Below are positions 1-64,000 of a stretch of DNA of 64,000 nt, one piece after another; positions within the stretch are counted from its first letter, which is position 1, and the number at the start of each line of letters is the position of its first letter. The stretch is from positions 449 through 64,448 of the forward strand of contig JAEUQG010000088.1 in assembly GCA_016789755.1 (NCBI GenBank). Direction: 5' to 3'. Below the pieces are notes generated by a model. It was not told the origin of the DNA, made no database searches, and saw only the letters and a list, made by a program, of their open reading frames with translations. The stretch comes from Bryobacterales bacterium. Its GTDB lineage: Bacteria; Acidobacteriota; Terriglobia; Bryobacterales; Bryobacteraceae. The position numbers and the translations under genes were made by a program.

Positions 1-2900
1 GCCAGGCCGGCTCGCGCCAAGGCGGCATTCGCGCCGCACAATCCATTTCCATTGCCGGCGCCCGGGCGCAGTTCAACCACTACACGCTCGACGGCGTGGA
101 AAACACCGACCCCAACTTCAACACTTTCGTCGTGCTGCCATCCGTCGATGCCTTGCAGGAATTCAAGGTGCAGACAGGAGTGTATCCGGCCGAATTCGGA
201 CGCGCTACCAGCCAGGTCAACGTTTCCACGCGTTCCGGCGGCAACGATTTCCACGGCTCTCTTTTCTCCTTCGTGCGCAACGACAAGCTGGATGCCAAGA
301 ACTACGCGTTCACTTCGGCCCGCCCGGCGAAAGACCCCTTCAAGTGGAATCAGTTCGGATTCATGCTCAGCGGCCCGGTGATTCTCCCGAAAATCTACAA
401 CGGCAAAAACCGGCTGTTCTTCATGACCAACTATGAGTGGTTCCGTCAGCGCCGCGGCGTGCAGGGCGTGTTCAACCTGCCCGACACCGCGATGTACACC
501 GGCAATTTCAATCACCCTACCGTGACGGCCATCTTCGATCCGCGCACACGCGTGAACAATAACGGCGTCATCACCGCGACCCCCTTTGCGGGCAACGTCA
601 TTCCCTCTTCGCGCATTCACCCCACATCGGTGAAGCTGCTCGAATTCTTCCCGCAACCGAATCTGGCGGTCGCAAACCTTCGCAACAACCGGGTCCAGGC
701 CCTTGGCCGCCCCGTCAACCGCGATCAGTTCATCGGCCGCGGTGACTTCAACGAATCCTCGAAATCCAACTGGTTCGGACGCTACAGCAATGGCGACGAG
801 AACGAATTGAACGAAGCGCTGCGGCTGAACGGCACGAAGCTGGTGACCAACTTCAAGCAGTACATGCTCTCCAACACGCGCGTGCTGTCGCCTTCGGCGG
901 TGACCGAAACGCGCTTCGGTTACACCAAGTTCTACAACACCAACGGTCCGGAGTTGGCCTTCACCCGCAACGTCGTGGGCGAGCTGAACATTGCCGGTTT
1001 GAACCCTGGACCCGAAGTTCAATGGGGCATCCCCTCCGTCGGTTTCCAGGGCCTGTATAGCGGCTTCGGGAACGATTCGGAAGGCCCGTACGAGAACAAC
1101 AACAGTTCTCTCCAGTTCCTCAACAACACGTCCGTCATCCGCGGCAAGCACTCGTTCCGCTTCGGCGCCGAAGTCCGCCAGGACCGCTACAATCAGGTGG
1201 GCAATCAGTTTGCCCGCGGCTCCTTCATCTTCGACCGCAACGCCACCCGCAATCCTTCGCAAAGTGGAACCACAGGCGATCCGTTCGCCGAATTCCTGCT
1301 GGGCGAAGTCTTCCAGCCGGAAGCAGCCGTGTCGATTGCCAACGCAAAATTCCGCGCCACATCCTTCTACCTCTACTTTGACGATACGTGGAAGGTCAGC
1401 AGCAAGTTGACCGTCAACTACGGCATCCGTTATGAGAACACGCCGCCGTGGGAGGATCGGACTGGCACCCTCTTCAACGGGATTGTGCGGCAGGACGTGC
1501 GAGCCTACAACGTCCAGGACCGCTCCATCTATCCGTTCTTCATGCGCCAGGGCGCGGCTTCGCAAAACCCCTATGATGGCATCGCCATTCGCTGGCCCGA
1601 TATCGAAGTGCGGCAGGACGGCTCGCTCGGCAACCGCCTGGTGGGACGCGACAACAACGATTGGGCCCCTCGCCTCGGCATCACCTGGGCTCCTTCGGCC
1701 AAGTGGGTCATCCGCGGCGGCGCCGGTGTCTTCTACACACAGGACACGGGCAATCCACGCTTCGACATGGCGCGCAATCTCGCCGGACGCCTGCGCGACA
1801 ACTCCTCCACCATCGCTCCGAATCTGCGCTGGGAGAATTCGCTTGCGGCCATTGCCGGTGGCGTTGCCAACGTGCCGCGTCCCTACACGTTCGCCAATCC
1901 ATTCGACCGGCGCACACCGTACTTCGTGCAGTACCTCTTGAACGTGCAGCGCGAATTGCCGAAGAACACCTTGTTCGAGTTCGGCTACCTCGGCAGCATC
2001 AGCCGCCACCTGGAAAGCCTGCGCGCCGTGAACGAAGCGATTCCCGCCTGCCCCAGCCGCACGGCGCGTCCGGGTTGCGAGAACGATCCTATCGCCGGAC
2101 TGGCGGTCAACATCCGTTCGCCGTTCCCGAACTTCGGGCGCATCCAGTTGGTGGATAATAGCGGCGTCGGCAGCTACAACTCCCTGGCCGGCAAATTGAC
2201 CAAGCGCTACAGCAACGGCGTCACCTTCCTGGTAAGCTACACGTACGCGAAATCGATCGACACATCGAGCGCGATTCGCAACCTCGGCGGCGACACGCTG
2301 TTCCCGCAGAACAGCTACTGCCGCATGTGCGAAAAGGCTCGCTCCGGCTTCGATACGCGGCACCGGTATGTGACCTCGGCACTGTGGGACCTGCCGTTCG
2401 GCAAGGGCCGCAAGATCGGCATCGGCAATTCGGTGTTGAACTTCATTGCCGGCGGATGGCAGTTGGGTTCTATCATCACGCTGCAAACGGGGTATCCGAT
2501 CACGGTCACCAACAGCGCCGATGCATCCAACACGGGCGCATTCTTCGATCGTCCGGATTCAACCGGGGCCAACGCCGGCTTGCCGCGCGGGCAACAGGAT
2601 CCGAGCCGCTTCTTCGACACCGGCGCCTTCACCCGCAACCAGGTGGGAACCCACGGCAACGTCGGCCGCAACACTTTGGACGGCCCGGGAATCATCGGCT
2701 GGGACTTCTCCACGCTGAAGGATTTCCAGGTTCACGAAAGCCACAAATTCCAGTTCCGTTTTGAAGCGTTCAACTTCCCCAATCATCCGAACTGGGGATT
2801 GCCGAACACCAACATCAACGCGGGAGCGAATTTCGGCGTCATCACCGGAACGCGCACGAACATGCGCAACCTGCAATTTGGGTTGAAGTACCTTTTCTAG
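1..2900 (+). CDS. TonB-dependent outer-membrane receptor (5' end cut by window edge)
   Basis: The frame of ORF 96..2900 stays open back to nt 3 (...NHYTLDGVENTDPNFNTFVVLPSVDALQEFKVQTGVYPAEFGR, plug-domain end). The 'M' at 96 is an internal GTG. A long N/G/Y/F-rich barrel-like sequence follows, and the C-terminus ...NLQFGLKYLF ends in an aromatic Phe typical of OM beta-barrels. Confidence 0.9.
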   Translation, partial: QAGSRQGGIRAAQSISIAGARAQFNHYTLDGVENTDPNFNTFVVLPSVDALQEFKVQTGVYPAEFGRATSQVNVSTRSGGNDFHGSLFSFVRNDKLDAKNYAFTSARPAKDPFKWNQFGFMLSGPVILPKIYNGKNRLFFMTNYEWFRQRRGVQGVFNLPDTAMYTGNFNHPTVTAIFDPRTRVNNNGVITATPFAGNVIPSSRIHPTSVKLLEFFPQPNLAVANLRNNRVQALGRPVNRDQFIGRGDFNESSKSNWFGRYSNGDENELNEALRLNGTKLVTNFKQYMLSNTRVLSPSAVTETRFGYTKFYNTNGPELAFTRNVVGELNIAGLNPGPEVQWGIPSVGFQGLYSGFGNDSEGPYENNNSSLQFLNNTSVIRGKHSFRFGAEVRQDRYNQVGNQFARGSFIFDRNATRNPSQSGTTGDPFAEFLLGEVFQPEAAVSIANAKFRATSFYLYFDDTWKVSSKLTVNYGIRYENTPPWEDRTGTLFNGIVRQDVRAYNVQDRSIYPFFMRQGAASQNPYDGIAIRWPDIEVRQDGSLGNRLVGRDNNDWAPRLGITWAPSAKWVIRGGAGVFYTQDTGNPRFDMARNLAGRLRDNSSTIAPNLRWENSLAAIAGGVANVPRPYTFANPFDRRTPYFVQYLLNVQRELPKNTLFEFGYLGSISRHLESLRAVNEAIPACPSRTARPGCENDPIAGLAVNIRSPFPNFGRIQLVDNSGVGSYNSLAGKLTKRYSNGVTFLVSYTYAKSIDTSSAIRNLGGDTLFPQNSYCRMCEKARSGFDTRHRYVTSALWDLPFGKGRKIGIGNSVLNFIAGGWQLGSIITLQTGYPITVTNSADASNTGAFFDRPDSTGANAGLPRGQQDPSRFFDTGAFTRNQVGTHGNVGRNTLDGPGIIGWDFSTLKDFQVHESHKFQFRFEAFNFPNHPNWGLPNTNINAGANFGVITGTRTNMRNLQFGLKYLF

Positions 2901-3010
2901 AAATTCGCCTCAAATCCAGAGGGCGCGATCCGGGGAGACCGGACCGCGCCCTTTCTGTTTTGGGGAACCAATGCTCCGTGATCGTGCAGCCCGCCTGTCG
3001 CCACCCACCC

Positions 3011-3547
3011 TTACGGCAGTTGCGAGTAGATCTCGGCCAGCGGAATTTCGATTTCCAGCGACTCAACTTTGGCCACGGCGCTTTCGCCTTCGTACACGGT
3101 GAGCAGCCAGCGCCCGTCGGTCATGCGGCGGAAGACTTCGATGCGCGGCTGGTCTTGGGCGACCAGCAGGTACTCCTCGAAGGAAGGCAATTGGCGGTAG
3201 AGCTGAAACTTGCCGCTGTAGTCGTAGCCCGCTGTGGACGGGGAGAGAATCTCGAAGATGACCGAGGGGTTGGTGAGGCTCGGGTCGGACTCGTCGGTGA
3301 GGACGGGCTTGCCGCAGTAGACAATGAGGTCTGGTTGGACGTATTGCGTCGGGCTGACCCGCACGCGCATGGTCCCGATTGCCTCGCAGGGCTTGTTTTT
3401 CAAGCCTTGGTGAAGCAGGGCGCCGATTCTCGTTTCAATCGCCGCGTGGCGAAGACTCGCTTCGGCCAGCGGAAAGATCTCGCCGTCATGATACTCCAGC
3501 GGGCGCTCGGAAGCCTGATCGGCTTCGAGATACTCCTTTACGGTCAT
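3011..3547 (-). CDS. Uma2 (DUF820) family restriction-endonuclease-like protein
   Basis: ORF 3011..3937(-) trimmed to the internal ATG at 3547 (alternative ATG at 3571). MTVKEYLEADQASERPLEYHDGEIF...PDLIVYCG...PSVIFEILSPST...KFQLYRQLPSFEEYLLV fits the Uma2 pattern. The upstream part of the ORF is antisense to the neighbouring gene. Confidence 0.8.
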   Translation of the reverse strand: MTVKEYLEADQASERPLEYHDGEIFPLAEASLRHAAIETRIGALLHQGLKNKPCEAIGTMRVRVSPTQYVQPDLIVYCGKPVLTDESDPSLTNPSVIFEILSPSTAGYDYSGKFQLYRQLPSFEEYLLVAQDQPRIEVFRRMTDGRWLLTVYEGESAVAKVESLEIEIPLAEIYSQLP

Positions 3548-3577
3548 CTTAGGAACCGGCAGTGCGCCCATGAAAGT

Positions 3578-4990
3578 ATGATACCCCGTGGCCGCCCGCG
3601 GCGGCTGGTTTGTCATGATAGGAAGTTGACACTGATAGAAATCGACTGGCCCCGCTACGGCGAGGAACCTGCCCCTCCCGCCATCCCATTGGAAGAATAC
3701 CGCTCGCGCCTCGCGGCGGCTCGCGTCCTCATGGATCGCGCCGGGCTCACCCATCTGGCGGTCTACGGCGACCGCGAGCACTTCGCGAATCTGCATTGGT
3801 TCACAGGGTTCGATCCGCGCTTTGAAGAAGCGCTGCTGCTGATCCGCATGCACGGACCGCCCTTGCTGCTGGTAGGCAATGAGTGCGAATCGTATCTGCC
3901 GGTAAGTCCTCTGTGGAGAAACGGCGAGTTGCGCCATGAGCGGTATCAGCCGTTTTCGCTCTTAAGCCAGCCGCGGGATGCCAGCCGCCAGTTGGGCGAG
4001 ATTCTCGATGGAGAGGGCATGAAAGCAGGCGCGCGCGTCGGGTGCGTCGGCTTTAAGTATTATGCCCAGCCGCACTCGATCGACATGCCCGCCTATCTGG
4101 TGGATGCTATCCGCGCGGCGGCCGGTTTCGATGCCGTAACCTGCGCCACCCGCATGCTGCTCCATCCGGGCGATGGATTGCGCACCGCGAGCGGGCCGGC
4201 CGAGATTGCCTGGTTCGAATACTCGAACTTCAAGGCATCTGAGGCAATGCGCCGGGTCCATTTCGCGATACGCCTGGGAATGACGGATCACGAGTTGCTT
4301 GCGCATGCCGGCTACGACGGGCTGCCATTGGCGTGCCACATGACCCTAAAGACAGGTCCCAATCGCATCAGCCTCGCCAGCCCTTCGGGAGCCAGGATCG
4401 AGATTGGCTATCCATGGTCGGCGAATGTGGCCTATTGGGGATCGAATGTTTGCCGTGCCGGCTGGGTCGCAAGGGACGCGGCAGACCTGCCCCAGCGCGC
4501 CCGCGGCTACGTCGAGCAGTTCGCCGGTCCCTACTTCCACGCGATGCGTGCCTGGTTCGGCGCCTTACGGATTGGGACGCCCGGCGGAGAGATTCAGACC
4601 CTGATGGATGCCGCGCTGCCCTTTGAAAAGTTCGGTGTGTTCTTGAATCCGGGCCATTTGATCCACTTCGATGAATGGACGAGTTCGCCTGTGTATCCGG
4701 GCAGCCAGGTGCGCCTGCGCTCGGGAATGGTGCTGCAAAGCGATGTCATCCCATCTTCGAAAGATTACTTCTCCACCCGCATGGAAGATGGTTACGCACT
4801 GGCAGACCAGCCTCTGCGCAAGCGCATTGCAAAGGAGTACCCCGCCTGCCTCGCGCGATGCCAAGCGCGGCGCGAGTTCATGAGCCGGCAGCTTGGCATT
4901 GAACTGCCCGAGGAAGTTCTGCCGTTGTCCAACATGGCGGGAATCGTACCGCCCTACTTGCTGCGCCCGGAACTGGTGCTCAGCCGATGA
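3578..4990 (+). CDS. Creatinase/prolidase-fold (M24-like) protein, start uncertain
   Basis: C-terminal two thirds of ORF 2960..4990. LEEYRSRLAAARVLMDRAGLTHLAVYGDREHFANLHWFTGFDPRFEEALLLI resembles a creatinase/aminopeptidase-P N-domain, and the C-terminal half has a pita-bread-like pattern (GVFLNPGHLIHFDEW, GMVLQSDV). The first in-frame ATG is at 3578, and an in-frame TTG at 3626 is also possible. Confidence 0.55.
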   Translation: MIPRGRPRRLVCHDRKLTLIEIDWPRYGEEPAPPAIPLEEYRSRLAAARVLMDRAGLTHLAVYGDREHFANLHWFTGFDPRFEEALLLIRMHGPPLLLVGNECESYLPVSPLWRNGELRHERYQPFSLLSQPRDASRQLGEILDGEGMKAGARVGCVGFKYYAQPHSIDMPAYLVDAIRAAAGFDAVTCATRMLLHPGDGLRTASGPAEIAWFEYSNFKASEAMRRVHFAIRLGMTDHELLAHAGYDGLPLACHMTLKTGPNRISLASPSGARIEIGYPWSANVAYWGSNVCRAGWVARDAADLPQRARGYVEQFAGPYFHAMRAWFGALRIGTPGGEIQTLMDAALPFEKFGVFLNPGHLIHFDEWTSSPVYPGSQVRLRSGMVLQSDVIPSSKDYFSTRMEDGYALADQPLRKRIAKEYPACLARCQARREFMSRQLGIELPEEVLPLSNMAGIVPPYLLRPELVLSR

Positions 4991-5763
4991 TTCTCGTCTG
5001 CACCGTCCGGGGTTGCCTGCTGCCGCTGCAACGCGAGGGTAACTCCATGCGCTGCGCCAAGGGGCACTCCTTCGATGTCGCGCGCAGCGGCTACGTGAAT
5101 CTCTTGCAGCCGCAGGACAAACGGTCGAAGGCTCCCGGAGATGCCGCAAAGGCTGTGGACGCGCGGCGGCGGCTGCATGACCGGGGTGTGAGCGCGGCCG
5201 CCGTAGAGGCCATCGGAGCCATGCTGCATGCGGGCACGGACGATACGGTTTTGGATGTGGGCTGCGGGGAAGGATTCTACCTCGCTACTCTCGCCCGCGG
5301 ATTCGCATTCGAAGCGTGTGGCGTGGATCTCTCCATTCCCGCCGTCCACGCGGCCGCCCGCCGCTATCCGTCTTGCCAGTGGACGGTGGCAAATGCGGAT
5401 CGATTCCTCCCCTACCGCGACGCGTCTTTCTCCCGCCTCATGACCGTTACCGCCCGGCGAAATCCCCCCGAGTTCCGCCGCGTCTTGCGGCCGGGCGGAC
5501 GTGTGGTCGTGGCAGCCCCCTCGCCGGAGGATCTGATCGAGTTACGAGGCAGGGGGAAAGACCGCGTAGCGGCCGTGCTCAAAGAGTTCGGAGATGGCTG
5601 GAGCCTCGTCGAACAAGCGCGGGTATCGCAGATCGTGCAACTCGACCAGGCAGGTGTGCTCGATGTGCTGGCGTCCATCTACCGCCCGCTGCGGGCGGCC
5701 GAAGTACAAGGGATGCAGGTCACCTTCGGACTCGATCTGCTGTGCTTGGAACCGCGAATCTAA
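4987..5763 (+). CDS. rlmA: 23S rRNA (guanine745-N1)-methyltransferase
   Basis: N-terminal Cys-rich zinc motif (CTVRGCLLPLQREGNSMRCAKGHSFDVARSGYVNLLQPQDKRSKAPGD) and SAM motif VLDVGCGEGFY, collinear with E. coli RlmA as I recall it. ATGA start/stop overlap with the upstream gene. Confidence 0.88.
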   Translation: MILVCTVRGCLLPLQREGNSMRCAKGHSFDVARSGYVNLLQPQDKRSKAPGDAAKAVDARRRLHDRGVSAAAVEAIGAMLHAGTDDTVLDVGCGEGFYLATLARGFAFEACGVDLSIPAVHAAARRYPSCQWTVANADRFLPYRDASFSRLMTVTARRNPPEFRRVLRPGGRVVVAAPSPEDLIELRGRGKDRVAAVLKEFGDGWSLVEQARVSQIVQLDQAGVLDVLASIYRPLRAAEVQGMQVTFGLDLLCLEPRI

Positions 5764-5770
5764 GACGCAT

Positions 5771-5794
5771 AGGGCGGACTGGGAATCCGCCCCT
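5771..5794. terminator. GC-rich hairpin between convergent rlmA and frr (candidate bidirectional terminator)
   Basis: gggcgga (5772..5778) pairs with tccgccc (5786..5792) across a 7-nt loop in the 38-bp gap between two stop codons. There is no clear U-tract. Confidence 0.4.
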
Positions 5795-5801
5795 CTCGAA
5801 A

Positions 5802-6398
5802 CTACTTCAATTCGAGGATCTCTTTCTCTTTGGCGAGGGCCGCCGTATCCAGCTTCTTGATCTCCGCATCGGTAAGCTTCTGGATCTCGTCATGCGCGCG
5901 CCGGTCGTCGTCTTCGCTGATTGACTTGTCCTTCAGCAGCTTCTTCACCGCGTCGTTGGCGTCGCGGCGGATGTTGCGCAGCGCCACCCGATGATCCTCG
6001 GCAATGTTGTGCAGATGTTTCACCAGTTCCTTCCGGCGGTCCTGCGTGAGCGGTGGGATGGGGACGCGGATGATCTTGCCGTCGTTCATCGGATTGAGGC
6101 CAAGGTCGCCCGCGCGGATCGCTTTCTCGATGGGTCCGATGGTCGAAGCGTCCCAGGGCTGCACCGTGATCATGGCGGGCTCCGGAACGTGGAGGTTGGC
6201 CAACTGATTGATCGGCGTCGGAGTACCGTAGTAATCCACCTTGATGCCGTCCAGCAGGTTGACCGAGGCGCGCCCCGTTCGGATGTTGCTCATGGCGTGC
6301 ATCAGATCGGCGATCACCTTCTCCATTCGCGACTTGGCGCTGGCTTCCACTTCCTTCAATGACGGACCGGACTGGCCGGATGATTGACCTGGTTTCAT
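5802..6398 (-). CDS. frr: Ribosome recycling factor
   Basis: SNIRTGRASVNLLDGIKVDYYGTPTPINQLANLHVPEPAMITVQPWD...LGLNPMNDGKIIRVPIPPLTQDRRKELVK is a canonical Frr sequence. It lies in the conserved rpsB-tsf-pyrH-frr order. Confidence 0.95.
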   Translation of the reverse strand: MKPGQSSGQSGPSLKEVEASAKSRMEKVIADLMHAMSNIRTGRASVNLLDGIKVDYYGTPTPINQLANLHVPEPAMITVQPWDASTIGPIEKAIRAGDLGLNPMNDGKIIRVPIPPLTQDRRKELVKHLHNIAEDHRVALRNIRRDANDAVKKLLKDKSISEDDDRRAHDEIQKLTDAEIKKLDTAALAKEKEILELK

Positions 6399-6421
6399 GA
6401 ATTAGGGCCTCTTCGAATAAT

Positions 6422-7129
6422 CTAGCGTATGAGCGTGCCTACCGGCTCGCCCATGGACATTCGCATTATATTGCCTGCCACCGTAAGGTTGAACACCTGA
6501 ATGGGCAGCTTGTTGTCCCGGCACATGGCGACCGCCGAGGCGTCCATCACGCGTAACGCCCGCGACAGCACCTCCTGAAAGGTGATCTCGGCAAAACGCA
6601 CAGCATCCGTGTGCACCATCGGATCCTTGTCGTAGACGCCATCCACACGTGTGGCTTTGGCGATTACTTCGGCGCCGATCTCTAGGGCGCGCAGCGTCGC
6701 TGCGGTATCGGTGGAGAAATACGGATTCGATGTGCCGGCCACAAAAATGACGATGCGCCCCTTCTCCAGGTGCCGCACCGCGCGTCGCTGGATGTAGGGC
6801 TCGGCCACCTGGTTCATGTGGATGGCGGTCATCACCCGCGTAGGAACGCCTTGCTTCTCCAAGGCATCCTGCAAAGCGATGCCGTTGATGACGGTGGCCA
6901 GCATCCCCATGTGGTCCGCGGCAACGCGGTTCATGTTGCGGGCGGCGGCGTTCACTCCCCGGAAAAAGTTGCCGCCACCCACCACTAAACCCAGTTGTAC
7001 GCCCTGCTGCGCTACTTCGACCAGTTCGGCGGCGAGCGTACGCACACGCTCGGGGTCGATGCCGAAACCCTGGCCCGCGGCCAGGACCTCGCCGCTCAGC
7101 TTGAGAAGGATTCTGCGGTAAGCGGCCAC
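6422..7129 (-). CDS. pyrH: UMP kinase
   Basis: [15 protein letters not shown]...[10 protein letters not shown]...[19 protein letters not shown]...[14 protein letters not shown]...DGVYDKDP. Confidence 0.95.
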
Positions 7130-7147
7130 GGTCTGTGGGGCCTCCCG

Positions 7148-7759
7148 CTATTCCGGCGCGTTAGCGTCGCCGACTTTAAACCGGACGAAGCGCGCGATGG
7201 AAATGTTCTCGCCGAGCTTGGCGATCTTCGTCTTGATCAGATCTTCGATCTTCATCGTGTTGTCTTTGATGAAGGGCTGATCCAGCAGACAGATCTCCTC
7301 GTAGAACTTCCCCATCCGGCCTTCGATGATCTTCTCCACCATCTTCTCCGGCTTGCCTTCGTTCAGCGCCCGCGCCCGCTGGATGTCCTTTTCCTTTTCG
7401 ATGGCCGCCGCCGTCACATCTTCCCGGCGGATGAACTGCGGATCGGCTGCGGCGATCTGCATCGCGATGTCTTTTACCAGCTCGCTGAAGTCATCCGTGC
7501 GCGCCACGAAATCGGATTCGCAGTTCACTTCCACCAGAACGCCAAGCTGCGAACCGGAGTGAATGTAGCTGCCGATCACGCCCTGTTTGGTCGAGCGCTC
7601 GGATTTCTTGGATGCGGACGCAATCCCGCGCTTGCGCAGGACGACTTCCGCGGCCCCGATATCGCCGCTGGCTTCCTTCAGTGCCGCCTTGCATTCCATC
7701 ATCCCCGCTCCAGTGCGGTCCCGGAGCTCTTTCACCATTTGTGCGGTGATTTCAGCCAT
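7148..7759 (-). CDS. tsf: Translation elongation factor Ts (short ~200-aa form)
   Basis: ITAQMVKELRDRTGAGMMECKAALKEASGDI...SYIHSGSQLGVLVEVNCESDFVART, positioned between rpsB and pyrH. Confidence 0.95.
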   Translation of the reverse strand: MAEITAQMVKELRDRTGAGMMECKAALKEASGDIGAAEVVLRKRGIASASKKSERSTKQGVIGSYIHSGSQLGVLVEVNCESDFVARTDDFSELVKDIAMQIAAADPQFIRREDVTAAAIEKEKDIQRARALNEGKPEKMVEKIIEGRMGKFYEEICLLDQPFIKDNTMKIEDLIKTKIAKLGENISIARFVRFKVGDANAPE

Positions 7760-7807
7760 AATTCTTAAATCCTTTTCTGAAGAGTTCGCTTGGGGAGCGG
7801 CCCGTGC

Positions 7808-8701
<894 letters not shown>

Positions 8702-8824
8702 ATGATCTCCTTCATGAGTTGGCCGGGCCCATCCTCGAATGCGTGCGGTCCAAAGCGAGATTTGCACGCGCGGGGGATGCCCGGCCTGGTTTCAAGTAGC
8801 CTAGAACGATTCTCCCGTGGCGGT

Positions 8825-9220
8825 TTAGCGCTTGGAGAACTGGAACCTGCGGCGGGCGCCCTTTTGGCCGTACTTCTTGCGCTCATGGGCGCGCGGGTCG
8901 CGGGTGAGAAAACCGAGGGATTTGAGCTTGCCGCGCAGCTCGGCATTGAATTGCACCAGCGCGCGTGAGATGCCCAGGCGAACAGCGCCCGCCTGACCGT
9001 TGATGCCCCCGCCGTTGGCTAGAACCAAAACGTCGAACTTGTCCGACATCTCGGTGGCAAGCAGAGGCTGCCGCGCCATGGCGCGCGAAGCCGGGGTGGT
9101 GAAGTATGCTTCAATGTCACGGCCGTTCACCGTGATGGCGCCTTTGCCGGGGCGCAGGAAAACACGGGCAACCGCGCTCTTGCGGCGGCCGGTACCCAGA
9201 TGCTGAATCAATGCTGCCAA
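8825..9220 (-). CDS. rpsI: 30S ribosomal protein S9
   Basis: [25 protein letters not shown]...[19 protein letters not shown]...[27 protein letters not shown]. Confidence 0.95.
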
Positions 9221-9241
9221 GACAGACTCCTCAATTTCTCG

Positions 9242-9667
9242 TTATGCCAATGGTGACGGCTTCTGTGCACTATGCGGATGCTGATCGCCGGCATAGACCT
9301 TCAGCTTGCGGTACATTTGATTACCGAGCTTGGTCTTGGGCAGCATGCCGCGAATCGCTTCCTCGACCATCTTTACCGGCCGTTCGGCGCGGAGCTTTTT
9401 GGCCTGGACGGTGCGCAACCCGCCGGGATAACCCGAGTGATAGTGGTAGACCTTCTGCTCTTCTTTCGTGCCGGTCAGGCGAACCTTATCGGCATTGATG
9501 ACGATGACATGGTCCCCGGCATCCATAAAGGGCGTGAAAGTCGGTTTATGTTTGCCGCTGAGGACGAAGGCGGCTTTGCTTGCCAACCGGCCCAACACGG
9601 CATTCTCAGCATCGATCACAAACCAGGAGCGATCGATTTCATTCTTGGAAGGAAACTCCGTTTTCAT
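9242..9667 (-). CDS. rplM: 50S ribosomal protein L13
   Basis: [54 protein letters not shown]...KVYYHHSGYPGG, immediately upstream of rpsI. Confidence 0.95.
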
Positions 9668-9709
9668 ACAGACAGACGATCTCCGTTTAACCCCTACAAA
9701 AGTTATAGT

Positions 9710-11518
9710 CTAGCGAACGCCGCCGCCTACTGTCAAACCTAAACCTCCGCCCTGCTTCGCGATTCCGGGAATCGACACCGGCAGACGCCCGTTGATCGGA
9801 ATCTCCCCCAGCACCGCCCGCACAGCCGCGGCTTCACTCGGCTGCGAAGTCGAGAACGTAGCCAGCGCCGCCTTCACCTGGGGATACGATCGCACCAGAT
9901 AAGGGTTCCCCAGACTGACCAGTATCACCGGACGCGACTCCAGCAGGGAGCGCAGAAAGTTCTGTTGGAATTCAGGGAGCGCTCCGCTGCCCGAATATCC
10001 GGCGAAAGCAGCCACCACCGTTGCGCTACAGTTTCCGGCGGATTTCGCCGCAGCTTCGATTTCTGCCGGGGTCCACAAAGGATCGATCGACACTGCCCGC
10101 ATCTCCGCGCTCCTCTGCCGCACTTCCTGCAAAAGGCGCCGCCCTTGCGTTCCGAAACGGCTCTCCGTCAGCACAAACCAGCATGTGCCCGCGCCCGGCT
10201 GGGCCGGCAGCAGGTTGCCCTCGTTGCGGATCAGGGTGATGGCTTTTTCCGCAACCGTCGCGGCAAGGGCGGTATCCTCTTCCAGATCGAAGCCGTCGTT
10301 CACCGATTCCAGATCCACAAGCTTCTTCTTATGCAACCCAAGCTGGTATTTTGCGCGGAGTAGCTTGTCCACGCTTTCCTCGATCCGTTGCGCCTTGATC
10401 CGCCCGGAGCGGATCGCCGCCGCGATGGCTGTAACCGCCTTCTCCGCGTTGGCCGGCATCAGAAGTACATCCGCGCCGGCTTCGATCGCCCGTACCGCCG
10501 GCTCGCCGTTCGGAAACTTGCTGGTGAGCCCCTGCATATCCATCGCGTCCGTCGTAATAAGCCCCTTGAAGCCGAGTTCCTTGCGAAGCAGATCAGTGAG
10601 AACAGCCGGCGAAATGGTGGCCGGAATTTCCTGCGGCTCGATCGAAGGAACCCACAGGTGGGCCGTCATGACGGAATCCACCCCCGCGTCGATCGCGGCG
10701 CGGAAGGGCACCAGTTCAAGCTGCTCCAGCCGCTGCTTCGTGGCGCCCACTTTAGCCAGTCCAAGGTGGGTATCCACCGCCGTGTCGCCGTGGCCGGGGA
10801 AATGCTTCACGGTGACCAGCACCCGGTTGCCCCCTTCGCCTCGCGCCCCTTCGATGAAAGCCTTCACGTTGTCGGAAACCTGGTGCGGATCTTCGCTGAA
10901 AGAACGGATGTTGATGATCGGGTTGTCCGGGTTGTTGTTCACATCCGCCACAGGTGCGAAGACCCAGTGCACACCCATTGCTCGCGATTCGCGAGCCGTG
11001 ACAGCCCCAAGCTGCCGTGTAAGCGCCACATCGCCTGTCGCGGCAAACGCCATCGCGTGCGGAAACTTCGTGGCCGTGGCCACTCGCATGGATGCCCCGC
11101 GCTCAAAGTCGCCCCCAACGATCAGCGGAACGCGGGCCAGCCGTTGCATGCGATTCAAAAACGCGGCCGATGTGGTGGCGTCGGCATTCTGCGCAACGCC
11201 GTTCTGGAGCCGGTTGACCAGAATCAACCCGCCCACTCCCAGTTGCTTCACCCGTTGGGCGTACTGCCGGTAAAGGCGCGACCGCACACTGGGATTGTCT
11301 CCGTAAAAAGGGATCACGATGAGTTGCGCGATCTTGTCGCGCTGCGACATCCGCGACATCCAAAGCTTCACCTGCCGCGTTTCCGCCGGCTGCGCCGCCA
11401 CCGCGGACTTGGCCTTGGCAGGAGCCTTGCGCGCAGAAGGACCCTGCGCCGCTGCGAGGAAGAACGGTATGGATAAGAAAAGGAGGGTCAGGCTACGGAA
11501 GGGTACGGCGAACTGCAC
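9710..11518 (-). CDS. Secreted glycoside hydrolase family 3 (beta-N-acetylhexosaminidase/YbbD-like)
   Basis: N-terminal signal-like MQFAVPFRSLTLLFLSIPFFLAAAQG. GH3 motifs are present: LIVGGDFERG, KHFPGHGDTAVDTHLGL, ITTDAMDMQG. Confidence 0.85.
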   Translation of the reverse strand: MQFAVPFRSLTLLFLSIPFFLAAAQGPSARKAPAKAKSAVAAQPAETRQVKLWMSRMSQRDKIAQLIVIPFYGDNPSVRSRLYRQYAQRVKQLGVGGLILVNRLQNGVAQNADATTSAAFLNRMQRLARVPLIVGGDFERGASMRVATATKFPHAMAFAATGDVALTRQLGAVTARESRAMGVHWVFAPVADVNNNPDNPIINIRSFSEDPHQVSDNVKAFIEGARGEGGNRVLVTVKHFPGHGDTAVDTHLGLAKVGATKQRLEQLELVPFRAAIDAGVDSVMTAHLWVPSIEPQEIPATISPAVLTDLLRKELGFKGLITTDAMDMQGLTSKFPNGEPAVRAIEAGADVLLMPANAEKAVTAIAAAIRSGRIKAQRIEESVDKLLRAKYQLGLHKKKLVDLESVNDGFDLEEDTALAATVAEKAITLIRNEGNLLPAQPGAGTCWFVLTESRFGTQGRRLLQEVRQRSAEMRAVSIDPLWTPAEIEAAAKSAGNCSATVVAAFAGYSGSGALPEFQQNFLRSLLESRPVILVSLGNPYLVRSYPQVKAALATFSTSQPSEAAAVRAVLGEIPINGRLPVSIPGIAKQGGGLGLTVGGGVR

Positions 11519-11523
11519 ACTTC

Positions 11524-11997
11524 TTAGGATACGCCCTTGCTCTTCGCTTTCGCAGCAGGAGCCCTGGTAACACTCGCGGCGGGCTTTCGCGGCGTCTTCC
11601 GGCGCAGCAGCCGGGCCACCGCGCGCACAAGCTGATGCACTTCGTTGGCGCTCTTCTGAATCACCGCGTCCGAGCCCGTGTTCTCTTCCGTCAGTCCCAG
11701 CGTATCCACAAACCCCGAGATCAGAATCACCGGTGTCGCCGGGTGCATCTCCCGGATCTTGGCGATCAAATCCACGCCGCTCATGTGCGGCAGCTTGTAG
11801 TCGGTGATGATCAGATCGAAGGCGGTCGAAGCGATGATTGCCGCCGCGTCGATAGGATCGCTCGAGACGGTGATTGAGTAGCCGAGTTCCTGCAAAACGG
11901 CCTTTCGCGCGCTCAATCCATGGCGGTTGTCATCCACCAGGAGGATCTTCGCTGCGATGCTTGGGGAATCGGACGTTCGAACTGACACTCTCTTCAA
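11524..11997 (-). CDS. Single-domain response regulator (REC only)
   Basis: KILLVDDNRHG...FDLIITDYKLPHMSGVDLIAKIREMHPATPVILISGF shows the phospho-acceptor Asp context and a K-containing tail. No output domain is present. Confidence 0.85.
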   Translation of the reverse strand: MKRVSVRTSDSPSIAAKILLVDDNRHGLSARKAVLQELGYSITVSSDPIDAAAIIASTAFDLIITDYKLPHMSGVDLIAKIREMHPATPVILISGFVDTLGLTEENTGSDAVIQKSANEVHQLVRAVARLLRRKTPRKPAASVTRAPAAKAKSKGVS

Positions 11998-12175
11998 ACC
12001 ACTGCGAAGTTAGCAGAGCGCCGCGAAGTGTGTCAACGGCCCTGTAATCGCTTCGCAACAGAGAAGATTTTTTCCTTGACAAGAGCCATGCTGCATGAGG
12101 AACGGATTATGTTCGTGTGAGGCTGTTCCCACGCCACGTGCGCCGGGCCTCTGAGGGCTGGCATAATCGAGTACG

Positions 12176-13036
12176 ATGCAGCCAAAAATACCGATCGCCT
12201 CCATCACCGATGAGTTCTCTCCGGACTTCGCCGTGGCTCTGGATGCCATGGTGGAGATCGGAATGCATATAGCGGAATTGCGCGTGTTGTGGGGTAAGAA
12301 TATTCTGAACCTGAGCGATGAAGAGCTCGACAAGGCTCGCGATATGCTCGGCGAACGCAACATCGCCGTCGTCTCCATCGCCTCGCCTTTGTTGAAGTGC
12401 GTGTTGCCCGGCGCGCCCGCCATCGACACCCGTTTCCAGCACGATGTCTTCGCATCCGCCCACACCTTCGACGATCAGCCCCGCCTCACCGACCGCGCAT
12501 TCCATGTCGCGAAATTTTTCGGCGCAAAGGTCGTACGCGTGTTTTCCTACTGGAGAACCGTGGAGCCGGAGAAGTGCTTCGACGGCATTGTCGCCGCTCT
12601 CGACGGCCTCGCCCGCAAAGCGCAGCCCGAAGGGCTGATTGTCGGGCTGGAGAACGAGCACGCCTGCAACATTGCAACCGCCAGTGAAACAAAAAAAGTA
12701 CTGGACGTCTTGGATCATTCCAATCTGCAAGTGGTGTGGGACCCCGCCAATTGTCTCATCTCCGGGGAGGACCCGTTCCCGGCTGGATACAAGCTGCTGC
12801 CGCCGGCTCGCATCGCCCACGTTCATATCAAGGATTGCCACCTGGATGGGCACAAGCCGGTCTGGGGCCCCGTAGGAACTCGCGCCATTGACTGGAAGGG
12901 TCAGATTGCTGCCCTCCATGCCGATGGCTATCCCGGATGCATCAGTCTGGAAACCCACTGGCCCGGTCCCGGCGGGAACAAGTACGAAGCCAGTTGGATT
13001 TGCGGTTGGAATCTGCGCGGCTTGGCCTCGATGTAG
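12176..13036 (+). CDS. Sugar phosphate isomerase/epimerase (xylose-isomerase-like TIM barrel)
   Basis: IASITDEFS.DF...EIGMHIAELR...VVRVFSYW...LENEHACN...HVHIKDC...ISLETHW is the pattern of AP-endonuclease-2/xylose-isomerase-like TIM barrels. Confidence 0.75.
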   Translation: MQPKIPIASITDEFSPDFAVALDAMVEIGMHIAELRVLWGKNILNLSDEELDKARDMLGERNIAVVSIASPLLKCVLPGAPAIDTRFQHDVFASAHTFDDQPRLTDRAFHVAKFFGAKVVRVFSYWRTVEPEKCFDGIVAALDGLARKAQPEGLIVGLENEHACNIATASETKKVLDVLDHSNLQVVWDPANCLISGEDPFPAGYKLLPPARIAHVHIKDCHLDGHKPVWGPVGTRAIDWKGQIAALHADGYPGCISLETHWPGPGGNKYEASWICGWNLRGLASM

Positions 13037-13043
13037 CCGTTGC

Positions 13044-14675
13044 TTAGTTGCCGAGCAGGAAGAGGCTCGCCTTGGCTTCGATGTCGTTGGGCCAGAGGTT
13101 CAACAGTTGCTGAAGCTGGCGGCGGGCTTCTTCTTTCTTGCCTTCGGCGATGAGGCAGTCGGCAATGCCGCGGAGTGCCGTGGGATTGTTGGGTTCCATC
13201 GCCAGTACCGCGTTGAAGTGTCCGCGCGCTTGTTCGATCTTTCGCAGCCGGAAGGCCACCAGAGCGGCTTCCAGCCGCACCATGCTCTTGGCGGGCTCCA
13301 GGCGGATCGCTTCTTCGTACAATTCGAGAGCTCGGGCGTTATCGCCTGCCTGGCGTTTGACGGATGCCAGATTGATCAGCATGGAGTCGTTGTCCTTGGT
13401 CACAGCCAGCGTGTGTTCAAAAAGCGTAGTGCTGTCCTTCCAGTGCGAGGTTTGAAGCAGCGAGACGAATGACAGGATGCCCAGCATTAGCCCGATGCAC
13501 GCGGCGCGGACCGGGAGTGGAATGCGGAAGTGCACGGCAAGTGCTGCCAGTGCCCACGAAACGGCGATGGCGATCCCGATCATCGGCAGATAGGTGAAGC
13601 GGTCGGCCATGGCTTGCGTGCCGGCCTGCGCCAGGCCCAGCATCGGAACCATGGCGCCCAGAAACCACAACCAGCCCACAATCAGGTGCGGGCACTGCTT
13701 GCGCCTCAGCCACACCAACGCCGTGACGGCGGCAAGCAGCACAATAGCTGCAAACAGCGTGCCGGGTGGGATCTTGCCGAACGGGTACATCACCCCCAGC
13801 CCTGAGGGCCAGAACATTTTCCCCAAATAGCGCATATAGCTCACCAGCCCGTTCCACACACGGAAGTAGATCGGTAGAGCCTCCAGCGAGACAATGGCCC
13901 CCATCTTCCGCTGGCCGGCGAAGGTGATGAAACTGACGATGCCCGCCAGCACCAGCATCGGCGTCTTTTCCATCAGCATCGCCTTGCATCCGGCGAAATC
14001 GCGCCAGCGCCGAAGTGGCCAGTAGTCCAGCAATACCAGGATGAACGGAAGCGTAACCACGCTCGGCTTGCTCATCAACCCGAGGCCGAATAGCACCGTG
14101 GCCAGACGCAAACGGTTCGCCGCCGGGCGGCGCGCGTAAGATGCATAAGCGAGCAGCGTCAGCATCCAGAAGAAGCCGCTCAGCACGTCCTTGCGCTCCG
14201 CGATCCAGGCCACGCTCTCCACTCGTAGCGGGTGCACTGCGAACAGGGCCGCGGCGATCGCGCTGCGCCACAGCGTCCCCGTCAGCCGATGCAGCGCGAG
14301 CAATAGCAGCACGGCATTCAGGCAATGCCACACAAGATTGACCACATGGTGCGGACCCGCGCGCAGGCCGAACAGTTGCACATCGATCATGTGCGAAATC
14401 CACGTCAGAGGCTGCCAGTAGTAGTAGCCCGCCGACGTCAGCGCCCAGCGGACATTGGCCCAAGTCAGTCCGCTGTTGACATTCGGATTCTCGTGAAGAT
14501 ACATCGTATCGTCCAGCCGCACGAAGTCATGCGATGCGGTTTGCGCATAAATCAGAATGCAGGCCAGGACGATGGTGAGCCCCGCCCACCCCAGCAGCAG
14601 ACGCTCATTGCCGGGGCGGATCGTTGGGGATACGGGCGTGTCGGCCGGGGATTTCGATTTCCTCGCTTTTGCCAT
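13044..14675 (-). CDS. GT-C fold (TMTC/PMT-like) membrane protein with C-terminal TPR repeats
   Basis: Multiple TM segments. There is a first-loop HDFVRLDD motif and a C-terminal TPR-like region (ALELYEEAIRLEPA..., ARGHFNAVLAMEPNNPTALRGIADCLIAEGKKEEA). The start is trimmed to the ATG at 14675 to avoid overlap with aat (alternatives 14693 and 14741). Confidence 0.75.
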   Translation of the reverse strand: MAKARKSKSPADTPVSPTIRPGNERLLLGWAGLTIVLACILIYAQTASHDFVRLDDTMYLHENPNVNSGLTWANVRWALTSAGYYYWQPLTWISHMIDVQLFGLRAGPHHVVNLVWHCLNAVLLLLALHRLTGTLWRSAIAAALFAVHPLRVESVAWIAERKDVLSGFFWMLTLLAYASYARRPAANRLRLATVLFGLGLMSKPSVVTLPFILVLLDYWPLRRWRDFAGCKAMLMEKTPMLVLAGIVSFITFAGQRKMGAIVSLEALPIYFRVWNGLVSYMRYLGKMFWPSGLGVMYPFGKIPPGTLFAAIVLLAAVTALVWLRRKQCPHLIVGWLWFLGAMVPMLGLAQAGTQAMADRFTYLPMIGIAIAVSWALAALAVHFRIPLPVRAACIGLMLGILSFVSLLQTSHWKDSTTLFEHTLAVTKDNDSMLINLASVKRQAGDNARALELYEEAIRLEPAKSMVRLEAALVAFRLRKIEQARGHFNAVLAMEPNNPTALRGIADCLIAEGKKEEARRQLQQLLNLWPNDIEAKASLFLLGN

Positions 14676-14706
14676 CGTTCGATCTTTCAGCATAGCCTGA
14701 GAAGGA

Positions 14707-15300
14707 GTGGATGTTGTCAAGGTCAGTAAAACATTAGACACAGAAAGTGTTTTGGCGGGCTATCGTGAAGGCCTGTTCCCGATGGGATACCGGGGGCGGC
14801 GCCTGATCACGTGGCATTGCCCCGAACAGCGCGCGCTCCTGCCGTTGGATGCACTGCACGTGCCGCGTTCCCTGGCGCGGCGCATGCGCAAAGGCGGCTA
14901 TCGGGTGACATTCGACGCCGCCTTCGGCCAGGTGATGCGGGCGTGCGCCGAGCGCGAGTCGACTTGGATCACGCGAGACATCTTCCGCGTCTACGGCGAG
15001 TTGCACGCCTTGGGCAAAGCCCATTCCGTCGAGGTGTGGGTGGACGAACAGTTGGCGGGCGGATTGTACGGCGTGCACCTGGGGGCCGCCTTCTTCGCCG
15101 AATCGAAATTCCATCGCCTCACAGACATGTCGAAGGTAGCCCTCGTTTCGATGGTCACCCGCCTCCGCCGGAGCGGATTCCAACTGTTCGAAGTCCAGTA
15201 CCGCACCCAGCACTTGGCCCAATTCGGAGTAGTCGAGCGCCCTCACACGGAGTATCGAAACCTCCTCGAAGCAGCCCTCGCTACGCAGCGGGCCTTCTAG
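14707..15300 (+). CDS. aat: Leucyl/phenylalanyl-tRNA--protein transferase
   Basis: LAGYREGLFPM...ITWHCPEQRALLPLDALHVPRSLARRMRK..YRVTFD.AF..VM.ACA...TWIT.D....Y.ELH..G.AHSVEVW.....AGGLYGV.LG..FF.ES.F. GTG start at 14707. Confidence 0.88.
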   Translation: MDVVKVSKTLDTESVLAGYREGLFPMGYRGRRLITWHCPEQRALLPLDALHVPRSLARRMRKGGYRVTFDAAFGQVMRACAERESTWITRDIFRVYGELHALGKAHSVEVWVDEQLAGGLYGVHLGAAFFAESKFHRLTDMSKVALVSMVTRLRRSGFQLFEVQYRTQHLAQFGVVERPHTEYRNLLEAALATQRAF

Positions 15301-15307
15301 CCGCTGC

Positions 15308-18064
15308 TCACCCCTTGCTGCGCTGCTCCCACATCACCAACAGGGCGCTGGCAACGAAAATGGACGAATAGGTTCCCGCGACGATGCCGATGAACAGTGC
15401 GAAAGCGATCCCGTTCAGCACCTCCCCGCCCAGGAAATACAGCGACAAACACGCAAGCAGCGTCGGGCCGGCTGTCAACAGCGTGCGGCTCAGAGTCTGG
15501 TTGATGGATACATTGACCAGTTCCGCCAGCGATGCTGCTTTCAGCTTGATCCGGTTCTCCCGCACGCGGTCGAAAACCACAATCTTGTCGTTCATCGAAT
15601 ACCCGATCAACGTCAGCAGCGCCGCGATGATGTTGAGGTTGATCTCCCGGCCGGTAAGTGAAAAAAGCCCGAGCGTGATCGCTACGTCGTGCAGCGTGGC
15701 GATCACGGCGGCCGTGCCCGAGATCCATTGGAACCGGTATGCGATGTACACCAGCATCCCCGCAAGTGCCCCCAGCGTGGCGTAGATTGCCTGCCGCCGC
15801 ATTTCCGCCCCCGCCTTGGGACCGACCATTTCCGCCGACCGCAGCGTGAAGCTCCCCAGGGCGCATTCGCGCCGTATCGCCGCCATGACCTCCGGCCCCG
15901 CGGCCGCTCCCAGTTCGTCGAGATTCGTCACGATCCCGTTGCGCTGTTTGTCGCGGTAATCCACGATGCGCGCGACGCTTTGCTGCAGCGCCTCGTCGGA
16001 AACCGTCAGACCGGCGTTGCGGAGCCGCTCTTCAATCGCGCTCCGGCCCGCATTGTTCAGATCGAGCTTCGCGCCGGTGTTGGCGTATTTCTCGCGCAGA
16101 GCCTGCCGCACGCTTTCGCGTGTGCGCTCCAGCGCGGACTCGTCTTCGATACCCGTGCCGATAATGAACTCCCCGTTTTCCCGCGTTTCCTGAACGCTGA
16201 CCTCCCCCGGCAGTTTGGCCGACAGCAGGGCGCGCACTTCGTCGATCGGCGGCTTCGGATCGAAACGCGCATAAATCAGCGTCCCTCCGCGGAAATCGAG
16301 TCCGTACCGCAGGCCCCCTTGCAGCGCGATACTGCCGATGCCGGCCGCGATAGCCAGCGCCGAAAGGCCCAACGTCAGATTGCGCCGGGAGAGGAAATCG
16401 AAGTTCGTGACAGAGGCTTGCTCGTTGCGCCGCGCGCCGATGCTCAGTTCATCCAGGCGCGGGTTCCGGTAAAGCTGCCAATCGAAGATGGCTCTCGATA
16501 CGAACACCGCGGTGAACAGGTTGGCGATCAAACCGATCACCAGCGTAACCGCGAAGCCTCGCACCGGCCCCGTTCCGAACAGGAAAAGAAACAGGCTTGC
16601 CACAACCGTCGTCACGTGCGTGTCGATGATGGTCACAAGCGCCCTGTCGAACCCCGCGGAGATGGCGCCCGCCACGTTACGCCCTGCCCGCAGTTCCTCT
16701 TTGATGCGCTCGAAAATGAGAACGTTCGAATCGACGGCCATCCCGATGGAGAGCACAAGACCGGCAATGCCGGGCAGGGTCCACGTGGCGTCGATATAGC
16801 TCAGCGCCGCAACGGTGATGATCGTGTTCAGCAGCAGCGCCAGCACGGCGTTGATGCCCGCGCCGCGATAGTACAGCACCATCGAGGCAACCACCAGCGC
16901 AAGCCCCAGCAGCCCCGCCGTGATGCCCCGGCGGATCGAATCGGCGCCAAGCGACGGGCCCACCGTCCGGTCAGCGCCAACTTTGATGCCCGCCGGAAGG
17001 CTGCCCGCCCTGAGATTCAGCGCCAGGTCCGCCGCCTCCTGTTGCGACCCCATGCCCAGGATGCGGCCCTGGTCTTCGATCCGGCCTTCGATAACCGGAG
17101 CGCTGATCACCGCCTTGTCTAAGACGATCGCCAGGCGCTGGCCAATGTTCGTCTCGGTGTAGCGCGCGAAGCGCCGGGCCGCGTCCTGGCTCAGCACAAA
17201 GTTGGTATCCCAACGGTCGGCGCGGTCGCCCGGCGCCGCTTTGGCGTCGCGAATGTCGCGCCCCATCGCCACCGGGGAATTGGCCACCAGCCACCAGCTT
17301 TCCGTTCCGCCGTCCGTCGCCGTGCGCGCCCCACGCATCAGTTTCGTGCCCAGCGGGAGCACCCCGTTGTTGGATAGATATGCTTGGTCGCGCGTCGCGA
17401 ACGGCCCGCCTTTGACCGCGTAGAGTTCCAGCAGCGCCGCCGTTTGGAGAATCCCCCGCACACGCGCCGGATCGTCAAGTCCAGGAAGTTGCACCAGCAA
17501 CTCCGTGTCTCCGCCCGTGCCTCCGCGCAGTTGCACGCTGGCTTCGGCAACCCCCAGCGCGCTGATCTTGCGATCCATCGTGTTCAGCGTCTGCGTCATC
17601 GTTTCGCGGGTCAACTCGACCGCGGCTTCCGGCTTGAGGCTCAGCGTGTAGTCGGACGAAGAGCTCGACGCAATGCTCCATTGCGCTCCGGCCGCTTCGG
17701 AGATCGCGCGCCGCGCCTCCGCGGACTTGCCCGCATCGATGCCTTTGATCTGGATCTGGATCGACCCCGCCGTCTCCACCGTCGGGGGATCGTTGCGGTC
17801 AACCGAAGAGTAAACGGCATTCTGCTTCGTCAGCGTGTCTTTGATACGGGCAATGATCTGATCGGCTTCCGCTTTGAACGCATCCTGAATCTGTACCTGA
17901 AGTACGATATGGGCGCCGCCCTGCAAATCAAGCCCGAGGCGGATGTTCTTTTTCCAGTTCGCCATGAGTTGGTCCTTGGAACTGGGCAGTCCCGCCACCC
18001 CGAACATGCAGCCCAGAACAATGGATAGAATGACAATCCACTTATAGAGGAGTGTTTTCGGCAT
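15308..18064 (-). CDS. secDF: Fused protein-export membrane protein SecD/SecF
   Basis: 918 aa. The SecD part has LGLDLQGGAHIVLQV and LNLRAGSLPA plus 6 TM segments. The SecF part follows, with a second TM bundle (IYATLGALAGMLVYIAYRF...SMNDKIVVFDRVREN). Confidence 0.92.
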   Translation of the reverse strand: MPKTLLYKWIVILSIVLGCMFGVAGLPSSKDQLMANWKKNIRLGLDLQGGAHIVLQVQIQDAFKAEADQIIARIKDTLTKQNAVYSSVDRNDPPTVETAGSIQIQIKGIDAGKSAEARRAISEAAGAQWSIASSSSSDYTLSLKPEAAVELTRETMTQTLNTMDRKISALGVAEASVQLRGGTGGDTELLVQLPGLDDPARVRGILQTAALLELYAVKGGPFATRDQAYLSNNGVLPLGTKLMRGARTATDGGTESWWLVANSPVAMGRDIRDAKAAPGDRADRWDTNFVLSQDAARRFARYTETNIGQRLAIVLDKAVISAPVIEGRIEDQGRILGMGSQQEAADLALNLRAGSLPAGIKVGADRTVGPSLGADSIRRGITAGLLGLALVVASMVLYYRGAGINAVLALLLNTIITVAALSYIDATWTLPGIAGLVLSIGMAVDSNVLIFERIKEELRAGRNVAGAISAGFDRALVTIIDTHVTTVVASLFLFLFGTGPVRGFAVTLVIGLIANLFTAVFVSRAIFDWQLYRNPRLDELSIGARRNEQASVTNFDFLSRRNLTLGLSALAIAAGIGSIALQGGLRYGLDFRGGTLIYARFDPKPPIDEVRALLSAKLPGEVSVQETRENGEFIIGTGIEDESALERTRESVRQALREKYANTGAKLDLNNAGRSAIEERLRNAGLTVSDEALQQSVARIVDYRDKQRNGIVTNLDELGAAAGPEVMAAIRRECALGSFTLRSAEMVGPKAGAEMRRQAIYATLGALAGMLVYIAYRFQWISGTAAVIATLHDVAITLGLFSLTGREINLNIIAALLTLIGYSMNDKIVVFDRVRENRIKLKAASLAELVNVSINQTLSRTLLTAGPTLLACLSLYFLGGEVLNGIAFALFIGIVAGTYSSIFVASALLVMWEQRSKG

Positions 18065-18115
18065 TGGAATACAATTTCCCTTCTTGATTCAATCTTGTTT
18101 TCAATAAACATGGAA

Positions 18116-18141
18116 GCATCGCTCGCGCGCGGGAGCGATGC
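18116..18141 (-). terminator. Hairpin upstream of secDF (candidate terminator of the small ORF 18157..18513)
   Basis: gcatcgctc (18116..18124) pairs with gagcgatgc (18133..18141): a 9-bp stem with an 8-nt loop. On the minus strand it sits 15 nt after a TAA and is followed by ttccatgtttattg. Confidence 0.35.
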
Positions 18142-18156
18142 GGAGAGGGCAGCGAA

Positions 18157-18513
18157 TTAGGATTGAGAAGGGGGTGCGCGCCCGCGGTCGGGCGAGCCTT
18201 GGGCTTGGATTCGGACCAACTGCCTCCGCCCGGCGCAGGAGCCGTTCCGAATGCTGGGAGCCGCTAGCGCTCCCGAAGCGAGTTCCGCGAACAGCGTGTA
18301 AGCAGCCCTCGGATTGGAGCATTCCCCGCCCGCATTCGCCCACAGAGAGGCCGCGGAAGGAAGCTGCGTCGCCCCGCATCCGCGCGATTCTTTGTGGCTC
18401 TGAAGGGCTCTGTCGGCCGAAGGTGTGACCCCGCTCACCGCGGCGGCGGACACCAGCCACAGCAGGCCGGCAAATATTCCGGCGGGCCAGGCGGCAATGC
18501 GTCGCGGCTTCAG
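18157..18513 (-). CDS. Possible small secreted protein with non-canonical CTG start (speculative)
   Basis: The frame of ORF 18157..18453(-) is open upstream. GGGAGGAG (18523..18530) lies 8 nt before a CTG at 18513, giving (M)KPRRIAAWPAGIFAGLLWLVSAAAVSG, a signal-peptide-like N-terminus. A hairpin follows the stop codon. I recognise no family. Confidence 0.3.
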   Translation of the reverse strand: MKPRRIAAWPAGIFAGLLWLVSAAAVSGVTPSADRALQSHKESRGCGATQLPSAASLWANAGGECSNPRAAYTLFAELASGALAAPSIRNGSCAGRRQLVRIQAQGSPDRGRAPPSQS

Positions 18514-18602
18514 GAAAACAACTCCTCCCGTGAGGATAGCAGAAATGGCGGATTATTTCTGTCTTTTTTACCGCCCGCTGGAAAATGGAAGCGCCGCGCC
18601 TC

Positions 18603-19778
18603 TCACGCCCGAAGCAGCTCGGCCAGACGCTTTCCCGTGGTTCTGTGTTCCGCGCCGCTCATCATCCAGACACTCACCGTCAGCGTCCGCGGTCCGCGCA
18701 ACAGCGTGTAGATGGCCGGCGAGCCTTCCAACAATTTGTCGTGGATTTGTTTTGCCGACACCCGGCCCGGCGCGTCGAACTCCAGCGTCAGGTGAGGAAC
18801 CGCGTTGGCGATTTCCGGCACGAACCGCGTCATCTTGACGCCGGGCACTTCCCCGATCAGCTTCGTCATCTCCGCCACCCGCCGCTCCATCTCGCGGGCT
18901 TCCGCTTCATGGTCGATGCGCAGGAAACGCTCCACCGCGGCGATCATGCCCGCAATTTCTTCCTTCCCCACCTTCATCCCCCGCCCGATTCCCCCATACG
19001 GACTCTGGCCTTCCGTCGCCGCTTCGATCAGATCTTTGCGCCCCAGCAGCAGACCCGCCGATTGCGGGCCCTGCAGTCCCTTGCCGCCGGAAAATGCCAC
19101 CAGATCGAACCCGTCGCGGTTGACGTAATTCCACAGGTTTTCTTTCGGCGGAACGTCGGCTGCCGCATCGTTGAATGTGGGAACGCCGCGCTCCTTGGCA
19201 ATGCGCACAAATTCGGCCCGCTGGATTTTGCCTTCTTTCTCCGCCTTGTTCATGTAAAAGAGCATCGCGGTTTGCGCCCCGATCGCCCGCCGCAACTCCT
19301 CCGCCGTCTCGATCGTCACGACGTTGGCCCCCGCCATGGTCATCTGGTGCTCGTAGCCTGAACGGTGCGTTCTCTGCATGACGACGTCGCGCGGCCCGCC
19401 CGCCGTTTCGGGCAGCGCTTGCAGACGCTTCTTGTCGCCCCGGCTCAAACAGGCTATCGTGCCCACTGAGATCGATGCCGCCGCGCCTCCCGTTACCATC
19501 GCGGCCGGTACGTTCAAAATCTTCGCCAGATGCGCCCCGGCCTTCTTCTGAAGTTCGGGAAGATGTACGAAGTGCTTCGCCGCATCGTCCATCGCTTGGA
19601 TCACTTCCGGTGGCATGAGGGACCCGCCCAGCACGGTCACCGTCCCCATGCCGTTGATGATGGGCTTCACGCCCAGGCGTTCGTAAACAGCGGCGGAACT
19701 GCCTTTCGAGGCGGGCTTGGCGGCCATGACTGGGGCGGCAGCGGCGGTCTGCAGTAAGAGGCGGCGCGTCGTTTTCAT
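18603..19778 (-). CDS. SelA/DgaE-like PLP-dependent enzyme with twin-arginine signal
   Basis: Trimmed to the ATG at 19778: MKTTRRLLLQTAAAAPVMAAKPASKG (TAT-like). SelA-family motif FSGGKGLQGPQSAGLLLGRKDLI, with the presumed PLP Lys. Confidence 0.8.
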   Translation of the reverse strand: MKTTRRLLLQTAAAAPVMAAKPASKGSSAAVYERLGVKPIINGMGTVTVLGGSLMPPEVIQAMDDAAKHFVHLPELQKKAGAHLAKILNVPAAMVTGGAAASISVGTIACLSRGDKKRLQALPETAGGPRDVVMQRTHRSGYEHQMTMAGANVVTIETAEELRRAIGAQTAMLFYMNKAEKEGKIQRAEFVRIAKERGVPTFNDAAADVPPKENLWNYVNRDGFDLVAFSGGKGLQGPQSAGLLLGRKDLIEAATEGQSPYGGIGRGMKVGKEEIAGMIAAVERFLRIDHEAEAREMERRVAEMTKLIGEVPGVKMTRFVPEIANAVPHLTLEFDAPGRVSAKQIHDKLLEGSPAIYTLLRGPRTLTVSVWMMSGAEHRTTGKRLAELLRA

Positions 19779-19865
19779 GGCACATATTGTATTCCAGTTT
19801 TCGTCCCCTCGCCCGCATCGAAACACTTGTGCACGGCGGGCGGCAAGCATGGTTAAAATATCTTA

Positions 19866-20267
19866 ATGAGCTATCTGGACAACCTGGAAAACCAGTTGAA
19901 GAGCCTGGAGCGGCAAGAGGAACGCGATCCGGCGAGGATTCAGGAAGAACGCGACCGCGCCGCCCGCGAACGCAACAGCCGCAAAGCCGCCGGACCATAC
20001 GCCGAACAGTTGCGCAGCGGCAAGTTCACGCAGGATCTGTTGGCCCATGCGACTCGGCTCGGCTTCGCCAAAAGGGCTAAAGTCCATTTGTCCTGGATCG
20101 ACACAACGCTGCGGCTCGAAGCGAAACAACTGCGCCTGGAATTGAAGCCGACCGGCGAAGGCGTGGTGGCTCATTTTCTCGACGGCGGGCAGGAAACCGG
20201 CACGGAGCGTGTCGATCTGAACGGGGATGCGGCCAGCCTGGCAGAGAAGTGGATCGCCGGGCTGTAG
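19866..20267 (+). CDS. Hypothetical protein (133 aa)
   Basis: Clean ORF in an intergenic slot, with a charged coiled-coil-like N-terminus (NLENQLKSLERQEERDPARIQEERDRAARE). No family recognised. Confidence 0.55.
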   Translation: MSYLDNLENQLKSLERQEERDPARIQEERDRAARERNSRKAAGPYAEQLRSGKFTQDLLAHATRLGFAKRAKVHLSWIDTTLRLEAKQLRLELKPTGEGVVAHFLDGGQETGTERVDLNGDAASLAEKWIAGL

Positions 20268-20290
20268 TGGTAAACTGGCTGGCGACTCCC

Positions 20291-21541
20291 ATGAACCGCA
20301 GACATTTTCTTGTTTCCGCCTCCACCGCCGCCGCCTCCCAAGGCTGGGCTCAGTCCAATGATCGCGTCCGCGTCGCCATCGTCGGAGTAGGCTCGCGGGG
20401 CAGCGCGCATATCCGCGAAATCCTGCCCGTAAGCAATATGGAAGTGGCCGCCCTGGTCGATCCCGACGGACAGCGCACGGAAGCCGCCGCGCAGGTGGTC
20501 TTCAAGAAGACAGGCAAGACGCCGCGCATCGAATCCGACATGCGCCGCGTCTTCGACAGCAAAGACATCGACGCGGTCACGATTGCGACAACCAATCACT
20601 GGCACACCCTGACCGCCATTTGGGCCATGCAGGCGGGCAAGGACGTCTACGTGGAGAAGCCTGTTTCGCACAATATCTTCGAGGGAATCAAGCTCGTCGA
20701 GTGCGCACGCAAGTACAAACGCATCGCCGCGGGCGGCACGCAACGGCGCTGGTGGGGCCGCTGGCGCAAAGCGGTGGAACTGATTCACAGCGGCTACATC
20801 GGCGATGTGTATCAAGGGAACTTCGTGTTTCCCGGCAGCCGCGATTCCATCGGATTCAAGGAACCCAAACAGCCGCCTGCCTATTTCAATTGGGATTTAT
20901 GGCTGGGGCCCGCCCCCATGCAGCCTTATCACGAAAATCTCGTCCATTATAACTGGCATTGGTTCTGGGATTTCGGCAATGGGGAGTTGGGCAACAACGG
21001 GATCCATTTGATCGACGTGTCCCGCTGGGCCATGAACAAGAAACTGCCCGTGCGCGTCCACTGCACCGGCGGACGGTTCGGCTACCAGGATCAAGGCCAG
21101 ACGCCGAACACCCAAAACGTCACTTGGATCCACGACGACGGCTCCATGATTGTCGGACAATTGCGCGGCCTCTACACCCAGGAGCCCATGTCCTGGGACT
21201 TCTTCGGAACCAAGGGCCACATGCACATGAAGGCCAACGGACAGATCGCCGTGCGCCTCGGACGCAATAAACAATTGGAGCCGGAACCGGAATATCCGGC
21301 AAATATCGACCATTTCGCCAATTTCGCCGAAGCCGTCCGCGCCCGCGACCCGAAGCTGTTGCACGCCGAAATCGAAGAGACGTCGCTCTCCACGGCCTAT
21401 TGCCACTTGGGCAATATCGCCTACCGCATGAAGCGCGAATTGGACTTCGATCCGGCGTCCATGAAGTTCAAAGACAGCGAGGCCAACAAGCTGATCGGCC
21501 GTGAGTACCGCAAGCCCTACGTCGTTCCCGACAAGGTCTAG
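20291..21541 (+). CDS. Gfo/Idh/MocA family oxidoreductase with twin-arginine signal
   Basis: MNRRHFLVSASTAAASQGWAQS (TAT-like) followed by a Rossmann motif, VRVAIVGVGSRGSAHI. Trimmed from ORF 20249..21541. Confidence 0.85.
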   Translation: MNRRHFLVSASTAAASQGWAQSNDRVRVAIVGVGSRGSAHIREILPVSNMEVAALVDPDGQRTEAAAQVVFKKTGKTPRIESDMRRVFDSKDIDAVTIATTNHWHTLTAIWAMQAGKDVYVEKPVSHNIFEGIKLVECARKYKRIAAGGTQRRWWGRWRKAVELIHSGYIGDVYQGNFVFPGSRDSIGFKEPKQPPAYFNWDLWLGPAPMQPYHENLVHYNWHWFWDFGNGELGNNGIHLIDVSRWAMNKKLPVRVHCTGGRFGYQDQGQTPNTQNVTWIHDDGSMIVGQLRGLYTQEPMSWDFFGTKGHMHMKANGQIAVRLGRNKQLEPEPEYPANIDHFANFAEAVRARDPKLLHAEIEETSLSTAYCHLGNIAYRMKRELDFDPASMKFKDSEANKLIGREYRKPYVVPDKV

Positions 21542-21547
21542 CGCCCG

Positions 21548-24238
21548 CTATTCGTAGCGAATGGCGGCAACCGGATCGATGCGCGAAGCCCGGCGGGCCG
21601 GCAGCCACGCGGCAAGCAGTCCCACCGCGGCTAACACCAGTGCCGCCGCCGCATAGGCCCCCGGGTCCAGCGGAGACAATCCGAACAGCCGGCTCTCGAT
21701 GGACCGCAGTGCGGCGAAAGCCAGCGAAAATCCGGCCGCAAGGCCGCCGGCAAGCAACCACGACGATTCCCTCATTATCAGCGCTACCACCGCCGTTTCC
21801 CGCGCCCCCAGTGCTTTGCGAATGCCGATTTCATTGGTGCGCCGCCCCACCCCGTACGAGAGCACGCCGTAAAGCCCGATGGCCGCCAGCAGCAGCGCCA
21901 CTGCGCCGAAAGCAAGCGACAGCGTGGCCAGCATGCGTTCCTGGACCATGCCTTCCTCGATGCGCGAAGCAAGCGGCACGATCTGGCTGATGGGCAAGTG
22001 GGGATCCTCGGCCAGGATGGCCGCCCGCACCGCATTCGCCATCGGCGCAGGATCGCCCGCGGTGCGAATGGCGAAGGTCACCCGCTCAGGAACATCCACC
22101 GGTTGCGAGATGGGAATGTAGAAGCGGTGCTCGATCTCGCGGCGCAGCGAGCGTTTCCGCGCATTGCCGGCCACTCCCACAATCTCGAATGTGTTGCGCT
22201 GGTGGCCGAACACCTGCGTCACATGGTGGCCGATGGGGTTGCGGCCGGCGAAAAACTTCTTGGCGAACGCTTCATTGATCACGCATACCTTGGCAGTCGT
22301 CGCCCGGTCGCGGGCATCGATGGCGCGGCCCTGGCGCAGCGGAATACCCAGCGTGGAGAAGAAGCCGGGGCCAACCAGATCGTAGCGCGAGCCTTCGTCG
22401 CCCCCGCCCCGCCGCACGTAGCCTTCCACTTCGATTTCATCCCCGCTGTCGCCGCCCATCAACATTCCGTGCGGCGAATACGACACCGACGCGACTCCAG
22501 GAAGCGCCCGCAGACGTTCGTGGAGCCTTTCAAACAGCGGCTGCCGCGCCGGTTCCTCGTACCCCCCGGACATGACATCCACGCGAGCCATCAGGAGGTT
22601 GCCGGTCGCAAATCCGAAATCGACATGCCTCAGGTTGTCCAGCGTGCGCGCCAGCAACGCCGCCCCGATCAGCAACGGCAGCGACAGCGCCACCTGCCCC
22701 GCCACCACCAAACGCCCCGCTCGGAGCCACCCTGCCGAAGAGGTCACTCCCCTGCCCTGCTCCCGCAATCCGGCATGCGACGTTTTCATCGTGCGCAGGA
22801 TAGGTAGGATCCCAAGCACCAGTCCGGCAAGTACAGTCAAAGCCACAGTGAACAGCACCACTGGCATGTCGAGCGATGAGGGCAGATGAAGACTGGATGG
22901 AACAAGGCGCAGGAGAGCCGCGCGAAGCAAAGAGGCGGATAGGAGTCCGATAATGCCTGCTCCCACGGCGATCAGCATGCTCTCGCTCAGCCATTGCCGC
23001 GCCAGATCGCCGCGCCCCGCCCCCAACGCCTGTCGAACGGCCATCTCCCGCGTGCGCGCCATCGCTCGCGTCAACATCAGATTGCCCAGGTTCGCGCAGG
23101 CGATCAGAAACACCAACCCCGCTGCCGCAAGCATCGCAAGAAGCGGCTCGCCGAAGTTCTCGCGCACGGCCGATCCCCCCATCGGCGCCGGTCGCAGCCG
23201 CAGCCGCTGATCCAGAAACTCGCGCCGCATCTCGCTCGTCGGAGCCGAGGCGTAGAATGCCGACAGGCTTTGTTGAAACACCGTGTTGGCCTGTGCCTGC
23301 GCCTGTTCGATCGGCACGCCTGGCTTCAAACGCGCGAAAACCTGAAGCCAGATTGTCTTCGCCAGCGTCGCTGGATCGTCATGCAGCCAGTCCCGGCCCG
23401 GCAGCACTTCCGGCTGCATCGCCAGCGGGAACCAGATATCGGGATGCTGCCCCACCGTGTCGCCGAAAAAGCCCGCCGGCATCGCGCCCACGATGGTGAA
23501 GGTGGCGCGGCGCAATGCGATCGGCGCGCCCAGCGCACGGTCGCTGCCCCCGAAACGTTTTTGCCAATATTTGTTGCTGATCACGGCAAGCGCGGGCTTC
23601 GCACCGTCGTCCGCCGTGAAGGTGCGGCCGATCGCGGGCGGAACGCCCAGCGTGTCGAAATATTCGCTCGATACAAGGCTCGCAGACACCTCTTCCGCCT
23701 CGCCCCCCTTGACACGCACTTGCAGCGGCTCGCGCGAATGATATGTCGCCATCGTCTGCGCAAACACCCCGCTTTGGCCGCGCATCAATACGAACTCTTC
23801 GTGCGTCAGCAGCGGGCGTTCTCCGGAAATCGATCCGGTCGAGAAGCCGCTCGAAACCCCGTCGGTCAGCAGGATCAGCGACTCCGGATCCCTCACCGGC
23901 AACAGCTCGAGCAGAACCTTGTGGACCAGGCTGAAAATAGCGGCGTTGGCGCCGATGCCCAGTGCCAGTGAGAGTACCGCCACAGCCGTGAAATTCGGCT
24001 GGGCGCGCAGTGTGCGTAGCGCGTATCGGACGTCTTGGCGGATCACGTGATAATGCTCCCGGGGTGCGATGGTGAAAACGTCGGAGATGGAACGGAGCCA
24101 GAATGCCGGGCGGGTGCGGCTGCGCCGGGCTTCCAGCCACTGCTCGGTGAAGTCCCGCACCATCTCTTCCCCGTACTCGCGGCGGAACGATGCCGGGAAA
24201 CAGAGCAACAGCAGGCGAAAGAGGTGGATCGGCAGCAC
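21548..24238 (-). CDS. ADOP-type duplicated FtsX/MacB-like permease
   Basis: 896 aa. The N-terminus FPASFRREYGEEMVRDF...DVRYALRTLRAQPNFTAVAVLSLALGIGANAAIFSL is typical of acidobacterial duplicated orphan permeases. Two FtsX-like 4-TM modules are present. Confidence 0.88.
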   Translation of the reverse strand: MLPIHLFRLLLLCFPASFRREYGEEMVRDFTEQWLEARRSRTRPAFWLRSISDVFTIAPREHYHVIRQDVRYALRTLRAQPNFTAVAVLSLALGIGANAAIFSLVHKVLLELLPVRDPESLILLTDGVSSGFSTGSISGERPLLTHEEFVLMRGQSGVFAQTMATYHSREPLQVRVKGGEAEEVSASLVSSEYFDTLGVPPAIGRTFTADDGAKPALAVISNKYWQKRFGGSDRALGAPIALRRATFTIVGAMPAGFFGDTVGQHPDIWFPLAMQPEVLPGRDWLHDDPATLAKTIWLQVFARLKPGVPIEQAQAQANTVFQQSLSAFYASAPTSEMRREFLDQRLRLRPAPMGGSAVRENFGEPLLAMLAAAGLVFLIACANLGNLMLTRAMARTREMAVRQALGAGRGDLARQWLSESMLIAVGAGIIGLLSASLLRAALLRLVPSSLHLPSSLDMPVVLFTVALTVLAGLVLGILPILRTMKTSHAGLREQGRGVTSSAGWLRAGRLVVAGQVALSLPLLIGAALLARTLDNLRHVDFGFATGNLLMARVDVMSGGYEEPARQPLFERLHERLRALPGVASVSYSPHGMLMGGDSGDEIEVEGYVRRGGGDEGSRYDLVGPGFFSTLGIPLRQGRAIDARDRATTAKVCVINEAFAKKFFAGRNPIGHHVTQVFGHQRNTFEIVGVAGNARKRSLRREIEHRFYIPISQPVDVPERVTFAIRTAGDPAPMANAVRAAILAEDPHLPISQIVPLASRIEEGMVQERMLATLSLAFGAVALLLAAIGLYGVLSYGVGRRTNEIGIRKALGARETAVVALIMRESSWLLAGGLAAGFSLAFAALRSIESRLFGLSPLDPGAYAAAALVLAAVGLLAAWLPARRASRIDPVAAIRYE

Positions 24239-24243
24239 GGGTC

Positions 24244-24606
24244 TTAGATCTTCTTCGGAATCAGGCCGGTTTCCCGCGCCTGGCTCAGCATGGCCGTCAA
24301 TCGCTGGGCTTCGGCGGCCGCCACCTTGCGCCCGAAGGCCGTCAGCCCGTAGTAACGCCGCCGCTGATCCTGGCTGTCCGGATCGGGGCTGTCGCGCAGT
24401 TCCTCCACCAGACCCTGTTCCAGCATCCGGCGGATCGAGCTATACAACGTCGCCGCGCTCAACTGAACCTTGCCGCTCGTGCGCGCCGCCACGTCCTGCA
24501 TGATGGAATACCCGTGCCGGTCGCGGTCCGCGAGCGCGACGAGAATATGAAATGTCGCCGCGGGCAGCGGCAGCAGGGAGTCGGGGCTTGGATACTCTAC
24601 CTTCAT
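24244..24606 (-). CDS. PadR family transcriptional regulator
   Basis: FHILVALADRDRHGYSIMQDV......LSAATLYSSIRRMLEQGLVEE.....D.RRRYYGLTAFGRKV. Located 5 bp upstream of the ADOP permease gene. Confidence 0.9.
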   Translation of the reverse strand: MKVEYPSPDSLLPLPAATFHILVALADRDRHGYSIMQDVAARTSGKVQLSAATLYSSIRRMLEQGLVEELRDSPDPDSQDQRRRYYGLTAFGRKVAAAEAQRLTAMLSQARETGLIPKKI

Positions 24607-24693
24607 CCGGTATACCTGCTTGTACTATACCCGATGATGATATAGATGGCAAGAGCGTTTCCTCGCGCCCGCGCTGCCGCGATTCGATACAGG

Positions 24694-26346
24694 TCAGGCC
24701 TTAAGCTTCTTCGAATACTCGCGCAGGATGTAATCGCACGCCCGCACCGTGATCGCCATCATCGTCAGCGTGGGATTCTGGCACCCGCTGGAGACCCAGG
24801 CCGCGCCGTCGGTCACGAAAATGTTTTCGACGTCGTGCGCCTGCGTGTACTTATTCAGAACGCTCGTCTTCGGATCGTTGCCCATGCGCGCCGTTCCGGT
24901 TTCGTGTATGCAGAAGCCGGGAATGGAGAACTGGCCCGTCATGTTGACGTTGGCCGCGCCCGCGGCTTTGAGCATTTCCGCGGCCTGCTCGCGCCCGTCG
25001 TGCCACAGCTTCTTTTCGTTGTCGCTCCAATCGGCGGAGATGCGGAGAGCCGGAATGCCCCACGCATCCACTTTGTTCTTGTCGATCTCGACGTAATTCT
25101 CCTTGCGGGCGAGACATTCGCCCCACAGGTTGATACTGATCCCCCAAAACCCTTTGCGAACGGCGTCTTTATAGGCTGCGCCGAAGCCCGGAGCCCCCAT
25201 CGAGAACGAGGGACTGCTGCCGCCCTGATAGCCGTAGCCGCGGATGAATCCGTTGGTTTCCTTCTCCTGAATGTTGCGGAACCGCGGGATGTAAATCCCG
25301 TTCGGACGGCGAGGCATTCCGGCCCAGGGCTTGGCCTCCAGTTGCGGCATGATGCCCGAAGCTCCGCCCTGATAGATGTGGTCCATGAGGTATTTCCCCA
25401 AAGCCCCGCTCGAGTTGCAGATGCCCGAATTGAGCAGAAGCCTTGTGGATTCCAGCGTCGAAGCGCAGAGCACGACGATCTTGGCGCTCGCCTCGCGCGG
25501 CTGCCGCGAGGTGCGGTCGATGTAGGCGACGCCCGCGGCCTTCCCGTCCTTCATCACGATGTGGCTGCCCACGGCATCGGTGATGAGCGTAGTGCGGCCC
25601 GTCCTCAGAGCATCGGCGACGGTCGTGAAGGGGCTGGAAAAATACGAGTTCGTGACGCAGCCGCGCTCGCAGGGTCCGCAGTAATGACAGGCCGCGCGCC
25701 CATTGTGATTCTTCGTAAGAATCGCCGTGCGCCCGATCGTAACCGTGCGCCCGAACTTGTCCTTCACCGCGTGCCGCAGAGCGAGTTCCCCGCACGTCAT
25801 GTCCATCGGCGGGAGAAAAAGGCTGTCCGGAAGGTGCTCCAGACCCTCCGCCATGCCGCTGATGCCGACGTATTTTTCCACCTCTTCGTAGTACGGCACA
25901 AGATCGGAGTACGAGATCGGCCAGTCGACGTCATAGCCGTCGCGCGATGCGGCTTTGAAATCGATGTCCCCCATGCGGTAGCTTTGCCGGCCCCACGAGT
26001 TGGAGCGCCCGCCCAGAATGCGCTGGCGGATCCACATAAAGGGCTTGTCCTGCACGTACGGATTCTCCGTGTCGTTGACGAACCACTTGTAGTTGTATTC
26101 CGTGCAGGCGTAGCAGCGGCCCTGAATCGGGCGGTCCTGGATAACCTTCGGAGACATCCCCAGATAGGGGAGCTGCCAGGATTGCTTGTGTTCGGTGAAA
26201 TCGGCTTGCGTAATCTTCGGGCCGGCTTCCAGCAGAGCGACGCGCATGCCGCCTTCGCTGAGCTTCTTCGCGGCCCATCCGCCGGTAGCTCCGGAACCGA
26301 CGACAATGGCGTCGAATGTTTCTCTACGTGGGGCGAGTTGCGGCAT
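24694..26346 (-). CDS. GMC family FAD-dependent oxidoreductase
   Basis: Trimmed to the ATG at 26346: MPQLAPRRETFDAIVVGSGATGGWAAKKLSEGGMRVALLEAG (FAD dinucleotide fold). The C-terminus HETGTARMG...NIFVTDGAAW is typical of the GMC family. Confidence 0.85.
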   Translation of the reverse strand: MPQLAPRRETFDAIVVGSGATGGWAAKKLSEGGMRVALLEAGPKITQADFTEHKQSWQLPYLGMSPKVIQDRPIQGRCYACTEYNYKWFVNDTENPYVQDKPFMWIRQRILGGRSNSWGRQSYRMGDIDFKAASRDGYDVDWPISYSDLVPYYEEVEKYVGISGMAEGLEHLPDSLFLPPMDMTCGELALRHAVKDKFGRTVTIGRTAILTKNHNGRAACHYCGPCERGCVTNSYFSSPFTTVADALRTGRTTLITDAVGSHIVMKDGKAAGVAYIDRTSRQPREASAKIVVLCASTLESTRLLLNSGICNSSGALGKYLMDHIYQGGASGIMPQLEAKPWAGMPRRPNGIYIPRFRNIQEKETNGFIRGYGYQGGSSPSFSMGAPGFGAAYKDAVRKGFWGISINLWGECLARKENYVEIDKNKVDAWGIPALRISADWSDNEKKLWHDGREQAAEMLKAAGAANVNMTGQFSIPGFCIHETGTARMGNDPKTSVLNKYTQAHDVENIFVTDGAAWVSSGCQNPTLTMMAITVRACDYILREYSKKLKA

Positions 26347-26377
26347 TAGGGCTAGTATGCCACGCTTGCCGTTACGG

Positions 26378-26935
26378 ATGAAGTTTGCAGAGCTCACCGC
26401 GGAACGATGGCCCGACCTCGAACGGTTGTTCGGAGAACGTGGAGCCTGCGGCGGGTGCTGGTGCATGTGGTGGCGCCTGTCTCGGGCCGAATGGAATGCC
26501 GCAAAGGGCGAGGCCAACCGCCAGGCCTTCCGGCAAATTGTGCACGCCGGGCCTGCTCCGGGCGTGCTCGCCTATCGCGACGGAGACCCCGTCGGTTGGT
26601 GCGCGGTCGCCCCGCGCGACAGGTTTGTGGCATTGGAGCGCTCGCGCAATCTGAAGGCCCTCGACGATGTGCCGGTGTGGGCGGTCACGTGCCTCTTCGT
26701 GCGCAAGGATATGCGTGGACGAAAAGTGTCCGTGCAGTTGCTCCGCGCAGCGGCGGATTTCGCCCGCACGCACGGCGGCCGCGTTGTGGAGGGTTATCCT
26801 GTCGAACCGAAGAAGGGGAAGATGCCGGATGCCTTTGCCTGGACGGGAACCATGGCGGCTTTCCATGCAGCCGGTTTTGTGGAAGTGGCCCGGCGCGGCT
26901 CTCGCCCGATTGTAAGGATGCAACTGGCGCCATAG
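26378..26935 (+). CDS. GNAT family N-acetyltransferase
   Basis: Trimmed to the ATG at 26378. ...GVLAYRDGDPVGWCAVAPR...VWAVTCLFVRKDMRGRKVSVQLLRAAADFARTHGGRVVEGYPV is the acetyl-CoA-binding motif-A region. Confidence 0.75.
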   Translation: MKFAELTAERWPDLERLFGERGACGGCWCMWWRLSRAEWNAAKGEANRQAFRQIVHAGPAPGVLAYRDGDPVGWCAVAPRDRFVALERSRNLKALDDVPVWAVTCLFVRKDMRGRKVSVQLLRAAADFARTHGGRVVEGYPVEPKKGKMPDAFAWTGTMAAFHAAGFVEVARRGSRPIVRMQLAP

Positions 26936-27030
26936 TCGCCGCAACGGCCCTTTCCCAACGATGCTTCGCAGCGCGCCGCGCGCACCCATGTCCGATTGTG
27001 CGAATGCAATTCGTGCTGTAGGTTTGTAGT

Positions 27031-27657
27031 ATGCGGCTGATGCTGTCGGTCTTGCTTTTCGTGCTGCCTCTGGCCGGGCAGAAGGACTTTCTCACGGCGG
27101 ATGAAGTCGATCAGGTGCGTGAAGCCCAGGAGCCGAACGAGCGCTTGAAGCTCTATGTCAAATTCGCCCGCCAGCGCATTGCAATGGTCGAGCAGTTTCT
27201 AAGTAAAGAGAAGGCTGGCCGCTCGGCCATGGTGCACGAAGCCCTCGACGAATACAACAAGATCATCGAGGCCATCGACACCGTCTCCGACGATGCCCTG
27301 CGGCGCAAGATTGCCATCGAGCTTGGGGCGGCGGAAGTGGCGAAGGCCGAGAAAACTTTCCTGGAAAAACTCGAGAAAATCAAAGCGGCGAAGACTCGGG
27401 ATTTCTCCCGCTATGAGGATGTGCTTGCCAATGCGATCGAAAATACGGCGGTCAGCATTGAGCTCGCCGAGACGGATGCGCGTGACCGCAGCAAAGACGT
27501 CCTGACCAAAGATCAGCGCGAAAAGAAAGAGCGCGAGGAAATGATGACTCCCACCGGGCGCGCGGAAAAGAAAGCCGAAGAAGCGAAGGAAGCGGCAAAA
27601 CCGGTGCGCAAGGCGCCTACGCTCCGCCGCAAGGGCGAGACCGAAAAGAAGCCTTAA
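27031..27657 (+). CDS. Hypothetical secreted coiled-coil protein
   Basis: Signal-like MRLMLSVLLFVLPLAGQ, followed by K/E-rich helical sequence and a basic C-terminal tail. Confidence 0.6.
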   Translation: MRLMLSVLLFVLPLAGQKDFLTADEVDQVREAQEPNERLKLYVKFARQRIAMVEQFLSKEKAGRSAMVHEALDEYNKIIEAIDTVSDDALRRKIAIELGAAEVAKAEKTFLEKLEKIKAAKTRDFSRYEDVLANAIENTAVSIELAETDARDRSKDVLTKDQREKKEREEMMTPTGRAEKKAEEAKEAAKPVRKAPTLRRKGETEKKP

Positions 27658-27922
27658 GCAACCCGCCTTTCCCGCTGAGACCACCACTCCCGGCGCCGCG
27701 GCAGTATGCACACGAATCCGGCGGCTGCAAGCGTTATCGACGCCGGCTCCGCAACTCTCGAAGCCATCCGTGAAACCGCCTTCTCCATTTCCTTCTGAAC
27801 CGGAACACCGTAGGACATCGTGTTCCCGTAGACCTCCGGGCTCGTGCTGTGGCGGAGTGCCCACCCGTTGCGCCGCCGTTGATTCTCGACGCACAGGACG
27901 AGCCTGCGCCAGCTCACGAAGC

Positions 27923-29041
27923 TCAGCCCTCGGACATCATTTCTTTCCACGTCACCTCACGGTTGCGGTCGATGGCGATGCGCCCCAGCAGGCAGGTGAG
28001 CGTGGATTCCGCCGCGCGCGCCAGCGTGTTCTCCGGATTGCCCTGCTGAACTCGCGAGATGAATTGTTCGATGGCGTTTTCCGTAATTCCCTTTTCGATA
28101 TTTTCCAGCGTCTGGTTTTTTGCGTCGCGATACACGGAAAGTGACTGCCGGGTCGTTTCGATCACCCCTTCGGTGGCAATGAACACTTCGCTCACCGCGC
28201 GGTAACCGTTGGGCCCGAACTGCGAGGCCGCCAGCATGGCGCGAACGCCGGAAGGGTACGTGAATGTAACGTTGAGGTGATCCATCGTGTCCCCGTACGT
28301 GCGCAGAATGCGCCCTCCCGAGCCTTGCGCCTTGATCGGCGCGCCGCCGAGAAACCAGTTCAGTACATCCACGCCATGGATGTTCTGCTCCACGATGATG
28401 TCCCCGCTATACTCACGCCACGAATACCAATTCACAAGCTTTTCCTGCTCCGGCGGCGCGGGCGTGCGCTTGCGCTTGCCGATGCCGGTCGAAGCGATCC
28501 AGTTGCTGCGCGCCATCTTGATCGGCCCCAGCACGTTCTTCCGGATCATCTCTTCCGCCTTCAGATAACCGGGGCCGTAGCGGTTCTGAAAGCCCACCGT
28601 CACGCATTGCTTGGCGCCTGCTTTCGCCGCCGTCCGGAGCACCGATTTGCATCCCGCCACGCTCGCCGCGGCGGGTTTCTCGCAATAAACATGCTTGCCC
28701 GCAACGATCGCCGCTTCCAGGTGTTCCGGGTGAATGTAAGCCGGAGTCGTGATCAGCACGGCGTCCACGTCGCTTTGCAGCAACTCGCGGTAGTCGCGGA
28801 AACGGCGCGCCCCTTTCTTAGTCATTTCCCCGTCGAATTTCGCCATCTGTTCTTCGCGCAGATCGCACACCGCGGTGAACCGGACACGGTCGTCGCGATC
28901 GAAGATCTTCGCGTCGAAGGTGCCGCGGTTGCCGCAGCCGAGAATGCCCATGCGGACGGCGCTGTTGGCCTGCGAGCCGCGCACCAGTTGCGGCTCCATG
29001 GCGATGACTCCGGTGGTTCCGGCGAATTGGCGGCGGGTCAT
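27923..29041 (-). CDS. Gfo/Idh/MocA family oxidoreductase with twin-arginine signal
   Basis: Trimmed to the ATG at 29041: MTRRQFAGTTGVIAM...VRMGILGCGNRGT. It has the EKP motif (HVYCEKPAA) typical of this family. 4-bp overlap with the upstream gene. Confidence 0.85.
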   Translation of the reverse strand: MTRRQFAGTTGVIAMEPQLVRGSQANSAVRMGILGCGNRGTFDAKIFDRDDRVRFTAVCDLREEQMAKFDGEMTKKGARRFRDYRELLQSDVDAVLITTPAYIHPEHLEAAIVAGKHVYCEKPAAASVAGCKSVLRTAAKAGAKQCVTVGFQNRYGPGYLKAEEMIRKNVLGPIKMARSNWIASTGIGKRKRTPAPPEQEKLVNWYSWREYSGDIIVEQNIHGVDVLNWFLGGAPIKAQGSGGRILRTYGDTMDHLNVTFTYPSGVRAMLAASQFGPNGYRAVSEVFIATEGVIETTRQSLSVYRDAKNQTLENIEKGITENAIEQFISRVQQGNPENTLARAAESTLTCLLGRIAIDRNREVTWKEMMSEG

Positions 29042-29874
29042 GGACGGGGTGCTCCTGTGAATTTCTTGAGATATTGTGCGCTCAGTCGAACGCTGTCTTC
29101 CACGGGCATCACACCCGCGAACGCCTGATGGATGGTGACGTAGCCGGAGTAGTTCATTTTCTGAAAAGTGCTCATCACAAGGTCGTAATCGACTCCGCCT
29201 TTTTCCCAAATACCGATATGATCCACCCTGACCGGGCCCTTGACCCACGTCTGCACCGGCGAGACTCCTTTGGGGTTGAGGCGGTGATTCTGCACGTAAA
29301 CGTTGAACAGGTGCGGCTTCATGCGCTCAATGACCGGCGGCCCGTATTCCTGCCCGGCAAGAAACCAGTTCGCGGCTTCGTAAATGAGGCCGAAGTTCGG
29401 GCGCCCGATGGATTGAAGCGTTTTCAGCGCGTTGTCGGGAGTCTCGAATAGGCTCGACGCGTGCGATTGATGGGCCAGCCGGATGCCGCGTTCAGCCGCT
29501 TCGTCCGCCGCGCGGCGCGCCCAGTAGATATCTTCCTGCTGCTTCATGCACACCCGGATCAGCGGGGCGCGCAGTTCCGCCGCCAGATCCAGGTACGGCT
29601 TGATGTACCGGAGTCCGTCCGGACCGTTGTCGTTATTGCTCGGCACGGCGAAGTCTCCCGTAATCATGCTCACCTGCAGTTTCGCCTCGTCCAGTTGCCG
29701 CCGGTAGTCGCGAATCGCTTCCACTGGCGTGTGGATGCCGGCCACGGACGCCCGAAAGCACATGGCCTGATAGCCATACTTCAGCGCAAGTTGCAGCATG
29801 TCCGGGAACGGCATGTTGCTTTTCTCTTTATTGTCGAATGCCTCGGCGATACGGACGGAAAGCGATAGCTTCAT
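29038..29874 (-). CDS. Sugar phosphate isomerase/epimerase (xylose-isomerase-like TIM barrel)
   Basis: LALKYGYQAMCFRAS...PLIRVCMK...RLAHQSHASSLFET...NVYVQNH...YVTIHQAF, translationally coupled to the downstream Gfo-type oxidoreductase. Confidence 0.7.
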   Translation of the reverse strand: MKLSLSVRIAEAFDNKEKSNMPFPDMLQLALKYGYQAMCFRASVAGIHTPVEAIRDYRRQLDEAKLQVSMITGDFAVPSNNDNGPDGLRYIKPYLDLAAELRAPLIRVCMKQQEDIYWARRAADEAAERGIRLAHQSHASSLFETPDNALKTLQSIGRPNFGLIYEAANWFLAGQEYGPPVIERMKPHLFNVYVQNHRLNPKGVSPVQTWVKGPVRVDHIGIWEKGGVDYDLVMSTFQKMNYSGYVTIHQAFAGVMPVEDSVRLSAQYLKKFTGAPRP

Positions 29875-29881
29875 GGCTGCC

Positions 29882-30943
29882 TCAGAGTTTGGAAATGATC
29901 GCGTCGCGGACTTCGGCGGAAGTGCCGGCGCCGCCCAGATCTGCCGTCCGCGCTTTGCCTTCCCTCAGGACTTCGCGGATGGCCCCGTCGATGGCCGCGG
30001 CGGCTTTCGATTCGCCTAAATGATCCAGCATCATCGAAGCCGAGAGAATCGCGGCCAGCGGGTTGGCGATCCCTCGGCCCATAATGTCCGGCGCCGAGCC
30101 GTGAACGGGCTCGAACAGCGATGGGTTCTTGCGGCTCGGATCGATGTTGGCGCTGGCGGCGAGCCCAATCGATCCGGCCACGATCGCCGAAACATCGGAG
30201 AGAATATCGCCGAAAAGATTGGAGGCCACCACAACATCGAACGAATCCGGCCGGCGCACGAAATTCATCGCCGCCGCATCCACCAACAGCGATTCGGTTT
30301 CGATGTCGGAATATTCGGCGGCGATCTTTTGAAACACACGATCCCACAGCACCATGCTGTACGCCTGCGCATTCGACTTGGTCACGCTCGTCACCCGGCG
30401 CTTGCCGTTCCGCTTGCGCGCCAGCTCAAACGCGTACCGGATCACTCGTTCGCAGCCGTGGCGCGTGAACACGGACGTTTGCACTGCGACTTCATCCGGC
30501 TGGTGCTGATGAACGAAGCCGCCCACAGGCGCATATTCGCCTTCCGTGTTCTCCCGCACCACCACCATGTCGATCGCCCGCGGCGGATAGCCTTTGAGCG
30601 GCGAAGCGACCCCTTCGTACAGAACAGCCGGACGCACATTGGCGTATTGATCGAAGTTGCGGCGGATGGGAAGCAGCAGTCCATGCAACGTGACGTGGTC
30701 CGGAATATCCGGATGGCCCACCGCTCCCAGTAAGATCGCATCGGCTTTGCGCAAGGTCTCGATGGCGTTCGCCGGCATCATCCGCCCGTGCTGAAAGTAA
30801 TAGTCGGAGCCCCAATCGTGCTCCACGAAATCGATGCCGAAACCGTAGCGTTCCCCCGCTTTGCGCAGCGTGGCGATGGCGCAACCGGTTACTTCTTCCC
30901 CGATTCCGTCGCCCGCGATCGTCTGGATATGGTAGGAATGCAT
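29882..30943 (-). CDS. Tartrate/D-malate/3-isopropylmalate dehydrogenase family enzyme
   Basis: IQTIAGDGIGEEV...FVEHDWGSDYYFQHGRMMP...AILLGAVGHPDIPDHVTLHGLLLPIRRNFDQYANVRP...VVVRENTEGEY...NLFGDILSD. The N-terminal half resembles the tartrate dehydrogenase subgroup. Confidence 0.85.
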   Translation of the reverse strand: MHSYHIQTIAGDGIGEEVTGCAIATLRKAGERYGFGIDFVEHDWGSDYYFQHGRMMPANAIETLRKADAILLGAVGHPDIPDHVTLHGLLLPIRRNFDQYANVRPAVLYEGVASPLKGYPPRAIDMVVVRENTEGEYAPVGGFVHQHQPDEVAVQTSVFTRHGCERVIRYAFELARKRNGKRRVTSVTKSNAQAYSMVLWDRVFQKIAAEYSDIETESLLVDAAAMNFVRRPDSFDVVVASNLFGDILSDVSAIVAGSIGLAASANIDPSRKNPSLFEPVHGSAPDIMGRGIANPLAAILSASMMLDHLGESKAAAAIDGAIREVLREGKARTADLGGAGTSAEVRDAIISKL

Positions 30944-30955
30944 CTGAAGTGGAAA

Positions 30956-31735
30956 TTATACGGGATTGCGTTCGACGATGGCGGCCCAGCCTTCCAACTC
31001 CATCCGCTCCCCGCCGTAGCCCGCGGGCCAATCGCCGCTGCGGAAGCCCGACACCAGGATTGTCCCGTTGGGCTTGACTACGCGCAACAGATCCTCGCGC
31101 AGTTCTTCGGCGGCCATGCAACTGATGTTGGCAATAACCGTATCGAAGCACGCCCCGCGCACGGAGCGCAGCGAACCGGTGAACAGCGCAGCCTGCGGAA
31201 CCGACTGCGCGGCAATAGCCGCCGAATCGTGATCGATGTCGCAGCCGGCCAAAGTGCTTGCCCCCAGTTGAGCCGCCGCCATCAGAAGGATTCCGGAGCC
31301 CGCTCCTACGTCCAGAACCTTCGCCCCCGGGCCCACCACGCTTTCAAGCGCCGCCAGGCACAGCCGTGTGCAAGGATGAATGCCGCTGCCGCACGCCATG
31401 CCCGCCTGATAGTCAAGGCGCAGACGGCCCGCCGGCGCCGGCGATTCATCCCATGGCGCCGCGAGATAGAACCGGTTGCCCGCAAGAACCGGCTGCCATT
31501 GGGCTTGAAATTCCGCAATGTAGTTGCGCGCGCCGTGATCCACCCATTCCGGCCTGTTCTCGGCAAACGCTTGCGCCGCGGCCTGCGCCTCCGCGGCGGT
31601 ATCGAAGAAAGCTTCCAGCATGCAATCGCCGCCAGGATATTCGTTCTCCACGATCCCTGTCGTAGCCGCCGCGTACAACTCCGCGATCAGGTCGTCTTTG
31701 CTGTCGATCGTGCAATGCAGCTTGAGGGAGATCAC
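30956..31735 (-). CDS. prmA: Ribosomal protein L11 methyltransferase
   Basis: ...PWDESPAPAGRLRLDYQAGMACGSGIHPCTRLCLAALE.....GAKVLDVGAGSGILLMAAAQLGAS.LAGCDID...TVIANI. Confidence 0.85.
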   Translation of the reverse strand: MISLKLHCTIDSKDDLIAELYAAATTGIVENEYPGGDCMLEAFFDTAAEAQAAAQAFAENRPEWVDHGARNYIAEFQAQWQPVLAGNRFYLAAPWDESPAPAGRLRLDYQAGMACGSGIHPCTRLCLAALESVVGPGAKVLDVGAGSGILLMAAAQLGASTLAGCDIDHDSAAIAAQSVPQAALFTGSLRSVRGACFDTVIANISCMAAEELREDLLRVVKPNGTILVSGFRSGDWPAGYGGERMELEGWAAIVERNPV

Positions 31736-31741
31736 TGCTTG

Positions 31742-33331
31742 CTAGCCTTGCACTCGTTTTTCGCGGCCCGCCCAAAACTTCTCTTTCAGAACCAGCTTGC
31801 GGATCTTCCCCGTGCCGGTCTTGGGAAGTTGCTCCTCGCGGAATTCGATCAGCTTGGGAAGCTTGAAGCGCCCCAGCGTCGCCGAGAGAAAATCCGTCAG
31901 TTCGTCGGCGCTCAGTTCATGGCCGGGTTTGAGAACAACCACCGCGGCGGGCACTTCGCCCCACCGCTCGTCCGGAGCCGGAACCACCGCGCATTCGTAA
32001 ACGGCGGGATGCGCGGCGATCGCTTTCTCCACTTCGATCGAGGATATGTTCTCTCCCCCGCTGATGATGATCTCTTTCTTGCGGTCCACGATTTGGATGT
32101 ACCCGTCTTCGTCCCATACCGCCATGTCCCCCGTGTGAATCCAGCCGTTTTCGATGGTGGCCGCCGTGATGTCGGGCTCCTTGAAATAGCCGGACATGAT
32201 TTGATCGCCGCGCGCAATTACTTCGCCGATCGTCTTGCCGTCGCGAGCCACTGGCGCCATGCTCCCATCCACCACTCGTACTTCCACCCCGGGGATGCTC
32301 CAACCCGCCATCGCGCGGCGGCGGTGCCGCTCGGCTGCGTCGGATTCATCGACGGTTGCTTTGCGCCTGGCGGTGGTCAGCACCGGCGCCGTTTCCGTCA
32401 TGCCGTAGCCCGAAAGTATGTCGCATTGGAACGCCGCTTCCATCCGGGCCACCAGATCCGCCGACGCCGCCGCGCCGCCCAGCATGATCCGCTGCATGCT
32501 GCTGAGATTGAACTGCGTCCGGTTGGGCGCGTTCAGCAGAGCATTGGCCATCGTCGGAACAAGGCTCATCTCCGTCGCCCGGTGGGTTTCGATCAGTTGA
32601 AACACCGTGGTCGGCTCGAACCGCCGCACCATCACCTGCTTGCTGCCCACCATGGTCGAGGTCTGCGGACGGCCCCAACCATTGGCGTGAAAAAGCGGAA
32701 TCGTGTGCAGGTCCACCAGATTGTCGGGATCGGTCAGGCACGTCGCCACCGCAAGCGCGTGCAGATATAGCGTGCGGTGCGAAAGCATCACTCCTTTGGG
32801 CGTGCCCGTGCTGCCGCTCGTATAAAACAGTTCCGCCACATCGTTCTCGTCGATGTCCATGAAGTCGATCTCGCTCGCCTGCGCCGCGCCGATGAACTCT
32901 TCGTAGGTGGCGTCGGCGGGTCCCGTCTTCTCGTTCAGCGTGAGAAATCGGCCGATGTCGCCGCAAGCGGCTTTGAGCTGTTCCACGATCGGCAAAAAGT
33001 CGTTTTCGTAAATCAGAATCCTGGCGCCCGAATGATTGAGAATAGGCGCCAGTTCCTGGATCGACAGCCGCACGTTCAGCGGCATCGCGATTGCCCCCGC
33101 CATGGGAACGCCGTAGTAGCCCTCCATCAACTGGTGATTGTTGAAACTAAGAAACGCCACGCGGTCGCCCTTGACGATTCCTTCGCTGCGTAGCGCATTG
33201 GCGAGTTGCAGGGCGCGGGCCCCGAATTGCCCGTAGCAGAGCGTGATGTCGCCCGAGACAATGCCGGTCTTGCGCGGGAATAGGTCCATCGCGCGGTACA
33301 GGAAACGGATGGGCGTAAGTGGTACGTTCAT
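31742..33331 (-). CDS. AMP-dependent acyl-CoA synthetase/ligase
   Basis: Trimmed from the 772-aa ORF to the ATG at 33331 (MNVPLTPIRFL...). AMP-binding signature LFYTSGSTGTPKGVMLSHR, plus GYGMTE, WIHTGDMAVWDEDGYIQIVDRKKEIIISGGENISS and PKTGTGKIRK. Confidence 0.9.
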   Translation of the reverse strand: MNVPLTPIRFLYRAMDLFPRKTGIVSGDITLCYGQFGARALQLANALRSEGIVKGDRVAFLSFNNHQLMEGYYGVPMAGAIAMPLNVRLSIQELAPILNHSGARILIYENDFLPIVEQLKAACGDIGRFLTLNEKTGPADATYEEFIGAAQASEIDFMDIDENDVAELFYTSGSTGTPKGVMLSHRTLYLHALAVATCLTDPDNLVDLHTIPLFHANGWGRPQTSTMVGSKQVMVRRFEPTTVFQLIETHRATEMSLVPTMANALLNAPNRTQFNLSSMQRIMLGGAAASADLVARMEAAFQCDILSGYGMTETAPVLTTARRKATVDESDAAERHRRRAMAGWSIPGVEVRVVDGSMAPVARDGKTIGEVIARGDQIMSGYFKEPDITAATIENGWIHTGDMAVWDEDGYIQIVDRKKEIIISGGENISSIEVEKAIAAHPAVYECAVVPAPDERWGEVPAAVVVLKPGHELSADELTDFLSATLGRFKLPKLIEFREEQLPKTGTGKIRKLVLKEKFWAGREKRVQG

Positions 33332-33406
33332 GGCGTTGAAAGAGATCCTCAATAGTTTACATTCCAGGGTGTTCCCTTCGGAAGCCTTGTGGCTTAGGAT
33401 GATTGG

Positions 33407-34009
33407 ATGCTGCTGGGAATGGTGTTGATGTCTGCGCCCGTCTTGCTGGCGCAAGCCACCGATGGGGCGATGAGCGTGGAGGAGCGCCGCTGGCTGCGCT
33501 CCCATCTCGAATCCTCGCGCGACGCGCTGCTCGCCGCCGTCGATGGCCTGACCGCCGGGCAGTGGAATTTCAAGCCCGACCCCGCAACATGGTCGGTGGC
33601 AAATGTTATAGAGCATTTGATTCTCACCGAAGGCTATTTCCAGGAAGCCACGAAGAAGATGCTCGCCGAGCCCGCCAAGCCGCGCATTGCCACGGCCACA
33701 GCCGAAGGAGACCGCAAGTTCGCCGCTCGCATCGCCGACCGCAGCAGGAAGGCCAAGGCCCCGGAGATGCTCGTCCCCACCAATCAATGGCCTTCGTTGC
33801 AGGACGCATCTGCCGAGTTTGCTGCCCGCCGGCGCAAGTCGCTCGACTACGTCGCCCAGACCCAGGACCCCTTGCGCGCCCATTCCAGCCCCGGAGCGGC
33901 CCCCGTCGATGTGTATCAGTACTGGGTTCTGGTTTCGGCGCACGCCATGCGCCACACCGCCCAGATCGAAGAATTGAAGAAGCACCCGTCCTTTCCGCCG
34001 AAGAAGTAG
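33407..34009 (+). CDS. DinB family protein (exported?)
   Basis: Signal-like MLLGMVLMSAPVLLAQA. DinB-type His triad context: WSVANVIEHLILTE...HAMRHTAQIEELKKH. AGGA lies 7 nt upstream of the ATG. Confidence 0.8.
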   Translation: MLLGMVLMSAPVLLAQATDGAMSVEERRWLRSHLESSRDALLAAVDGLTAGQWNFKPDPATWSVANVIEHLILTEGYFQEATKKMLAEPAKPRIATATAEGDRKFAARIADRSRKAKAPEMLVPTNQWPSLQDASAEFAARRRKSLDYVAQTQDPLRAHSSPGAAPVDVYQYWVLVSAHAMRHTAQIEELKKHPSFPPKK

Positions 34010-34028
34010 ATCGGCGTTGGCCGCTATA

Positions 34029-35420
34029 ATGGTGCACGATCCCACCATGACCGGCACCATTGAAACCTACGTCCGTCAGAACGAGACTCGCTTCCTCGAT
34101 GAGCTCAACGAGTTTCTACGCATCCCCAGTGTCAGCACCCTCCCCGAGCATAAAGGGGACGTGCAGAGAGCCGCCGGGTTCACCGCCGAAAAGCTCGCCG
34201 CCGCGGGCCTGGAACATGTCGAAGTGATTCCCACCGCCAAGCATCCGCTTGTCTACGCCGACTGGCTGCATGCCCCCGGCAAGCCCACCGTGCTTTGCTA
34301 CGGCCACTACGATGTGCAGCCCCCCGATCCCCTCGAACTGTGGCACACTCCTCCCTTTGAACCCACACTGCGCGGCGGAAATCTCTACGCGCGCGGTTCC
34401 GCCGACGACAAGGGCCAGATGTACATGCACATCAAAGCGGTGGAAACGCTGCGCGCGCTGCATGGCGGCAAGCTGCCCGTGAACGTGAAGTTCCTCATCG
34501 AAGGCGAAGAGGAAGTGGGCGGAGCGTCCATCTCGGCCTACGTGCCCCGCAACAAAGAAAAACTGAAGGCCGATGTCGCCCTCGTCTCCGATACGGCGCT
34601 CTATGCCGAAGGCATTCCAACTCTCTGCATCGGGCTGCGAGGCCTGGTTTACACCGAAGTCGAGTGCACGGCCACAGGACGCGATCTGCATTCCGGCTTG
34701 TACGGCGGCGCCGCCCCGAACGCCGTGTTCGCCCTCATTGAATTGTTGGCCAAGGCCAAAGACGCCGACGGTGTGATTCACATTCCCGGCATCTACGACG
34801 ATGTCCAGTCCCCTGCCGCGGCGGAGTTGGAAAGTTGGAAGAACCTGCCGTTTTCCGAGAAAGAGTTCCTCGAAAAGGAAGTGGGTTCGACGGCCCTCAC
34901 CGGCGAGCCCGGCTACTCCGTCCTCGAGCGCATCTGGGCCCGCCCGACGCTCGAGGTCCATGGAATCGCCGGCGGATTCACCGGTGCCGGTTCGAAGACC
35001 GTCATTCCCGCCAAAGCAACCGCGAAAGTCAGTTTGCGAATGGTCCCCAACCAGGACCCCGGAAAAGTGCTCGAAGCCTTCCGCAGCTTCCTCGCCGCCA
35101 ATGCCCCCGCCGGAACAAAAATCGAGCTTCGTGTTTTAAGCGAAGGACCCGCCATCGTCGTGAATCCGGCTCATCCCGCCATTGCAACCGCCGCCGAAGT
35201 GTTCGCAAAGGTCATGGGCCGCCCGACTGTATTCACTCGCTCCGGCGGCTCCATCCCCATCGTCGGGGAATTCGCCCATCATCTCGGCATACCCACCGTG
35301 CTCATGGGCTTCGGCCTGCCCGACGACGGCCTGCATTCGCCCAATGAGAAATACTGCCTGAAGAATTACTACACGGGCATTGTGACGATCGCTCATTTCT
35401 TTGAGCGCTACGGAGCATAG
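34029..35420 (+). CDS. M20 family dipeptidase
   Basis: RIPSVSTLPEHKGDVQRAA...VLCYGHYDVQPPDP...LYARGSADDKGQMYMHIKAVE...IEGEEEVGG...GLPDDGLHSPNEK. The start is ambiguous (TTG 34017, ATG 34029 or ATG 34047). Confidence 0.88.
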   Translation: MVHDPTMTGTIETYVRQNETRFLDELNEFLRIPSVSTLPEHKGDVQRAAGFTAEKLAAAGLEHVEVIPTAKHPLVYADWLHAPGKPTVLCYGHYDVQPPDPLELWHTPPFEPTLRGGNLYARGSADDKGQMYMHIKAVETLRALHGGKLPVNVKFLIEGEEEVGGASISAYVPRNKEKLKADVALVSDTALYAEGIPTLCIGLRGLVYTEVECTATGRDLHSGLYGGAAPNAVFALIELLAKAKDADGVIHIPGIYDDVQSPAAAELESWKNLPFSEKEFLEKEVGSTALTGEPGYSVLERIWARPTLEVHGIAGGFTGAGSKTVIPAKATAKVSLRMVPNQDPGKVLEAFRSFLAANAPAGTKIELRVLSEGPAIVVNPAHPAIATAAEVFAKVMGRPTVFTRSGGSIPIVGEFAHHLGIPTVLMGFGLPDDGLHSPNEKYCLKNYYTGIVTIAHFFERYGA

Positions 35421-35470
35421 CCACGGCAAGCAAAGCCACAGAATCGGCGCCTTCTCCCTCTGAGCAGGTA

Positions 35471-37084
35471 GTGCGTTCGGCGGGCGTCGCGTCCGTCGCC
35501 ATTGCCACCAGCCGCATCACCGGACTGGTGCGCGAAATCGTCATGGCCCGCCTCTTCGGCGCCGGATTGGCCTATGACGCCTTCCTCCTCGGGTTCCGAA
35601 TCCCGAATCTAACCCGCGACCTGTTTGCCGAAGGCGCCCTCTCCTCGGCGTTCGTCCCCATCTTCACCGAATACCTCTCCAAGCGCAGCAAGGAAGAAGC
35701 CGCGGCGCTCTCCAATCTCGTGGCCACCGCAATCATTCTCGTGGTCGGCGGATTCTGCGTGTTGGGCGCGATCTTCGCCCCGGCGCTGGTCGATCTGCTC
35801 GCGCCCGGGTTTCATCAGATTCCAGGCAAGTTCGAACTGGCCGTGACCATGACGCGCATCATGTTCCCCTTCTTGTTGCTGGTCGCCCTCGCCGCGCAAG
35901 CAATGGGAGTCCTCAATGCCTGCGGCATCTTCGGAGTGCCGGCGCTCGCATCCACCATGTTCAACGTCGGCTCGGTCACCTTCGGATTGCTGACCGGAAT
36001 ATTGCTCGGTCCGTACATCGGCATCGGCAGAATCGAAGGCATGGCCTACGGCGTGGTGATGGGAGGAGCCCTCCAATTGATCTGGCAGATCCCTAGTTTG
36101 CTGCGCACCGGCTTCGCCTTCCGCCCCATGATCGACTGGAGCGATCCCGGCCTGCGCCGCATCATCGCCCTCATGGGCCCCGCAATTCTCGGCTCCGCCG
36201 CGGTGCAAATCAACGTCGTCGTCAATACCAATTTCGCTTCCTCCCTCGTCGATGCGGTACGCGGAGCGAACGGCCCCGTAAGCTGGCTCGGCTGCGCCTT
36301 CCGCTTCATGCAATTGCCGCTCGGATTGTTCGGAGTGGCCATGGCCACCGCAACTCTGCCGGCCATTTCCCGCAGCGCGGCAAGCGGGAATTTCGATGAG
36401 TTCCGCCGCACTTTGTCGCGCTCTTTATCGACGGTCCTGCTGTTGACCGTGCCTTCCTCGGTCGGCCTGACCGTGCTCGGCAAAAGCATTATCGGTGCCA
36501 TCTATCAGGGCGGCGAATTCGAGTTGTACGATACCCAGCAGACTGCCGCGGCCCTGTCCTACTTCGCCATCGGACTCCTCGGCTATGCCGGCATCAAGGT
36601 CCTCACACCGGCCTTCTATGCCCTCAACGACGCGCGCACGCCCATGCTCGTCTCCATCGCCTCGGTCGGCATCAACTATCTGGCCGCCGCCTACATGGTG
36701 CACCGCGCCGGAGCCGGACATGCCGGTCTGGCGCTCGCCACCTCCCTGGTGGCCCTGTTCAATTTCCTCGTCCTCTTTGTCATTCTGCGCTCCAAACTCG
36801 GCGGCATTTACGGACGCGCGCTCGTCGCCAGCGTGTGGAAAGTCGTGGTCGCCGCCATGGCCATGGGCATTGCCGTCGCCGGCAGCAATGCCCTCGTCTC
36901 GCGCTGGTTGGGCGTCACTCGCACCGCCTATCTCGCCGACCTCGCCCTTACCATTCCCCTCGGCCTTCTGGTCTTCTACTTCGTCGCCAAGATGCTGTCC
37001 ATCCCGGAGTTGGAACCCGCCTTTCGAGGCCTCGCCAATCCTGTCATGCGGAGATTGCGCCGCCGGGGTGTTACAATCCAGTAG
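35471..37084 (+). CDS. murJ: Lipid II flippase MurJ
   Basis: GTG start. SRITGLVREIVMARLFGAGLAYDAFLLGFRIPNLTRDLFAEGALSSAFVPIF is the canonical MurJ/MviN N-terminus, followed by about 14 TM segments. Confidence 0.92.
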   Translation: MRSAGVASVAIATSRITGLVREIVMARLFGAGLAYDAFLLGFRIPNLTRDLFAEGALSSAFVPIFTEYLSKRSKEEAAALSNLVATAIILVVGGFCVLGAIFAPALVDLLAPGFHQIPGKFELAVTMTRIMFPFLLLVALAAQAMGVLNACGIFGVPALASTMFNVGSVTFGLLTGILLGPYIGIGRIEGMAYGVVMGGALQLIWQIPSLLRTGFAFRPMIDWSDPGLRRIIALMGPAILGSAAVQINVVVNTNFASSLVDAVRGANGPVSWLGCAFRFMQLPLGLFGVAMATATLPAISRSAASGNFDEFRRTLSRSLSTVLLLTVPSSVGLTVLGKSIIGAIYQGGEFELYDTQQTAAALSYFAIGLLGYAGIKVLTPAFYALNDARTPMLVSIASVGINYLAAAYMVHRAGAGHAGLALATSLVALFNFLVLFVILRSKLGGIYGRALVASVWKVVVAAMAMGIAVAGSNALVSRWLGVTRTAYLADLALTIPLGLLVFYFVAKMLSIPELEPAFRGLANPVMRRLRRRGVTIQ

Positions 37085-37091
37085 TTTCCCG

Positions 37092-37820
37092 ATGAATGCC
37101 GACCTTTCTTTAGTTCTGAAGCTCCAGAGCCTCGATTCCCGCACCGCCGACTTGGAGCGCGAAGTGAGCGCCCTCCCAAAACGAATCGCCGAAATCGAAA
37201 AGCAACTCGATACCCACAAGAAGCGCCTCGAACTCGACCGCACCGCCCTCGCCGCCAACGGCAAAGAGCGCAAGAGCCGTGAGGACGACATCAAGGTTCA
37301 GGAACAGAAAATCTCCAAGCTGAAAGACCAGATGCTCAGCGCCAAAACGAACGAGCAGTACCGTGCTTTCCAGCATGAGATCGAGTTTTGCGAAAAGGAA
37401 ATCCGCAGATTCGAGGATCGCATTCTCGACCTCATGGGCGAATCGGAGAAACTCGAAAAGAACGTCAAAGCTGCCGAGGTTTCCCTCGCCGCCGAATCGA
37501 AGCAGGTCGAGGGCGAAAAGCTGGCCGCGAAGCAGACCACCGCCGCCGATCTGCAGGAATTGGCCGCAATCGCGAAGGAGCGCCAAGCCGTGGTCGGTAC
37601 GGTGCGCAAGGACTTTCTCACCCACTATGAGCGCCTCCGCAAACGGCCGGGCGGAATCGCCGTCGCCGAAGCAGTGGACGATACCTGCAGCGTCTGCCAC
37701 ATGAAGATCCGCCCCCAGATCATGCAGGAGTTACGCGCCAGCGCCGATGGACTGAACTTCTGCGAGTCCTGCAAACGCATCATCTACTACAATCCGCCCG
37801 TCATCGCGGACGCGGAGTAG
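37092..37820 (+). CDS. Coiled-coil protein with C-terminal C4 zinc ribbon (COG1579/DUF164-like)
   Basis: Trimmed from ORF 36495..37820 to the ATG at 37092. A long coiled coil is followed by CSVCHMKIRPQ....CESCKRIIY. Confidence 0.8.
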   Translation: MNADLSLVLKLQSLDSRTADLEREVSALPKRIAEIEKQLDTHKKRLELDRTALAANGKERKSREDDIKVQEQKISKLKDQMLSAKTNEQYRAFQHEIEFCEKEIRRFEDRILDLMGESEKLEKNVKAAEVSLAAESKQVEGEKLAAKQTTAADLQELAAIAKERQAVVGTVRKDFLTHYERLRKRPGGIAVAEAVDDTCSVCHMKIRPQIMQELRASADGLNFCESCKRIIYYNPPVIADAE

Positions 37821-37825
37821 CCGCA

Positions 37826-38800
37826 GTGCCGGCGCCGCGCCTGCTGTTTGCGCTCTTGTCCTGCGCCCTCCCCCTCGCCGCTCACGTCATCAGCATGTCG
37901 AGCGGGGATTTCCGCATCGAAGCCAACCGCGCCACTTACGAACTGCGCGTGCCCATCTACGAAATTCAGCACACCGCCGCCCCCGAGAAAATGCTCTTCG
38001 ACAATATCCGCTTCACCGGCGGTGGCGGTCCCGCAAAACTCGTGGAGAAATCCTGCGTCGAAGACAAAGCGGACGCTTCCTTCCGCTGCAAGGCCCGCTA
38101 TGAGTTCCCTGCCCCCGTCGATCGGCTGGATGTCGTGTGCACCTTTCACAGCGTCACCGTGCCCAACCATGTGCACCTCCTCCGCGCCTACCTCGCGGAT
38201 AAAACAGATCAGGCGGTTTTTGATTTTTCAACGCCCAAGGCGACCATTCGCTTCCGGCCTCCCACACCCCTCGAAACATTCGTCACGGCAGCCGGCGCTG
38301 GCTTCGCGCGCGCCTACTCGAGTGGAGCCGCGGTCCTCTTCCTCGCCTGTCTGGCCCTCGCCGCCCGGCGCAACTCGGAACTGGCCCTGATTGCCGCCTC
38401 GTTTCTCCTCGGCGAGATTGCCGCCGCCATCGTCGTCCCCATCGCGGAGTGGAATCCCGCCCCACGCTTCGTGGAAGCCGCCCTCGCCTTGACCGTTGCC
38501 TATCTCGCCGTGGAGATTCTCACGCTCCCTCACGCCGGGCAACGATGGCTCGTCGCGGCGGTCCTCGGTTTGTTCCACGGCCTTTCCTACGCCCTATATT
38601 TGACCAGCACGGGCTACCATCCGCTGCCGGTCTTATTGGGCATGGCCGTGGCCGAACTGCTCGCCATCGCCGTCTTTGCCATGCTCATGGCCCGGATGGG
38701 CCGCGTCTTTTCCTCCATCGCTCCGCTCGCCTCCCGCATCGCCGCCTGCTTCCTCCTCCTCACCGGCATCGGCTGGTTTTTCTTGCGTCTCCGCGCCTGA
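37826..38800 (+). CDS. Membrane protein with periplasmic N-domain and HupE/UreJ-like TM C-domain (tentative)
   Basis: GTG start. Signal MPAPRLLFALLSCALPLAAH, a ~140-aa soluble region, then 5-6 TM segments including LGLFHGLSYA. The family assignment is tentative. Confidence 0.6.
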   Translation: MPAPRLLFALLSCALPLAAHVISMSSGDFRIEANRATYELRVPIYEIQHTAAPEKMLFDNIRFTGGGGPAKLVEKSCVEDKADASFRCKARYEFPAPVDRLDVVCTFHSVTVPNHVHLLRAYLADKTDQAVFDFSTPKATIRFRPPTPLETFVTAAGAGFARAYSSGAAVLFLACLALAARRNSELALIAASFLLGEIAAAIVVPIAEWNPAPRFVEAALALTVAYLAVEILTLPHAGQRWLVAAVLGLFHGLSYALYLTSTGYHPLPVLLGMAVAELLAIAVFAMLMARMGRVFSSIAPLASRIAACFLLLTGIGWFFLRLRA

Positions 38801-38902
38801 TCGTGTATAAAAAGATCTGAGGCCGGGGTGAAACTCTAAACATAAATTCCAGATTGCTTCCGCAACGGGAGCGCTGTATCCGCCGCAAGGCTGGAGGAAT
38901 TT

Positions 38903-40282
38903 ATGTCCGTACTTTCCGTACGTAACCTTTCCTATTCCCATATTCTTGGCGTGTCCCTCTTTGACAACGCCACCTTCTCCATCGATCCCGGCGACCGCAT
39001 CGGCCTCACCGGACCCAACGGCTGCGGCAAAACGACGTTGCTGCGGCTCCTCGCGGGCGACCTCGAACCGCTCCGCGGAGAGATCGTCCGGCGCAAACAT
39101 CTTCGCATTGAAATGTTTTCGCGGCCCGAACGCGAAGACCGTAGCAGCGGCCAGCGCACCCGCGAAGCCATTGCCGCCCTCATGCGGGCCAATGCCGGCC
39201 TCGTCATCCTCGACGAGCCTACCAATCACCTCGACGCCGCCTCCCGCGACTGGCTGGCCAACTGGCTCTTGCGCGACAACGTCACCGCCATTCTGGTTTC
39301 CCATGACCGGGATTTCCTCAACCGTGTGACCAACCGCACCGTCTCCATCGAACGCGGCAAGGTGTCCGTCTACGCTGGCAGCTTCGATGCCGCCCTCGCC
39401 CTCCGCTCCAGCAACGAAGACAGGCAGTGGCAGGACTACGCCGCCCAGCAGCGCAGGCTCGAGGCCGCGGAACAGGCCGCCGAGCGCCGCGACCGCTTGG
39501 CGGCGAAGGTCGCCAAAGCCCCGCCCGGCATCCGCTTGTGCCGCGATTTCTACGGACGGAAAGCTGGAAAAGTCGCCCGCACCGGCAGGCTCCTGCGCGA
39601 GCGCGCCACCCACGCCGAAACCGTCCACAAACCCTGGGAAGAGCAACCCATTCCGGAGTTGGATTTTTCCCGCGTCCCGCCCTCTTCCTCCCTCGCGCTG
39701 CATGTCGAGCGGCTGTCGGCGGGCTACACCGCCGGTAAACCTGTGTTGCGCGACGTGTCGTTCCACACCCACCGCGGCGAGCGCTGGGCCATCACCGGCC
39801 CGAACGGAAGCGGAAAGACAACCCTCCTCCGCGTCCTCCGAAACGAAATCGCCCCCCTTGCCGGCTCGGTGCTTTGGGGCGCCGGGATTCGTGCCGGCTA
39901 CTATGCGCAGGAACATGAACAGTTGAACGATCGCGAATCCCCCCTCGAGGCCTGCCTTCGCATCTCCCCCAACGAGACGGCCGCCCGCACTATGCTCGCC
40001 TGCCTCAAGCTGCGGCAGGACCTCGTCCACCAACCCATCGGCCTGCTCAGCCAGGGCGAGCGCAGCAAAACCGCCCTAACGCAACTACTGCTGGCGAGTA
40101 ACAACGTCCTCCTGCTCGATGAACCCACCAATCACCTCGAGATGGAGGCGCAGGATGCCCTCGCCGCGGCGCTAAAACAATTTCCCGGCCTCCTGTTGTT
40201 TGTCTCCCACGACCAATGGTTCGTGCGCGAAGTCGCCACACACACCCTCGAAATGGGGCAGCAGCCAACAAAGGACGGATAG
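38903..40282 (+). CDS. ABC-F type tandem ATPase (compact, degenerate first NBD)
   Basis: Two Walker A motifs (GPNGCGKTT, GPNGSGKTT) and two Walker B motifs (LVILDEPTNHLD, VLLLDEPTNHLE). Signature-like SSGQRTR and LSQGERSK. A charged linker is present and there is no TM domain. GGAGG lies upstream of the ATG. Confidence 0.85.
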   Translation: MSVLSVRNLSYSHILGVSLFDNATFSIDPGDRIGLTGPNGCGKTTLLRLLAGDLEPLRGEIVRRKHLRIEMFSRPEREDRSSGQRTREAIAALMRANAGLVILDEPTNHLDAASRDWLANWLLRDNVTAILVSHDRDFLNRVTNRTVSIERGKVSVYAGSFDAALALRSSNEDRQWQDYAAQQRRLEAAEQAAERRDRLAAKVAKAPPGIRLCRDFYGRKAGKVARTGRLLRERATHAETVHKPWEEQPIPELDFSRVPPSSSLALHVERLSAGYTAGKPVLRDVSFHTHRGERWAITGPNGSGKTTLLRVLRNEIAPLAGSVLWGAGIRAGYYAQEHEQLNDRESPLEACLRISPNETAARTMLACLKLRQDLVHQPIGLLSQGERSKTALTQLLLASNNVLLLDEPTNHLEMEAQDALAAALKQFPGLLLFVSHDQWFVREVATHTLEMGQQPTKDG

Positions 40283-40561
40283 CTTTCTCTCGAAGGACCA
40301 CCAAGGCAGCGCCGGCCCGCTCGCCAAGATATCGATGGAATTGTACTGGAAGTGCACGCTCTCACTGCGGCGTTTCCCAAACAGGAGACCTGCGGCCTCT
40401 CGTTGCAGATGCGTCGCGCGGCCGTGTCTATTCCGGCAAACATCGCCGAGGGATTCCGCCGTCGTGGCAAGGTGGCGCGTACACCACAGCCATTCTGACT
40501 TCCTCGACTCCTGGCTCCTGACTTCCATATCCCGGATATCAAGGGCGAAGCCCTTGGTTGG
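40283..40561 (+). pseudogene. Decayed four-helix-bundle protein gene (23S rRNA intervening-sequence protein family) remnant
   Basis: The frame after the ABC-F TAG reads ...ARQDIDGIVLEVHALTAAFPKQETCGLSLQMRRAAVSIPANIAEGFRRRGK, the family core motif, then stops at 40496..40498. There is no start codon or N-terminal ~20 aa, and the C-terminal half is recognisable only in another frame (SDFLDSWLLTS). Confidence 0.6.
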
Positions 40562-43500
40562 CTACTTCGGCCCCGCCACCACCCACTTCGCCCCATCCAG
40601 ATCGTTGCGGTAGAACAGCCGCGGAGTCTGCAAACCCTTGCTCTCCCCGGCCACGCCAATCTGAAAGCTCAGCTTGCGGCCATCCCCCTCCGCCTTGCGC
40701 AGTTCCTCGTCCTGCATCTGCGGAACCCGCATCGCCGCATACTGCAACCACTCCAATGCCGACACCTGCCCGTCCCGCGGCAGCGTGTCCGCCTTCCCTC
40801 CCTTCAGCCCTTCTTCCACCAGCGCATACGTCAGGTACCCGTGCCCCAGCCGCGAAGTCTCCAGCGCTGCCTGTTGCGCCTGCGCCGCCGCCAGCACCAG
40901 CATTCCCTTTTCGTATGCCAGTTGCGCCAGCCCCCGGCTATTCATCGGACCGCGCCGGCTGTCATCGCTCTCCAGCAACTGCCCCGACTGGCACGAATCA
41001 ATCACCAGCATCACCCGGCCCGCGTCCATCCCTACCAGAGCTTCCTCCAGATCCAGATCCGTCACACCCCGCTTTACCAGCGAAGGCAGCGCCTCCCTCA
41101 TTCCCGCCGCCGCCCCGTCATAGCCCAGATCGTGCGCCGCCATCACAAACCGGTCGCCATAGGCGAACCCGTGCCCGGCGAAGAACACAATCACGGCATC
41201 CTCCGGCTTCGACGCCTCGCGAATACCGCGCAGCGCATCCATCGCCGCGGCCTTCGTCGCCCCGCCATCCTCCAGCACCTTCACCTCCACCCGCTCGTAC
41301 TCGCCGCGCTCTTCCGCCTTCTCTTTCACCGCCGCGGCAAACGCCCGCGCATCGGCCACCGCATAGCGCAGATCGAACGCGCTATTCGAATAACGGTTGA
41401 TCCCCACCGCCACAACACGCAACGTTGGCTTGCGCCGCAACGACTCGTCCCCAACCACAACCGCCGCCGCCTCCGCACTGCGAATATTGTCCCGGTTGAA
41501 AGCATACGCAGTCAGCTTGTTCTCCCCTGCCACCAGCGCCACATCCGCTTCCAGATCCGCCGCCCCCTCTGCATCCAACACCACCGCGCCACTCCACTTG
41601 CGCACCAGCGACCCGTTGCGAAACAGGCGCACATCGCGCACCCCGCTCCCATCCGCTCCGCCGCGGATCTCCCGCACTCCCACCTGCACGCGAGCCACTC
41701 GCGCATCCTTCCCCACCGCACGAACCCGCACCTCCGGCTGTCTCCGGTCCACGCTCGTAATCACACGCGCCGGCGCCACCCGCGTCCCACGCAGCAACTC
41801 CGCCAGCAGTCCAGGACGAAAATATTCATTGAAGTACATCTCGCCCGCCAGCGCTTCACTGCTCCCCCGGTCCACCCAATGAACCGTATTCCAACCACCC
41901 GGCGTCCCGTCGAAAAGCCCCTCCGCAGTCGTGACCAGCCAGTCCCCATTCCCCAATGCGCGAAGCCGCCCAAGCTCCTTCCCCGTTTCGAGCGACAACA
42001 CCGCAACCCCATCCCCAACCGGCTGGATCACCGCCTTCCCGCCAGGAAGGAATCTCGCACTCTGAAACCCGGTGGATTCGAGCTGTGTCACCATCCGCCC
42101 CGAACCAAGCTCGTACACCGTCGACGTCCCGCCCAATCCGGTGGCCGACATGGGAGCCGAAGCCAACAACAGCCGTCCATCGGGCGAAATCGCGTACGGC
42201 AGCCGCATCTCCGACCCCGCAATCGGCGCTATCTCCCTGCCCGCCGCAACATCGAACCTTCGGATAGGTCCACCCAACGCTCCCGATCCCATCGCCACCA
42301 TCGATCCGTCCGGGCTCAACAACATCGCCTGCGCGTTCAACTCCGCGCCCGGCGCGAACGAAACCAACTTCGTCCCGTTCCTCAGGTCGAACACATGCAT
42401 CTCGGAGCCGTACCGTAGCGGCTTCTTCTTCGACGGAAAAGGAGTCACCGCCACCGCCAGCCGCGATCCATCGCTGTTTACCGCGGAACTCCCGCCCAGG
42501 AACACATCCGGAATGCTCACGCTTCCCTCCACCTTCCCGCTGGCGGCTTCTCTCACCGTAAGGACAAGTTTCAGATCCGATAGACCGCGCCGCGTCACCC
42601 GCGATTCGGACTTCGTCTCCATCAGGTAACCGGACTGCGAGCCCAGCGCTTGCGCCGATTCGAACGTACCCCCAGGGATGGGCTGTCCCGTACTCAGATC
42701 GAACCGCGTCACAGGCGTCTTCCACATCGGCGCACCCGCCGGCATCCGGCGCGCGGCGGCACTCTCGTAGACTTTGTCCACCGTCCCCACTGCCGCCATC
42801 GATCGCCCATCCCGGCCAAACACAATCGAGGTGGTCCCCTCCGGGATGGCGATGCGCACCGGCGCCCGATTCCCCGTCGCCGTGTCCCACCGGTCCACGT
42901 AATTGTCCAAGGACCGGACATACAGCCATCGCGAGTCCGGACTCGACCCCGCCAGCGCCACCGTTGTCGGAAGAGCGGAAGCAACTTCGTTCGCCGCAGT
43001 CACCCTTCCTGCCGGTACCGCCGAGCTTGGCTCGATCGCAACAACCTGCAACACCCCATTCTCCAAAAACGCCGCCCGTCTCCCTTCCCGGTCAATCGCC
43101 GCCATCCGCATCGACCCTTGCGCCGGCAACAGCAAACCTGGAGCAGGCCCCAACACCCTCCCCGTGTCCACATCCAGCAATCGCAGATTCGCAACATCCT
43201 GCGAGCCCGCAACCACGTACGGCCCTTCTCCCAAAGGCATCGCGAACCCCTCTTTGCCCTCCGCGATAATCCTCCGCGTGGCGGCGTCCATCAACCGCCA
43301 GCCCTGGCCCGAGGACCGGACTTCAATCAGACGCCGGCCATCTTTTCCCGCTACCATCGCCACCCCCTCAACATCTGGCGCAACCACCTGCCCGCGCTCC
43401 AGATCGTAAACCCGCCCCCCCGTCCTGCTCACCATCATCGTTGCCCATTTGCCGCTTGGATGAAGCAAGCAGTAAGCCCCCACGATGTCAGTCCGCGTGC

Positions 43501-43981
43501 GCCTCCCCGTCTCCAGATCGAATCGCTCTACCCGCGCCGATTGGGCAGTTCCTTCCCCATCCGCGATGCAGGCGACCACCGAACTCCCCACTTCCGGCAC
43601 AGCCAGTTGCAATACCCCGCGCAGGAAACTTCCCTCGGCGCCGCCCAGCGCTTGCTCCCACAGCTTTCGGCCCTCCTTCACATCGAACACCATCACCGAC
43701 CGGTTCGTACCCACCGCCAGCAGATCCCGCACCGGATGCGCCGCCAGCCACACCGAAAACGCACTCGCATCCACCGCAAAGCTTCGTACCTTCTGCTTCG
43801 TCCCGGCATCGTAGAGATCCACCAATCCCGGGTTCACCGACACCGCCACCCACCGGCTTTGCGGCCCGAACGCCGCAACCTCAAGCCGGCCCCAACTCGC
43901 CCCTTCCCTGACCTGAATTCCCACCGTATCCGTCACCTGCCCCATCGCCGCCATGCTCAGTAGAAAAACAATATTCCGCAT
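40562..43981 (-). CDS. Exported beta-propeller repeat protein with C-terminal caspase (peptidase C14) domain
   Basis: Trimmed to the ATG at 43981 (MRNIVFLLSMAAMGQ, signal-like). About 700 aa of blade-like repeats (LLSPDGSMVAMGS, AISPDGRLLLASA, VNSDGSRLAVAV, FGRDGRSMAAVG...). The C14 domain has LRVVAVGINRY, the His of FFAGHG (41171..41173) and the Cys of VIDSCQSG (40991..40993). Confidence 0.9.
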   Translation of the reverse strand: MRNIVFLLSMAAMGQVTDTVGIQVREGASWGRLEVAAFGPQSRWVAVSVNPGLVDLYDAGTKQKVRSFAVDASAFSVWLAAHPVRDLLAVGTNRSVMVFDVKEGRKLWEQALGGAEGSFLRGVLQLAVPEVGSSVVACIADGEGTAQSARVERFDLETGRRTRTDIVGAYCLLHPSGKWATMMVSRTGGRVYDLERGQVVAPDVEGVAMVAGKDGRRLIEVRSSGQGWRLMDAATRRIIAEGKEGFAMPLGEGPYVVAGSQDVANLRLLDVDTGRVLGPAPGLLLPAQGSMRMAAIDREGRRAAFLENGVLQVVAIEPSSAVPAGRVTAANEVASALPTTVALAGSSPDSRWLYVRSLDNYVDRWDTATGNRAPVRIAIPEGTTSIVFGRDGRSMAAVGTVDKVYESAAARRMPAGAPMWKTPVTRFDLSTGQPIPGGTFESAQALGSQSGYLMETKSESRVTRRGLSDLKLVLTVREAASGKVEGSVSIPDVFLGGSSAVNSDGSRLAVAVTPFPSKKKPLRYGSEMHVFDLRNGTKLVSFAPGAELNAQAMLLSPDGSMVAMGSGALGGPIRRFDVAAGREIAPIAGSEMRLPYAISPDGRLLLASAPMSATGLGGTSTVYELGSGRMVTQLESTGFQSARFLPGGKAVIQPVGDGVAVLSLETGKELGRLRALGNGDWLVTTAEGLFDGTPGGWNTVHWVDRGSSEALAGEMYFNEYFRPGLLAELLRGTRVAPARVITSVDRRQPEVRVRAVGKDARVARVQVGVREIRGGADGSGVRDVRLFRNGSLVRKWSGAVVLDAEGAADLEADVALVAGENKLTAYAFNRDNIRSAEAAAVVVGDESLRRKPTLRVVAVGINRYSNSAFDLRYAVADARAFAAAVKEKAEERGEYERVEVKVLEDGGATKAAAMDALRGIREASKPEDAVIVFFAGHGFAYGDRFVMAAHDLGYDGAAAGMREALPSLVKRGVTDLDLEEALVGMDAGRVMLVIDSCQSGQLLESDDSRRGPMNSRGLAQLAYEKGMLVLAAAQAQQAALETSRLGHGYLTYALVEEGLKGGKADTLPRDGQVSALEWLQYAAMRVPQMQDEELRKAEGDGRKLSFQIGVAGESKGLQTPRLFYRNDLDGAKWVVAGPK

Positions 43982-43999
43982 CGCTTCCCTCCTCCTCAC

Positions 44000-45070
44000 T
44001 CACGGACGTGGGATGTTCCGCCGCCACCGCCGTGACAACGTATCCCCAGCCCCGCAGTCCAGGTCCAGCACATGCCAGTCGAAGTAGCTGTCCACCCGGT
44101 ACGTGAAGCTGCACCTCCGCCCGTTGAACGTCGCCTCCGTCGCTCCCGCCTGAAACGTCCCGCTGCGCCGCACCCCTGTCGTTCCGTCGAACAGCGCGAA
44201 CGTGCCATCGGCGCTGATCTCCATGTTCGTGTAGCCGCTATAGTCCATCCACCGCCCCGCAAACGGCACAGCGCTTGCCCGCGGCGCAGGATGCGACACC
44301 GCCGCCGGCGGATTCTCCATCAGCACCGCCGATGCCCCGCCTGTTCTCCTCCATACCTGCATCGCGCCCCCGCACTGCATGCGCATGATCTGATTCCCGC
44401 TCCCCACATCCGTCGTCACCCCCAGAAACTGACACGGAGCATTGTTGTTGATCGCAAACTCGCGGCCCGACAATCGCCACGTGCCGTCTCCCGTTTCCCC
44501 GCTCTGCGAATTGTAATACCGGAACGTCCCGTTCAGCCTCAGCTCCAACGTCGCCACATTCGACGAATACGGCCGCCACTGCCCCGCGATCGCCGCCATC
44601 TCACCTCCCGCGCCAACCACTCCGCCACCCGCCCCGCCTCGCGACACCATCGACCTCCGGTTCCGCTCCGGACCCGTCGCCGTAATGGTCCCCGCCGACC
44701 GGTCCACCCCATCCAGCAATTGCACCCGTACAACCCCGCCTTCGGCCCGCATCCGGAACGGCAATGCTTGCCCCTTCAAATTCAGCGGCGTCACCCACTC
44801 ACCCGGAATGGCGTCGAACGTGTAATGCGGCTCCCCAATCTCCCAATTCGTAATGTTCGGACCGCCCGGCGTCCCCTCCGGAGCCGAGATCGTTCCCGTC
44901 AGGTCGTTGATCACAATCCAATCCACCCGGCTGTGAATGGCAAACGGCCGGCATTGCGGCGCATGATCGGCGAATGCCGTCCTGCTGCGCATCGCCTCGC
45001 AGCGAACTCGCGGCTGGGCCGAAGCCAACCCCGCGAAAACAACCAAACCCAGCATCAGGGCGCCACTCAT
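44000..45070 (-). CDS. Hypothetical exported protein with internal ~85-aa duplication
   Basis: An ATG at 45070 follows AGGAGGGGGA and gives the signal-like MSGALMLGLVVFAGLASAQ. An upstream ATG at 45277 also has a GGAG 9 nt upstream. Two similar segments are present (IAGQWRPYSS...NGTF...CGG...WRR and FAGRWMDYSG...DGTF...CGAG...WRR). No family recognised. Confidence 0.7.
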   Translation of the reverse strand: MSGALMLGLVVFAGLASAQPRVRCEAMRSRTAFADHAPQCRPFAIHSRVDWIVINDLTGTISAPEGTPGGPNITNWEIGEPHYTFDAIPGEWVTPLNLKGQALPFRMRAEGGVVRVQLLDGVDRSAGTITATGPERNRRSMVSRGGAGGGVVGAGGEMAAIAGQWRPYSSNVATLELRLNGTFRYYNSQSGETGDGTWRLSGREFAINNNAPCQFLGVTTDVGSGNQIMRMQCGGAMQVWRRTGGASAVLMENPPAAVSHPAPRASAVPFAGRWMDYSGYTNMEISADGTFALFDGTTGVRRSGTFQAGATEATFNGRRCSFTYRVDSYFDWHVLDLDCGAGDTLSRRWRRNIPRP

Positions 45071-45364
45071 TCCCCCTCCTCTCAACCAACTTCCTGCACC
45101 CATCGGGCTCACCAGCGGCAGTTGCCACGCCTTGCACAACACAGCCACTTCACTCGCCAGCGGCCCCGGACCCGCCGCCGCCACCACACCCGCCCATTCC
45201 GGTCTCACCTCCCTCTGGTAATGAGCCCGCTGCGCCGGGCTCGCTGTCCCGCCGCCAATGCTTGCCGTTCGATTCATTGCGGCATTCTCCTTCCCGCCCG
45301 GCGCTTCTCTCCGCCGGGTCTCAATTGGGTAGGCGCAGCTTTTCGCAAAATCCCAAAACTTTTT

Positions 45365-46231
45365 TCACTCCACCGCGATTTCATACCGGAACAGCAGCGC
45401 TTGCCCGGCGTTCGCCGCCACATGCAACAGCATCTGCGGCATCGGATCGTCCTGCGTCAGCAGCTTGCCCCCTTCCCCCGCCGCGCTCTTCTCCAACTCC
45501 GTCCACAGATCCCGCGATCCCGCCGCCAGATCCAAACGAGTCACCGCTTGCCCCCACTCCCGCTCCATCTTCTCCACCAGGCTCCGCGGTAACCGCCTTG
45601 CTTCCGCCCCCGGCGCAAGTTCCTCCAACGGCTTTCCCGTCACCACAATCAGTAACTCCTCCCCCACCTGATCCGCACCGGCCATCTCCAGCGTCATCGC
45701 CGGCAATTCGTCCGTTTGCGCCGGAATATCCACCATCATCCCCGCCTGTACCCGGTTATCGCCCTTCCGTATGCCCCTTTGCGGAAAAACCAGGAACGGA
45801 TCGCCCGTCTTCCCTCCGCGGAACTTCTCGCGGTCGATCACATACAAATACCCGTCCCTCGGCACCTCGATCGAAACCCGCACTTTCGTCCCGTTCGCTA
45901 GCGCAGTCCCGCTCGACACCCGTTCCGCCACCATGCCCACCTTCTCCTTCGATTGCGGACGGTACACCAACAATCGGGGAGCACGCCCATCGCCCGCATT
46001 GGGTTCCCGCAGCCGCCACACCGTAACCCCAACAGCCGATCCACCTCCAACAGGAGCGCTGCTTTGCGCCCCCACGCTGTACTTCACCGCCGGTCGTGCT
46101 TTCCCCACCTTGCCAGCCGGCCGCTTCTGCCGGAAACCGCTATCCCAGATCTGACGCAACCCATCGTCCTGACCGGCTGCTGTCCCTGTCACCGATAAAA
46201 TGCAGCCGAGCCACAAAACCCTAACGTCCAT
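45365..46231 (-). CDS. Secreted DUF4384-like domain protein
   Basis: Trimmed to the ATG at 46231 (MDVRVLWLGCILSVTGTAAGQ, signal-like). The core is GTKVRVSIEVPRDGYLYVIDREKF....DPFLVFPQ.....DNRVQAGMMVDIP......GEELLIVVTGKP. Confidence 0.75.
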   Translation of the reverse strand: MDVRVLWLGCILSVTGTAAGQDDGLRQIWDSGFRQKRPAGKVGKARPAVKYSVGAQSSAPVGGGSAVGVTVWRLREPNAGDGRAPRLLVYRPQSKEKVGMVAERVSSGTALANGTKVRVSIEVPRDGYLYVIDREKFRGGKTGDPFLVFPQRGIRKGDNRVQAGMMVDIPAQTDELPAMTLEMAGADQVGEELLIVVTGKPLEELAPGAEARRLPRSLVEKMEREWGQAVTRLDLAAGSRDLWTELEKSAAGEGGKLLTQDDPMPQMLLHVAANAGQALLFRYEIAVE

Positions 46232-46328
46232 GGAACCCCCTCCTCCGCAAACTATCACGTGTCACTCTGTAGCGCGCTCACCAACAGCCCATGTTTTTCT
46301 AACGAAAATCTAACGTCCCCTGCCCGCT

Positions 46329-47969
46329 CTACTCCACCGCCACCTCCACCGCCCATGCAAACCCCTCCCCCGGACCCTCCACCGTAGCCTCTCCCTTCCC
46401 CTCCACAAACTCAACTCCCGCCCGCAGTCTCCCCAGCAGCTTCCGTACCGCCTCACGCTGACTCGCCGCCACCACCTCCCGCGCTTCCGATAGCCCTAAC
46501 GATGCCGGCTCCAACTCCACCATCGGCTTCGCACCCCAAATCAGCCAAAGAACGTTGCGTCCTCTCTCCGCCTCAAACCAACTGCTTTCCGGAATCGTGA
46601 ACGACTGCCCCGCTTTGAGAAACGAGAGCCCCCGATTGGCCGTCGGCGACGGAAAAAGCGCCACCAGCGGCGCCTTCCCCCGCTGCTCCGAATAGACGTA
46701 TAGAAAGCCGTCTTTGCCCGCCCTCACCTCCAATCGAAATCCCTCCGATCGCCCAAGCGCCAACCTATCCCTCACCTGTCTTCGCCCCCCATCCCGTCCC
46801 ACAATCGTGAAGGAGAACCTCGCCCTTTCCGCCGCCCCCCTCATCACCGGCGCCGGCGCCTGCCCTTCCCAACCGCGAAAAGCAACCCATGCTCCCGCCA
46901 TCGATACCAAACCCAGCAGACCAACCAGCACCCGCCTCTGCCCGCCTCGCTTCCCCCCTCCCTCCAACAACGTCTGCGCCAGCCGCCGCCCGAACTCCGC
47001 CGCATTCTCCGGCCTCCTCCGCGCATCCACCGCAAGCGCCGCCGCGATCAGTTCATCGGTCTCCCCAGGAATCTCCGGCCGTATCGTCTTCGCCCGCTTC
47101 CACTCCCCATCCCGCCGCAGAAACATCCGCCGCAACTCATTGTCCGCCTCGAACGGCAACACTCCCGTGAGAATTTCGTACGCCACCACCCCGAACGCGT
47201 AAATATCCGACGCCTTCCCCAATTGCCCGTCCCACTGCTCCGGAGCCATGTAAGCCTCCGTTCCCACCAGCGTCCTCGTCACCGCTCCGCTGCCGTCCGC
47301 CGCCAGCAGGCCCGCGATTCCGAAGTCGATCAGCTTCACGTGATATTCCCCGCCCGCCAGCGGCTGCAGCATGATGTTGGCCGGCTTCAGATCGCGGTGC
47401 AGAATCCTCGCCGCGTGCGCCGCATCCAACGCTCCCCCAATCTGCCGCACCAGATCCGCCGCCACCTCCAGCGCCACGGGTCCGCCCCGAATCAACTCCT
47501 CCAGCGGGATCCCCTCCACATACTGCATCACCAGGTACGGAGTGCCTTCCTCGAACGGCGTCCCCTTCTCCAGCCGTCCCGTGCCGAGCAGCCCCACTAC
47601 CCCCGGATGCCGCAGTTGCGCCAGCGCCTTGGCCTCTTCCTCGAACTTCCGCTCGTGCCACGCGCTCGCCGATACGTGCCGCAGCACCTTCACCACCACA
47701 AGCTGCCCGTAGGTCCTCGAATCCTCCGCCAGAAAAACTATCCCGAATCCCCCTTCCCCTAACTTGCGAACCACGCGGTAGCGCCCCGCCAGCACCAGTC
47801 CCTCCCCGTCCGCCGTCGCCTCCGCCCCCGCCCGCAACAATGACAACACCTCGTCCCGTACCGCGCGATCCCCGGTGGCCCCATCGACATACTGCTGCCG
47901 CTGCCACTCCGGCAGATCCACCGCCCCTGCCAGAATCTCTTTCACCCTGCGCTGCTGCTCAGGACTCAA
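46329..47969 (-). CDS. Transmembrane Ser/Thr protein kinase with DUF4384-like ectodomain
   Basis: Hanks motifs GEGGFGIVF, VVVKVL, HRDLKPANIML, DFGIAG, GTEAYMAPEQ. One TM segment (VLVGLLGLVSMAGAWVAF). The ectodomain reads FRLEVRAGKDGFLYVYSEQRGKAPLVALFPSP...LKAGQSFTIP...NVLWLIWGAKP. 11-bp overlap with the sigma gene. Confidence 0.92.
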   Translation of the reverse strand: MSPEQQRRVKEILAGAVDLPEWQRQQYVDGATGDRAVRDEVLSLLRAGAEATADGEGLVLAGRYRVVRKLGEGGFGIVFLAEDSRTYGQLVVVKVLRHVSASAWHERKFEEEAKALAQLRHPGVVGLLGTGRLEKGTPFEEGTPYLVMQYVEGIPLEELIRGGPVALEVAADLVRQIGGALDAAHAARILHRDLKPANIMLQPLAGGEYHVKLIDFGIAGLLAADGSGAVTRTLVGTEAYMAPEQWDGQLGKASDIYAFGVVAYEILTGVLPFEADNELRRMFLRRDGEWKRAKTIRPEIPGETDELIAAALAVDARRRPENAAEFGRRLAQTLLEGGGKRGGQRRVLVGLLGLVSMAGAWVAFRGWEGQAPAPVMRGAAERARFSFTIVGRDGGRRQVRDRLALGRSEGFRLEVRAGKDGFLYVYSEQRGKAPLVALFPSPTANRGLSFLKAGQSFTIPESSWFEAERGRNVLWLIWGAKPMVELEPASLGLSEAREVVAASQREAVRKLLGRLRAGVEFVEGKGEATVEGPGEGFAWAVEVAVE

Positions 47970-48537
47970 ACAGGCTCCCCCCCAATTCCCGCCGCAACCA
48001 TCGCTCCGCGTAGATCCACTCCTGCCGGGCTTTCTCGTCCGACACCTCCATCACCTCCCCGATCTCGCGGAAATTCAGCCCGCAAATCAAATGCATTTGC
48101 GCAACCTTTCCCGCCATTTCATCCCCCGCCAGCAGCTTCTCCAGCGCGATGTCGATCTCCACCCACGCATACCGGCGCCCGTCGGTGGCGCTCCCTTCTT
48201 CGAGCGGCGCCCGCACCCCCTCCCTCCTCACCGCCATCCGCCGCCGCGCCGAATCGATGAGTATCTGCCGCATCACCCGGGCCGCCGCCGAAAAGAACTC
48301 ATCTCCATTCCGCCACCGCGGCGCCTGCGCCCGGAACATCCGCACGAACGCCTCATTCACCAGCGCCGTGGGCTGAAGCGTGTGCCCCACCCTCTCCCCC
48401 GCCATGAAATGCCGCGCGATGCGCTTCAACCCCGCCTGCGCCGCCTCCAGCAGTTCGTTCTCCACATCGTGCCCCTCTTGGAGTTGTTCGATAAGCTGCG
48501 TGATCCCGGCCTTCGGTTCCACCACATGAGTATACAT
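47959..48537 (-). CDS. ECF sigma factor, TIGR02999/ECF43-like (kinase-associated type)
   Basis: Trimmed to the ATG at 48537. GITQLIEQLQEG......LKRIARHFMAGERVGHTLQPTALVNEAFVRM...EFFSAAARVMRQILIDSARRR...region-4 HTH NFREIGEVMEVSDEKARQEWIYAERWLRREL. No anti-sigma gene is adjacent. Confidence 0.88.
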   Translation of the reverse strand: MYTHVVEPKAGITQLIEQLQEGHDVENELLEAAQAGLKRIARHFMAGERVGHTLQPTALVNEAFVRMFRAQAPRWRNGDEFFSAAARVMRQILIDSARRRMAVRREGVRAPLEEGSATDGRRYAWVEIDIALEKLLAGDEMAGKVAQMHLICGLNFREIGEVMEVSDEKARQEWIYAERWLRRELGGSLFES

Positions 48538-48684
48538 CCCGCCGCCGCCCCCCTCGCGCCGCCGGTCACCGGCATGCAAAAAAAATTCTTCCCCCCAAAG
48601 TCCATCGAAACAAACACCCGTCTCCCACCGGCCCCAGCTCGCCATCCATTATGAGGAAATGCAACCCATTATCATCAAATCGTC

Positions 48685-49308
48685 ATGAAACACTTCACCG
48701 CACCGCAAATCGCCGTCCTCCAAGCCCTCGCCGCGGGCATGACCATCACCGCTGCCGCCGCGCACGCCTCCGTCCCCCGGCCCGACGTTTACTCCTGGTT
48801 CGATGACCCCGCCTTCGTCCATGCCTTCGCTCTCGGCCATCAGGAATACGCCCTCACCGTCCGCGACCGCATGCTGTCCCTCAGCGCCAAAGCACTCGAT
48901 ACCCTCGAAGCTCTCCTCGATAACCCCAAAGCCTCACCCGCCGTTCTCCTCCGCGCCGCCCTCGCACTGCTCACCCGCAAGAATTGGAATCTCCCCGCCC
49001 CGCAAGTCTCCGAATGCCTCACCCTCTCCACCGATACCGCCCAAAAGGCTGCCGCCGACCCCGGCGTCTCCGCCGACGAATCCGCCTACCACCGTCAATT
49101 GACCGAAATCTACTCCAACCCAACCCCAACCGCCAAATCCGCCCCCACTGACTCGTCGCCCACTCCAACACCCCGCAACGCCTCATGCCCCTGCGGCAGC
49201 GGTCAGAAATTCAAACGCTGCTGCGGACGCAATGCCCCGCCCGTCCTTCATGGCACACCTTACCCTTTAGCCACACCGCTCCCTATGGCCACACAGCCGG
49301 AAATCTGA
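48685..49308 (+). CDS. Hypothetical protein with C-terminal SEC-C metal-binding motif
   Basis: CPCGSGQKFKRCCG near the C-terminus, a P/T/S-rich linker, and an N-terminal region (FTAPQIAVLQALAAGMTITAAAAHASVPRPDVYSWF) resembling a small HTH. Divergent from the sigma operon. Confidence 0.7.
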   Translation: MKHFTAPQIAVLQALAAGMTITAAAAHASVPRPDVYSWFDDPAFVHAFALGHQEYALTVRDRMLSLSAKALDTLEALLDNPKASPAVLLRAALALLTRKNWNLPAPQVSECLTLSTDTAQKAAADPGVSADESAYHRQLTEIYSNPTPTAKSAPTDSSPTPTPRNASCPCGSGQKFKRCCGRNAPPVLHGTPYPLATPLPMATQPEI

Positions 49309-49319
49309 CCTCGAAATTC

Positions 49320-49703
49320 CTACGCCCCAACCGCCAGCGCTTCCTCATGGCACGGCACCACCATCGCCGAGAAAGCTGCCAAAGAATAGGGCGATTGCGG
49401 CAGCCACCCCCGCAACCGGTATTCCAATCGCAAATACCGGACGTCAGGGCGACCCGACAAGTCTAATATGTGTTGGTAACGTCCACAATAATACCGGTGC
49501 GGTAGCCGGAGCACAGGGCGCGTGCCCCAGTCCGAGCCGTCCGGCGAACCCCAAACCACAGCATCCAGCGTCTGCTGCTCCATCATGCGCGTGATTTGCA
49601 GGGTGATTTCGATCGGTTGCCCGGCAGCATCGCCCAGGGCAACCACAGGACCGCAGCCATTATCATGGGCGGTCGCTTCAGGAAAGAGGACGATCGGCTT
49701 CAT
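49320..49703 (-). CDS. Hypothetical protein (127 aa)
   Basis: Clean ORF 13 bp downstream of the aminotransferase gene on the same strand. No family recognised. Confidence 0.5.
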   Translation of the reverse strand: MKPIVLFPEATAHDNGCGPVVALGDAAGQPIEITLQITRMMEQQTLDAVVWGSPDGSDWGTRPVLRLPHRYYCGRYQHILDLSGRPDVRYLRLEYRLRGWLPQSPYSLAAFSAMVVPCHEEALAVGA

Positions 49704-49716
49704 GGGAGATCTCCAC

Positions 49717-50907
49717 TTAGGTGAGTCTCTTTAAACGTTGCCTTGCCTCCTCCAATGTCTCATATTTTTTGCAGAAACAGAAGCGAATTAGTTGATGACC
49801 ATCCTCGGCCCGCAGAAAGAAACTCGACCCCGGCACCGCAGCCAAGCCACACCTCTGCAAAAGATGCATGGCGAACTCCGTGTCATTCGCAAACCCAAAC
49901 CCCGAGATGTCCGCCATCACATAATACGCCCCCGTCGGCCGAAACGGCCGGAACCCCGTCTCCTCCAACACCGAAACGATATGGTCGCGCTTCTTCTGAT
50001 ACTCGCGCCCCAACTCGGCGTAATATTCATCGTCCAGCCCCAGAGCTGTAACCCCCGCCATTTGCAGCGGATGCGCCGCACCCACAGTGAGAAAATCGTG
50101 TACTTTGCGGATCGAATCCGTCAGGTCCGGAGCTGCCAGCACCCACCCCACTCGCCACCCCGTCACCGAATACGTCTTCGACATCGAGTTCACCAGAATC
50201 CCGCGCTCCCGCATCCCCGGAACCGCCAGCACCGGCACATGCTCCGCCCCGTCGTACAGGATGTGCTCGTAGATCTCGTCCGTAATGCACAAAGCATCGA
50301 ACTCTTGGCACAATCCCGCAATATACGCCAGATCTTCGGCCGAAAACACCCGCCCCGTCGGATTGTTCGGGCTCGTCACAATCACCGCCTTCGTCCGGGC
50401 CGTAAACGCCCGCCGCAACTCATCCCGGTCGAAGGTCCAATCCGGCGGCCGCAGCGCCACCACCCGCCGCACCGCCGAGCACAACTCCGAATCCGGTCCG
50501 TAATTCTCATAGTACGGCTCGAAAACAATAATTTCATCGCCCGGATTCGTCACCGCCAGCAGCGTCGCAATCATCCCCTCGGTCGCCCCGCAGCAGACCG
50601 TGATCTCGCGCTCCGGATCCAGTTCCAAGCCATAGTGCCGCCGGTACTTGGCCGCAATCGCGTCACGAAACGGCTTGGCCCCCCAGGTGATCGAATACTG
50701 GTTGAACTCGGCGTCGATCGCCGCATGCGCCGCGGCCTTCAGCATCCCTGGCGCCGGAAAGTCCGGAAACCCCTGCGCCAGATTCACCGCCTTGTATTGG
50801 ATCGCCAGCCGCGTCATCTCGCGAATCACCGATTCGGTGAAATTCCGCGTCCGCGCGCTACGAAAACGTTCTCGAATTGCCTGCCCCGTCTCGGTTGGGA
50901 TTGCCAT
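49717..50907 (-). CDS. Class I/II PLP-dependent aminotransferase (YbdL/kynurenine-aminotransferase-like)
   Basis: NLAQGFPDFP...QYSITWGAKPFRDAIA...ITDEIYEHI...NSMSKTYSVTGWRVGW (PLP Lys context)...IRFCFCK. Confidence 0.9.
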   Translation of the reverse strand: MAIPTETGQAIRERFRSARTRNFTESVIREMTRLAIQYKAVNLAQGFPDFPAPGMLKAAAHAAIDAEFNQYSITWGAKPFRDAIAAKYRRHYGLELDPEREITVCCGATEGMIATLLAVTNPGDEIIVFEPYYENYGPDSELCSAVRRVVALRPPDWTFDRDELRRAFTARTKAVIVTSPNNPTGRVFSAEDLAYIAGLCQEFDALCITDEIYEHILYDGAEHVPVLAVPGMRERGILVNSMSKTYSVTGWRVGWVLAAPDLTDSIRKVHDFLTVGAAHPLQMAGVTALGLDDEYYAELGREYQKKRDHIVSVLEETGFRPFRPTGAYYVMADISGFGFANDTEFAMHLLQRCGLAAVPGSSFFLRAEDGHQLIRFCFCKKYETLEEARQRLKRLT

Positions 50908-50910
50908 GGA

Positions 50911-51529
50911 GTGCCTTACCCGAAGGTAACCCAGCCGAACTCCGTCCGTAAAGCCGCCCTAACTGCCCGCCCGCTCCCGGCTCACGTTCCCCTGCATGCC
51001 CTTACCCGCCGACAGCCCCGCCGAACTCTGTCCGTACAGCCGCCGGTACACCGAATCCGCCGCGCCGCATCGGCCTTCCCGTCAGCGTCCTTTCAGAACC
51101 AGCCAACGGCGTCCGGCTTAATTGCCCGCCCGCACCCGGCTCACGTTCCTCTGCATTCCTTTACCCGTCGGCAGCCTCGCCGAACTCTGTCCGTACAACC
51201 GCCGGTACACCGAATCCGCAGCGCTGCATCGGCTTTCCCGTCAGCGTCCTTCCAGAGCCGGCCAACGGCGTCCGGCTCAATTGCCCGCCCGCACCCGGCT
51301 CACGTTCCCCTGCATGCCCTTACCCGCCGGCAGCCCCGCCGAACTCTGTCCGTACAGCCGCCGGTACACCGAATCCGCAGCGCTGCATCGGCCTTCCCGT
51401 CAGCGTCCTTTCAGAACCAGCCAACGGCGTCCGGCTCAATTGCCCGCCCGCTCCCGGCTCGCGTTTCCCTGCATTCCCTTACCCGCCGGCAGCCCCGCGG
51501 AACTCTGTCCGTACAGCCGCCGGTACACC
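50911..51529. repeat. 159-bp tandem repeat array derived from the 3' end of the lytic transglycosylase gene
   Basis: Full units lie at 50961..51119, 51120..51278 and 51279..51437, each starting a(a/c)(t)tgcccgcccgc and about 90-95% identical by eye. A 92-bp partial unit at 51438..51529 is the real gene 3' end. A degenerate ~48-bp partial lies at 50911..50958. Confidence 0.9.
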
Positions 51530-53616
51530 CCGGCATTGCGCAGCACAATCTGCACGTAATCCCGTGTCTCCGCAATCGGGATCGTTTCGATAAATTCACT
51601 AGGCTCGCGGTACGTCCCCCAATTCAGCCACCGGTTCACCCGCGTCGGCCCGCCATTGTACGCCGCCAGCACATGCTCCCAGCGCGTTTTGAACGAGTCC
51701 AGCAGTTGCCGCAAATAGATCGTCCCCAGCCGCAAATTCATCTCCGGCTCGAACAGCTTCGCCGTCGTGAACCCGCGGATGCCGTTCTTCCGGCTCAGCC
51801 ACCGCCCCGTCGACGGCAGCACCTGCGTCAGCCCGTACGCCTTGGCCACCGAAATCGCCTTCGGATTGAACTCCGATTCCTGCCGGATCAGCCCCGCTAC
51901 GATGTACGGATCGAGATCCTTCTGCCGGGAATAGCGCTCCAGCGCGTCACGGTACGGCAGCGGAAATGCCACCCGCCAAAAATTCACCGGAGCGTCTTCA
52001 AACGGTATATTCAAATACCCCGGCACATACGCCTTCACCGCCCGCAGTGCTTCATCGTGAGCCCCACGGCTGTCCAGCAGCTTCGCCAATTCCATCGCGA
52101 TCACCTGCGGCTGCCCGTCGTTGCGCGCCGCAAACCGCAGTTCCCCTTCGGCCAGTTCCCCCAACCCCGCCGCGCTCAGGAGCCGCGCCCGTTCGAGCCG
52201 CGCCACCGTTGCCCGCGTCGGCTCGAAGCTCAGCTTGATCCGCCGCACCGGAAGTTCCAACCCGGCCAGAAAATCGCCCACTTCAAGCGACGCCGTCGCC
52301 TTGGCCAGCAACGCCGTCTCCAGCCGTTCCTCGGCCAGCATCGCGTAATAGTGGTTCGGAGCGTAATCGGCCAGATGCTGATAGTAAGCCTTCGCCATCC
52401 CGTAGTCGCGCCGCAACTCCGCCTGCCGCGCCAGAAAATAGAAGGAGGCTGGCACTTTCTCCGAATTCGGATAGCGCTTGATGTGCGCCCGGAACAGCGT
52501 CTCGGCATCGGCCGGACGCCGCTGATAGTTCCCCCACGTGATCTTCCAATCGCAGAACGATCCGTCGGGCTGCGCCGAAAACGACGCCGCGCACGTCTTG
52601 TACAGGCCCTCGTAGGTCTCCTGCTCCCCGCGCCCATGATACAGATAGGCCGTCGTCAAAATCGACTCCAGCCGCCACTTCGAGTTCGGATACTTCCGCT
52701 CCACCTCGGCCAGGTGGGCCCGCATGTCGCTTTCCCGGTCCAGCCGCTTCGCCAGATACGTCAGGTGATACAGCCGCTCGGCATCGGCTTCCGGCGAATT
52801 CACCTCCAGCCCGCGCAGGTATTTATAGGACGCCAGCATCTGACGGCCCTTGTAATCCATTACCCCCATGCGCACCCGCGCCAGATCGCGGTCATCCCCC
52901 GCCAGCGAGGACAGCGATTGCTCCAACTGCTGCTTCGCCTCGGCATAGCGGCGCGCGTTGGCCAGCGCATTGGCCCGGCCCAACAGCGCTTGCGCCAGCA
53001 CCGGCGGAAACTTTTCCCCCAACGACGCCTTCAGCCGCACCAGCGCCAGCCCAGCCTCTCCAGCCGATTCCGCAGCCGGGTATCCGTAGTAGACCTTCTG
53101 CCAGGAGGCAGCCGCCGAAATGGGGTCGCCGAGGGCTTCGTAAACACCGGCAAGTGCCGCTTCAGCAGTAGATTGTGGGATATTCTTATAGCTTTGCTTG
53201 AGCAGTGCGAGCGCGTCCTTCGCCCGCCCCAGCTCGACATACGCCTTCGCCGCCGACACCGCCGCTCGTGCCGCGAACGGAGACACCGGCTGGAACCGCA
53301 CCACCGCCGAAAACGCCCCCGCCGCCTTCGCCGAATCCTTCAACTCGGAATACGCAAGACCTTGAAAATAATAAGGATAGTCAGCAAGCTGCGGCATCCT
53401 CGGCAGCGCCCCTTGAAACGTCGCCACCGCCGCCCGAAACGACTTCTCCCGCATCTGCTCCAGCCCGCGCGAGAGCGCCTGCGGCGGAAAGTCCGCCCCT
53501 CTCCCCTGGCCCCATCCCTCCGGGACCAGCAGCGTCAGGCTAGCGCAAAGCGCCAGGGTATTCCGAACCGAGTTTCGATGGGTCATCGTTCGCCAGTGTG
53601 CGTACCAGTTCCTCAT
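51436..53616 (-). CDS. Soluble lytic murein transglycosylase (Slt70-like: superhelical N-domain plus SLT domain)
   Basis: C-terminal SLT motif AGLIRQESEFNPKAISVAKAYGLTQVLPSTG...AAYNGGP, and a long TPR-like helical N-domain. The start is uncertain (ATG 53616 or 53586). Confidence 0.88.
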   Translation of the reverse strand: MRNWYAHWRTMTHRNSVRNTLALCASLTLLVPEGWGQGRGADFPPQALSRGLEQMREKSFRAAVATFQGALPRMPQLADYPYYFQGLAYSELKDSAKAAGAFSAVVRFQPVSPFAARAAVSAAKAYVELGRAKDALALLKQSYKNIPQSTAEAALAGVYEALGDPISAAASWQKVYYGYPAAESAGEAGLALVRLKASLGEKFPPVLAQALLGRANALANARRYAEAKQQLEQSLSSLAGDDRDLARVRMGVMDYKGRQMLASYKYLRGLEVNSPEADAERLYHLTYLAKRLDRESDMRAHLAEVERKYPNSKWRLESILTTAYLYHGRGEQETYEGLYKTCAASFSAQPDGSFCDWKITWGNYQRRPADAETLFRAHIKRYPNSEKVPASFYFLARQAELRRDYGMAKAYYQHLADYAPNHYYAMLAEERLETALLAKATASLEVGDFLAGLELPVRRIKLSFEPTRATVARLERARLLSAAGLGELAEGELRFAARNDGQPQVIAMELAKLLDSRGAHDEALRAVKAYVPGYLNIPFEDAPVNFWRVAFPLPYRDALERYSRQKDLDPYIVAGLIRQESEFNPKAISVAKAYGLTQVLPSTGRWLSRKNGIRGFTTAKLFEPEMNLRLGTIYLRQLLDSFKTRWEHVLAAYNGGPTRVNRWLNWGTYREPSEFIETIPIAETRDYVQIVLRNAGVYRRLYGQSSAGLPAGKGMQGNASRERAGN

Positions 53617-54436
53617 GCAGATAATCGGACATGGACGGCGCGGCCAACAGGAATTCCTGCCGGTAGCGTTCCCGCCCGGAATCGATCGGCTCTTTCAGTT
53701 GGACGTACAACGATGCATTCCGGCGTCCGGAATCGACCGCCGGCTGTTCGAATAGCAGCAGACGGGCCACTTCCCGCCGCGCGAAGTTCTTCGCCTTCGT
53801 CTCCAGCACTTGCCGCTCGTAGCTCTTCTCCGCCGGAGCAATCTGGATCAACACCGGCCCCGCCACGGCCTCGGCTTCCGGTACAGGCTCGGGCTCAGCG
53901 GCGGGCGGAGCGGCCACCGGCACGGGCATCGTCTGCGCCGCCAGCATCGCCACCAGCTCCAACGCCTCCCGCGGCGGCTTCACCTTGTCCTCGGCATAGA
54001 GCACGGCACACACCGTCTCCCCATGGAACACAGGCACCAGGTAGCAGCGCGGACTCAGCGCCTCGCCCAGCCGCGCGGCCGCCTCCTCCCCTAACTCAGC
54101 GGCGGTGCGCATCGTGATCACCGTGTCGCGCGTCTCCATCGCCATGGCGAACGCCGGCGCCTCGGCCACCTCCCCGGCGGCAAACACTGCCACCCGCGAG
54201 GCATAGGCCGACGCCCCCTCTTCGAGAATGGTCTTCCATTCCTCCACCGACTCCGCCATCCGCAGCCGCCGCGCCAGTTGGTTCAACCGCTCCGATTGCG
54301 CCCGGTCCCGCCGCTCCAACTCCTTGGCCAGCTTCGCCGACAACTCCGCCAGACGGTTCGTCAGCGCGTGCTCGGTCTGCGCGAACGCCTGCCGCGTGGC
54401 TACTTCAAAATCGGCAAATGATTCCGCCAGAGACAT
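53540..54436 (-). CDS. Hypothetical protein (coiled-coil N-terminus, GAF-like middle, conserved-looking basic C-terminal module)
   Basis: 298-aa ORF divergent from the histidine kinase gene. Its 3' end overlaps the slt start region by 47-77 bp. No family confidently recognised. Confidence 0.6.
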   Translation of the reverse strand: MSLAESFADFEVATRQAFAQTEHALTNRLAELSAKLAKELERRDRAQSERLNQLARRLRMAESVEEWKTILEEGASAYASRVAVFAAGEVAEAPAFAMAMETRDTVITMRTAAELGEEAAARLGEALSPRCYLVPVFHGETVCAVLYAEDKVKPPREALELVAMLAAQTMPVPVAAPPAAEPEPVPEAEAVAGPVLIQIAPAEKSYERQVLETKAKNFARREVARLLLFEQPAVDSGRRNASLYVQLKEPIDSGRERYRQEFLLAAPSMSDYLHEELVRTLANDDPSKLGSEYPGALR

Positions 54437-54548
54437 AAAACAAGTGATGACGATATTGTACTGGGGAATGGGCGGAGACGAAAGCCCCCGTAAGGCGTTT
54501 TGCTGCGGCCCTAAAGTGAAAAGCCCTTACTCACGATAGATCAAGGGA

Positions 54549-56213
54549 GTGGCCGGACCAGAGAAATCTCCAGTACTTGCCGACGCGGCGGACGTCCTCA
54601 GCGATCAGCTCCGGACCCATATTCAGAAGCTTGCCGGCTTCCTGAACCCCCATGCCGCATCCATTAACTCGCGCTTTGAGAAGCGCTTGAAGACGCTGCG
54701 CTACGGCGCCAAGGAACGCAACGCCCTGCAGGCCATCACCCCCGGCGCGGTCACCCGCACGGTGGCCTCCGGCCAGCCCATGGCAGCCTTCTTCGAGCAG
54801 GTCGAATACCACGGCCGCCGCCTCGCCAAACTGAACCTGCCTCCAGGTCAGGTCCTTACCGCACTTGAGGAATACGACAAGCTGCTCGCCCCCATGCTGC
54901 ACCGGCTCTTCCCCGAAGAGTTCGCCAACTTTCAATGGGTGCGCGAGCAGTTGCACTTCTGCGTCATCCTCACTTTAAACAACGCCTATTACCAGGTGCG
55001 CGAGGCCGAAACCCAGGCCTTCTATGAGCTGTTCCGCGTCGAGCTGGAATCGCGCAACCTCGATGAACTGCTGCGCCGCTTCCTCGCCTCGCTCGCCCAG
55101 TTCTGCCGCGCCGATGCCGCTCATCTGTTCCTGCTCGAGCCGGCCTCCGGACAGTGGCAGTGCAAGAGCAGTTTCAGCCGCCAGCCGCGCCGCCCCGCCG
55201 CTCCCCATCTGAACGGGCTGATGCAGGACCGCAAGGTCCTTGCCAGGCTCAAATCCGGCCACTGCTGGAGTTGGGAAGGCGCCGAGCCCGGCAGCGCCGT
55301 CCTCCTTGACCCTGCCTGGAAGAAGCGCTACGGCTCCTGTTGGTCGGTGCCCCTCACCATGGGCGATGCCTTGGCTGGCGTGATGCAGTTCGGCTTCAAG
55401 AAGTTCTACGAATGGCTGCCCCGCGAACAGGAGTTGCTCGCCGCCGCCGCCGAACGCTGCCTGCTCTCGGCCGAAAAGGCCCGCCTGGTTGAGGACCTCG
55501 CCAAGCGCGAGGAGCAGGTCCGCGCCTTGGCCGAGCACATGCTTCACGTCGAGGAAGCCGAGCGCCGCCGCATCAGCCGCGAGTTGCACGACGAGGCCGG
55601 TCAATCGCTGCTCTGCGTGCGCCTCAACCTGGAGATGATCGAGCAGAGCCTGCCCGAAGAAGAATCAGCCCGAAGCCGCTTGGCCGAAGTAAGAGAAATG
55701 ACCGAGCGTACCATCTTAGAGATTCGCCGCCTGATCGCCGCCCTCAGCCCGGCCGTCCTCGAGCAGCTTGGGCTGGGCGCCGCCCTGCGCCAGTTGGTGA
55801 ACCGCTTCCGGCAGATGCATCCCGCCAAAGTGCGCTTACAAATCAGCAAGTTACATCACTTGCCGAAGAAAATCGAGATTATCGTGTACCGCCTCGTGCA
55901 GGAATGTTGTAACAACATCGCCAAGCATTCGATGGCGTCTCATGTAAACCTTTCGGCCACAACTGCCGATGGAGTACTTAGATTGCAGGTTGAAGATGAC
56001 GGAGTTGGTTTTCATGTGGAGGAAGCGTTAGAGAAGAGAAACTCATTCGGTCTGGCCGGCATCCGGGAGCGCGTCGCCCTTATGGGCGGCAAGTTCCAGA
56101 TCGAAAGCCAGCCCAACGGCCCAGCGGGGGAGAGATCCAAGGAAGCCCGCCTCAGCCGCGGCACCCGAATCCGGATCGAACTGCCCATCCACCCAGGAAA
56201 ACAAGCTCGGTAG
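54549..56213 (+). CDS. Cytoplasmic sensor histidine kinase (GAF-like plus HisKA_3 plus HATPase_c, NarL-partner type)
   Basis: H-box EEAERRRISRELHDEAGQSL (HisKA_3 type). ATPase motifs are present: ECCNNIAKHS, VEDDGVGF, GLAGIRERV. No TM segments seen. Confidence 0.88.
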   Translation: MAGPEKSPVLADAADVLSDQLRTHIQKLAGFLNPHAASINSRFEKRLKTLRYGAKERNALQAITPGAVTRTVASGQPMAAFFEQVEYHGRRLAKLNLPPGQVLTALEEYDKLLAPMLHRLFPEEFANFQWVREQLHFCVILTLNNAYYQVREAETQAFYELFRVELESRNLDELLRRFLASLAQFCRADAAHLFLLEPASGQWQCKSSFSRQPRRPAAPHLNGLMQDRKVLARLKSGHCWSWEGAEPGSAVLLDPAWKKRYGSCWSVPLTMGDALAGVMQFGFKKFYEWLPREQELLAAAAERCLLSAEKARLVEDLAKREEQVRALAEHMLHVEEAERRRISRELHDEAGQSLLCVRLNLEMIEQSLPEEESARSRLAEVREMTERTILEIRRLIAALSPAVLEQLGLGAALRQLVNRFRQMHPAKVRLQISKLHHLPKKIEIIVYRLVQECCNNIAKHSMASHVNLSATTADGVLRLQVEDDGVGFHVEEALEKRNSFGLAGIRERVALMGGKFQIESQPNGPAGERSKEARLSRGTRIRIELPIHPGKQAR

Positions 56214-56249
56214 GTATAGAAACTTAACAAAGAAGCCGGACGAACTCTT

Positions 56250-56915
56250 ATGGCAAAAATTCGAATCATGCTTGCGGACGACCACACTCTGTTCCGCCAA
56301 GGAATCCGAACCCTCATCGCGGCCGAGCCCGACATGGAGGTCGTCGGCGAAGCCTCCAACGGCGGCGACGCTGTGGATAAAGCCGGCGAAGTCCGTCCAG
56401 ACGTCGTTCTGATGGACATCGGCATGCCGGGCTTGAGCAGCTTCGAAGCCACGCGCCAGATCAAGAAGAACCGCATCGAAACCAAGGTCCTCTTCCTCAC
56501 CATGTACGACGACGAAGACTACCTCGTCGAAGGAATGGAAGTCGGCGCCAGCGGCTATGTCCTCAAGGATTCCCCCGCCGCCCAACTGGTCGCGGCCGTG
56601 CGCGATGTCGCCCGTGGCGGCAGCTATCTCAGCCCGCGCATGCTCAGCCAGCTTGTCGATGACTTCCGCTCGCGCATCAAGTCCGCCAACCGCCTGCCCC
56701 GCTTCGCCACGCTCACCACGCGCGAACGCGAAGTGCTCAAAATGCTCGCCGAAGGCAACTCGGTCAAAGAGATCGCCTGCGACCTCAACCTCAGCGTGAA
56801 GACGGTGGAAGCGCACAAGTTCAACCTCATGCGCAAGCTCGACATCCACAACAAAGCGCAACTGGTGCAGTACGCCATCCAGAAGAAGATCATCAAGATT
56901 CCGAACCTGGTGTAG
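56250..56915 (+). CDS. NarL/LuxR family response regulator
   Basis: REC domain (IRIMLADDH...DVVLMDIGMPG...) plus a LuxR HTH (LTTREREVLKMLAEGNSVKEIACDLNLSVKTVEAHKFNLMRKL). Confidence 0.92.
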   Translation: MAKIRIMLADDHTLFRQGIRTLIAAEPDMEVVGEASNGGDAVDKAGEVRPDVVLMDIGMPGLSSFEATRQIKKNRIETKVLFLTMYDDEDYLVEGMEVGASGYVLKDSPAAQLVAAVRDVARGGSYLSPRMLSQLVDDFRSRIKSANRLPRFATLTTREREVLKMLAEGNSVKEIACDLNLSVKTVEAHKFNLMRKLDIHNKAQLVQYAIQKKIIKIPNLV

Positions 56916-57669
56916 CCGCTTCCGGATACTCCACGCTCAGCAGGAGCAACCCGCGCGCCGGGACAGCGTGTCCCAGCTTGCGCCCGCAGCCCGGCTCCAG
57001 CAGCCCGGCCAGATCCGCCGCGGTCATGTTGCCGCGCCCCACCTCCATCAATCCGCCCACCAGATTGCGCACCATGTGCTTCAGAAACCCGCTGCCGCGC
57101 ACACGGTAGATCAGGCGCTCCCCGCTCCGCCACGCCTCGGAGGAAAACACCTCGCGCACCTTCGATGCTCCCAAGGCATCCTTCTCGTCGGCCGCCGCAA
57201 AGGCCGAGAAATCGTGCACCCCTCGATAGACCCCCGCCGCCTCGATGAACTCCCGCTCGCCAAAGACGTAAGGGTGATGGTAGACGTAGTGCCGGTCGAA
57301 GGGCGGGCACACCTCGCCGCGCCAGATGCGGTACTCGTAGGTCTTCGCCACCGCCTGGAACCGGGGATGGAAATCGAGCGCCGCCTCGCTCACCCCAAGC
57401 ACCCGGATATCGGCCGGCAGAAGCCGGTTGAGGGCCTTCAGCAGGTTCGCCGCGGGAATCGGATTGTCCAGGTCACAGGCAGCCACCTGGGCCAGGGCAT
57501 GCACTCCGGCATCGGTCCGTCCGGAGGAGGCGACGCTCACCGCCTTGCCCTCAATCTCCCCCATCGCAGCTTCGATCACTCCCTGGATGGTAGGCAAGCC
57601 CGGTTGCACCTGCCAGCCATGATACGCCGTGCCGTCGTAGGCGATCGTGAAGCGCAGCCGCCGCGCCAT
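56893..57669 (-). CDS. truA: tRNA pseudouridine(38-40) synthase
   Basis: Trimmed to the ATG at 57669: RLRFTIAYDGTAYHGWQVQPG.PTIQG....A.......V.VASSGRTDAGVHALAQVA. ATGA overlap with the pyrE stop. Confidence 0.9.
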   Translation of the reverse strand: MARRLRFTIAYDGTAYHGWQVQPGLPTIQGVIEAAMGEIEGKAVSVASSGRTDAGVHALAQVAACDLDNPIPAANLLKALNRLLPADIRVLGVSEAALDFHPRFQAVAKTYEYRIWRGEVCPPFDRHYVYHHPYVFGEREFIEAAGVYRGVHDFSAFAAADEKDALGASKVREVFSSEAWRSGERLIYRVRGSGFLKHMVRNLVGGLMEVGRGNMTAADLAGLLEPGCGRKLGHAVPARGLLLLSVEYPEAATPGSES

Positions 57670-58262
57670 CAGGCACTCGCGCGCGAGCCGGGTTTGACCA
57701 CCGGCGAGCCCTGCGCGCACAGCGGGCACACCGACGGATCGTAGGTCACCACATGCATCACCGCCAGAGCAACCCGCGGCACGCCCAGGTCTACACGCCC
57801 GCCCGAGCGGTCGATGATGGACCCTGCGCCCACCGCATGCACGCCGGCGGCCTTCAATAACTGGATCACCTCGACCGAACTGCCGCCCGTGGTGATGACG
57901 TCCTCAATGACCACCGCGGTCTCGCCCGGCTTCACCGTGAACCCTCGGCGCAACGTCATCTTCCCGTCCACGCGTTCAGTAAAGACATGCCGTGCGTGCA
58001 AAGCCCGAGCCACCTCATGCCCGATGATGAGCCCGCCCATTGCCGGCGACACGACGACATCGATGTTCCGCATCGGCTCCAGCTTGCGCAGCGCGGCGGC
58101 CAGATTGCGGCCCAACGCCTCGGCGTGCTGCGGATGTTGCAGCACGATGGCACACTGTAAATACTCCGGGCTATGCAGCCCGCTGGTGAGGCGGAAGTGC
58201 CCGTGCAGGTAGGCGCCGGTCTGCTCAAAGAGAGTGAGAGTATGTTGCTGGGTGTTGGTCAC
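57669..58262 (-). CDS. pyrE: Orotate phosphoribosyltransferase
   Basis: GHFRLTSGLHSPEYLQCA...PRPP-binding loop VVIEDVITTGGS. Confidence 0.9.
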   Translation of the reverse strand: MTNTQQHTLTLFEQTGAYLHGHFRLTSGLHSPEYLQCAIVLQHPQHAEALGRNLAAALRKLEPMRNIDVVVSPAMGGLIIGHEVARALHARHVFTERVDGKMTLRRGFTVKPGETAVVIEDVITTGGSSVEVIQLLKAAGVHAVGAGSIIDRSGGRVDLGVPRVALAVMHVVTYDPSVCPLCAQGSPVVKPGSRASA

Positions 58263-58502
58263 GGGGGTAAACGATCCTCAGTATACCATTCGCTTTTTGT
58301 TGCACTGGCGAAGGGTGCAATCCCGGAATCGGACACTTCCCCGCGGCCCACACCCTGGATTCCAATAGGGTTTTCAACAAATCCCGAATGGCCCTCCGGG
58401 TGCGAAGAGTCGTTGGGGTAACATGAGAGATTAGGGAACATTCCGGGTCTTCGTTCCGTCGTTCGATTTCGAGTGCCCTCTTTTTAGCTTTGGGAGAATT
58501 TC

Positions 58503-60455
58503 GTGAACCAGCAGATCGCCGTATTCGCCGTATGGATGTTGCTTTGCACACCGCTGATGCCGGCTCAGCAGCCGGGCGCGGGGCAACCGCAGCAGAGCCC
58601 CACGCAGAGCCCGGGATGGGGCATGAGCGGAGTGAAGGGCTGGCTGGAGCGCTACCGGCCACAGAGCGTGGACCCGATCAGCCTGCGCAACTCCAACCGC
58701 CTCGATTCGCTGGTGCGCGCCGGGCGCCTCTACCTGTCGCTGCAGGATGCCATCGCGCTCGCTCTGGAGAACAACCTCGACATTGAGATCCAGCGCTACG
58801 GTCCGCGCCTGGCCGACACGGAGCTGCTGCGCGCCGAGGCGGGCGGCTTCATCCGTGGTATCCCCACCACGCTCAACACGACCACCACGAACGTGGCCAA
58901 CCAAGTCTCCGGCCTGGGCGGGTTGGGCTCAAGCGTCGGCCGCGGCGGCGGCGGAGGCGGCGGCACCGACACCCAATCGGCGGGCGGCTTCGTCTTCCAG
59001 CAGACCGGAACCACCATTCCGATCCTCGACCCTGTCGTCAGCATGGGCTACGGATTCTTCCACCGCACCACCATCAACTCGAACTCGTTCGCCACCGGCG
59101 TTCCGGCGTTTTCGGTACGCAACAACTCGCCCTACTTCAGCCTGCAGAAGGGCTTCCTTTACGGCACCAACATTTCGCTCGACATGAACACGAGCTACGT
59201 GAACAGCTCCGTGCCACGCGCCGAAATCAACCCGTTTTATACGGGCAACCTGGGCTTCACCGTGAGCCAGAACCTGCTGCGCGGCTTCGGCCTGGCCGTC
59301 AACAACCGCAATATTCGGATCGCGAAGAATGAAATTACGGTGAGCGATCTGGTATTTCAGCAGCAGGTGATCACCACGATTTCCAATATCATCAACATTT
59401 ATTGGGATCTGGTGAGTTTCAACGAAGACGCGAAGGTAAAGAAGCAGGCGCTGGCGCTGGCCGAGAAACTGCTCAGCGACAACAAGAAGCAGGTGGAGAT
59501 TGGAACGCTGGCCCCGATCGAGATCGTGCGCGCCGAAGCCGAAGTGGCGCGCAACCAGCAGGACCTCACGGTATCGGAGACGCGCGTGCTGCAACAGGAG
59601 ACGGTGTTAAAGAATGCGCTCAGCCGCACGGGGGTGTCGAACCCGCTCATCTCGGACGTGCACGTCGTTCCGACGGACTCCATCCGCATCCCCGAATCCG
59701 AGCCGGTGCGGCCCATCCAGGACCTGGTGAACGCGGCCATCGAGAAGCGCCCCGACATGCAGCAGATCCGGCTCAGCATCGAGTCGACGAAGATCGGCCT
59801 GGAAGGCACGAAGAGCCAATTGAAGCCGAGTCTGGACCTGGTGGCCTCGATGCGCAACAACGGGCTGTCCGGCAATCCGCAGTTGATCTCCGTGCCCGGC
59901 GTTCCGGGTCTCGTGCAGCAGGCCAATCCGTTCTTTATCGGCGGTTACTCGGGCGTGCTGGGGCAGATCTTCCGCCGCAACTTCCCCGACTACAACGTGC
60001 AGTTCCAGTTGAACATTCCCATCCACAACCGTCAGGCCCGCGCCGATTACGCCAACGACTTGCTGCGCTTGCGGCAACAGGAGTTGCGGCAGCAATCGAC
60101 GGTGAACAACGTGCGGGTGGAGATCCAGAACGCGCTGATCGGACTGCAGCAGGCGCGGGCCGGTTTTCAATCGGCGATGAAGGCGCGCATCTTCGCCGAG
60201 CAGACGCTAGACGCCGATCAGAAGAAGTATGCCTTGGGCGCCTCGACCATCTTCCTGGTGATTCAGGCGCAGCGCGACCTGGCGGTGGCGCAGGCGGCGG
60301 AAGTGAATGCGTTGAGCACTTACAGCAGAGCCCGTGTGTCGCTCGAACAGGCGCTGGGCGTGACGCTCGATGTGAACAACGTGTCGATCGACGAGGCGCG
60401 CAAAGGCGCGGTGTCGAAAGCGCCGAGCACAGTGCCGATGGGGAACCAGCCGTAG
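58503..60455 (+). CDS. TolC family outer-membrane efflux protein
   Basis: GTG start and signal-like VFAVWMLLCTPLMPAQQ. LSLQDAIALALENNLDIEIQRY is a typical OEP N-terminus. Two repeated helical halves are present, with a Gly-rich insertion (GRGGGGGGGTD). Confidence 0.88.
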   Translation: MNQQIAVFAVWMLLCTPLMPAQQPGAGQPQQSPTQSPGWGMSGVKGWLERYRPQSVDPISLRNSNRLDSLVRAGRLYLSLQDAIALALENNLDIEIQRYGPRLADTELLRAEAGGFIRGIPTTLNTTTTNVANQVSGLGGLGSSVGRGGGGGGGTDTQSAGGFVFQQTGTTIPILDPVVSMGYGFFHRTTINSNSFATGVPAFSVRNNSPYFSLQKGFLYGTNISLDMNTSYVNSSVPRAEINPFYTGNLGFTVSQNLLRGFGLAVNNRNIRIAKNEITVSDLVFQQQVITTISNIINIYWDLVSFNEDAKVKKQALALAEKLLSDNKKQVEIGTLAPIEIVRAEAEVARNQQDLTVSETRVLQQETVLKNALSRTGVSNPLISDVHVVPTDSIRIPESEPVRPIQDLVNAAIEKRPDMQQIRLSIESTKIGLEGTKSQLKPSLDLVASMRNNGLSGNPQLISVPGVPGLVQQANPFFIGGYSGVLGQIFRRNFPDYNVQFQLNIPIHNRQARADYANDLLRLRQQELRQQSTVNNVRVEIQNALIGLQQARAGFQSAMKARIFAEQTLDADQKKYALGASTIFLVIQAQRDLAVAQAAEVNALSTYSRARVSLEQALGVTLDVNNVSIDEARKGAVSKAPSTVPMGNQP

Positions 60456-60519
60456 GCCGCTAACGGGCTGGGTGTAGTTGGCGCCCGGGCGGAGCGGGTC
60501 TTTGGGGTTGAGCAATCCT

Positions 60520-62163
60520 ATGATTCGCCGATGCCTGGCATTGTTCGTGTGCGCGGCAGCGATGGTTTCGCCGCAGGCCGCACAGGCTCAATCGGCGCGC
60601 TTCATCGTTACCGTCCGGCACACCAGGCCCGCGCTGCACAGCCTTCGTGTGCTTGCCGATGGAACCACAATTCACTCGGACGCATACGGGGTCTACCGCA
60701 CGCGCGGGCAGCGCACCGAAACGCTGTTGGCTAATCCGGTGGAAGAAGCACGGTGCATCGCCCGCATGTTCGGAATCTGCTTCTATTGGTCGCCCGCTGT
60801 GTATCGGGTAAAGCCGATGGCCGCCGATTCCAACGGAGCAATCTACATCGCGGACCCGGAGCAGCGGCTGCTGCAGCAATACGATGAGGCGGCCGGCAAG
60901 TTCTTCGCCATTGCGGCAATCGGCGCCGCGCCGACGGCGCTTGCCGCAGACAGCCGGGGCAACCTGTATTTCAACGATCCGGAGGGTTGCCGTATCCTGC
61001 GCCTGAGTCAAGGGGCGATCACGGCGGTTGCCGGAACGGGAACCTGCGGGTACGCCAACGATGGCGGCCCGGCAACGTCGGCTGAACTGCTCTCGGCTAC
61101 CGCCATGGCGCTGGACGCGGAAGGGCGGCTCTATTTCGCCGATGGGAAGGCCGGAGTGGTAAGACGCGTGGACGGCGACGGGATCATCATGACAGTCGCC
61201 GGCATGTCAACGCCGTTGACGGGGTTATCGGGTCTGGCCATCGACGGCGAAGGCATTCTCTACGTCAGCGAAGCGGCGGAGAACCGCGTGCGGGCGATCG
61301 GTCCCGATGGGGTAGCGCGAACCATCGCGGGCACGGGAGTGGCCGGTCACGACGGCGACTACGGGCTAGCCAACGCCGCGACGCTCTGGTCGCCGTCGTG
61401 TCTAGCAGTGACGGCCTCGGGCGCGATTCAGGTGTGCGACTCAGACCGCATCCGAAAGCTGATCGCGCCCGCGCCGGGACGCTGGGTTGTGCCGGTACTC
61501 AATGCCCACGGTGGCCTGCCGCGGACGAGCCCCGGCGCATGGTTGACGTTGCTGGGAGAGTTCCCCGGATTGCGGACGATGGACTGGAGCGGCGCGATCG
61601 GCGCTGACGGCTCTCTGCCGGCGAGTCTCGGAGGAGTGTCGGCGGATATAGCCGGTAAGGCTTGTGCGGTGGCTTATGTGAGCCCAGACCGGATCGATCT
61701 GCTACTGCCGGCCGGCCTCGCCGCAAGTGGGACGGAGACGCTGCGGCTGACCACTGACGGCACCGTGGCGGCGTTCCCGGTCACCGTTGTGACGTCCAAG
61801 CCTGGACTGCTTCTGGGCGCCGGGAATGGGAAGCTCTACGCAGCCGCTCTCACGGCGGATCTACTGTGGGTGACGCCAGAGCGGCCCGTGCGCGGCGGCG
61901 AGACGGTGACGCTGTACGTGACCGGGTTGAACATTCCGGCGCCGCTGGCGCCTCCCTACGATGTCATGCAGCCGGGTGGGATGCAGGTGGTCCTGCGCAG
62001 CTTGGGATATCCGGTGCTGCGAGCGCGGCCCTTCTCGCCGGGGGTTGCTGAATTGACGGTGCAAATTCCAGCCGGCCTGCCAAAGGGTGACGCGCCGGTC
62101 CGCCTGGTTTATGAAGGGCAACTGTCCACAGAGCCGGCGTGGATTCCGCTTGCCGCTCCGTAG
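60520..62163 (+). CDS. Secreted NHL-repeat protein with Solibacter-type C-terminal Ig-like domains (TIGR03437-like)
   Basis: Trimmed to the ATG at 60520 (MIRRCLALFVCAAAMVSPQAAQA). NHL-like blades are present (GTCGYANDGGPATSAELLSATAMALDAEGRLYFAD, GLAIDGEGILYVSEAAENRVRAI). The C-terminus reads SLPASLGGVSADIAGKACAVAYVSPDRIDLLLP.... Confidence 0.8.
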   Translation: MIRRCLALFVCAAAMVSPQAAQAQSARFIVTVRHTRPALHSLRVLADGTTIHSDAYGVYRTRGQRTETLLANPVEEARCIARMFGICFYWSPAVYRVKPMAADSNGAIYIADPEQRLLQQYDEAAGKFFAIAAIGAAPTALAADSRGNLYFNDPEGCRILRLSQGAITAVAGTGTCGYANDGGPATSAELLSATAMALDAEGRLYFADGKAGVVRRVDGDGIIMTVAGMSTPLTGLSGLAIDGEGILYVSEAAENRVRAIGPDGVARTIAGTGVAGHDGDYGLANAATLWSPSCLAVTASGAIQVCDSDRIRKLIAPAPGRWVVPVLNAHGGLPRTSPGAWLTLLGEFPGLRTMDWSGAIGADGSLPASLGGVSADIAGKACAVAYVSPDRIDLLLPAGLAASGTETLRLTTDGTVAAFPVTVVTSKPGLLLGAGNGKLYAAALTADLLWVTPERPVRGGETVTLYVTGLNIPAPLAPPYDVMQPGGMQVVLRSLGYPVLRARPFSPGVAELTVQIPAGLPKGDAPVRLVYEGQLSTEPAWIPLAAP

Positions 62164-62233
62164 CCGGGACTGGCGCAAACCGGCGCGGAAGGCCGCTGCG
62201 ATGCCAACGGCGCTGGGGACAGAGCGGCAGCGG

Positions 62234-64000
62234 CTACTCGAGCGGGGCAGGACAGGACTCGCGGCGGAGGCGGGTGAGGGATTGCCGATCGGCGGCGCTC
62301 TCCCAGAGGGTGCCGCTGAGGGCTGCGTCCCAGTGTTTGCATGCCTCATCGGTGCGTCCTGCCGCGGCGGCCAGGGAAGCTCGCCACAGATGCACGGAAC
62401 CGAGATCCTTATCCTGCATCCACGGGGAGGCGCTGGGCGGAAGCGCGTCGAAGGCAGCCAATGCTTCGCGCACGGAATCGAGATCGGGAACCATGGCCGC
62501 CACGCGGCCCCAGGACATGAGGGGGTAGCGCAGGGAGCGGGTGAGCTGAGCGTTCCCCGGATCGGCACGGAGCATGGTCTGGCGGAGCAGGAAGGACTCG
62601 CGATAGAGAGACAGGGCATCCGTGTTGCGGTGGAAGCGGGCCTCGACATCGGCCCGCGCGCCGATGCTGTACGCCACGTCCAACCGCGCCGCTGCATTCT
62701 CGGGCTGGGCGGCGGAGCGCATGCGGTCGAGGCGCAACGCTTCGGCGGCGTGGTGGCGGGCCTGCGGATAGGCAAGCGAGGGGTCGTTGGAGCGGTACTT
62801 GTGACCCAGAGCGAGGTCACGCCACACCACCTCGTTGGTGGGATCCAGTTGGAGCAACCGTTCGTTGTGAGCGATGCTCGCATCCATGTGGCGGGCGAAA
62901 CCTGACGCACCCGCCGTTCCGGCAGCAAAGAAGTGCAACGAGGCAAGAATGGACAGCGTGGTTTGATCGTTAGGAGCCATCGCCGCCAGTTGTGTGAATC
63001 GCCGTTCCCATTCGGCCCAGACGGCGTTGTATTCCTTGGGGAGGGTCAAGCGGACGAGGGCAAACTCGGCTTGCGCCAGATTGAGGCGGGCAGCGAAGTT
63101 GTGCGGTTCGAGCAGGTGCAGTTCACGCCACAGGGCAACGCTGGCGCGGCCGTGGGTTTGGAAGCCGGCCGCGTCGCCGAGATTGGAGTTGGGGCCGTTG
63201 GCGAGGTCACGGAGGATGGCGTGGGCATGGGCGCGGAGGTGGAGGAATCGCGGCCGCAAGCGCTCGCCGGGCTGGAGCCGTTCGATATCCGACAGCGCTT
63301 GCTGGATCAGTTGGAAGCCCGCCTTGGTGCCGCCGGGAAGAATGACGATTCTGCGCCGGGTGTGGAACAGCATCGACTGGAAGGCGGTGAGCAGATCGCC
63401 CATGCGCTGCTCGGTTTGCTGCCGGCTCTGCCGGGCGAGGTTGGACATCGCTTGGGCGCGCTCGGATTGCTGCCGGGCGGAGAGCAAGGCCGCGCGTTCG
63501 GCGGTGAGCGAGCGCTCCAACTGGCGGGACTTCTCCAGGGCAATGGCTCGCTGGTAGTGTGCCTGCCGCGCCGAGGAGACGGCCACTACGGTCGAGGCCG
63601 CGATGAGGGCGAGGACCGCGCCTGAGGTTGCCGCGGCAAGCCAGTGGCGGCTTAGGAAGCGCCAGGCCCGCTCTGCCGGACGCGGCGGCCGGGCCAGCAC
63701 AGGGAGCCCGGCAATGAGGCGTTCGATGTCGGCGGCGAGATCGGTGGCGCTGCGATAGCGCAGCGACTGATCGGGGTGCGAGGCTTTGCGAACGACGGCG
63801 AGCAGATCGGAATCGAGGCGGGGGTGGGCCGGCAACTCAAACGAGGCGGCAGCGTGGACGGCCTGCAGCAGCGTGAACCCGGACCAGTTGCGGGCGCGTT
63901 CGGCGGTGATCCACTCATAGAGCAGGAGGCCGAGGGAATAGATGTCTGTGGCCGTGCCGATGGGCTCGCCGCGCAACTGTTCGGGGCTGGCGTAGTCGAG
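62234..64000 (-). CDS. Ser/Thr protein kinase with TM segment and TPR-like ectodomain (5' end beyond window)
   Basis: The frame is open to nt 64000: LDYASPEQLRGEPIGTATDIYSLGLLLYEWIT (kinase subdomains VIII-IX). TM segment WLAAATSGAVLALIAASTVVAV, followed by ~430 aa of helical repeats. Confidence 0.88.
   Translation of the reverse strand, partial: LDYASPEQLRGEPIGTATDIYSLGLLLYEWITAERARNWSGFTLLQAVHAAASFELPAHPRLDSDLLAVVRKASHPDQSLRYRSATDLAADIERLIAGLPVLARPPRPAERAWRFLSRHWLAAATSGAVLALIAASTVVAVSSARQAHYQRAIALEKSRQLERSLTAERAALLSARQQSERAQAMSNLARQSRQQTEQRMGDLLTAFQSMLFHTRRRIVILPGGTKAGFQLIQQALSDIERLQPGERLRPRFLHLRAHAHAILRDLANGPNSNLGDAAGFQTHGRASVALWRELHLLEPHNFAARLNLAQAEFALVRLTLPKEYNAVWAEWERRFTQLAAMAPNDQTTLSILASLHFFAAGTAGASGFARHMDASIAHNERLLQLDPTNEVVWRDLALGHKYRSNDPSLAYPQARHHAAEALRLDRMRSAAQPENAAARLDVAYSIGARADVEARFHRNTDALSLYRESFLLRQTMLRADPGNAQLTRSLRYPLMSWGRVAAMVPDLDSVREALAAFDALPPSASPWMQDKDLGSVHLWRASLAAAAGRTDEACKHWDAALSGTLWESAADRQSLTRLRRESCPAPLE

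Follow-up and report, generated by a model that had tools for sequence, protein, structure and literature searches.

An exported clan CD protease and a DUF4384 protein encoded beside a Ser/Thr kinase and an ECF43-like sigma factor: a candidate extracytoplasmic signalling module of Acidobacteriota

The window, i.e. the whole stretch of 64,000 nucleotides from a Bryobacterales bacterium analysed here, carries five co-directional minus-strand genes (40562-48537), which encode an ECF sigma factor, a Hanks-type kinase, a DUF4384 protein, a near-orphan repeat protein and a propeller-C14 protease. We propose, tentatively and with a probability of about 45%, that this locus is one member of a conserved extracytoplasmic signalling module of soil Acidobacteriota, in which a protease/DUF4384 pair is wired to the kinase and an ECF43-like sigma factor. 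Gene content, domains, catalytic residues, export-type N-termini, synteny, the interchange of C14 and CHAT proteases and the correspondence between DUF4384 clades and protease type form the observed basis of this reading. The conserved core is an exported clan CD protease together with a soluble DUF4384 protein, and the kinase and the sigma factor are frequent add-ons. The features of the locus are as follows.

48538-48684, minus strand: intergenic region 5' of the sigma gene, which diverges from a SEC-C-motif gene
47959-48537, minus strand: ECF sigma factor, TIGR02999/ECF43-like, 192 aa from the ATG at 48537 (longer ORF from 48645)
46329-47969, minus strand: Hanks Ser/Thr kinase, 546 aa
47805-47969, minus strand: N-terminal extension of the kinase, ~55 aa
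aa 64-321 of the kinase, minus strand: kinase domain (Pkinase 1.9e-45)
about 46872-46934, minus strand: single putative TM segment of the kinase, aa 346-366 (KD-hydrophobic segment, heuristic only)
46332-46871, minus strand: kinase ectodomain, aa ~367-546, with a DUF4384-like core (profile comparison)
45365-46231, minus strand: exported DUF4384 protein, 288 aa, the anchor of the module
45071-45364, minus strand: spacer of 294 nt separating the DUF4384 gene from the probable start of the fourth gene, or alternatively the 5' part of the longer ORF from 45277
44000-45070, minus strand: exported near-orphan protein, 356 aa
40562-43981, minus strand: exported propeller-C14 protein, 1139 aa, with a signal peptide (heuristic)
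41882-43924, minus strand: tandem WD40-type propellers of the protease, aa ~20-700 (AF2 and Foldseek)
41447-41749, minus strand: beta-sandwich of the protease, aa ~745-845
40793-41413, minus strand: C14 caspase/orthocaspase-type domain, aa 857-1063 (Peptidase_C14 7.4e-13)
41171-41173, minus strand: catalytic His937 (1139-aa numbering)
40991-40993, minus strand: catalytic Cys997 (1139-aa numbering)

Inspection of the ORFs confirmed the five-gene layout of the original prediction and its junctions, which are -11, 97, 294 and 18 nt with Shine-Dalgarno-supported starts, the third being 87 nt if the longer ORF of the fourth gene is taken. On the minus strand, the alternative ORF extents are 47959-48537/48645, 46329-47969, 45365-46231/46258, 44000-45070/45277 and 40562-43981/43999; the choice of start for the sigma gene rests on the Pfam match, beginning only at aa 47 in the long ORF, and on a G-rich Shine-Dalgarno sequence. 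No terminator-like site was found at any of the four junctions, including the 294-nt spacer. Upstream of the sigma gene lie a single sigma-70-like promoter match (48648-48675) and GGAAGAATTTTTTT (48579-48592), which resembles a repeated element 5' of module sigma genes in Pyrinomonadaceae loci, a weak resemblance given that 43 of 100 shuffles also give a hit.

All family assignments of the original prediction for C14, DUF4384 and ECF held in Pfam and NCBIfam searches. The sigma factor matches Pfam Sigma70_ECF (1.5e-34) and scores 140.2 bits against TIGR02999 (cut-off 126.15), and, as predicted, has no anti-sigma gene. The kinase, correctly described as a one-TM Hanks kinase, contains the motifs VVVK, HRDLKPAN, DFG and APE. 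Its ectodomain scores 18.2 bits against Pfam DUF4384, below the cut-off of 27, and aligns with the soluble DUF4384 family at E 2.8e-5 with a probability of only 74% (hhalign); judged from these profiles, it is homologous to the soluble family and is a shortened paralog of it. The soluble protein itself, expected to be a signal-peptide protein with a second DUF4384-like domain, reaches 27.5 bits against the same cut-off of 27 and comprises a heuristically assigned signal peptide, a conserved N-terminal motif, a DUF4384 beta-sandwich and a C-terminal domain. Its family comprises 68 clusters and 337 genomic loci, and the Pfam model matches 28 of 32 members. The AF2 model of the protein (pLDDT 88, pTM 0.85) has no PDB match at E<1e-3 and no informative structural neighbour. 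DUF4384 has been reported to occur together with kinase domains and with (pseudo-)orthocaspase domains (PMC6426788, bioRxiv 10.1101/2025.01.12.632604).

The propeller-C14 protein is identical to P0001, 'caspase family protein [Bryobacterales bacterium]', and its proposed architecture of a signal peptide, ~700 aa of propeller and a C14 domain with an intact dyad was borne out. The predicted structure of the N-terminal ~700 aa matches the tandem WD40 double propellers of Utp21, Pwp2 and Apaf-1 (E 1e-16 to 1e-20, AF2 and Foldseek), and the dyad is retained in all 26 C14 domains of the modules. The export signals that had been foreseen on the three downstream proteins are present as N-terminal signal-like segments, as judged by heuristics only. 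The fourth protein, noted before as belonging to no recognised family, indeed has no Pfam, NCBIfam or PADLOC match and only 6 relatives among 1.84 billion representatives; it consists of a heuristically assigned signal peptide, an N-domain (aa 20-135), a Gly-rich linker and two ~80-aa repeats (161-242 and 270-351).

Synteny in related genomes, a key point of the original prediction, was upheld by a census of loci around relatives of the DUF4384 protein. Such relatives occur at 337 loci in GTDB species genomes; the best 80, nearly all labelled Acidobacteriota, were fetched and, together with one further locus (L001), gave 79 usable anchors, 46 of them with full flanks. A clan CD protease gene of the C14 or CHAT type is present in 41 of the 46 full-flank loci and directly adjacent in 36, and is absent from only a few loci of the census (L020, L021, L028, L035 and L048). 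Within 5 kb of the DUF4384 gene there are 9.8 protease genes per 100 kb versus 0.8 in the distal flanks of the 79 related loci, a 12-fold enrichment. A kinase with a DUF4384 ectodomain occurs in 28 of the 46 loci (26 of which also carry the protease), and protease, kinase and an ECF sigma gene beside the kinase are found together in 15; about a third of the full-flank loci have the protease and the DUF4384 gene and no kinase, and many kinase-bearing loci lack the sigma gene, for instance L018, L064, L070 and L073 of the Blastocatellia. Therefore, the kinase-sigma relay is not obligatory for the module. The linkage is conserved over several acidobacterial classes and the census loci are not near-identical genomes (identities 34-48%). 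Gene order varies: the protease gene may be placed between the kinase and DUF4384 genes, after the DUF4384 gene, or ahead of the sigma gene in divergent orientation. Some modules are followed by an S8 subtilase gene, and several genomes have at least two paralogous modules that differ in their repeat sensors.

The self-contained five-gene module of the original prediction thus stands in part, i.e. for the protease/DUF4384 core, whereas the kinase and sigma genes occur in subsets of loci and conservation does not extend to the orphan gene. L001, a Bryobacteraceae MAG, has counterparts of all five genes in unchanged order, with identities to the present locus of 57% (sigma), 44% (kinase), 42% (DUF4384), 38% (caspase) and 47% (C-terminus of the orphan); L001 also has a second sigma gene and a second kinase gene within 10 kb. 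It is the only one of 81 loci with a homolog of the orphan, and that is partial (the C-terminal repeat, 47% over 85 aa), so that the repeat protein had to be dropped from the module and is, on homology, a lineage-specific accessory outside it. The protease slot is likewise broader than the caspase first assigned to it. The C14 domain is found here, but elsewhere it is interchangeable with TPR-CHAT (35 census loci, with propeller-C14 in 21; Pfam CHAT 1.2e-67), and the common theme is a clan CD protease. His and Cys are kept in all 42 CHAT domains of the modules, and signal-peptide-like N-termini were assigned heuristically to 23 of 23 C14 and 31 of 35 CHAT proteins. Clades of the DUF4384 protein track the protease type and not taxonomy. 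The displacement of C14 by another protease of the same clan argues for a functional partnership.

The proposed relay from kinase to sigma factor fits the hallmark of the ECF43 group. [quoted passage not shown] Here the sigma2.2 motif reads LQPTALV, in which QPTA replaces DAED and places a Thr at the EcfP/EcfK phospho-site, and LQxT(A/V) stands in place of DAED in all 20 aligned full-length module sigma factors. In kinases whose ectodomain is of the DUF4384 kind, the N-terminal extension tracks an adjacent sigma gene: extension and upstream or adjacent sigma gene were both present in 17 and both absent in 25, and the motif alone was present in 2. Together, this co-occurrence and the LQxT(A/V) motif support kinase-sigma coupling.

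The closest precedents are the ECF43/STK pairs, DdvA-DdvS and the Csx29-Csx30(DUF4384)-RpoE set of Craspase, the latter two of which the original prediction had not named. In the pairs EcfP-PknT of Vibrio parahaemolyticus and EcfK-PknS of Xanthomonas citri, as at the present locus, a sigma factor without an anti-sigma gene lies beside a one-pass Hanks kinase with an N-terminal extension before the kinase domain, and uncharged residues with a Thr at the phospho-site replace DAED (STTA in EcfP, QATE in EcfK). The ectodomain is DUF4384-like here and TPR in PknT and PknS, and the present pair sits in a conserved module that also contains an exported protease of clan CD and a soluble protein paralogous to the kinase sensor; descriptions of PknT and PknS include no comparable input parts. 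Sigma phosphorylation is established for the pairs, whereas here it is predicted. In Myxococcus xanthus, the ECF sigma factor DdvS is controlled by a periplasmic TPR-CHAT domain (PMC11506125), i.e. a caspase-fold part of clan CD as in our module, whose sister modules use TPR-CHAT. DdvA is, however, the anti-sigma factor itself: its single polypeptide unites a zinc-binding anti-sigma domain with a TM segment and TPR-CHAT, and release occurs through RseP-type proteolysis. Here an anti-sigma domain is absent, the protease is a separate soluble exported protein, and the signal is predicted to pass through the kinase. The type III-E Craspase set (Csx29 TPR-CHAT, Csx30, Csx31 and RpoE) shares a clan CD protease, a DUF4384 partner and an ECF sigma factor: one class of Csx30 C-terminal domain is DUF4384, Csx30 binds the ECF sigma factor, and proteolysis is proposed to release sigma control. 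Craspase is cytoplasmic, RNA-guided and Cas7-11 dependent, whereas the present locus has no cas genes, exports its protease and DUF4384 parts and interposes a kinase. Orthocaspases and WD40-caspase proteins share the WD40-fused C14 p20-type domain, the His-Cys dyad and the D-x-C-x-S-G motif, and DUF4384 is reported as an orthocaspase accessory domain (PMC7475262, PMC6426788). The examples described so far are mostly treated as cytoplasmic proteins, either of cell death or linked to STAND, whereas the propeller-C14 family here is exported (by heuristic) and its genes are linked to those for DUF4384 proteins, kinases and sigma factors; such neighbours are missing around stand-alone WD40-caspase homologs outside Acidobacteriota.

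Alternatively, the genes for the protease and the DUF4384 protein could act as output of the sigma factor and not as its input, because they sit downstream of it and synteny does not fix direction. The kinase and sigma factor would then sense an envelope cue via the DUF4384 ectodomain alone, with the protease as a secreted degradative or antagonistic enzyme of the regulon, the soluble DUF4384 protein as its dedicated inhibitor, chaperone or anchor, and the kinase ectodomain might give feedback through binding free protease. ECF sigma factors typically autoregulate their operon and co-transcribe targets (PMC7826278), and the co-directional genes, the short junctions without terminator-like sites, the kinase-less pairs expected of a self-sufficient enzyme and its partner, and the subtilase gene after some modules are in keeping with such an arrangement. 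We consider it rather unlikely nonetheless. The unfixed gene order is more in line with interacting components of a complex than with a simple operon of regulator and targets, and WD40 or TPR arrays of this size resemble ligand sensors and not parts of a bulk degradative enzyme. The relatedness of kinase sensor and protease partner, together with the co-variation of DUF4384 clade and protease type, has its simplest explanation if the protease comes into contact with the kinase ectodomain too.

An envelope surveillance system of the DdvA-DdvS or PknS-EcfK kind, in which the propeller or TPR protease would recognise phage, predator or competitor proteins entering the periplasm and the kinase and sigma factor would induce distant defence genes, is unlikely. 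It draws on analogies, i.e. the control of a CBASS/CRISPR island by the anti-sigma factor DdvA (PMC11506125), the induction of a T6SS against amoebae by PknS-EcfK (PMC13147305) and the joining of a CHAT protease, DUF4384-type Csx30 and an ECF sigma factor in Craspase (bioRxiv 10.1101/2022.08.17.504292), and on the paralogous modules with differing sensors, which are typical of diversifying recognition systems. PADLOC, however, matches only the generic kinase and caspase domains, the genes flanking the module in the window have housekeeping roles (MurJ, ABC-F, aminotransferase and SLT transglycosylase), no effector is evident, and in the flanks examined STAND NTPases, toxins, CRISPR and phage genes are all absent, as already noted (CRISPR apart) in the original prediction. 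A fortuitous neighbourhood, in which genes independent of one another lie together because ECF/STK pairs and WD40-caspase genes are so dense in Acidobacteriota, is highly improbable: acidobacterial loci such as L001 have many additional sigma and kinase genes and WD40-caspase homologs elsewhere stand alone, but the conserved linkage of the diverged census loci, the protease enrichment, the filling of slots by analogous proteins and the clade co-variation contradict it.

In the signalling module that we favour, we infer physical interaction, cleavage, signalling direction, phosphorylation and regulon as follows. The repeat domain of the protease would bind a periplasmic or envelope ligand and thereby control the protease, which would dock on or cleave DUF4384 domains. 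The protease would have the kinase ectodomain and the soluble DUF4384 protein as alternative partners or substrates, so that its state could be read by the ectodomain. The kinase would then phosphorylate the conserved Thr of QPTA in sigma2.2, and the phospho-Thr would supply the negative charge absent from the sigma factor, so that it could bind RNA polymerase and activate a regulon that probably includes its own operon. The module may therefore represent an undescribed route by which extracellular proteolysis controls gene expression.

The five co-directional ORFs of the module span 40562-48645 on the minus strand, in chromosomal DNA of a MAG from the Bryobacterales (Acidobacteriota). Gene starts were chosen by Shine-Dalgarno-like sequences and by the point where homology begins.

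Genes of the module in the window
47959-48537, minus strand: ECF sigma factor
46329-47969, minus strand: Hanks kinase
45365-46231, minus strand: DUF4384 protein
44000-45070, minus strand: orphan repeat protein
40562-43981, minus strand: propeller-caspase

The ORF calls reproduce exactly the junctions of the original prediction (-11, 97, 294, or 87 with a longer ORF, and 18 nt); the sigma stop is overlapped by 11 nt by the kinase gene, and none of the four junctions contains a terminator-like site. The flanks are housekeeping in character, with MurJ, a HupE-like protein and an ABC-F ATPase on one side, and a SEC-C-motif protein, an aminotransferase and a TPR-SLT transglycosylase on the other. 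The SEC-C gene (48685-49308, plus strand), which is divergent from the sigma gene, encodes 207 aa in which the one recognised domain is a SEC-C metal-binding motif at the C-terminus (PF02810, 1.9e-8). Third codon positions between about 34000 and 54000 show an extreme strand asymmetry whatever the gene orientation, with C3 far above G3 in plus-strand genes (skew -0.34 to -0.68) and G3 far above C3 in minus-strand genes (+0.41 to +0.67). The sliding-window GC skew falls to -0.40 at 46-48 kb; its sign switches near 59-60 kb, and no dnaA was found nearby. A foreign island, as the strong negative skew might be read, was rejected because the third-position skew spans about 34-54 kb, housekeeping genes of both strands included; the skew is a regional mutational bias or a replication-related switch and not a property of the module.

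A Bryobacteraceae MAG (L001) encodes homologs of all five genes in identical order, with identities to the window of 57% for the sigma factor, 44% for the kinase, 42% for the DUF4384 protein and 38% for the caspase, in which the dyad is kept; its small, predicted exported protein matches solely the C-terminal repeat of the orphan (47%). When one genome of each GTDB species was scanned, 337 loci with relatives of the DUF4384 protein were returned. Our neighbourhood census covers the best 80 of these together with L001, and the 81 loci were screened by tblastn with parts of the window proteins and by iterated, purpose-built HMMs on simple ORF calls. Nearly all of the best 80 are labelled Acidobacteriota (Blastocatellia, Pyrinomonadaceae, Vicinamibacterales, Terriglobia/Acidobacteriaceae and Bryobacterales), and a few are labelled Clostridia or Heliobacteriaceae. 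Conserved synteny was a key test of the original prediction, and the families do co-occur in related genomes, as the loci with full flanks document.

Module components in the 46 full-flank loci
Clan CD protease gene present: 41/46
Protease directly adjoining the DUF4384 gene: 36/46
Kinase with DUF4384-like ectodomain: 28/46
Protease and kinase together: 26/46
Protease, kinase and kinase-adjacent ECF sigma: 15/46

The density of protease genes is 9.8 per 100 kb up to 5 kb from the DUF4384 gene and 0.8 per 100 kb farther out; chance adjacency of the module genes is excluded. Gene orders vary, from kinase-protease-DUF to kinase-DUF-protease, as in the window, and to sigma-kinase-DUF with a divergent protease gene upstream; two modules are present in several genomes. 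What is conserved at minimum is the pair of a clan CD protease and a DUF4384 protein, both of predicted export. One exceptional locus (L048:5644-9739) has the sigma, a split kinase and the DUF4384 gene, and in its protease slot a PQQ-dependent dehydrogenase with a cytochrome c domain and a penicillin amidase replace the clan CD protease. At two others (L028, L035) the DUF4384 gene stands alone beside ClpX- and Lon-like genes, as judged from N-terminal sequences only.

The protease slot is interchangeable between C14 and TPR-CHAT. In the largest locus class a gene of about 3.2 kb, with CHAT (1.2e-67) and TPRs, lies between the kinase and DUF4384 genes, and across the census the adjacent protease is of the CHAT type at 35 loci and of the C14 type at 21. 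Every one of the 26 C14 domains and of the 42 CHAT domains retains the His/Cys dyad, and signal-peptide-like N-termini were recognised, heuristically, in 23/23 C14 and 31/35 CHAT proteins. In a neighbour-joining tree without bootstrap support, the DUF4384 proteins cluster by protease type and not by taxonomy, those of Blastocatellia occurring in both protease-type clades. A single DUF4384 gene may be accompanied by two proteases, either CHAT and C14 (L022, 4697-7540 and 10767-14069), two C14 (L078:1457-9719) or two CHAT (L042:2220-9193, L066:1008-9833); together with the two-module genomes, these loci suggest that sensor proteases have expanded and been mixed. A small ORF of about 120-160 aa is conserved in CHAT-class modules, where it lies in the gap of 630-900 nt that separates the kinase and TPR-CHAT genes (L007:6107-6574, L012:6093-6554, L015:5937-6437, L016:6227-6640, L023:6336-6731, L033:6207-6605, L036:2882-3337, L051:5609-6052, L056:6101-6577; also L025, L034 and L050). 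Its product ends in a ...DGsWsAqaq motif and an acidic tail, belongs to no Pfam family, lacks a hydrophobic segment at the N-terminus and shows no significant similarity to the window's orphan; it may be a further component of the module.

The caspase protein of the window, identical to NCBI entry P0001, bears out the predicted C14 domain with an intact dyad: Peptidase_C14 (PF00656) scores 7.4e-13 and 49.1 bits against a cut-off of 21.4, with His937 in FAGHG and Cys997 in DSCQSG. The latter motif resembles the D-x-C-H-S-G motif of metacaspases and orthocaspases, and it is the one pointer to proteolytic activity and to P1 specificity, which is Arg/Lys in orthocaspases. The protein has the features of the C14 family by its sequence, and protease activity is predicted. 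Its AF2 model reaches a pLDDT of 62.8 overall; a beta-sandwich (aa ~750-845) and the C14 domain (aa ~850-1100) are confident (pLDDT 80-93), and the N-terminal ~700 aa are all-beta at moderate confidence only. In Foldseek, this region matched tandem WD40 double propellers (Utp21, Pwp2, Apaf-1) at E 1e-16 to 1e-20 over ~700 columns, and the C14 domain sequence found nothing among PDB chains at E<0.01. The N-termini of the three downstream proteins are, on a heuristic reading, Sec signal peptides: a short basic or neutral start is followed by 10-15 hydrophobic residues and a junction of the A-x-A/G-Q type. Stand-alone WD40-caspase homologs (database proteins P0002, P0005 and P0009) have no DUF4384, kinase or sigma neighbours, and such non-module homologs include entries from a JGI metagenome, a Logan assembly and a Xanthobacteraceae genome; the propeller-caspase architecture alone therefore does not define the module.

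The DUF4384 protein of the window is identical to NCBI entry P0026, which like P0001 comes from an 87-kb contig, and belongs to a well conserved family of ~290-330 aa (68 clusters; alignment A1), in which 28 of 32 members match PF14326 at E<=1e-3. Two DUF4384-like domains had been proposed: the soluble protein stands, marginally, at 27.5 bits against a cut-off of 27, but the kinase ectodomain reaches only 18.2 bits. The ectodomain nonetheless aligns with the profile of the soluble family (hhalign probability 74%, E 2.8e-5) and with the L001 DUF4384 protein (BLASTP, 29% identity, E 3.9e-6), and the kinase of a sister locus, L016, scores 24.5 bits. The AlphaFold model of the soluble protein is confident (pLDDT 88, pTM 0.85), with a beta-sandwich between a flexible, helix-containing N-terminal region and an alpha/beta part at the C-terminus. 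A fold search against the PDB had no match at E<1e-3; what it returned were generic beta-sandwiches (PDE6-delta, NPC2, Ig), which gave no functional lead. A homolog search with the DUF4384-core profile (A3) for protease or kinase fusions returned just 14 short fragments, so that the evidence for fusions comes from the literature, in which DUF4384 occurs with (pseudo-)orthocaspase and kinase domains (PMC6426788, PMC7475262; bioRxiv 10.1101/2025.01.12.632604). The orphan has a predicted signal peptide, an N-domain, a Gly-rich linker and two ~80-aa repeats. It was rejected as a core component, as it has no family in Pfam, NCBIfam or PADLOC, only six distant relatives at E<1e-3 among 1.84 billion representatives, and no relation to the small ORF of CHAT-class loci.

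The ECF assignment of the sigma factor was upheld by PF07638 (Sigma70_ECF, 1.5e-34) and by TIGR02999 (140.2 bits, cut-off 126.15). No anti-sigma gene had been seen beside it, and a domain search agreed, finding the SEC-C-motif protein as divergent neighbour and no anti-sigma domain. Its sigma2.2 region reads LQPTALV, with QPTA where canonical ECF sigmas have DAED and a Thr at the phospho-acceptor position, and LQxT(A/V) recurs in 20/20 aligned full-length module sigmas. Loss of DAED with a phospho-acceptor Thr is the ECF43 hallmark; EcfP has STTA, of which PknT phosphorylates the second Thr, EcfK has QATE, of which PknS phosphorylates Thr51, and the phosphate supplies the charge required for binding the beta-prime subunit (PMC8999054, PMC13147305). 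The kinase is of the Hanks type, as supposed, with Pkinase (PF00069) at 1.9e-45, the catalytic Lys (VVVK), HRDLKPAN, DFG and APE readable in the translation, and a single hydrophobic segment at aa 346-366. Judged from its sequences, the pair is of the ECF43 kind in the features examined, namely the two-domain models, an adjacent kinase with no anti-sigma and an uncharged sigma2.2 with Thr. Among kinases with a DUF4384-like ectodomain, an N-terminal extension of ~55 aa and an upstream sigma gene occur together in 17, neither occurs in 25, and two have the extension with no detected sigma; the presence of the extension in all 17 sigma-adjacent kinases and in none of the 25 suggests that it serves the kinase-sigma relationship. 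The kinase-caspase-DUF loci of Blastocatellia have no sigma gene, and the kinase there must act on other substrates.

A repeated element, GGGAAGAACTTTATTGTTC (~23-36 nt; yTyAGGGAAGAACTTTATTGTTCGTGAAC), lies in Pyrinomonadaceae upstream of module sigma genes and again before genes after the module, in tandem groups of 2-3 copies spaced by 55 and 67 nt (L007:2950-3151, 12489-12647, 14043-14134; L012:12548-12690; L036:9376-9520; L025:6898-6975; L056:3274-3350). It may serve as promoter or operator, or else be a repeat specific to the lineage. Its core is matched once in the window (48579-48592, 42-55 nt upstream of the sigma start), and we do not claim a shared promoter motif, as the pattern was set after seeing the window and matches in 43 of 100 shuffles. 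About 1.2 kb downstream of the DUF4384 gene of L016, and at the equivalent position in related Pyrinomonadaceae loci, lies an S8 subtilase gene with an Inhibitor_I9-like propeptide (L016:12121-13497); the L016 gene has a copy of the element upstream, at 11859, and might be a regulon member.

The module builds on two known kinds of control, kinase-activated ECF signalling and clan CD protease-coupled sigma control, and no description of it was found in the literature searched. The ECF sigma factor DdvS is controlled by a periplasmic TPR-CHAT domain (PMC11506125), which DdvA joins in one polypeptide to a TM segment and a cytoplasmic zinc-binding anti-sigma domain. The module protease, in contrast, is a separate protein with a predicted signal peptide, C14 or CHAT in sister loci; domain searches and hydrophobicity detected no fused anti-sigma domain or TM anchor in it, in the window or in the sister loci, and the locus is therefore not a DdvA-type anti-sigma. 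The Craspase set comprises a Cas7-11 effector, a CRISPR array, Csx29, Csx30, Csx31 and RpoE; no cas genes occur among the housekeeping and transport genes of the window flanks (~31.7-64 kb), and this, with the predicted export of the parts, sets the locus apart from it. STAND-linked caspase conflict systems carry an adjacent or fused STAND, MoxR/vWA or GAP1 NTPase and effector-associated domains, and Kaur et al. 2020 make no mention of sigma factors. The locus is not of this type because none of the five proteins has an NTPase domain, in line with the original prediction; the neighbouring ABC-F is unrelated housekeeping, and a PADLOC scan gave only generic kinase and caspase domain matches. 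The ECF54 context includes CHAT, subtilase and carboxypeptidase genes (PMC8999054), but, unlike the module, neither kinases nor DUF4384.

We propose an input model as the most economical mechanism. The WD40 or TPR array of the protease would sense a ligand, whereupon the protease would dock on or cleave DUF4384 domains; the kinase ectodomain, a probable shortened DUF4384 paralog outside the membrane, would compete with the soluble paralog and report across the membrane, and the kinase would finally phosphorylate the sigma factor, which is predicted to be of the phosphorylation-activated kind. It is favoured by the literature that ties DUF4384 to clan CD proteases and by the periplasmic TPR-CHAT control of DdvS, and we give the whole chain a probability of about 0.45. 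The main rival, which we consider unlikely, reverses the flow, such that the protease and the DUF4384 protein would be the output of the sigma factor, acting as an enzyme and its inhibitor or chaperone. A conflict sensor would be a special case of the input model; it finds no direct support in PADLOC or gene context and seems quite improbable. More specifically, but doubtfully as a joint reading, the module may form a protease-activated receptor kinase: an apoptosome-like exported sensor protease, with tandem WD40 or TPR and a caspase-fold domain, would recognise a specific periplasmic protein and cleave the DUF4384 ectodomain of the Hanks kinase, the soluble DUF4384 protein would be a competing decoy, and ectodomain cleavage would directly trigger phosphorylation of the sigma factor. 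If this were true, DUF4384 would serve clan CD proteases in general as a docking or substrate domain, which would unify the module with the Craspase Csx30 and the many DUF4384 fusions to caspases and kinases.

The linkage in 79 anchored loci, the C14/CHAT interchange and the clade co-variation allow us to put forward a first functional hypothesis for DUF4384, namely that clan CD proteases have it as their partner or substrate domain. There is also a connection to Craspase, in which one class of Csx30 C-terminal domain is DUF4384, and Csx30 both binds an ECF sigma factor and undergoes cleavage by Csx29, a TPR-CHAT protease (bioRxiv 10.1101/2022.08.17.504292). For sigma-phosphorylating Hanks kinases, in ECF43 and its relatives, the module offers a concrete, testable candidate for the apparatus that takes in the activating signal. 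With their predicted export, bacterial caspase-fold proteases appear to be commonly extracytoplasmic and regulatory, and not only agents of cytoplasmic cell death or defence. The module is abundant, and often present in multiple copies, in the Acidobacteriota, a dominant and poorly understood soil phylum.

What the first reader, a model, noticed from the sequence alone, without database searches (positions are those of the whole stretch)
40805..41431. Catalytically intact C14 caspase domain predicted to act outside the cytoplasm
The His of VIVFFAGHG (codon 41171..41173) and the Cys of MLVIDSCQSG (codon 40991..40993) are both present in canonical p20 spacing (~60 aa apart). The protein starts with a Sec-type signal-like MRNIVFLLSMAAMGQ. 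Upstream of the protease lie at least 8 blade-like strings (LHPSGKWATMMV, AGKDGRRLIEV, AIDREGRRAAFLE, SSPDSRWLYVRS, FGRDGRSMAAVG, VNSDGSRLAVAV, LLSPDGSMVAMGS, AISPDGRLLLASA) and a beta-sandwich-like spacer. Studied bacterial orthocaspases are cytoplasmic, so a periplasmic or surface caspase tethered to a large ligand-binding propeller would be a different mode of use.
Basis: partly seen in the sequence, partly recalled or inferred. Interest (0 to 1): 0.6.

Follow-up and report, generated by a model that had tools for sequence, protein, structure and literature searches.

The report
Exported propeller-caspase protease of Acidobacteria
This gene encodes a bacterial relative of caspases that carries an export signal, two propeller domains and an intact active site, and it belongs to a large, unstudied Acidobacteriota family that keeps company with a kinase and a small partner protein, which points to protease signalling in the cell envelope rather than to something wholly new.

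Summary
Window 40562..43981 (-) encodes a 1139-aa protein. It has a short Sec-type signal peptide (MRNIVFLLSMAAMG|Q), two seven-bladed WD40-like propellers, an Ig-like sandwich and a C-terminal Peptidase_C14 domain. His937 and Cys997 (codons 41171-41173 and 40991-40993) and both S1-pocket Asp residues are present, and they are nearly invariant in homologues.

Export is predicted, not shown. About 82% of 256 family members have signal-peptide-like N-termini. The operon partners are exported or membrane-anchored. This diderm genome places Gln at +1 of 34% of crude signal-peptide candidates, which matches the proposed cleavage site.

The protein is a divergent member of a large Acidobacteriota family (1,203 clusters at E<=1e-30), annotated "caspase family protein" and never studied experimentally. 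Extracytoplasmic prokaryotic caspase homologues with WD40 partners were already predicted in 2012, so the novelty claim is overstated.

The more interesting result is the context. The operon reads ECF43-like sigma, Ser/Thr kinase with a DUF4384 ectodomain, secreted DUF4384 paralogue, orphan exported protein, propeller-caspase. The kinase/caspase/DUF4384 triad recurs in other Acidobacteriota.

My best reading is a periplasmic, Arg/Lys-specific caspase-like protease that works on or with DUF4384 proteins in envelope signalling. Earlier scan notes exist only for this same window.

The parts
40562..43981 (-). Gene for the exported propeller-Ig-caspase protein (1139 aa plus stop)
   Evidence: ORF. 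The start ATG at 43981 has AGGAGG 6 nt upstream. The database gene call P0002 is identical.
43988..43996 (-). Shine-Dalgarno-like AGGAGGAGG
   Evidence: Read directly. It lies between the upstream gene's TGA (44000-44002) and the ATG.
43940..43981 (-). Predicted Sec/SPase I signal peptide, residues 1-14 (MRNIVFLLSMAAMG|Q)
   Evidence: It has an n-region (MR), a 10-11 residue h-region, and A at -3, G at -1 and Q at +1. It is a low-confidence helix in the AF2 model. 210 of 256 homologues have SP-like N-termini. This genome shows Gln at +1 in 34% of SP-like candidates and has many 14-17 aa signal peptides.
42962..43939 (-). Beta-propeller 1, about 7 blades (residues ~15-340)
   Evidence: AF2 model with four-stranded blades. 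Foldseek matches tandem WD40 proteins at E about 1e-20.
41867..42961 (-). Beta-propeller 2, about 7 blades (residues ~341-705)
   Evidence: AF2 model. phmmer matches the PkwA WD40 structure 5yzv at E=1.8e-16. Foldseek.
41735..41866 (-). Conserved helical linker (residues ~706-749)
   Evidence: Helices 713-730 in the AF2 model. In the region-identity table the bin 676-745 (last blade plus linker) is 41% identical to homologues, against 18-23% for the propellers.
41447..41734 (-). Ig-like beta-sandwich spacer (residues ~750-845)
   Evidence: AF2 strands 750-844 with pLDDT 85-97. About 50% identical to homologues. No Pfam family matched.
40682..41446 (-). Peptidase_C14 caspase-fold domain (residues ~846-1100)
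   Evidence: PF00656 at E=7.4e-13. The domain model has pLDDT 83. Foldseek hits MALT1 (3.5e-9), metacaspases Yca1, CgMCA and TbMCA2, GSU0716 and caspases 6/7.
41171..41173 (-). Catalytic His (H937 from the ATG), in FFAGHG
   Evidence: Conserved in 50/51 homologues.
40991..40993 (-). Catalytic Cys (C997), in VIDSCQSG
   Evidence: Conserved in 51/51 homologues.
41351..41353 (-). Asp877 (YAVADA), putative S1-pocket Asp equivalent to TbMCA2 Asp95
   Evidence: Invariant in 51/51. The equivalence is by motif position, using PMC6426788 section 17; it was not tested by superposition.
40997..40999 (-). Asp995 (D-x-C), putative S1-pocket Asp equivalent to TbMCA2 Asp211
   Evidence: Invariant in 51/51. 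Same motif-based equivalence.
40931..40984 (-). Flexible, conserved basic loop after the Cys (..ESDDSRRGPMNSRG..), a candidate autoprocessing or regulatory loop
   Evidence: pLDDT below 50 at residues 1000-1010. R1009, G1011, P1012 and N1014 are invariant. The proposed function is inference.
40565..40681 (-). Conserved C-terminal tail (..QTPRLFYRN..) that adds strands in the model
   Evidence: Strands 1121-1123 and 1134-1136. Q1118, P1120, R1121 and R1125 are invariant. No C-terminal sorting domain was matched by Pfam.
44000..45070 (-). Orphan exported protein (356 aa from the ATG at 45070; the ORF runs up to 45277)
   Evidence: ORF. The N-terminus MSGALMLGLVVFAGLASA|Q is SP-like. No Pfam family and no homologue in 84 related loci.
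45365..46231 (-). Secreted DUF4384 protein, the conserved partner of propeller-caspases
   Evidence: PF14326 at 27.5 bits against a cut-off of 27. SP MDVRVLWLGCILSVTGTAAG|Q. Orthologues at E 1e-35 to 1e-53 were found in 21 of 84 related loci, most of them directly beside the caspase gene.
46329..47969 (-). Hanks-type Ser/Thr kinase with one TM segment and a DUF4384-like ectodomain
   Evidence: Pkinase at E=1.9e-45, with a sub-threshold DUF4384 match at residues 411-462. The ectodomain matches the secreted DUF4384 protein by BLASTP at E=8e-6. Related operons have kinases with PF14326 above the cut-off.
47959..48645 (-). ECF sigma factor of the kinase-coupled (ECF43-like) kind; it overlaps the kinase start by 11 nt
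   Evidence: PF07638 at E=1.5e-34. The sigma-2.2 region reads LQPTALVNEA, with Thr in place of the acidic DxxD, as described for ECF43 in PMC13147305.

Best explanation
The gene encodes a Sec-exported, catalytically competent caspase-family (C14) cysteine protease.

After cleavage of a 14-residue signal peptide, the mature protein begins with Gln. It consists of two fast-evolving seven-bladed propellers, which I take to be the substrate- or ligand-binding part. These are followed by a conserved cassette of linker, Ig-like domain and caspase.

The His/Cys dyad and two invariant Asp residues at the metacaspase S1 positions predict cleavage after Arg or Lys.

The organism is a diderm (Acidobacteriota-like), so the protein most likely acts in the periplasm or cell envelope.

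It is co-transcribed with a kinase-coupled ECF sigma factor, a transmembrane Ser/Thr kinase whose ectodomain is DUF4384-like, a secreted DUF4384 paralogue and an orphan exported protein.

I infer that DUF4384 modules are the protease's dedicated partners, either as substrate, docking site or inhibitor. On this reading, protease action on or binding to the free and kinase-borne DUF4384 domains is coupled to kinase signalling and to phosphorylation-dependent activation of the sigma factor.

Shown computationally: domain identity, fold, residue conservation, export signals and recurrent gene linkage. Inferred: localisation, P1 specificity, who cleaves or binds whom, and the direction of signalling.
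For: Identity and fold:
- PF00656 at E=7.4e-13.
- AF2 full-length model with pLDDT 80 and pTM 0.78; domain model with pLDDT 83.
- Foldseek matches to MALT1, Yca1, C. glabrata MCA, TbMCA2, GSU0716 and caspases 6/7, E 3.5e-9 to 1.5e-6.
- Tandem propellers match Utp21, Aip1 and Apaf-1 at E about 1e-20 to 1e-17.

Catalytic residues:
- His in 50/51, Cys in 51/51, and both Asp (D48 and D166 in domain numbering) in 51/51.
- 238 of 256 family members have both motifs in caspase spacing.

Export:
- The start codon is fixed by the SD sequence and by the upstream stop.
- 210 of 256 homologues have SP-like N-termini, and many of the rest look like truncated gene calls.
- Genome-wide, Gln is at +1 in 34.1% of 1557 SP-like candidates, against 4-7% at +2 to +7. 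Signal peptides of 14-17 aa are common.
- A TolC-like OEP in the window shows a diderm envelope.
- Of the other three C14 proteins of this genome, two start with clear SP-like N-termini and the third probably does.

Linkage:
- Of 41 related loci with adequate flanks, 12 have an orthologue of the window's DUF4384 protein close to the caspase gene: directly beside it (within about 360 bp) in ten, several kb away in two.
- Operons of the form STK(PF14326)-caspase-DUF4384 occur in, for example, L075, L077 and L011.
- In the own genome, all 3 PF14326 hits lie in operons with C14 genes.
- In a 61-genome phylum sample, 13 of 22 DUF4384 hits lie within 10 kb of a C14 domain or are fused to one.
- The kinase ectodomain is a paralogue of the secreted DUF4384 protein.

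Precedents:
- One group of C-terminal domains of Csx30, the substrate of the caspase-like Csx29, is DUF4384, and Csx30 controls an ECF sigma (bioRxiv 10.1101/2022.08.17.504292).
- ECF43 sigmas are activated by cognate Hanks kinases with periplasmic sensor domains (PMC13147305).
Against:
- The signal peptide is at the short end of this genome's range at 14 aa.
- The S1 Asp assignment is by motif position, not by residue-level superposition. Sequence profiles did not reach any solved metacaspase.
- The genome has 71 Ser/Thr kinases and 46 PF07638 sigmas. Kinase or sigma proximity alone is therefore expected in about 17% of 20-kb neighbourhoods.
- The recurrent divergent ECF-STK arrangement in Pyrinomonadaceae looks like inherited synteny, with an unrelated permease in between.
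- About 39% of well-flanked loci have neither a DUF4384 gene nor an ECF gene nearby.
- Nothing shows that DUF4384 is cleaved or bound by this protease.
Confidence: 0.6

Rival explanations
1. The protease is an output, not an input. The ECF sigma and kinase sense some envelope or biotic stress through the DUF4384 ectodomain and switch on their own operon. The exported propeller-caspase is then an effector that remodels or defends the envelope, for example by degrading damaged or foreign proteins. The secreted DUF4384 protein would be its inhibitor or chaperone.
For: - All five genes are co-directional with short junctions. No convincing internal terminator was found, and there is one promoter-like site upstream of the sigma gene.
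- Studied ECF43/kinase pairs control defensive outputs, for example T6SS against amoebae (PMC13147305).
- The propellers evolve much faster (18-23% identity) than the caspase cassette (41-53%), as expected for a target-binding part facing varied targets.
Against: - Kinase-caspase-DUF4384 operons without any nearby ECF sigma are common (L075, L077, L011, L005). This suggests that the three proteins work together at the protein level.
- The kinase ectodomain and the protease's neighbour share the same domain. That is hard to explain if the protease were only cargo.
Confidence: 0.25
2. A secreted degradative or antagonistic protease, used for nutrient acquisition or against competitors and predators, with no signalling role. 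The linkage to kinases and DUF4384 would be incidental or purely regulatory.
For: - The export signal.
- Acidobacteriota encode many exported hydrolases (my own knowledge).
- Exported clan-CD proteases such as gingipains are degradative (my own knowledge).
Against: - Caspase-family enzymes are typically site-specific, which fits poorly with bulk degradation (my own knowledge).
- A 700-residue tandem propeller and a dedicated conserved partner gene are unusual for bulk proteases.
- No secretion-system sorting domain was detected at the C-terminus.
- The DUF4384 adjacency is far above chance.
Confidence: 0.1
3. The N-terminal hydrophobic stretch is not a functional signal peptide, and the protein is cytoplasmic like the studied orthocaspases.
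For: - The signal peptide is short (14 aa) with a single Arg in the n-region.
- No trained predictor was run.
Against: - The feature is family-wide, and relatives have longer, canonical signal peptides.
- Signal peptides of 14-16 aa followed by Gln occur in 119 Q(+1) cases in this genome.
- The operon partners are exported or have extracytoplasmic domains.
- The start codon cannot lie further upstream.
Confidence: 0.04

Closest known systems
Orthocaspases / prokaryotic metacaspase-like C14 proteases (e.g. MaOC1 of Microcystis aeruginosa; reviews PMC5756287, PMC6426788)
   Same: - Bacterial C14 domain with a His/Cys dyad.
- Two conserved Asp at the S1 positions, which predicts Arg/Lys specificity.
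- Fusion to protein-interaction repeats such as WD40.
   Different: - The studied examples have an N-terminal p20 domain, and the studied enzymes were treated as intracellular.
- Here the caspase is C-terminal, preceded by two propellers and an Ig-like domain.
- The protein carries a signal peptide.
- No biochemical data exist for this subfamily.
Predicted membrane or extracellular prokaryotic metacaspases (Asplund-Samuelsson et al. 2012, PMC3501461)
   Same: That survey already reported three things: N-terminal TM helices that are 'likely signal peptides', extracellular partner domains, and WD40 as the most frequent partner domain.
   Different: The survey covered 1463 genomes of 2011 with few Acidobacteriota. 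As far as I read it, it does not describe this SP-propeller-Ig-caspase architecture, its size as a family, or the DUF4384/kinase linkage.
Type III-E CRISPR Craspase (Cas7-11 with Csx29 TPR-CHAT, Csx30, Csx31 and RpoE)
   Same: A caspase-like clan-CD protease is genetically coupled to an ECF sigma factor. [quoted passage not shown]
   Different: - Craspase is cytoplasmic, RNA-guided and uses a CHAT domain rather than C14.
- It has no kinase and no propellers.
- Here every sensor or partner domain is extracytoplasmic.
- This is an analogy and a lead, not membership.
ECF43-type sigma / Hanks kinase pairs (EcfP-PknT of Vibrio parahaemolyticus; EcfK-PknS of Xanthomonas citri, PMC13147305)
   Same: - The sigma gene overlaps a transmembrane Ser/Thr kinase gene.
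- No anti-sigma gene is present.
- Sigma-2.2 has Thr (QPTA) where other ECFs have acidic residues.
- The kinase has a periplasmic domain.
   Different: The studied pairs are not linked to exported caspases or DUF4384 proteins. The input signal of any ECF43 kinase is still unknown.
Gingipains (family C25, clan CD) of Porphyromonas gingivalis
   Same: They are exported Arg- or Lys-specific cysteine proteases with the caspase/haemoglobinase fold and Ig-like accessory domains (my own knowledge). They show that clan-CD proteases work outside the cytoplasm.
   Different: - They belong to a different family; no C25 match was found here.
- They use a T9SS C-terminal sorting domain.
- They are degradative virulence factors.
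- They have no propellers and no kinase linkage.
Apaf-1 / caspase-9 apoptosome and MALT1 paracaspase
   Same: - Apaf-1 uses tandem WD40 propellers as the ligand sensor that controls a caspase, and it is among the structural matches of the propeller part.
- MALT1, a caspase domain flanked by Ig domains, is the best structural match of the protease part.
   Different: - Both are eukaryotic and cytosolic.
- In Apaf-1, sensor and protease are separate chains joined through an NTPase oligomer.
- The resemblance here is in architecture only.

Membership tests
Peptidase family C14 (Pfam PF00656, caspase domain) | Profile match above the curated threshold | tested here: met
   49.1 bits against a cut-off of 21.4, E=7.4e-13, residues 863-1069. 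The generic PADLOC caspase model matches at 2.8e-11.
Peptidase family C14 (Pfam PF00656, caspase domain) | Caspase/haemoglobinase fold | tested here: met
   AF2 domain model with pLDDT 83. Foldseek probability 1.0 to MALT1, Yca1, C. glabrata and T. brucei metacaspases, GSU0716 and caspases 6/7, with TM about 0.45-0.55.
Peptidase family C14 (Pfam PF00656, caspase domain) | Catalytic His (in an HG motif after strand 3) and Cys (after strand 4) | tested here: met
   FFAGHG and IDSCQSG lie at the ends of model strands 100-112 and 160-169. They are conserved in 50/51 and 51/51. A sub-threshold legumain alignment pairs the same two motifs.
Orthocaspase / metacaspase-like (basic P1 specificity) | Two Asp residues lining S1 (TbMCA2 Asp95 and Asp211) | tested here: inconclusive
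   Asp877 (YAVADA) and Asp995 (D-x-C) are invariant in 51/51 and sit at the expected motif positions (PMC6426788). No residue-level superposition or assay was possible.
Orthocaspase (p20-only, no p10 domain) | Absence of a p10 domain and of its calcium-binding 280-loop | tested here: inconclusive
   About 140 residues follow the Cys and complete the fold in the model. Their homology to p10 was not resolved.
Orthocaspase | Autoprocessing and proteolytic activity | not testable with these tools
   There is only a candidate: a conserved, disordered basic loop (RRGPMNSRG) after the Cys.
EACC1-associated caspase (NCBIfam NF047832) | Score above the curated cut-off | tested here: not met
   52.7 bits against a cut-off of 140. 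This is a generic caspase resemblance only.
Sec/SPase I secretory protein | N-terminal n-, h- and c-regions with small residues at -3 and -1 | tested here: met
   M-R, then IVFLLSMAAM, then A-M-G|Q by inspection. Family-wide. Matches the genome's own +1 Gln pattern. No SignalP or DeepTMHMM was available, and export itself was not tested.
WD40-type beta-propeller | Seven four-stranded blades per propeller and similarity to WD40 proteins | tested here: met
   14 blades in the AF2 model. PkwA 5yzv at E=1.8e-16. Foldseek to tandem WD40 proteins at 6e-21. Pfam PF00400 itself is not matched by the window's divergent copy, but it is matched by homologues.
ECF43-like sigma / Ser-Thr kinase pair (neighbouring genes) | ECF sigma adjacent to a Hanks kinase, with Thr replacing the acidic residues of sigma-2.2 | tested here: met
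   PF07638 at 1.5e-34. An 11-nt overlap with the kinase gene. LQPTALVNEA read and compared with the QTTA consensus described in PMC13147305. Group assignment by phylogeny was not done.
Craspase (type III-E CRISPR) | Cas7-11 and a TPR-CHAT protease | tested here: not met
   No CHAT or Cas match in the operon. Used only as a functional analogy.

The most novel reading that the evidence does not exclude
DUF4384 may be a dedicated recognition module (substrate, dock or inhibitor) for caspase-like clan-CD proteases. It would be used both inside cells (the Csx30 substrate of Craspase) and in the envelope. On this reading the operon is a periplasmic proteolytic signalling cascade. The propeller-caspase senses a ligand, then cleaves or releases the DUF4384 ectodomain of the Ser/Thr kinase, with the secreted DUF4384 paralogue acting as decoy or buffer. 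The kinase then phosphorylates the ECF43-like sigma factor. This would supply the long-missing input mechanism for one class of kinase-coupled ECF sigma factors, and the first function for an exported bacterial caspase.
Probability: 0.2. Interest if true: 0.75.

Novelty: new variant of a known kind. Interest (0 to 1): 0.45.

Why it matters
Bacterial caspase homologues are mostly discussed as intracellular cell-death or defence proteases. Here a very large, soil-dominant family (at least 1,200 sequence clusters, mostly Acidobacteriota) is predicted to work outside the cytoplasm. It is genetically tied to DUF4384 proteins and to transmembrane Ser/Thr kinases.

If the linkage reflects mechanism, three things follow:
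- It would give a function to DUF4384.
- It would give a testable input for kinase-coupled ECF sigma factors.
- It would be an envelope counterpart of the Craspase-Csx30-sigma logic.

If it does not, the protein is still a useful and easily testable representative of an unstudied exported branch of family C14.

Tried and rejected
- Sequence searches of the caspase domain against solved structures found nothing significant, either as a single sequence or as a 31-sequence profile. Only a sub-threshold legumain alignment paired the His and Cys motifs. I therefore relied on Pfam and on fold comparison.
- A profile of the DUF4384 partner found no solved relative.
- NCBIfam 'caspase_w_EACC1' scores far below its cut-off, so this is not filed as an EACC1-type conflict-system caspase.
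- PADLOC gave only generic kinase and caspase domain hits, so there is no support for a known anti-phage system.
- The promoter/terminator scan was no better than shuffles. It gives only weak support for a single transcription unit.
- I first counted kinase and ECF proximity as evidence, then discounted it. The genome has 71 kinases and 46 such sigmas. The divergent ECF-STK arrangement recurs in related Pyrinomonadaceae with a permease and a small secreted protein in between, which looks like inherited synteny.
- The GTG at 43999 was rejected as the start codon.
Full report
**Observation.** The His codon (41171-41173) and the Cys codon (40991-40993) are 60 residues apart. The finding's range (residues 857-1065) coincides with a Pfam Peptidase_C14 match at residues 863-1069 (E=7.4e-13, 49.1 bits against a gathering score of 21.4).

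**Gene model.** The GTG at 43999 directly follows the TGA of the upstream gene. It is itself followed by AGGAGGAGG and, 6 nt later, by the ATG at 43981. The ATG is therefore the start, which gives 1139 residues. This is identical to the database gene call P0002. Residue numbers below count from this ATG.

**Anatomy.** An AlphaFold2 model built on 46 full-length homologues has mean pLDDT 80 and pTM 0.78. It shows the following parts:
- a low-confidence N-terminal helix (residues 2-13);
- 14 four-stranded blades between about residues 21 and 703, which form two seven-bladed propellers;
- a short helical linker;
- an Ig-like sandwich (about 750-845, pLDDT 85-97);
- an alpha/beta domain (853-1100, mostly pLDDT above 90);
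- a short C-terminal tail that adds strands.

The whole model matches tandem-WD40 structures such as the SSU-processome proteins, Utp21, Aip1 and Apaf-1 (E 6e-21 to 1e-17). By sequence, the second propeller matches the bacterial WD40 protein PkwA (E=1.8e-16).

A separate model of the last 310 residues has pLDDT 83 and pTM 0.86. It matches the following structures with Foldseek probability 1.0:
- the MALT1 paracaspase (E=3.5e-9);
- the metacaspases of C. glabrata, yeast (Yca1) and T. brucei;
- the Geobacter caspase-like protein GSU0716;
- caspases 6 and 7.

**Catalytic residues.** In 51 aligned sequences the His of FAGHG is kept in 50 and the Cys of DxCxSG in all 51. Asp877 (YAVADA) and Asp995 (the D of D-x-C) are also invariant. 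These two Asp residues occupy the motif positions of T. brucei MCA2 Asp95 and Asp211, which give metacaspases and orthocaspases their Arg/Lys specificity (PMC6426788). I assigned this equivalence by motif, not by superposition, so basic P1 specificity is inferred. Across 256 family members, 238 carry both catalytic motifs in caspase spacing. A disordered but conserved basic loop (..EEKRRGPMNSKG.. in the consensus) follows the Cys. It is a candidate autoprocessing site, which is inference.

**Export.** The N-terminus reads MR / IVFLLSMAAM / A-M-G|Q, which fits the n-, h- and c-region layout of an SPase I substrate. Four further lines support export.
1. The feature is family-wide. 210 of 256 homologues pass a crude signal-peptide rule. 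Most relatives have longer, canonical peptides that end ..A/G|Q(K/R)PEL just before the first blade. Many failures are visibly truncated gene calls.
2. A crude scan of the whole 8.2-Mb genome found 1557 signal-peptide-like N-termini. Gln is at +1 in 34.1% of them, against 4-7% at +2 to +7 and 4.0% background. Peptides of 14-17 residues are common. The caspase's short peptide and its Gln15 fit the organism's own pattern.
3. The co-directional neighbours all face the envelope. The 356-aa orphan protein and the 288-aa DUF4384 protein have signal-peptide-like N-termini. The kinase has one TM segment followed by a DUF4384-like ectodomain.
4. The organism is a diderm, because a TolC-like OEP protein lies in the window.

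No lipobox is visible in the signal peptide, and Pfam matched no C-terminal sorting domain. The periplasm is therefore the default destination.

**Family.** The full-length protein has 488 significant relatives among the candidates scored. They are annotated 'WD40 repeat protein/uncharacterized caspase-like protein' or 'caspase family protein', and where a source names the organism they come from Blastocatellia, Pyrinomonadaceae, Terriglobia and other Acidobacteriota. The caspase domain alone finds 20,063 cluster representatives at E<=1e-3 and 1,203 at E<=1e-30. The best 150 are mostly proteins of 1,000-1,700 aa with the match at their C-terminal end. The window's copy is divergent. Its propellers are only 18-23% identical to relatives, while the linker-Ig-caspase cassette is 41-53% identical. 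This is the pattern of a conserved effector cassette joined to a fast-evolving binding part.

**Context.** The gene is the last of five co-directional genes:
- an ECF sigma (PF07638), whose sigma-2.2 reads QPTA as described for kinase-activated ECF43 sigmas (PMC13147305);
- a Hanks kinase that overlaps the sigma gene by 11 nt;
- the secreted DUF4384 protein;
- an orphan exported protein;
- the propeller-caspase.

Kinase or sigma proximity is weak evidence by itself, because this genome has 71 kinases and 46 such sigmas.

The DUF4384 link is strong.
- Orthologues of the window's DUF4384 protein (E 1e-35 to 1e-53) are present in 12 of 41 well-flanked related loci. In ten they lie directly beside the propeller-caspase gene, downstream or convergent. 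They are often accompanied by a roughly 600-aa kinase that itself carries PF14326.
- In the window's own genome, all three PF14326 hits lie in operons with C14 genes. These include two secreted DUF4384 proteins directly upstream of a secreted caspase-TPR protein on another contig.
- In a 61-genome sample of the phylum, 13 of 22 DUF4384 hits are within 10 kb of a C14 domain or fused to one. One contig carries nine caspase domains and eight DUF4384 domains.

A second recurrent arrangement is a divergent ECF-kinase pair about 2 kb upstream, seen in 13 of 41 loci. It occurs in related Pyrinomonadaceae with a permease and a small secreted protein in between, so I treat it as inherited synteny rather than independent evidence.

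**Mechanism.** I consider the following settled at the computational level:
- this is an intact C14 protease;
- it carries an export signal;
- it has a tandem-propeller front end;
- it is genetically linked to DUF4384 proteins and DUF4384-bearing kinases.

I infer that it acts in the periplasm as a site-specific Arg/Lys protease, and that the DUF4384 modules are its substrates, docks or inhibitors. This would couple proteolysis to the kinase and, in this operon, to phosphorylation of the sigma factor.

The closest precedent is type III-E Craspase. There a caspase-like protease cleaves Csx30, a protein that holds an ECF sigma, and one group of Csx30 C-terminal domains is DUF4384.

The main rival is that the protease is the output of the sigma/kinase pair rather than its input. 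The data cannot decide between the two. Kinase-caspase-DUF4384 operons that lack a sigma gene favour direct protein-level cooperation.

**Comparison and novelty.** The protein is a member of family C14 and works like an orthocaspase or metacaspase-like enzyme. It fails the threshold of the EACC1-associated caspase model, and it is not part of any known defence system in PADLOC.

Predicted extracytoplasmic bacterial caspase homologues with WD40 partners have been in the literature since 2012 (PMC3501461), and exported clan-CD proteases such as gingipains are well known.

I did not find the following in the searched literature:
- this SP-propeller-propeller-Ig-caspase architecture;
- its abundance in Acidobacteriota;
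- the conserved triad with a secreted DUF4384 protein and a DUF4384 kinase.

I therefore rate it a new variant of a known kind, of moderate interest.

Noticed in passing
whole genome G000 (window = C424:449-64448); examples in the window at 43937-43939 (Gln15 of the caspase), plus the DUF4384 protein, the orphan protein, the OEP protein (58503..) and Slt (..53616): There is a strong preference for Gln at position +1 after predicted signal peptides. Gln is at +1 in 531 of 1557 crude candidates (34.1%), against 4-7% at +2 to +7 and 4.0% background. This resembles the 'Q-rule' (N-terminal pyroglutamate after SPase I), which is described as exclusive to Bacteroidetes (PMC5837995, PMC10653852). No PF05096 glutaminyl cyclase was found in this 87%-complete genome. 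M28-type cyclases were not examined.
   Followed up: partly
G000:C557:3281-7066 (locus L085): A second exported caspase operon lies in the same genome. Two secreted DUF4384 proteins (321 and 235 aa) sit directly upstream of a 693-aa protein with signal peptide, caspase, PEGA-like and TPR parts.
   Followed up: partly
G031:C24:1975-28510 (a genome of the same phylum): One contig carries nine Peptidase_C14 domains interleaved with eight DUF4384 domains, including at least one fusion. This is a large caspase/DUF4384 gene array.
   Followed up: no
whole genome G000: The genome has 71 Hanks-type kinase domains and 46 PF07638 ECF sigma matches, many as adjacent pairs. This is a massively expanded kinase-coupled sigma system. 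A further pair lies at the window's high end; the kinase tail is ORF 62234..64000.
   Followed up: no
window 40001-54000: GC skew is extreme, from -0.25 to -0.40 across the block of minus-strand genes from the caspase operon to slt. It is much stronger than in the rest of the window.
   Followed up: no
window ~50900-51530: A spurious plus-strand ORF (49792..54117) shows an approximately 53-residue peptide repeated about four times (..RPHPAHVPLHSFTRRQPRRTLSVQPPVHRIR..). This indicates a tandem DNA repeat of about 159 bp between the aminotransferase and slt genes.
   Followed up: no
loci L015, L034, L045, L058, L071 (Pyrinomonadaceae): In these relatives a small secreted protein (about 140-155 aa in L015, L034 and L071) and a permease that looks like a purine permease (by eye; not run through Pfam) lie between a divergent ECF-kinase (PD40 propeller ectodomain) pair and the propeller-caspase gene.
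   Followed up: partly
window 44000-45277: The exported protein between the DUF4384 gene and the caspase gene has no Pfam family and no homologue in any of 84 related loci. It is an orphan insertion into an otherwise conserved module.
   Followed up: partly
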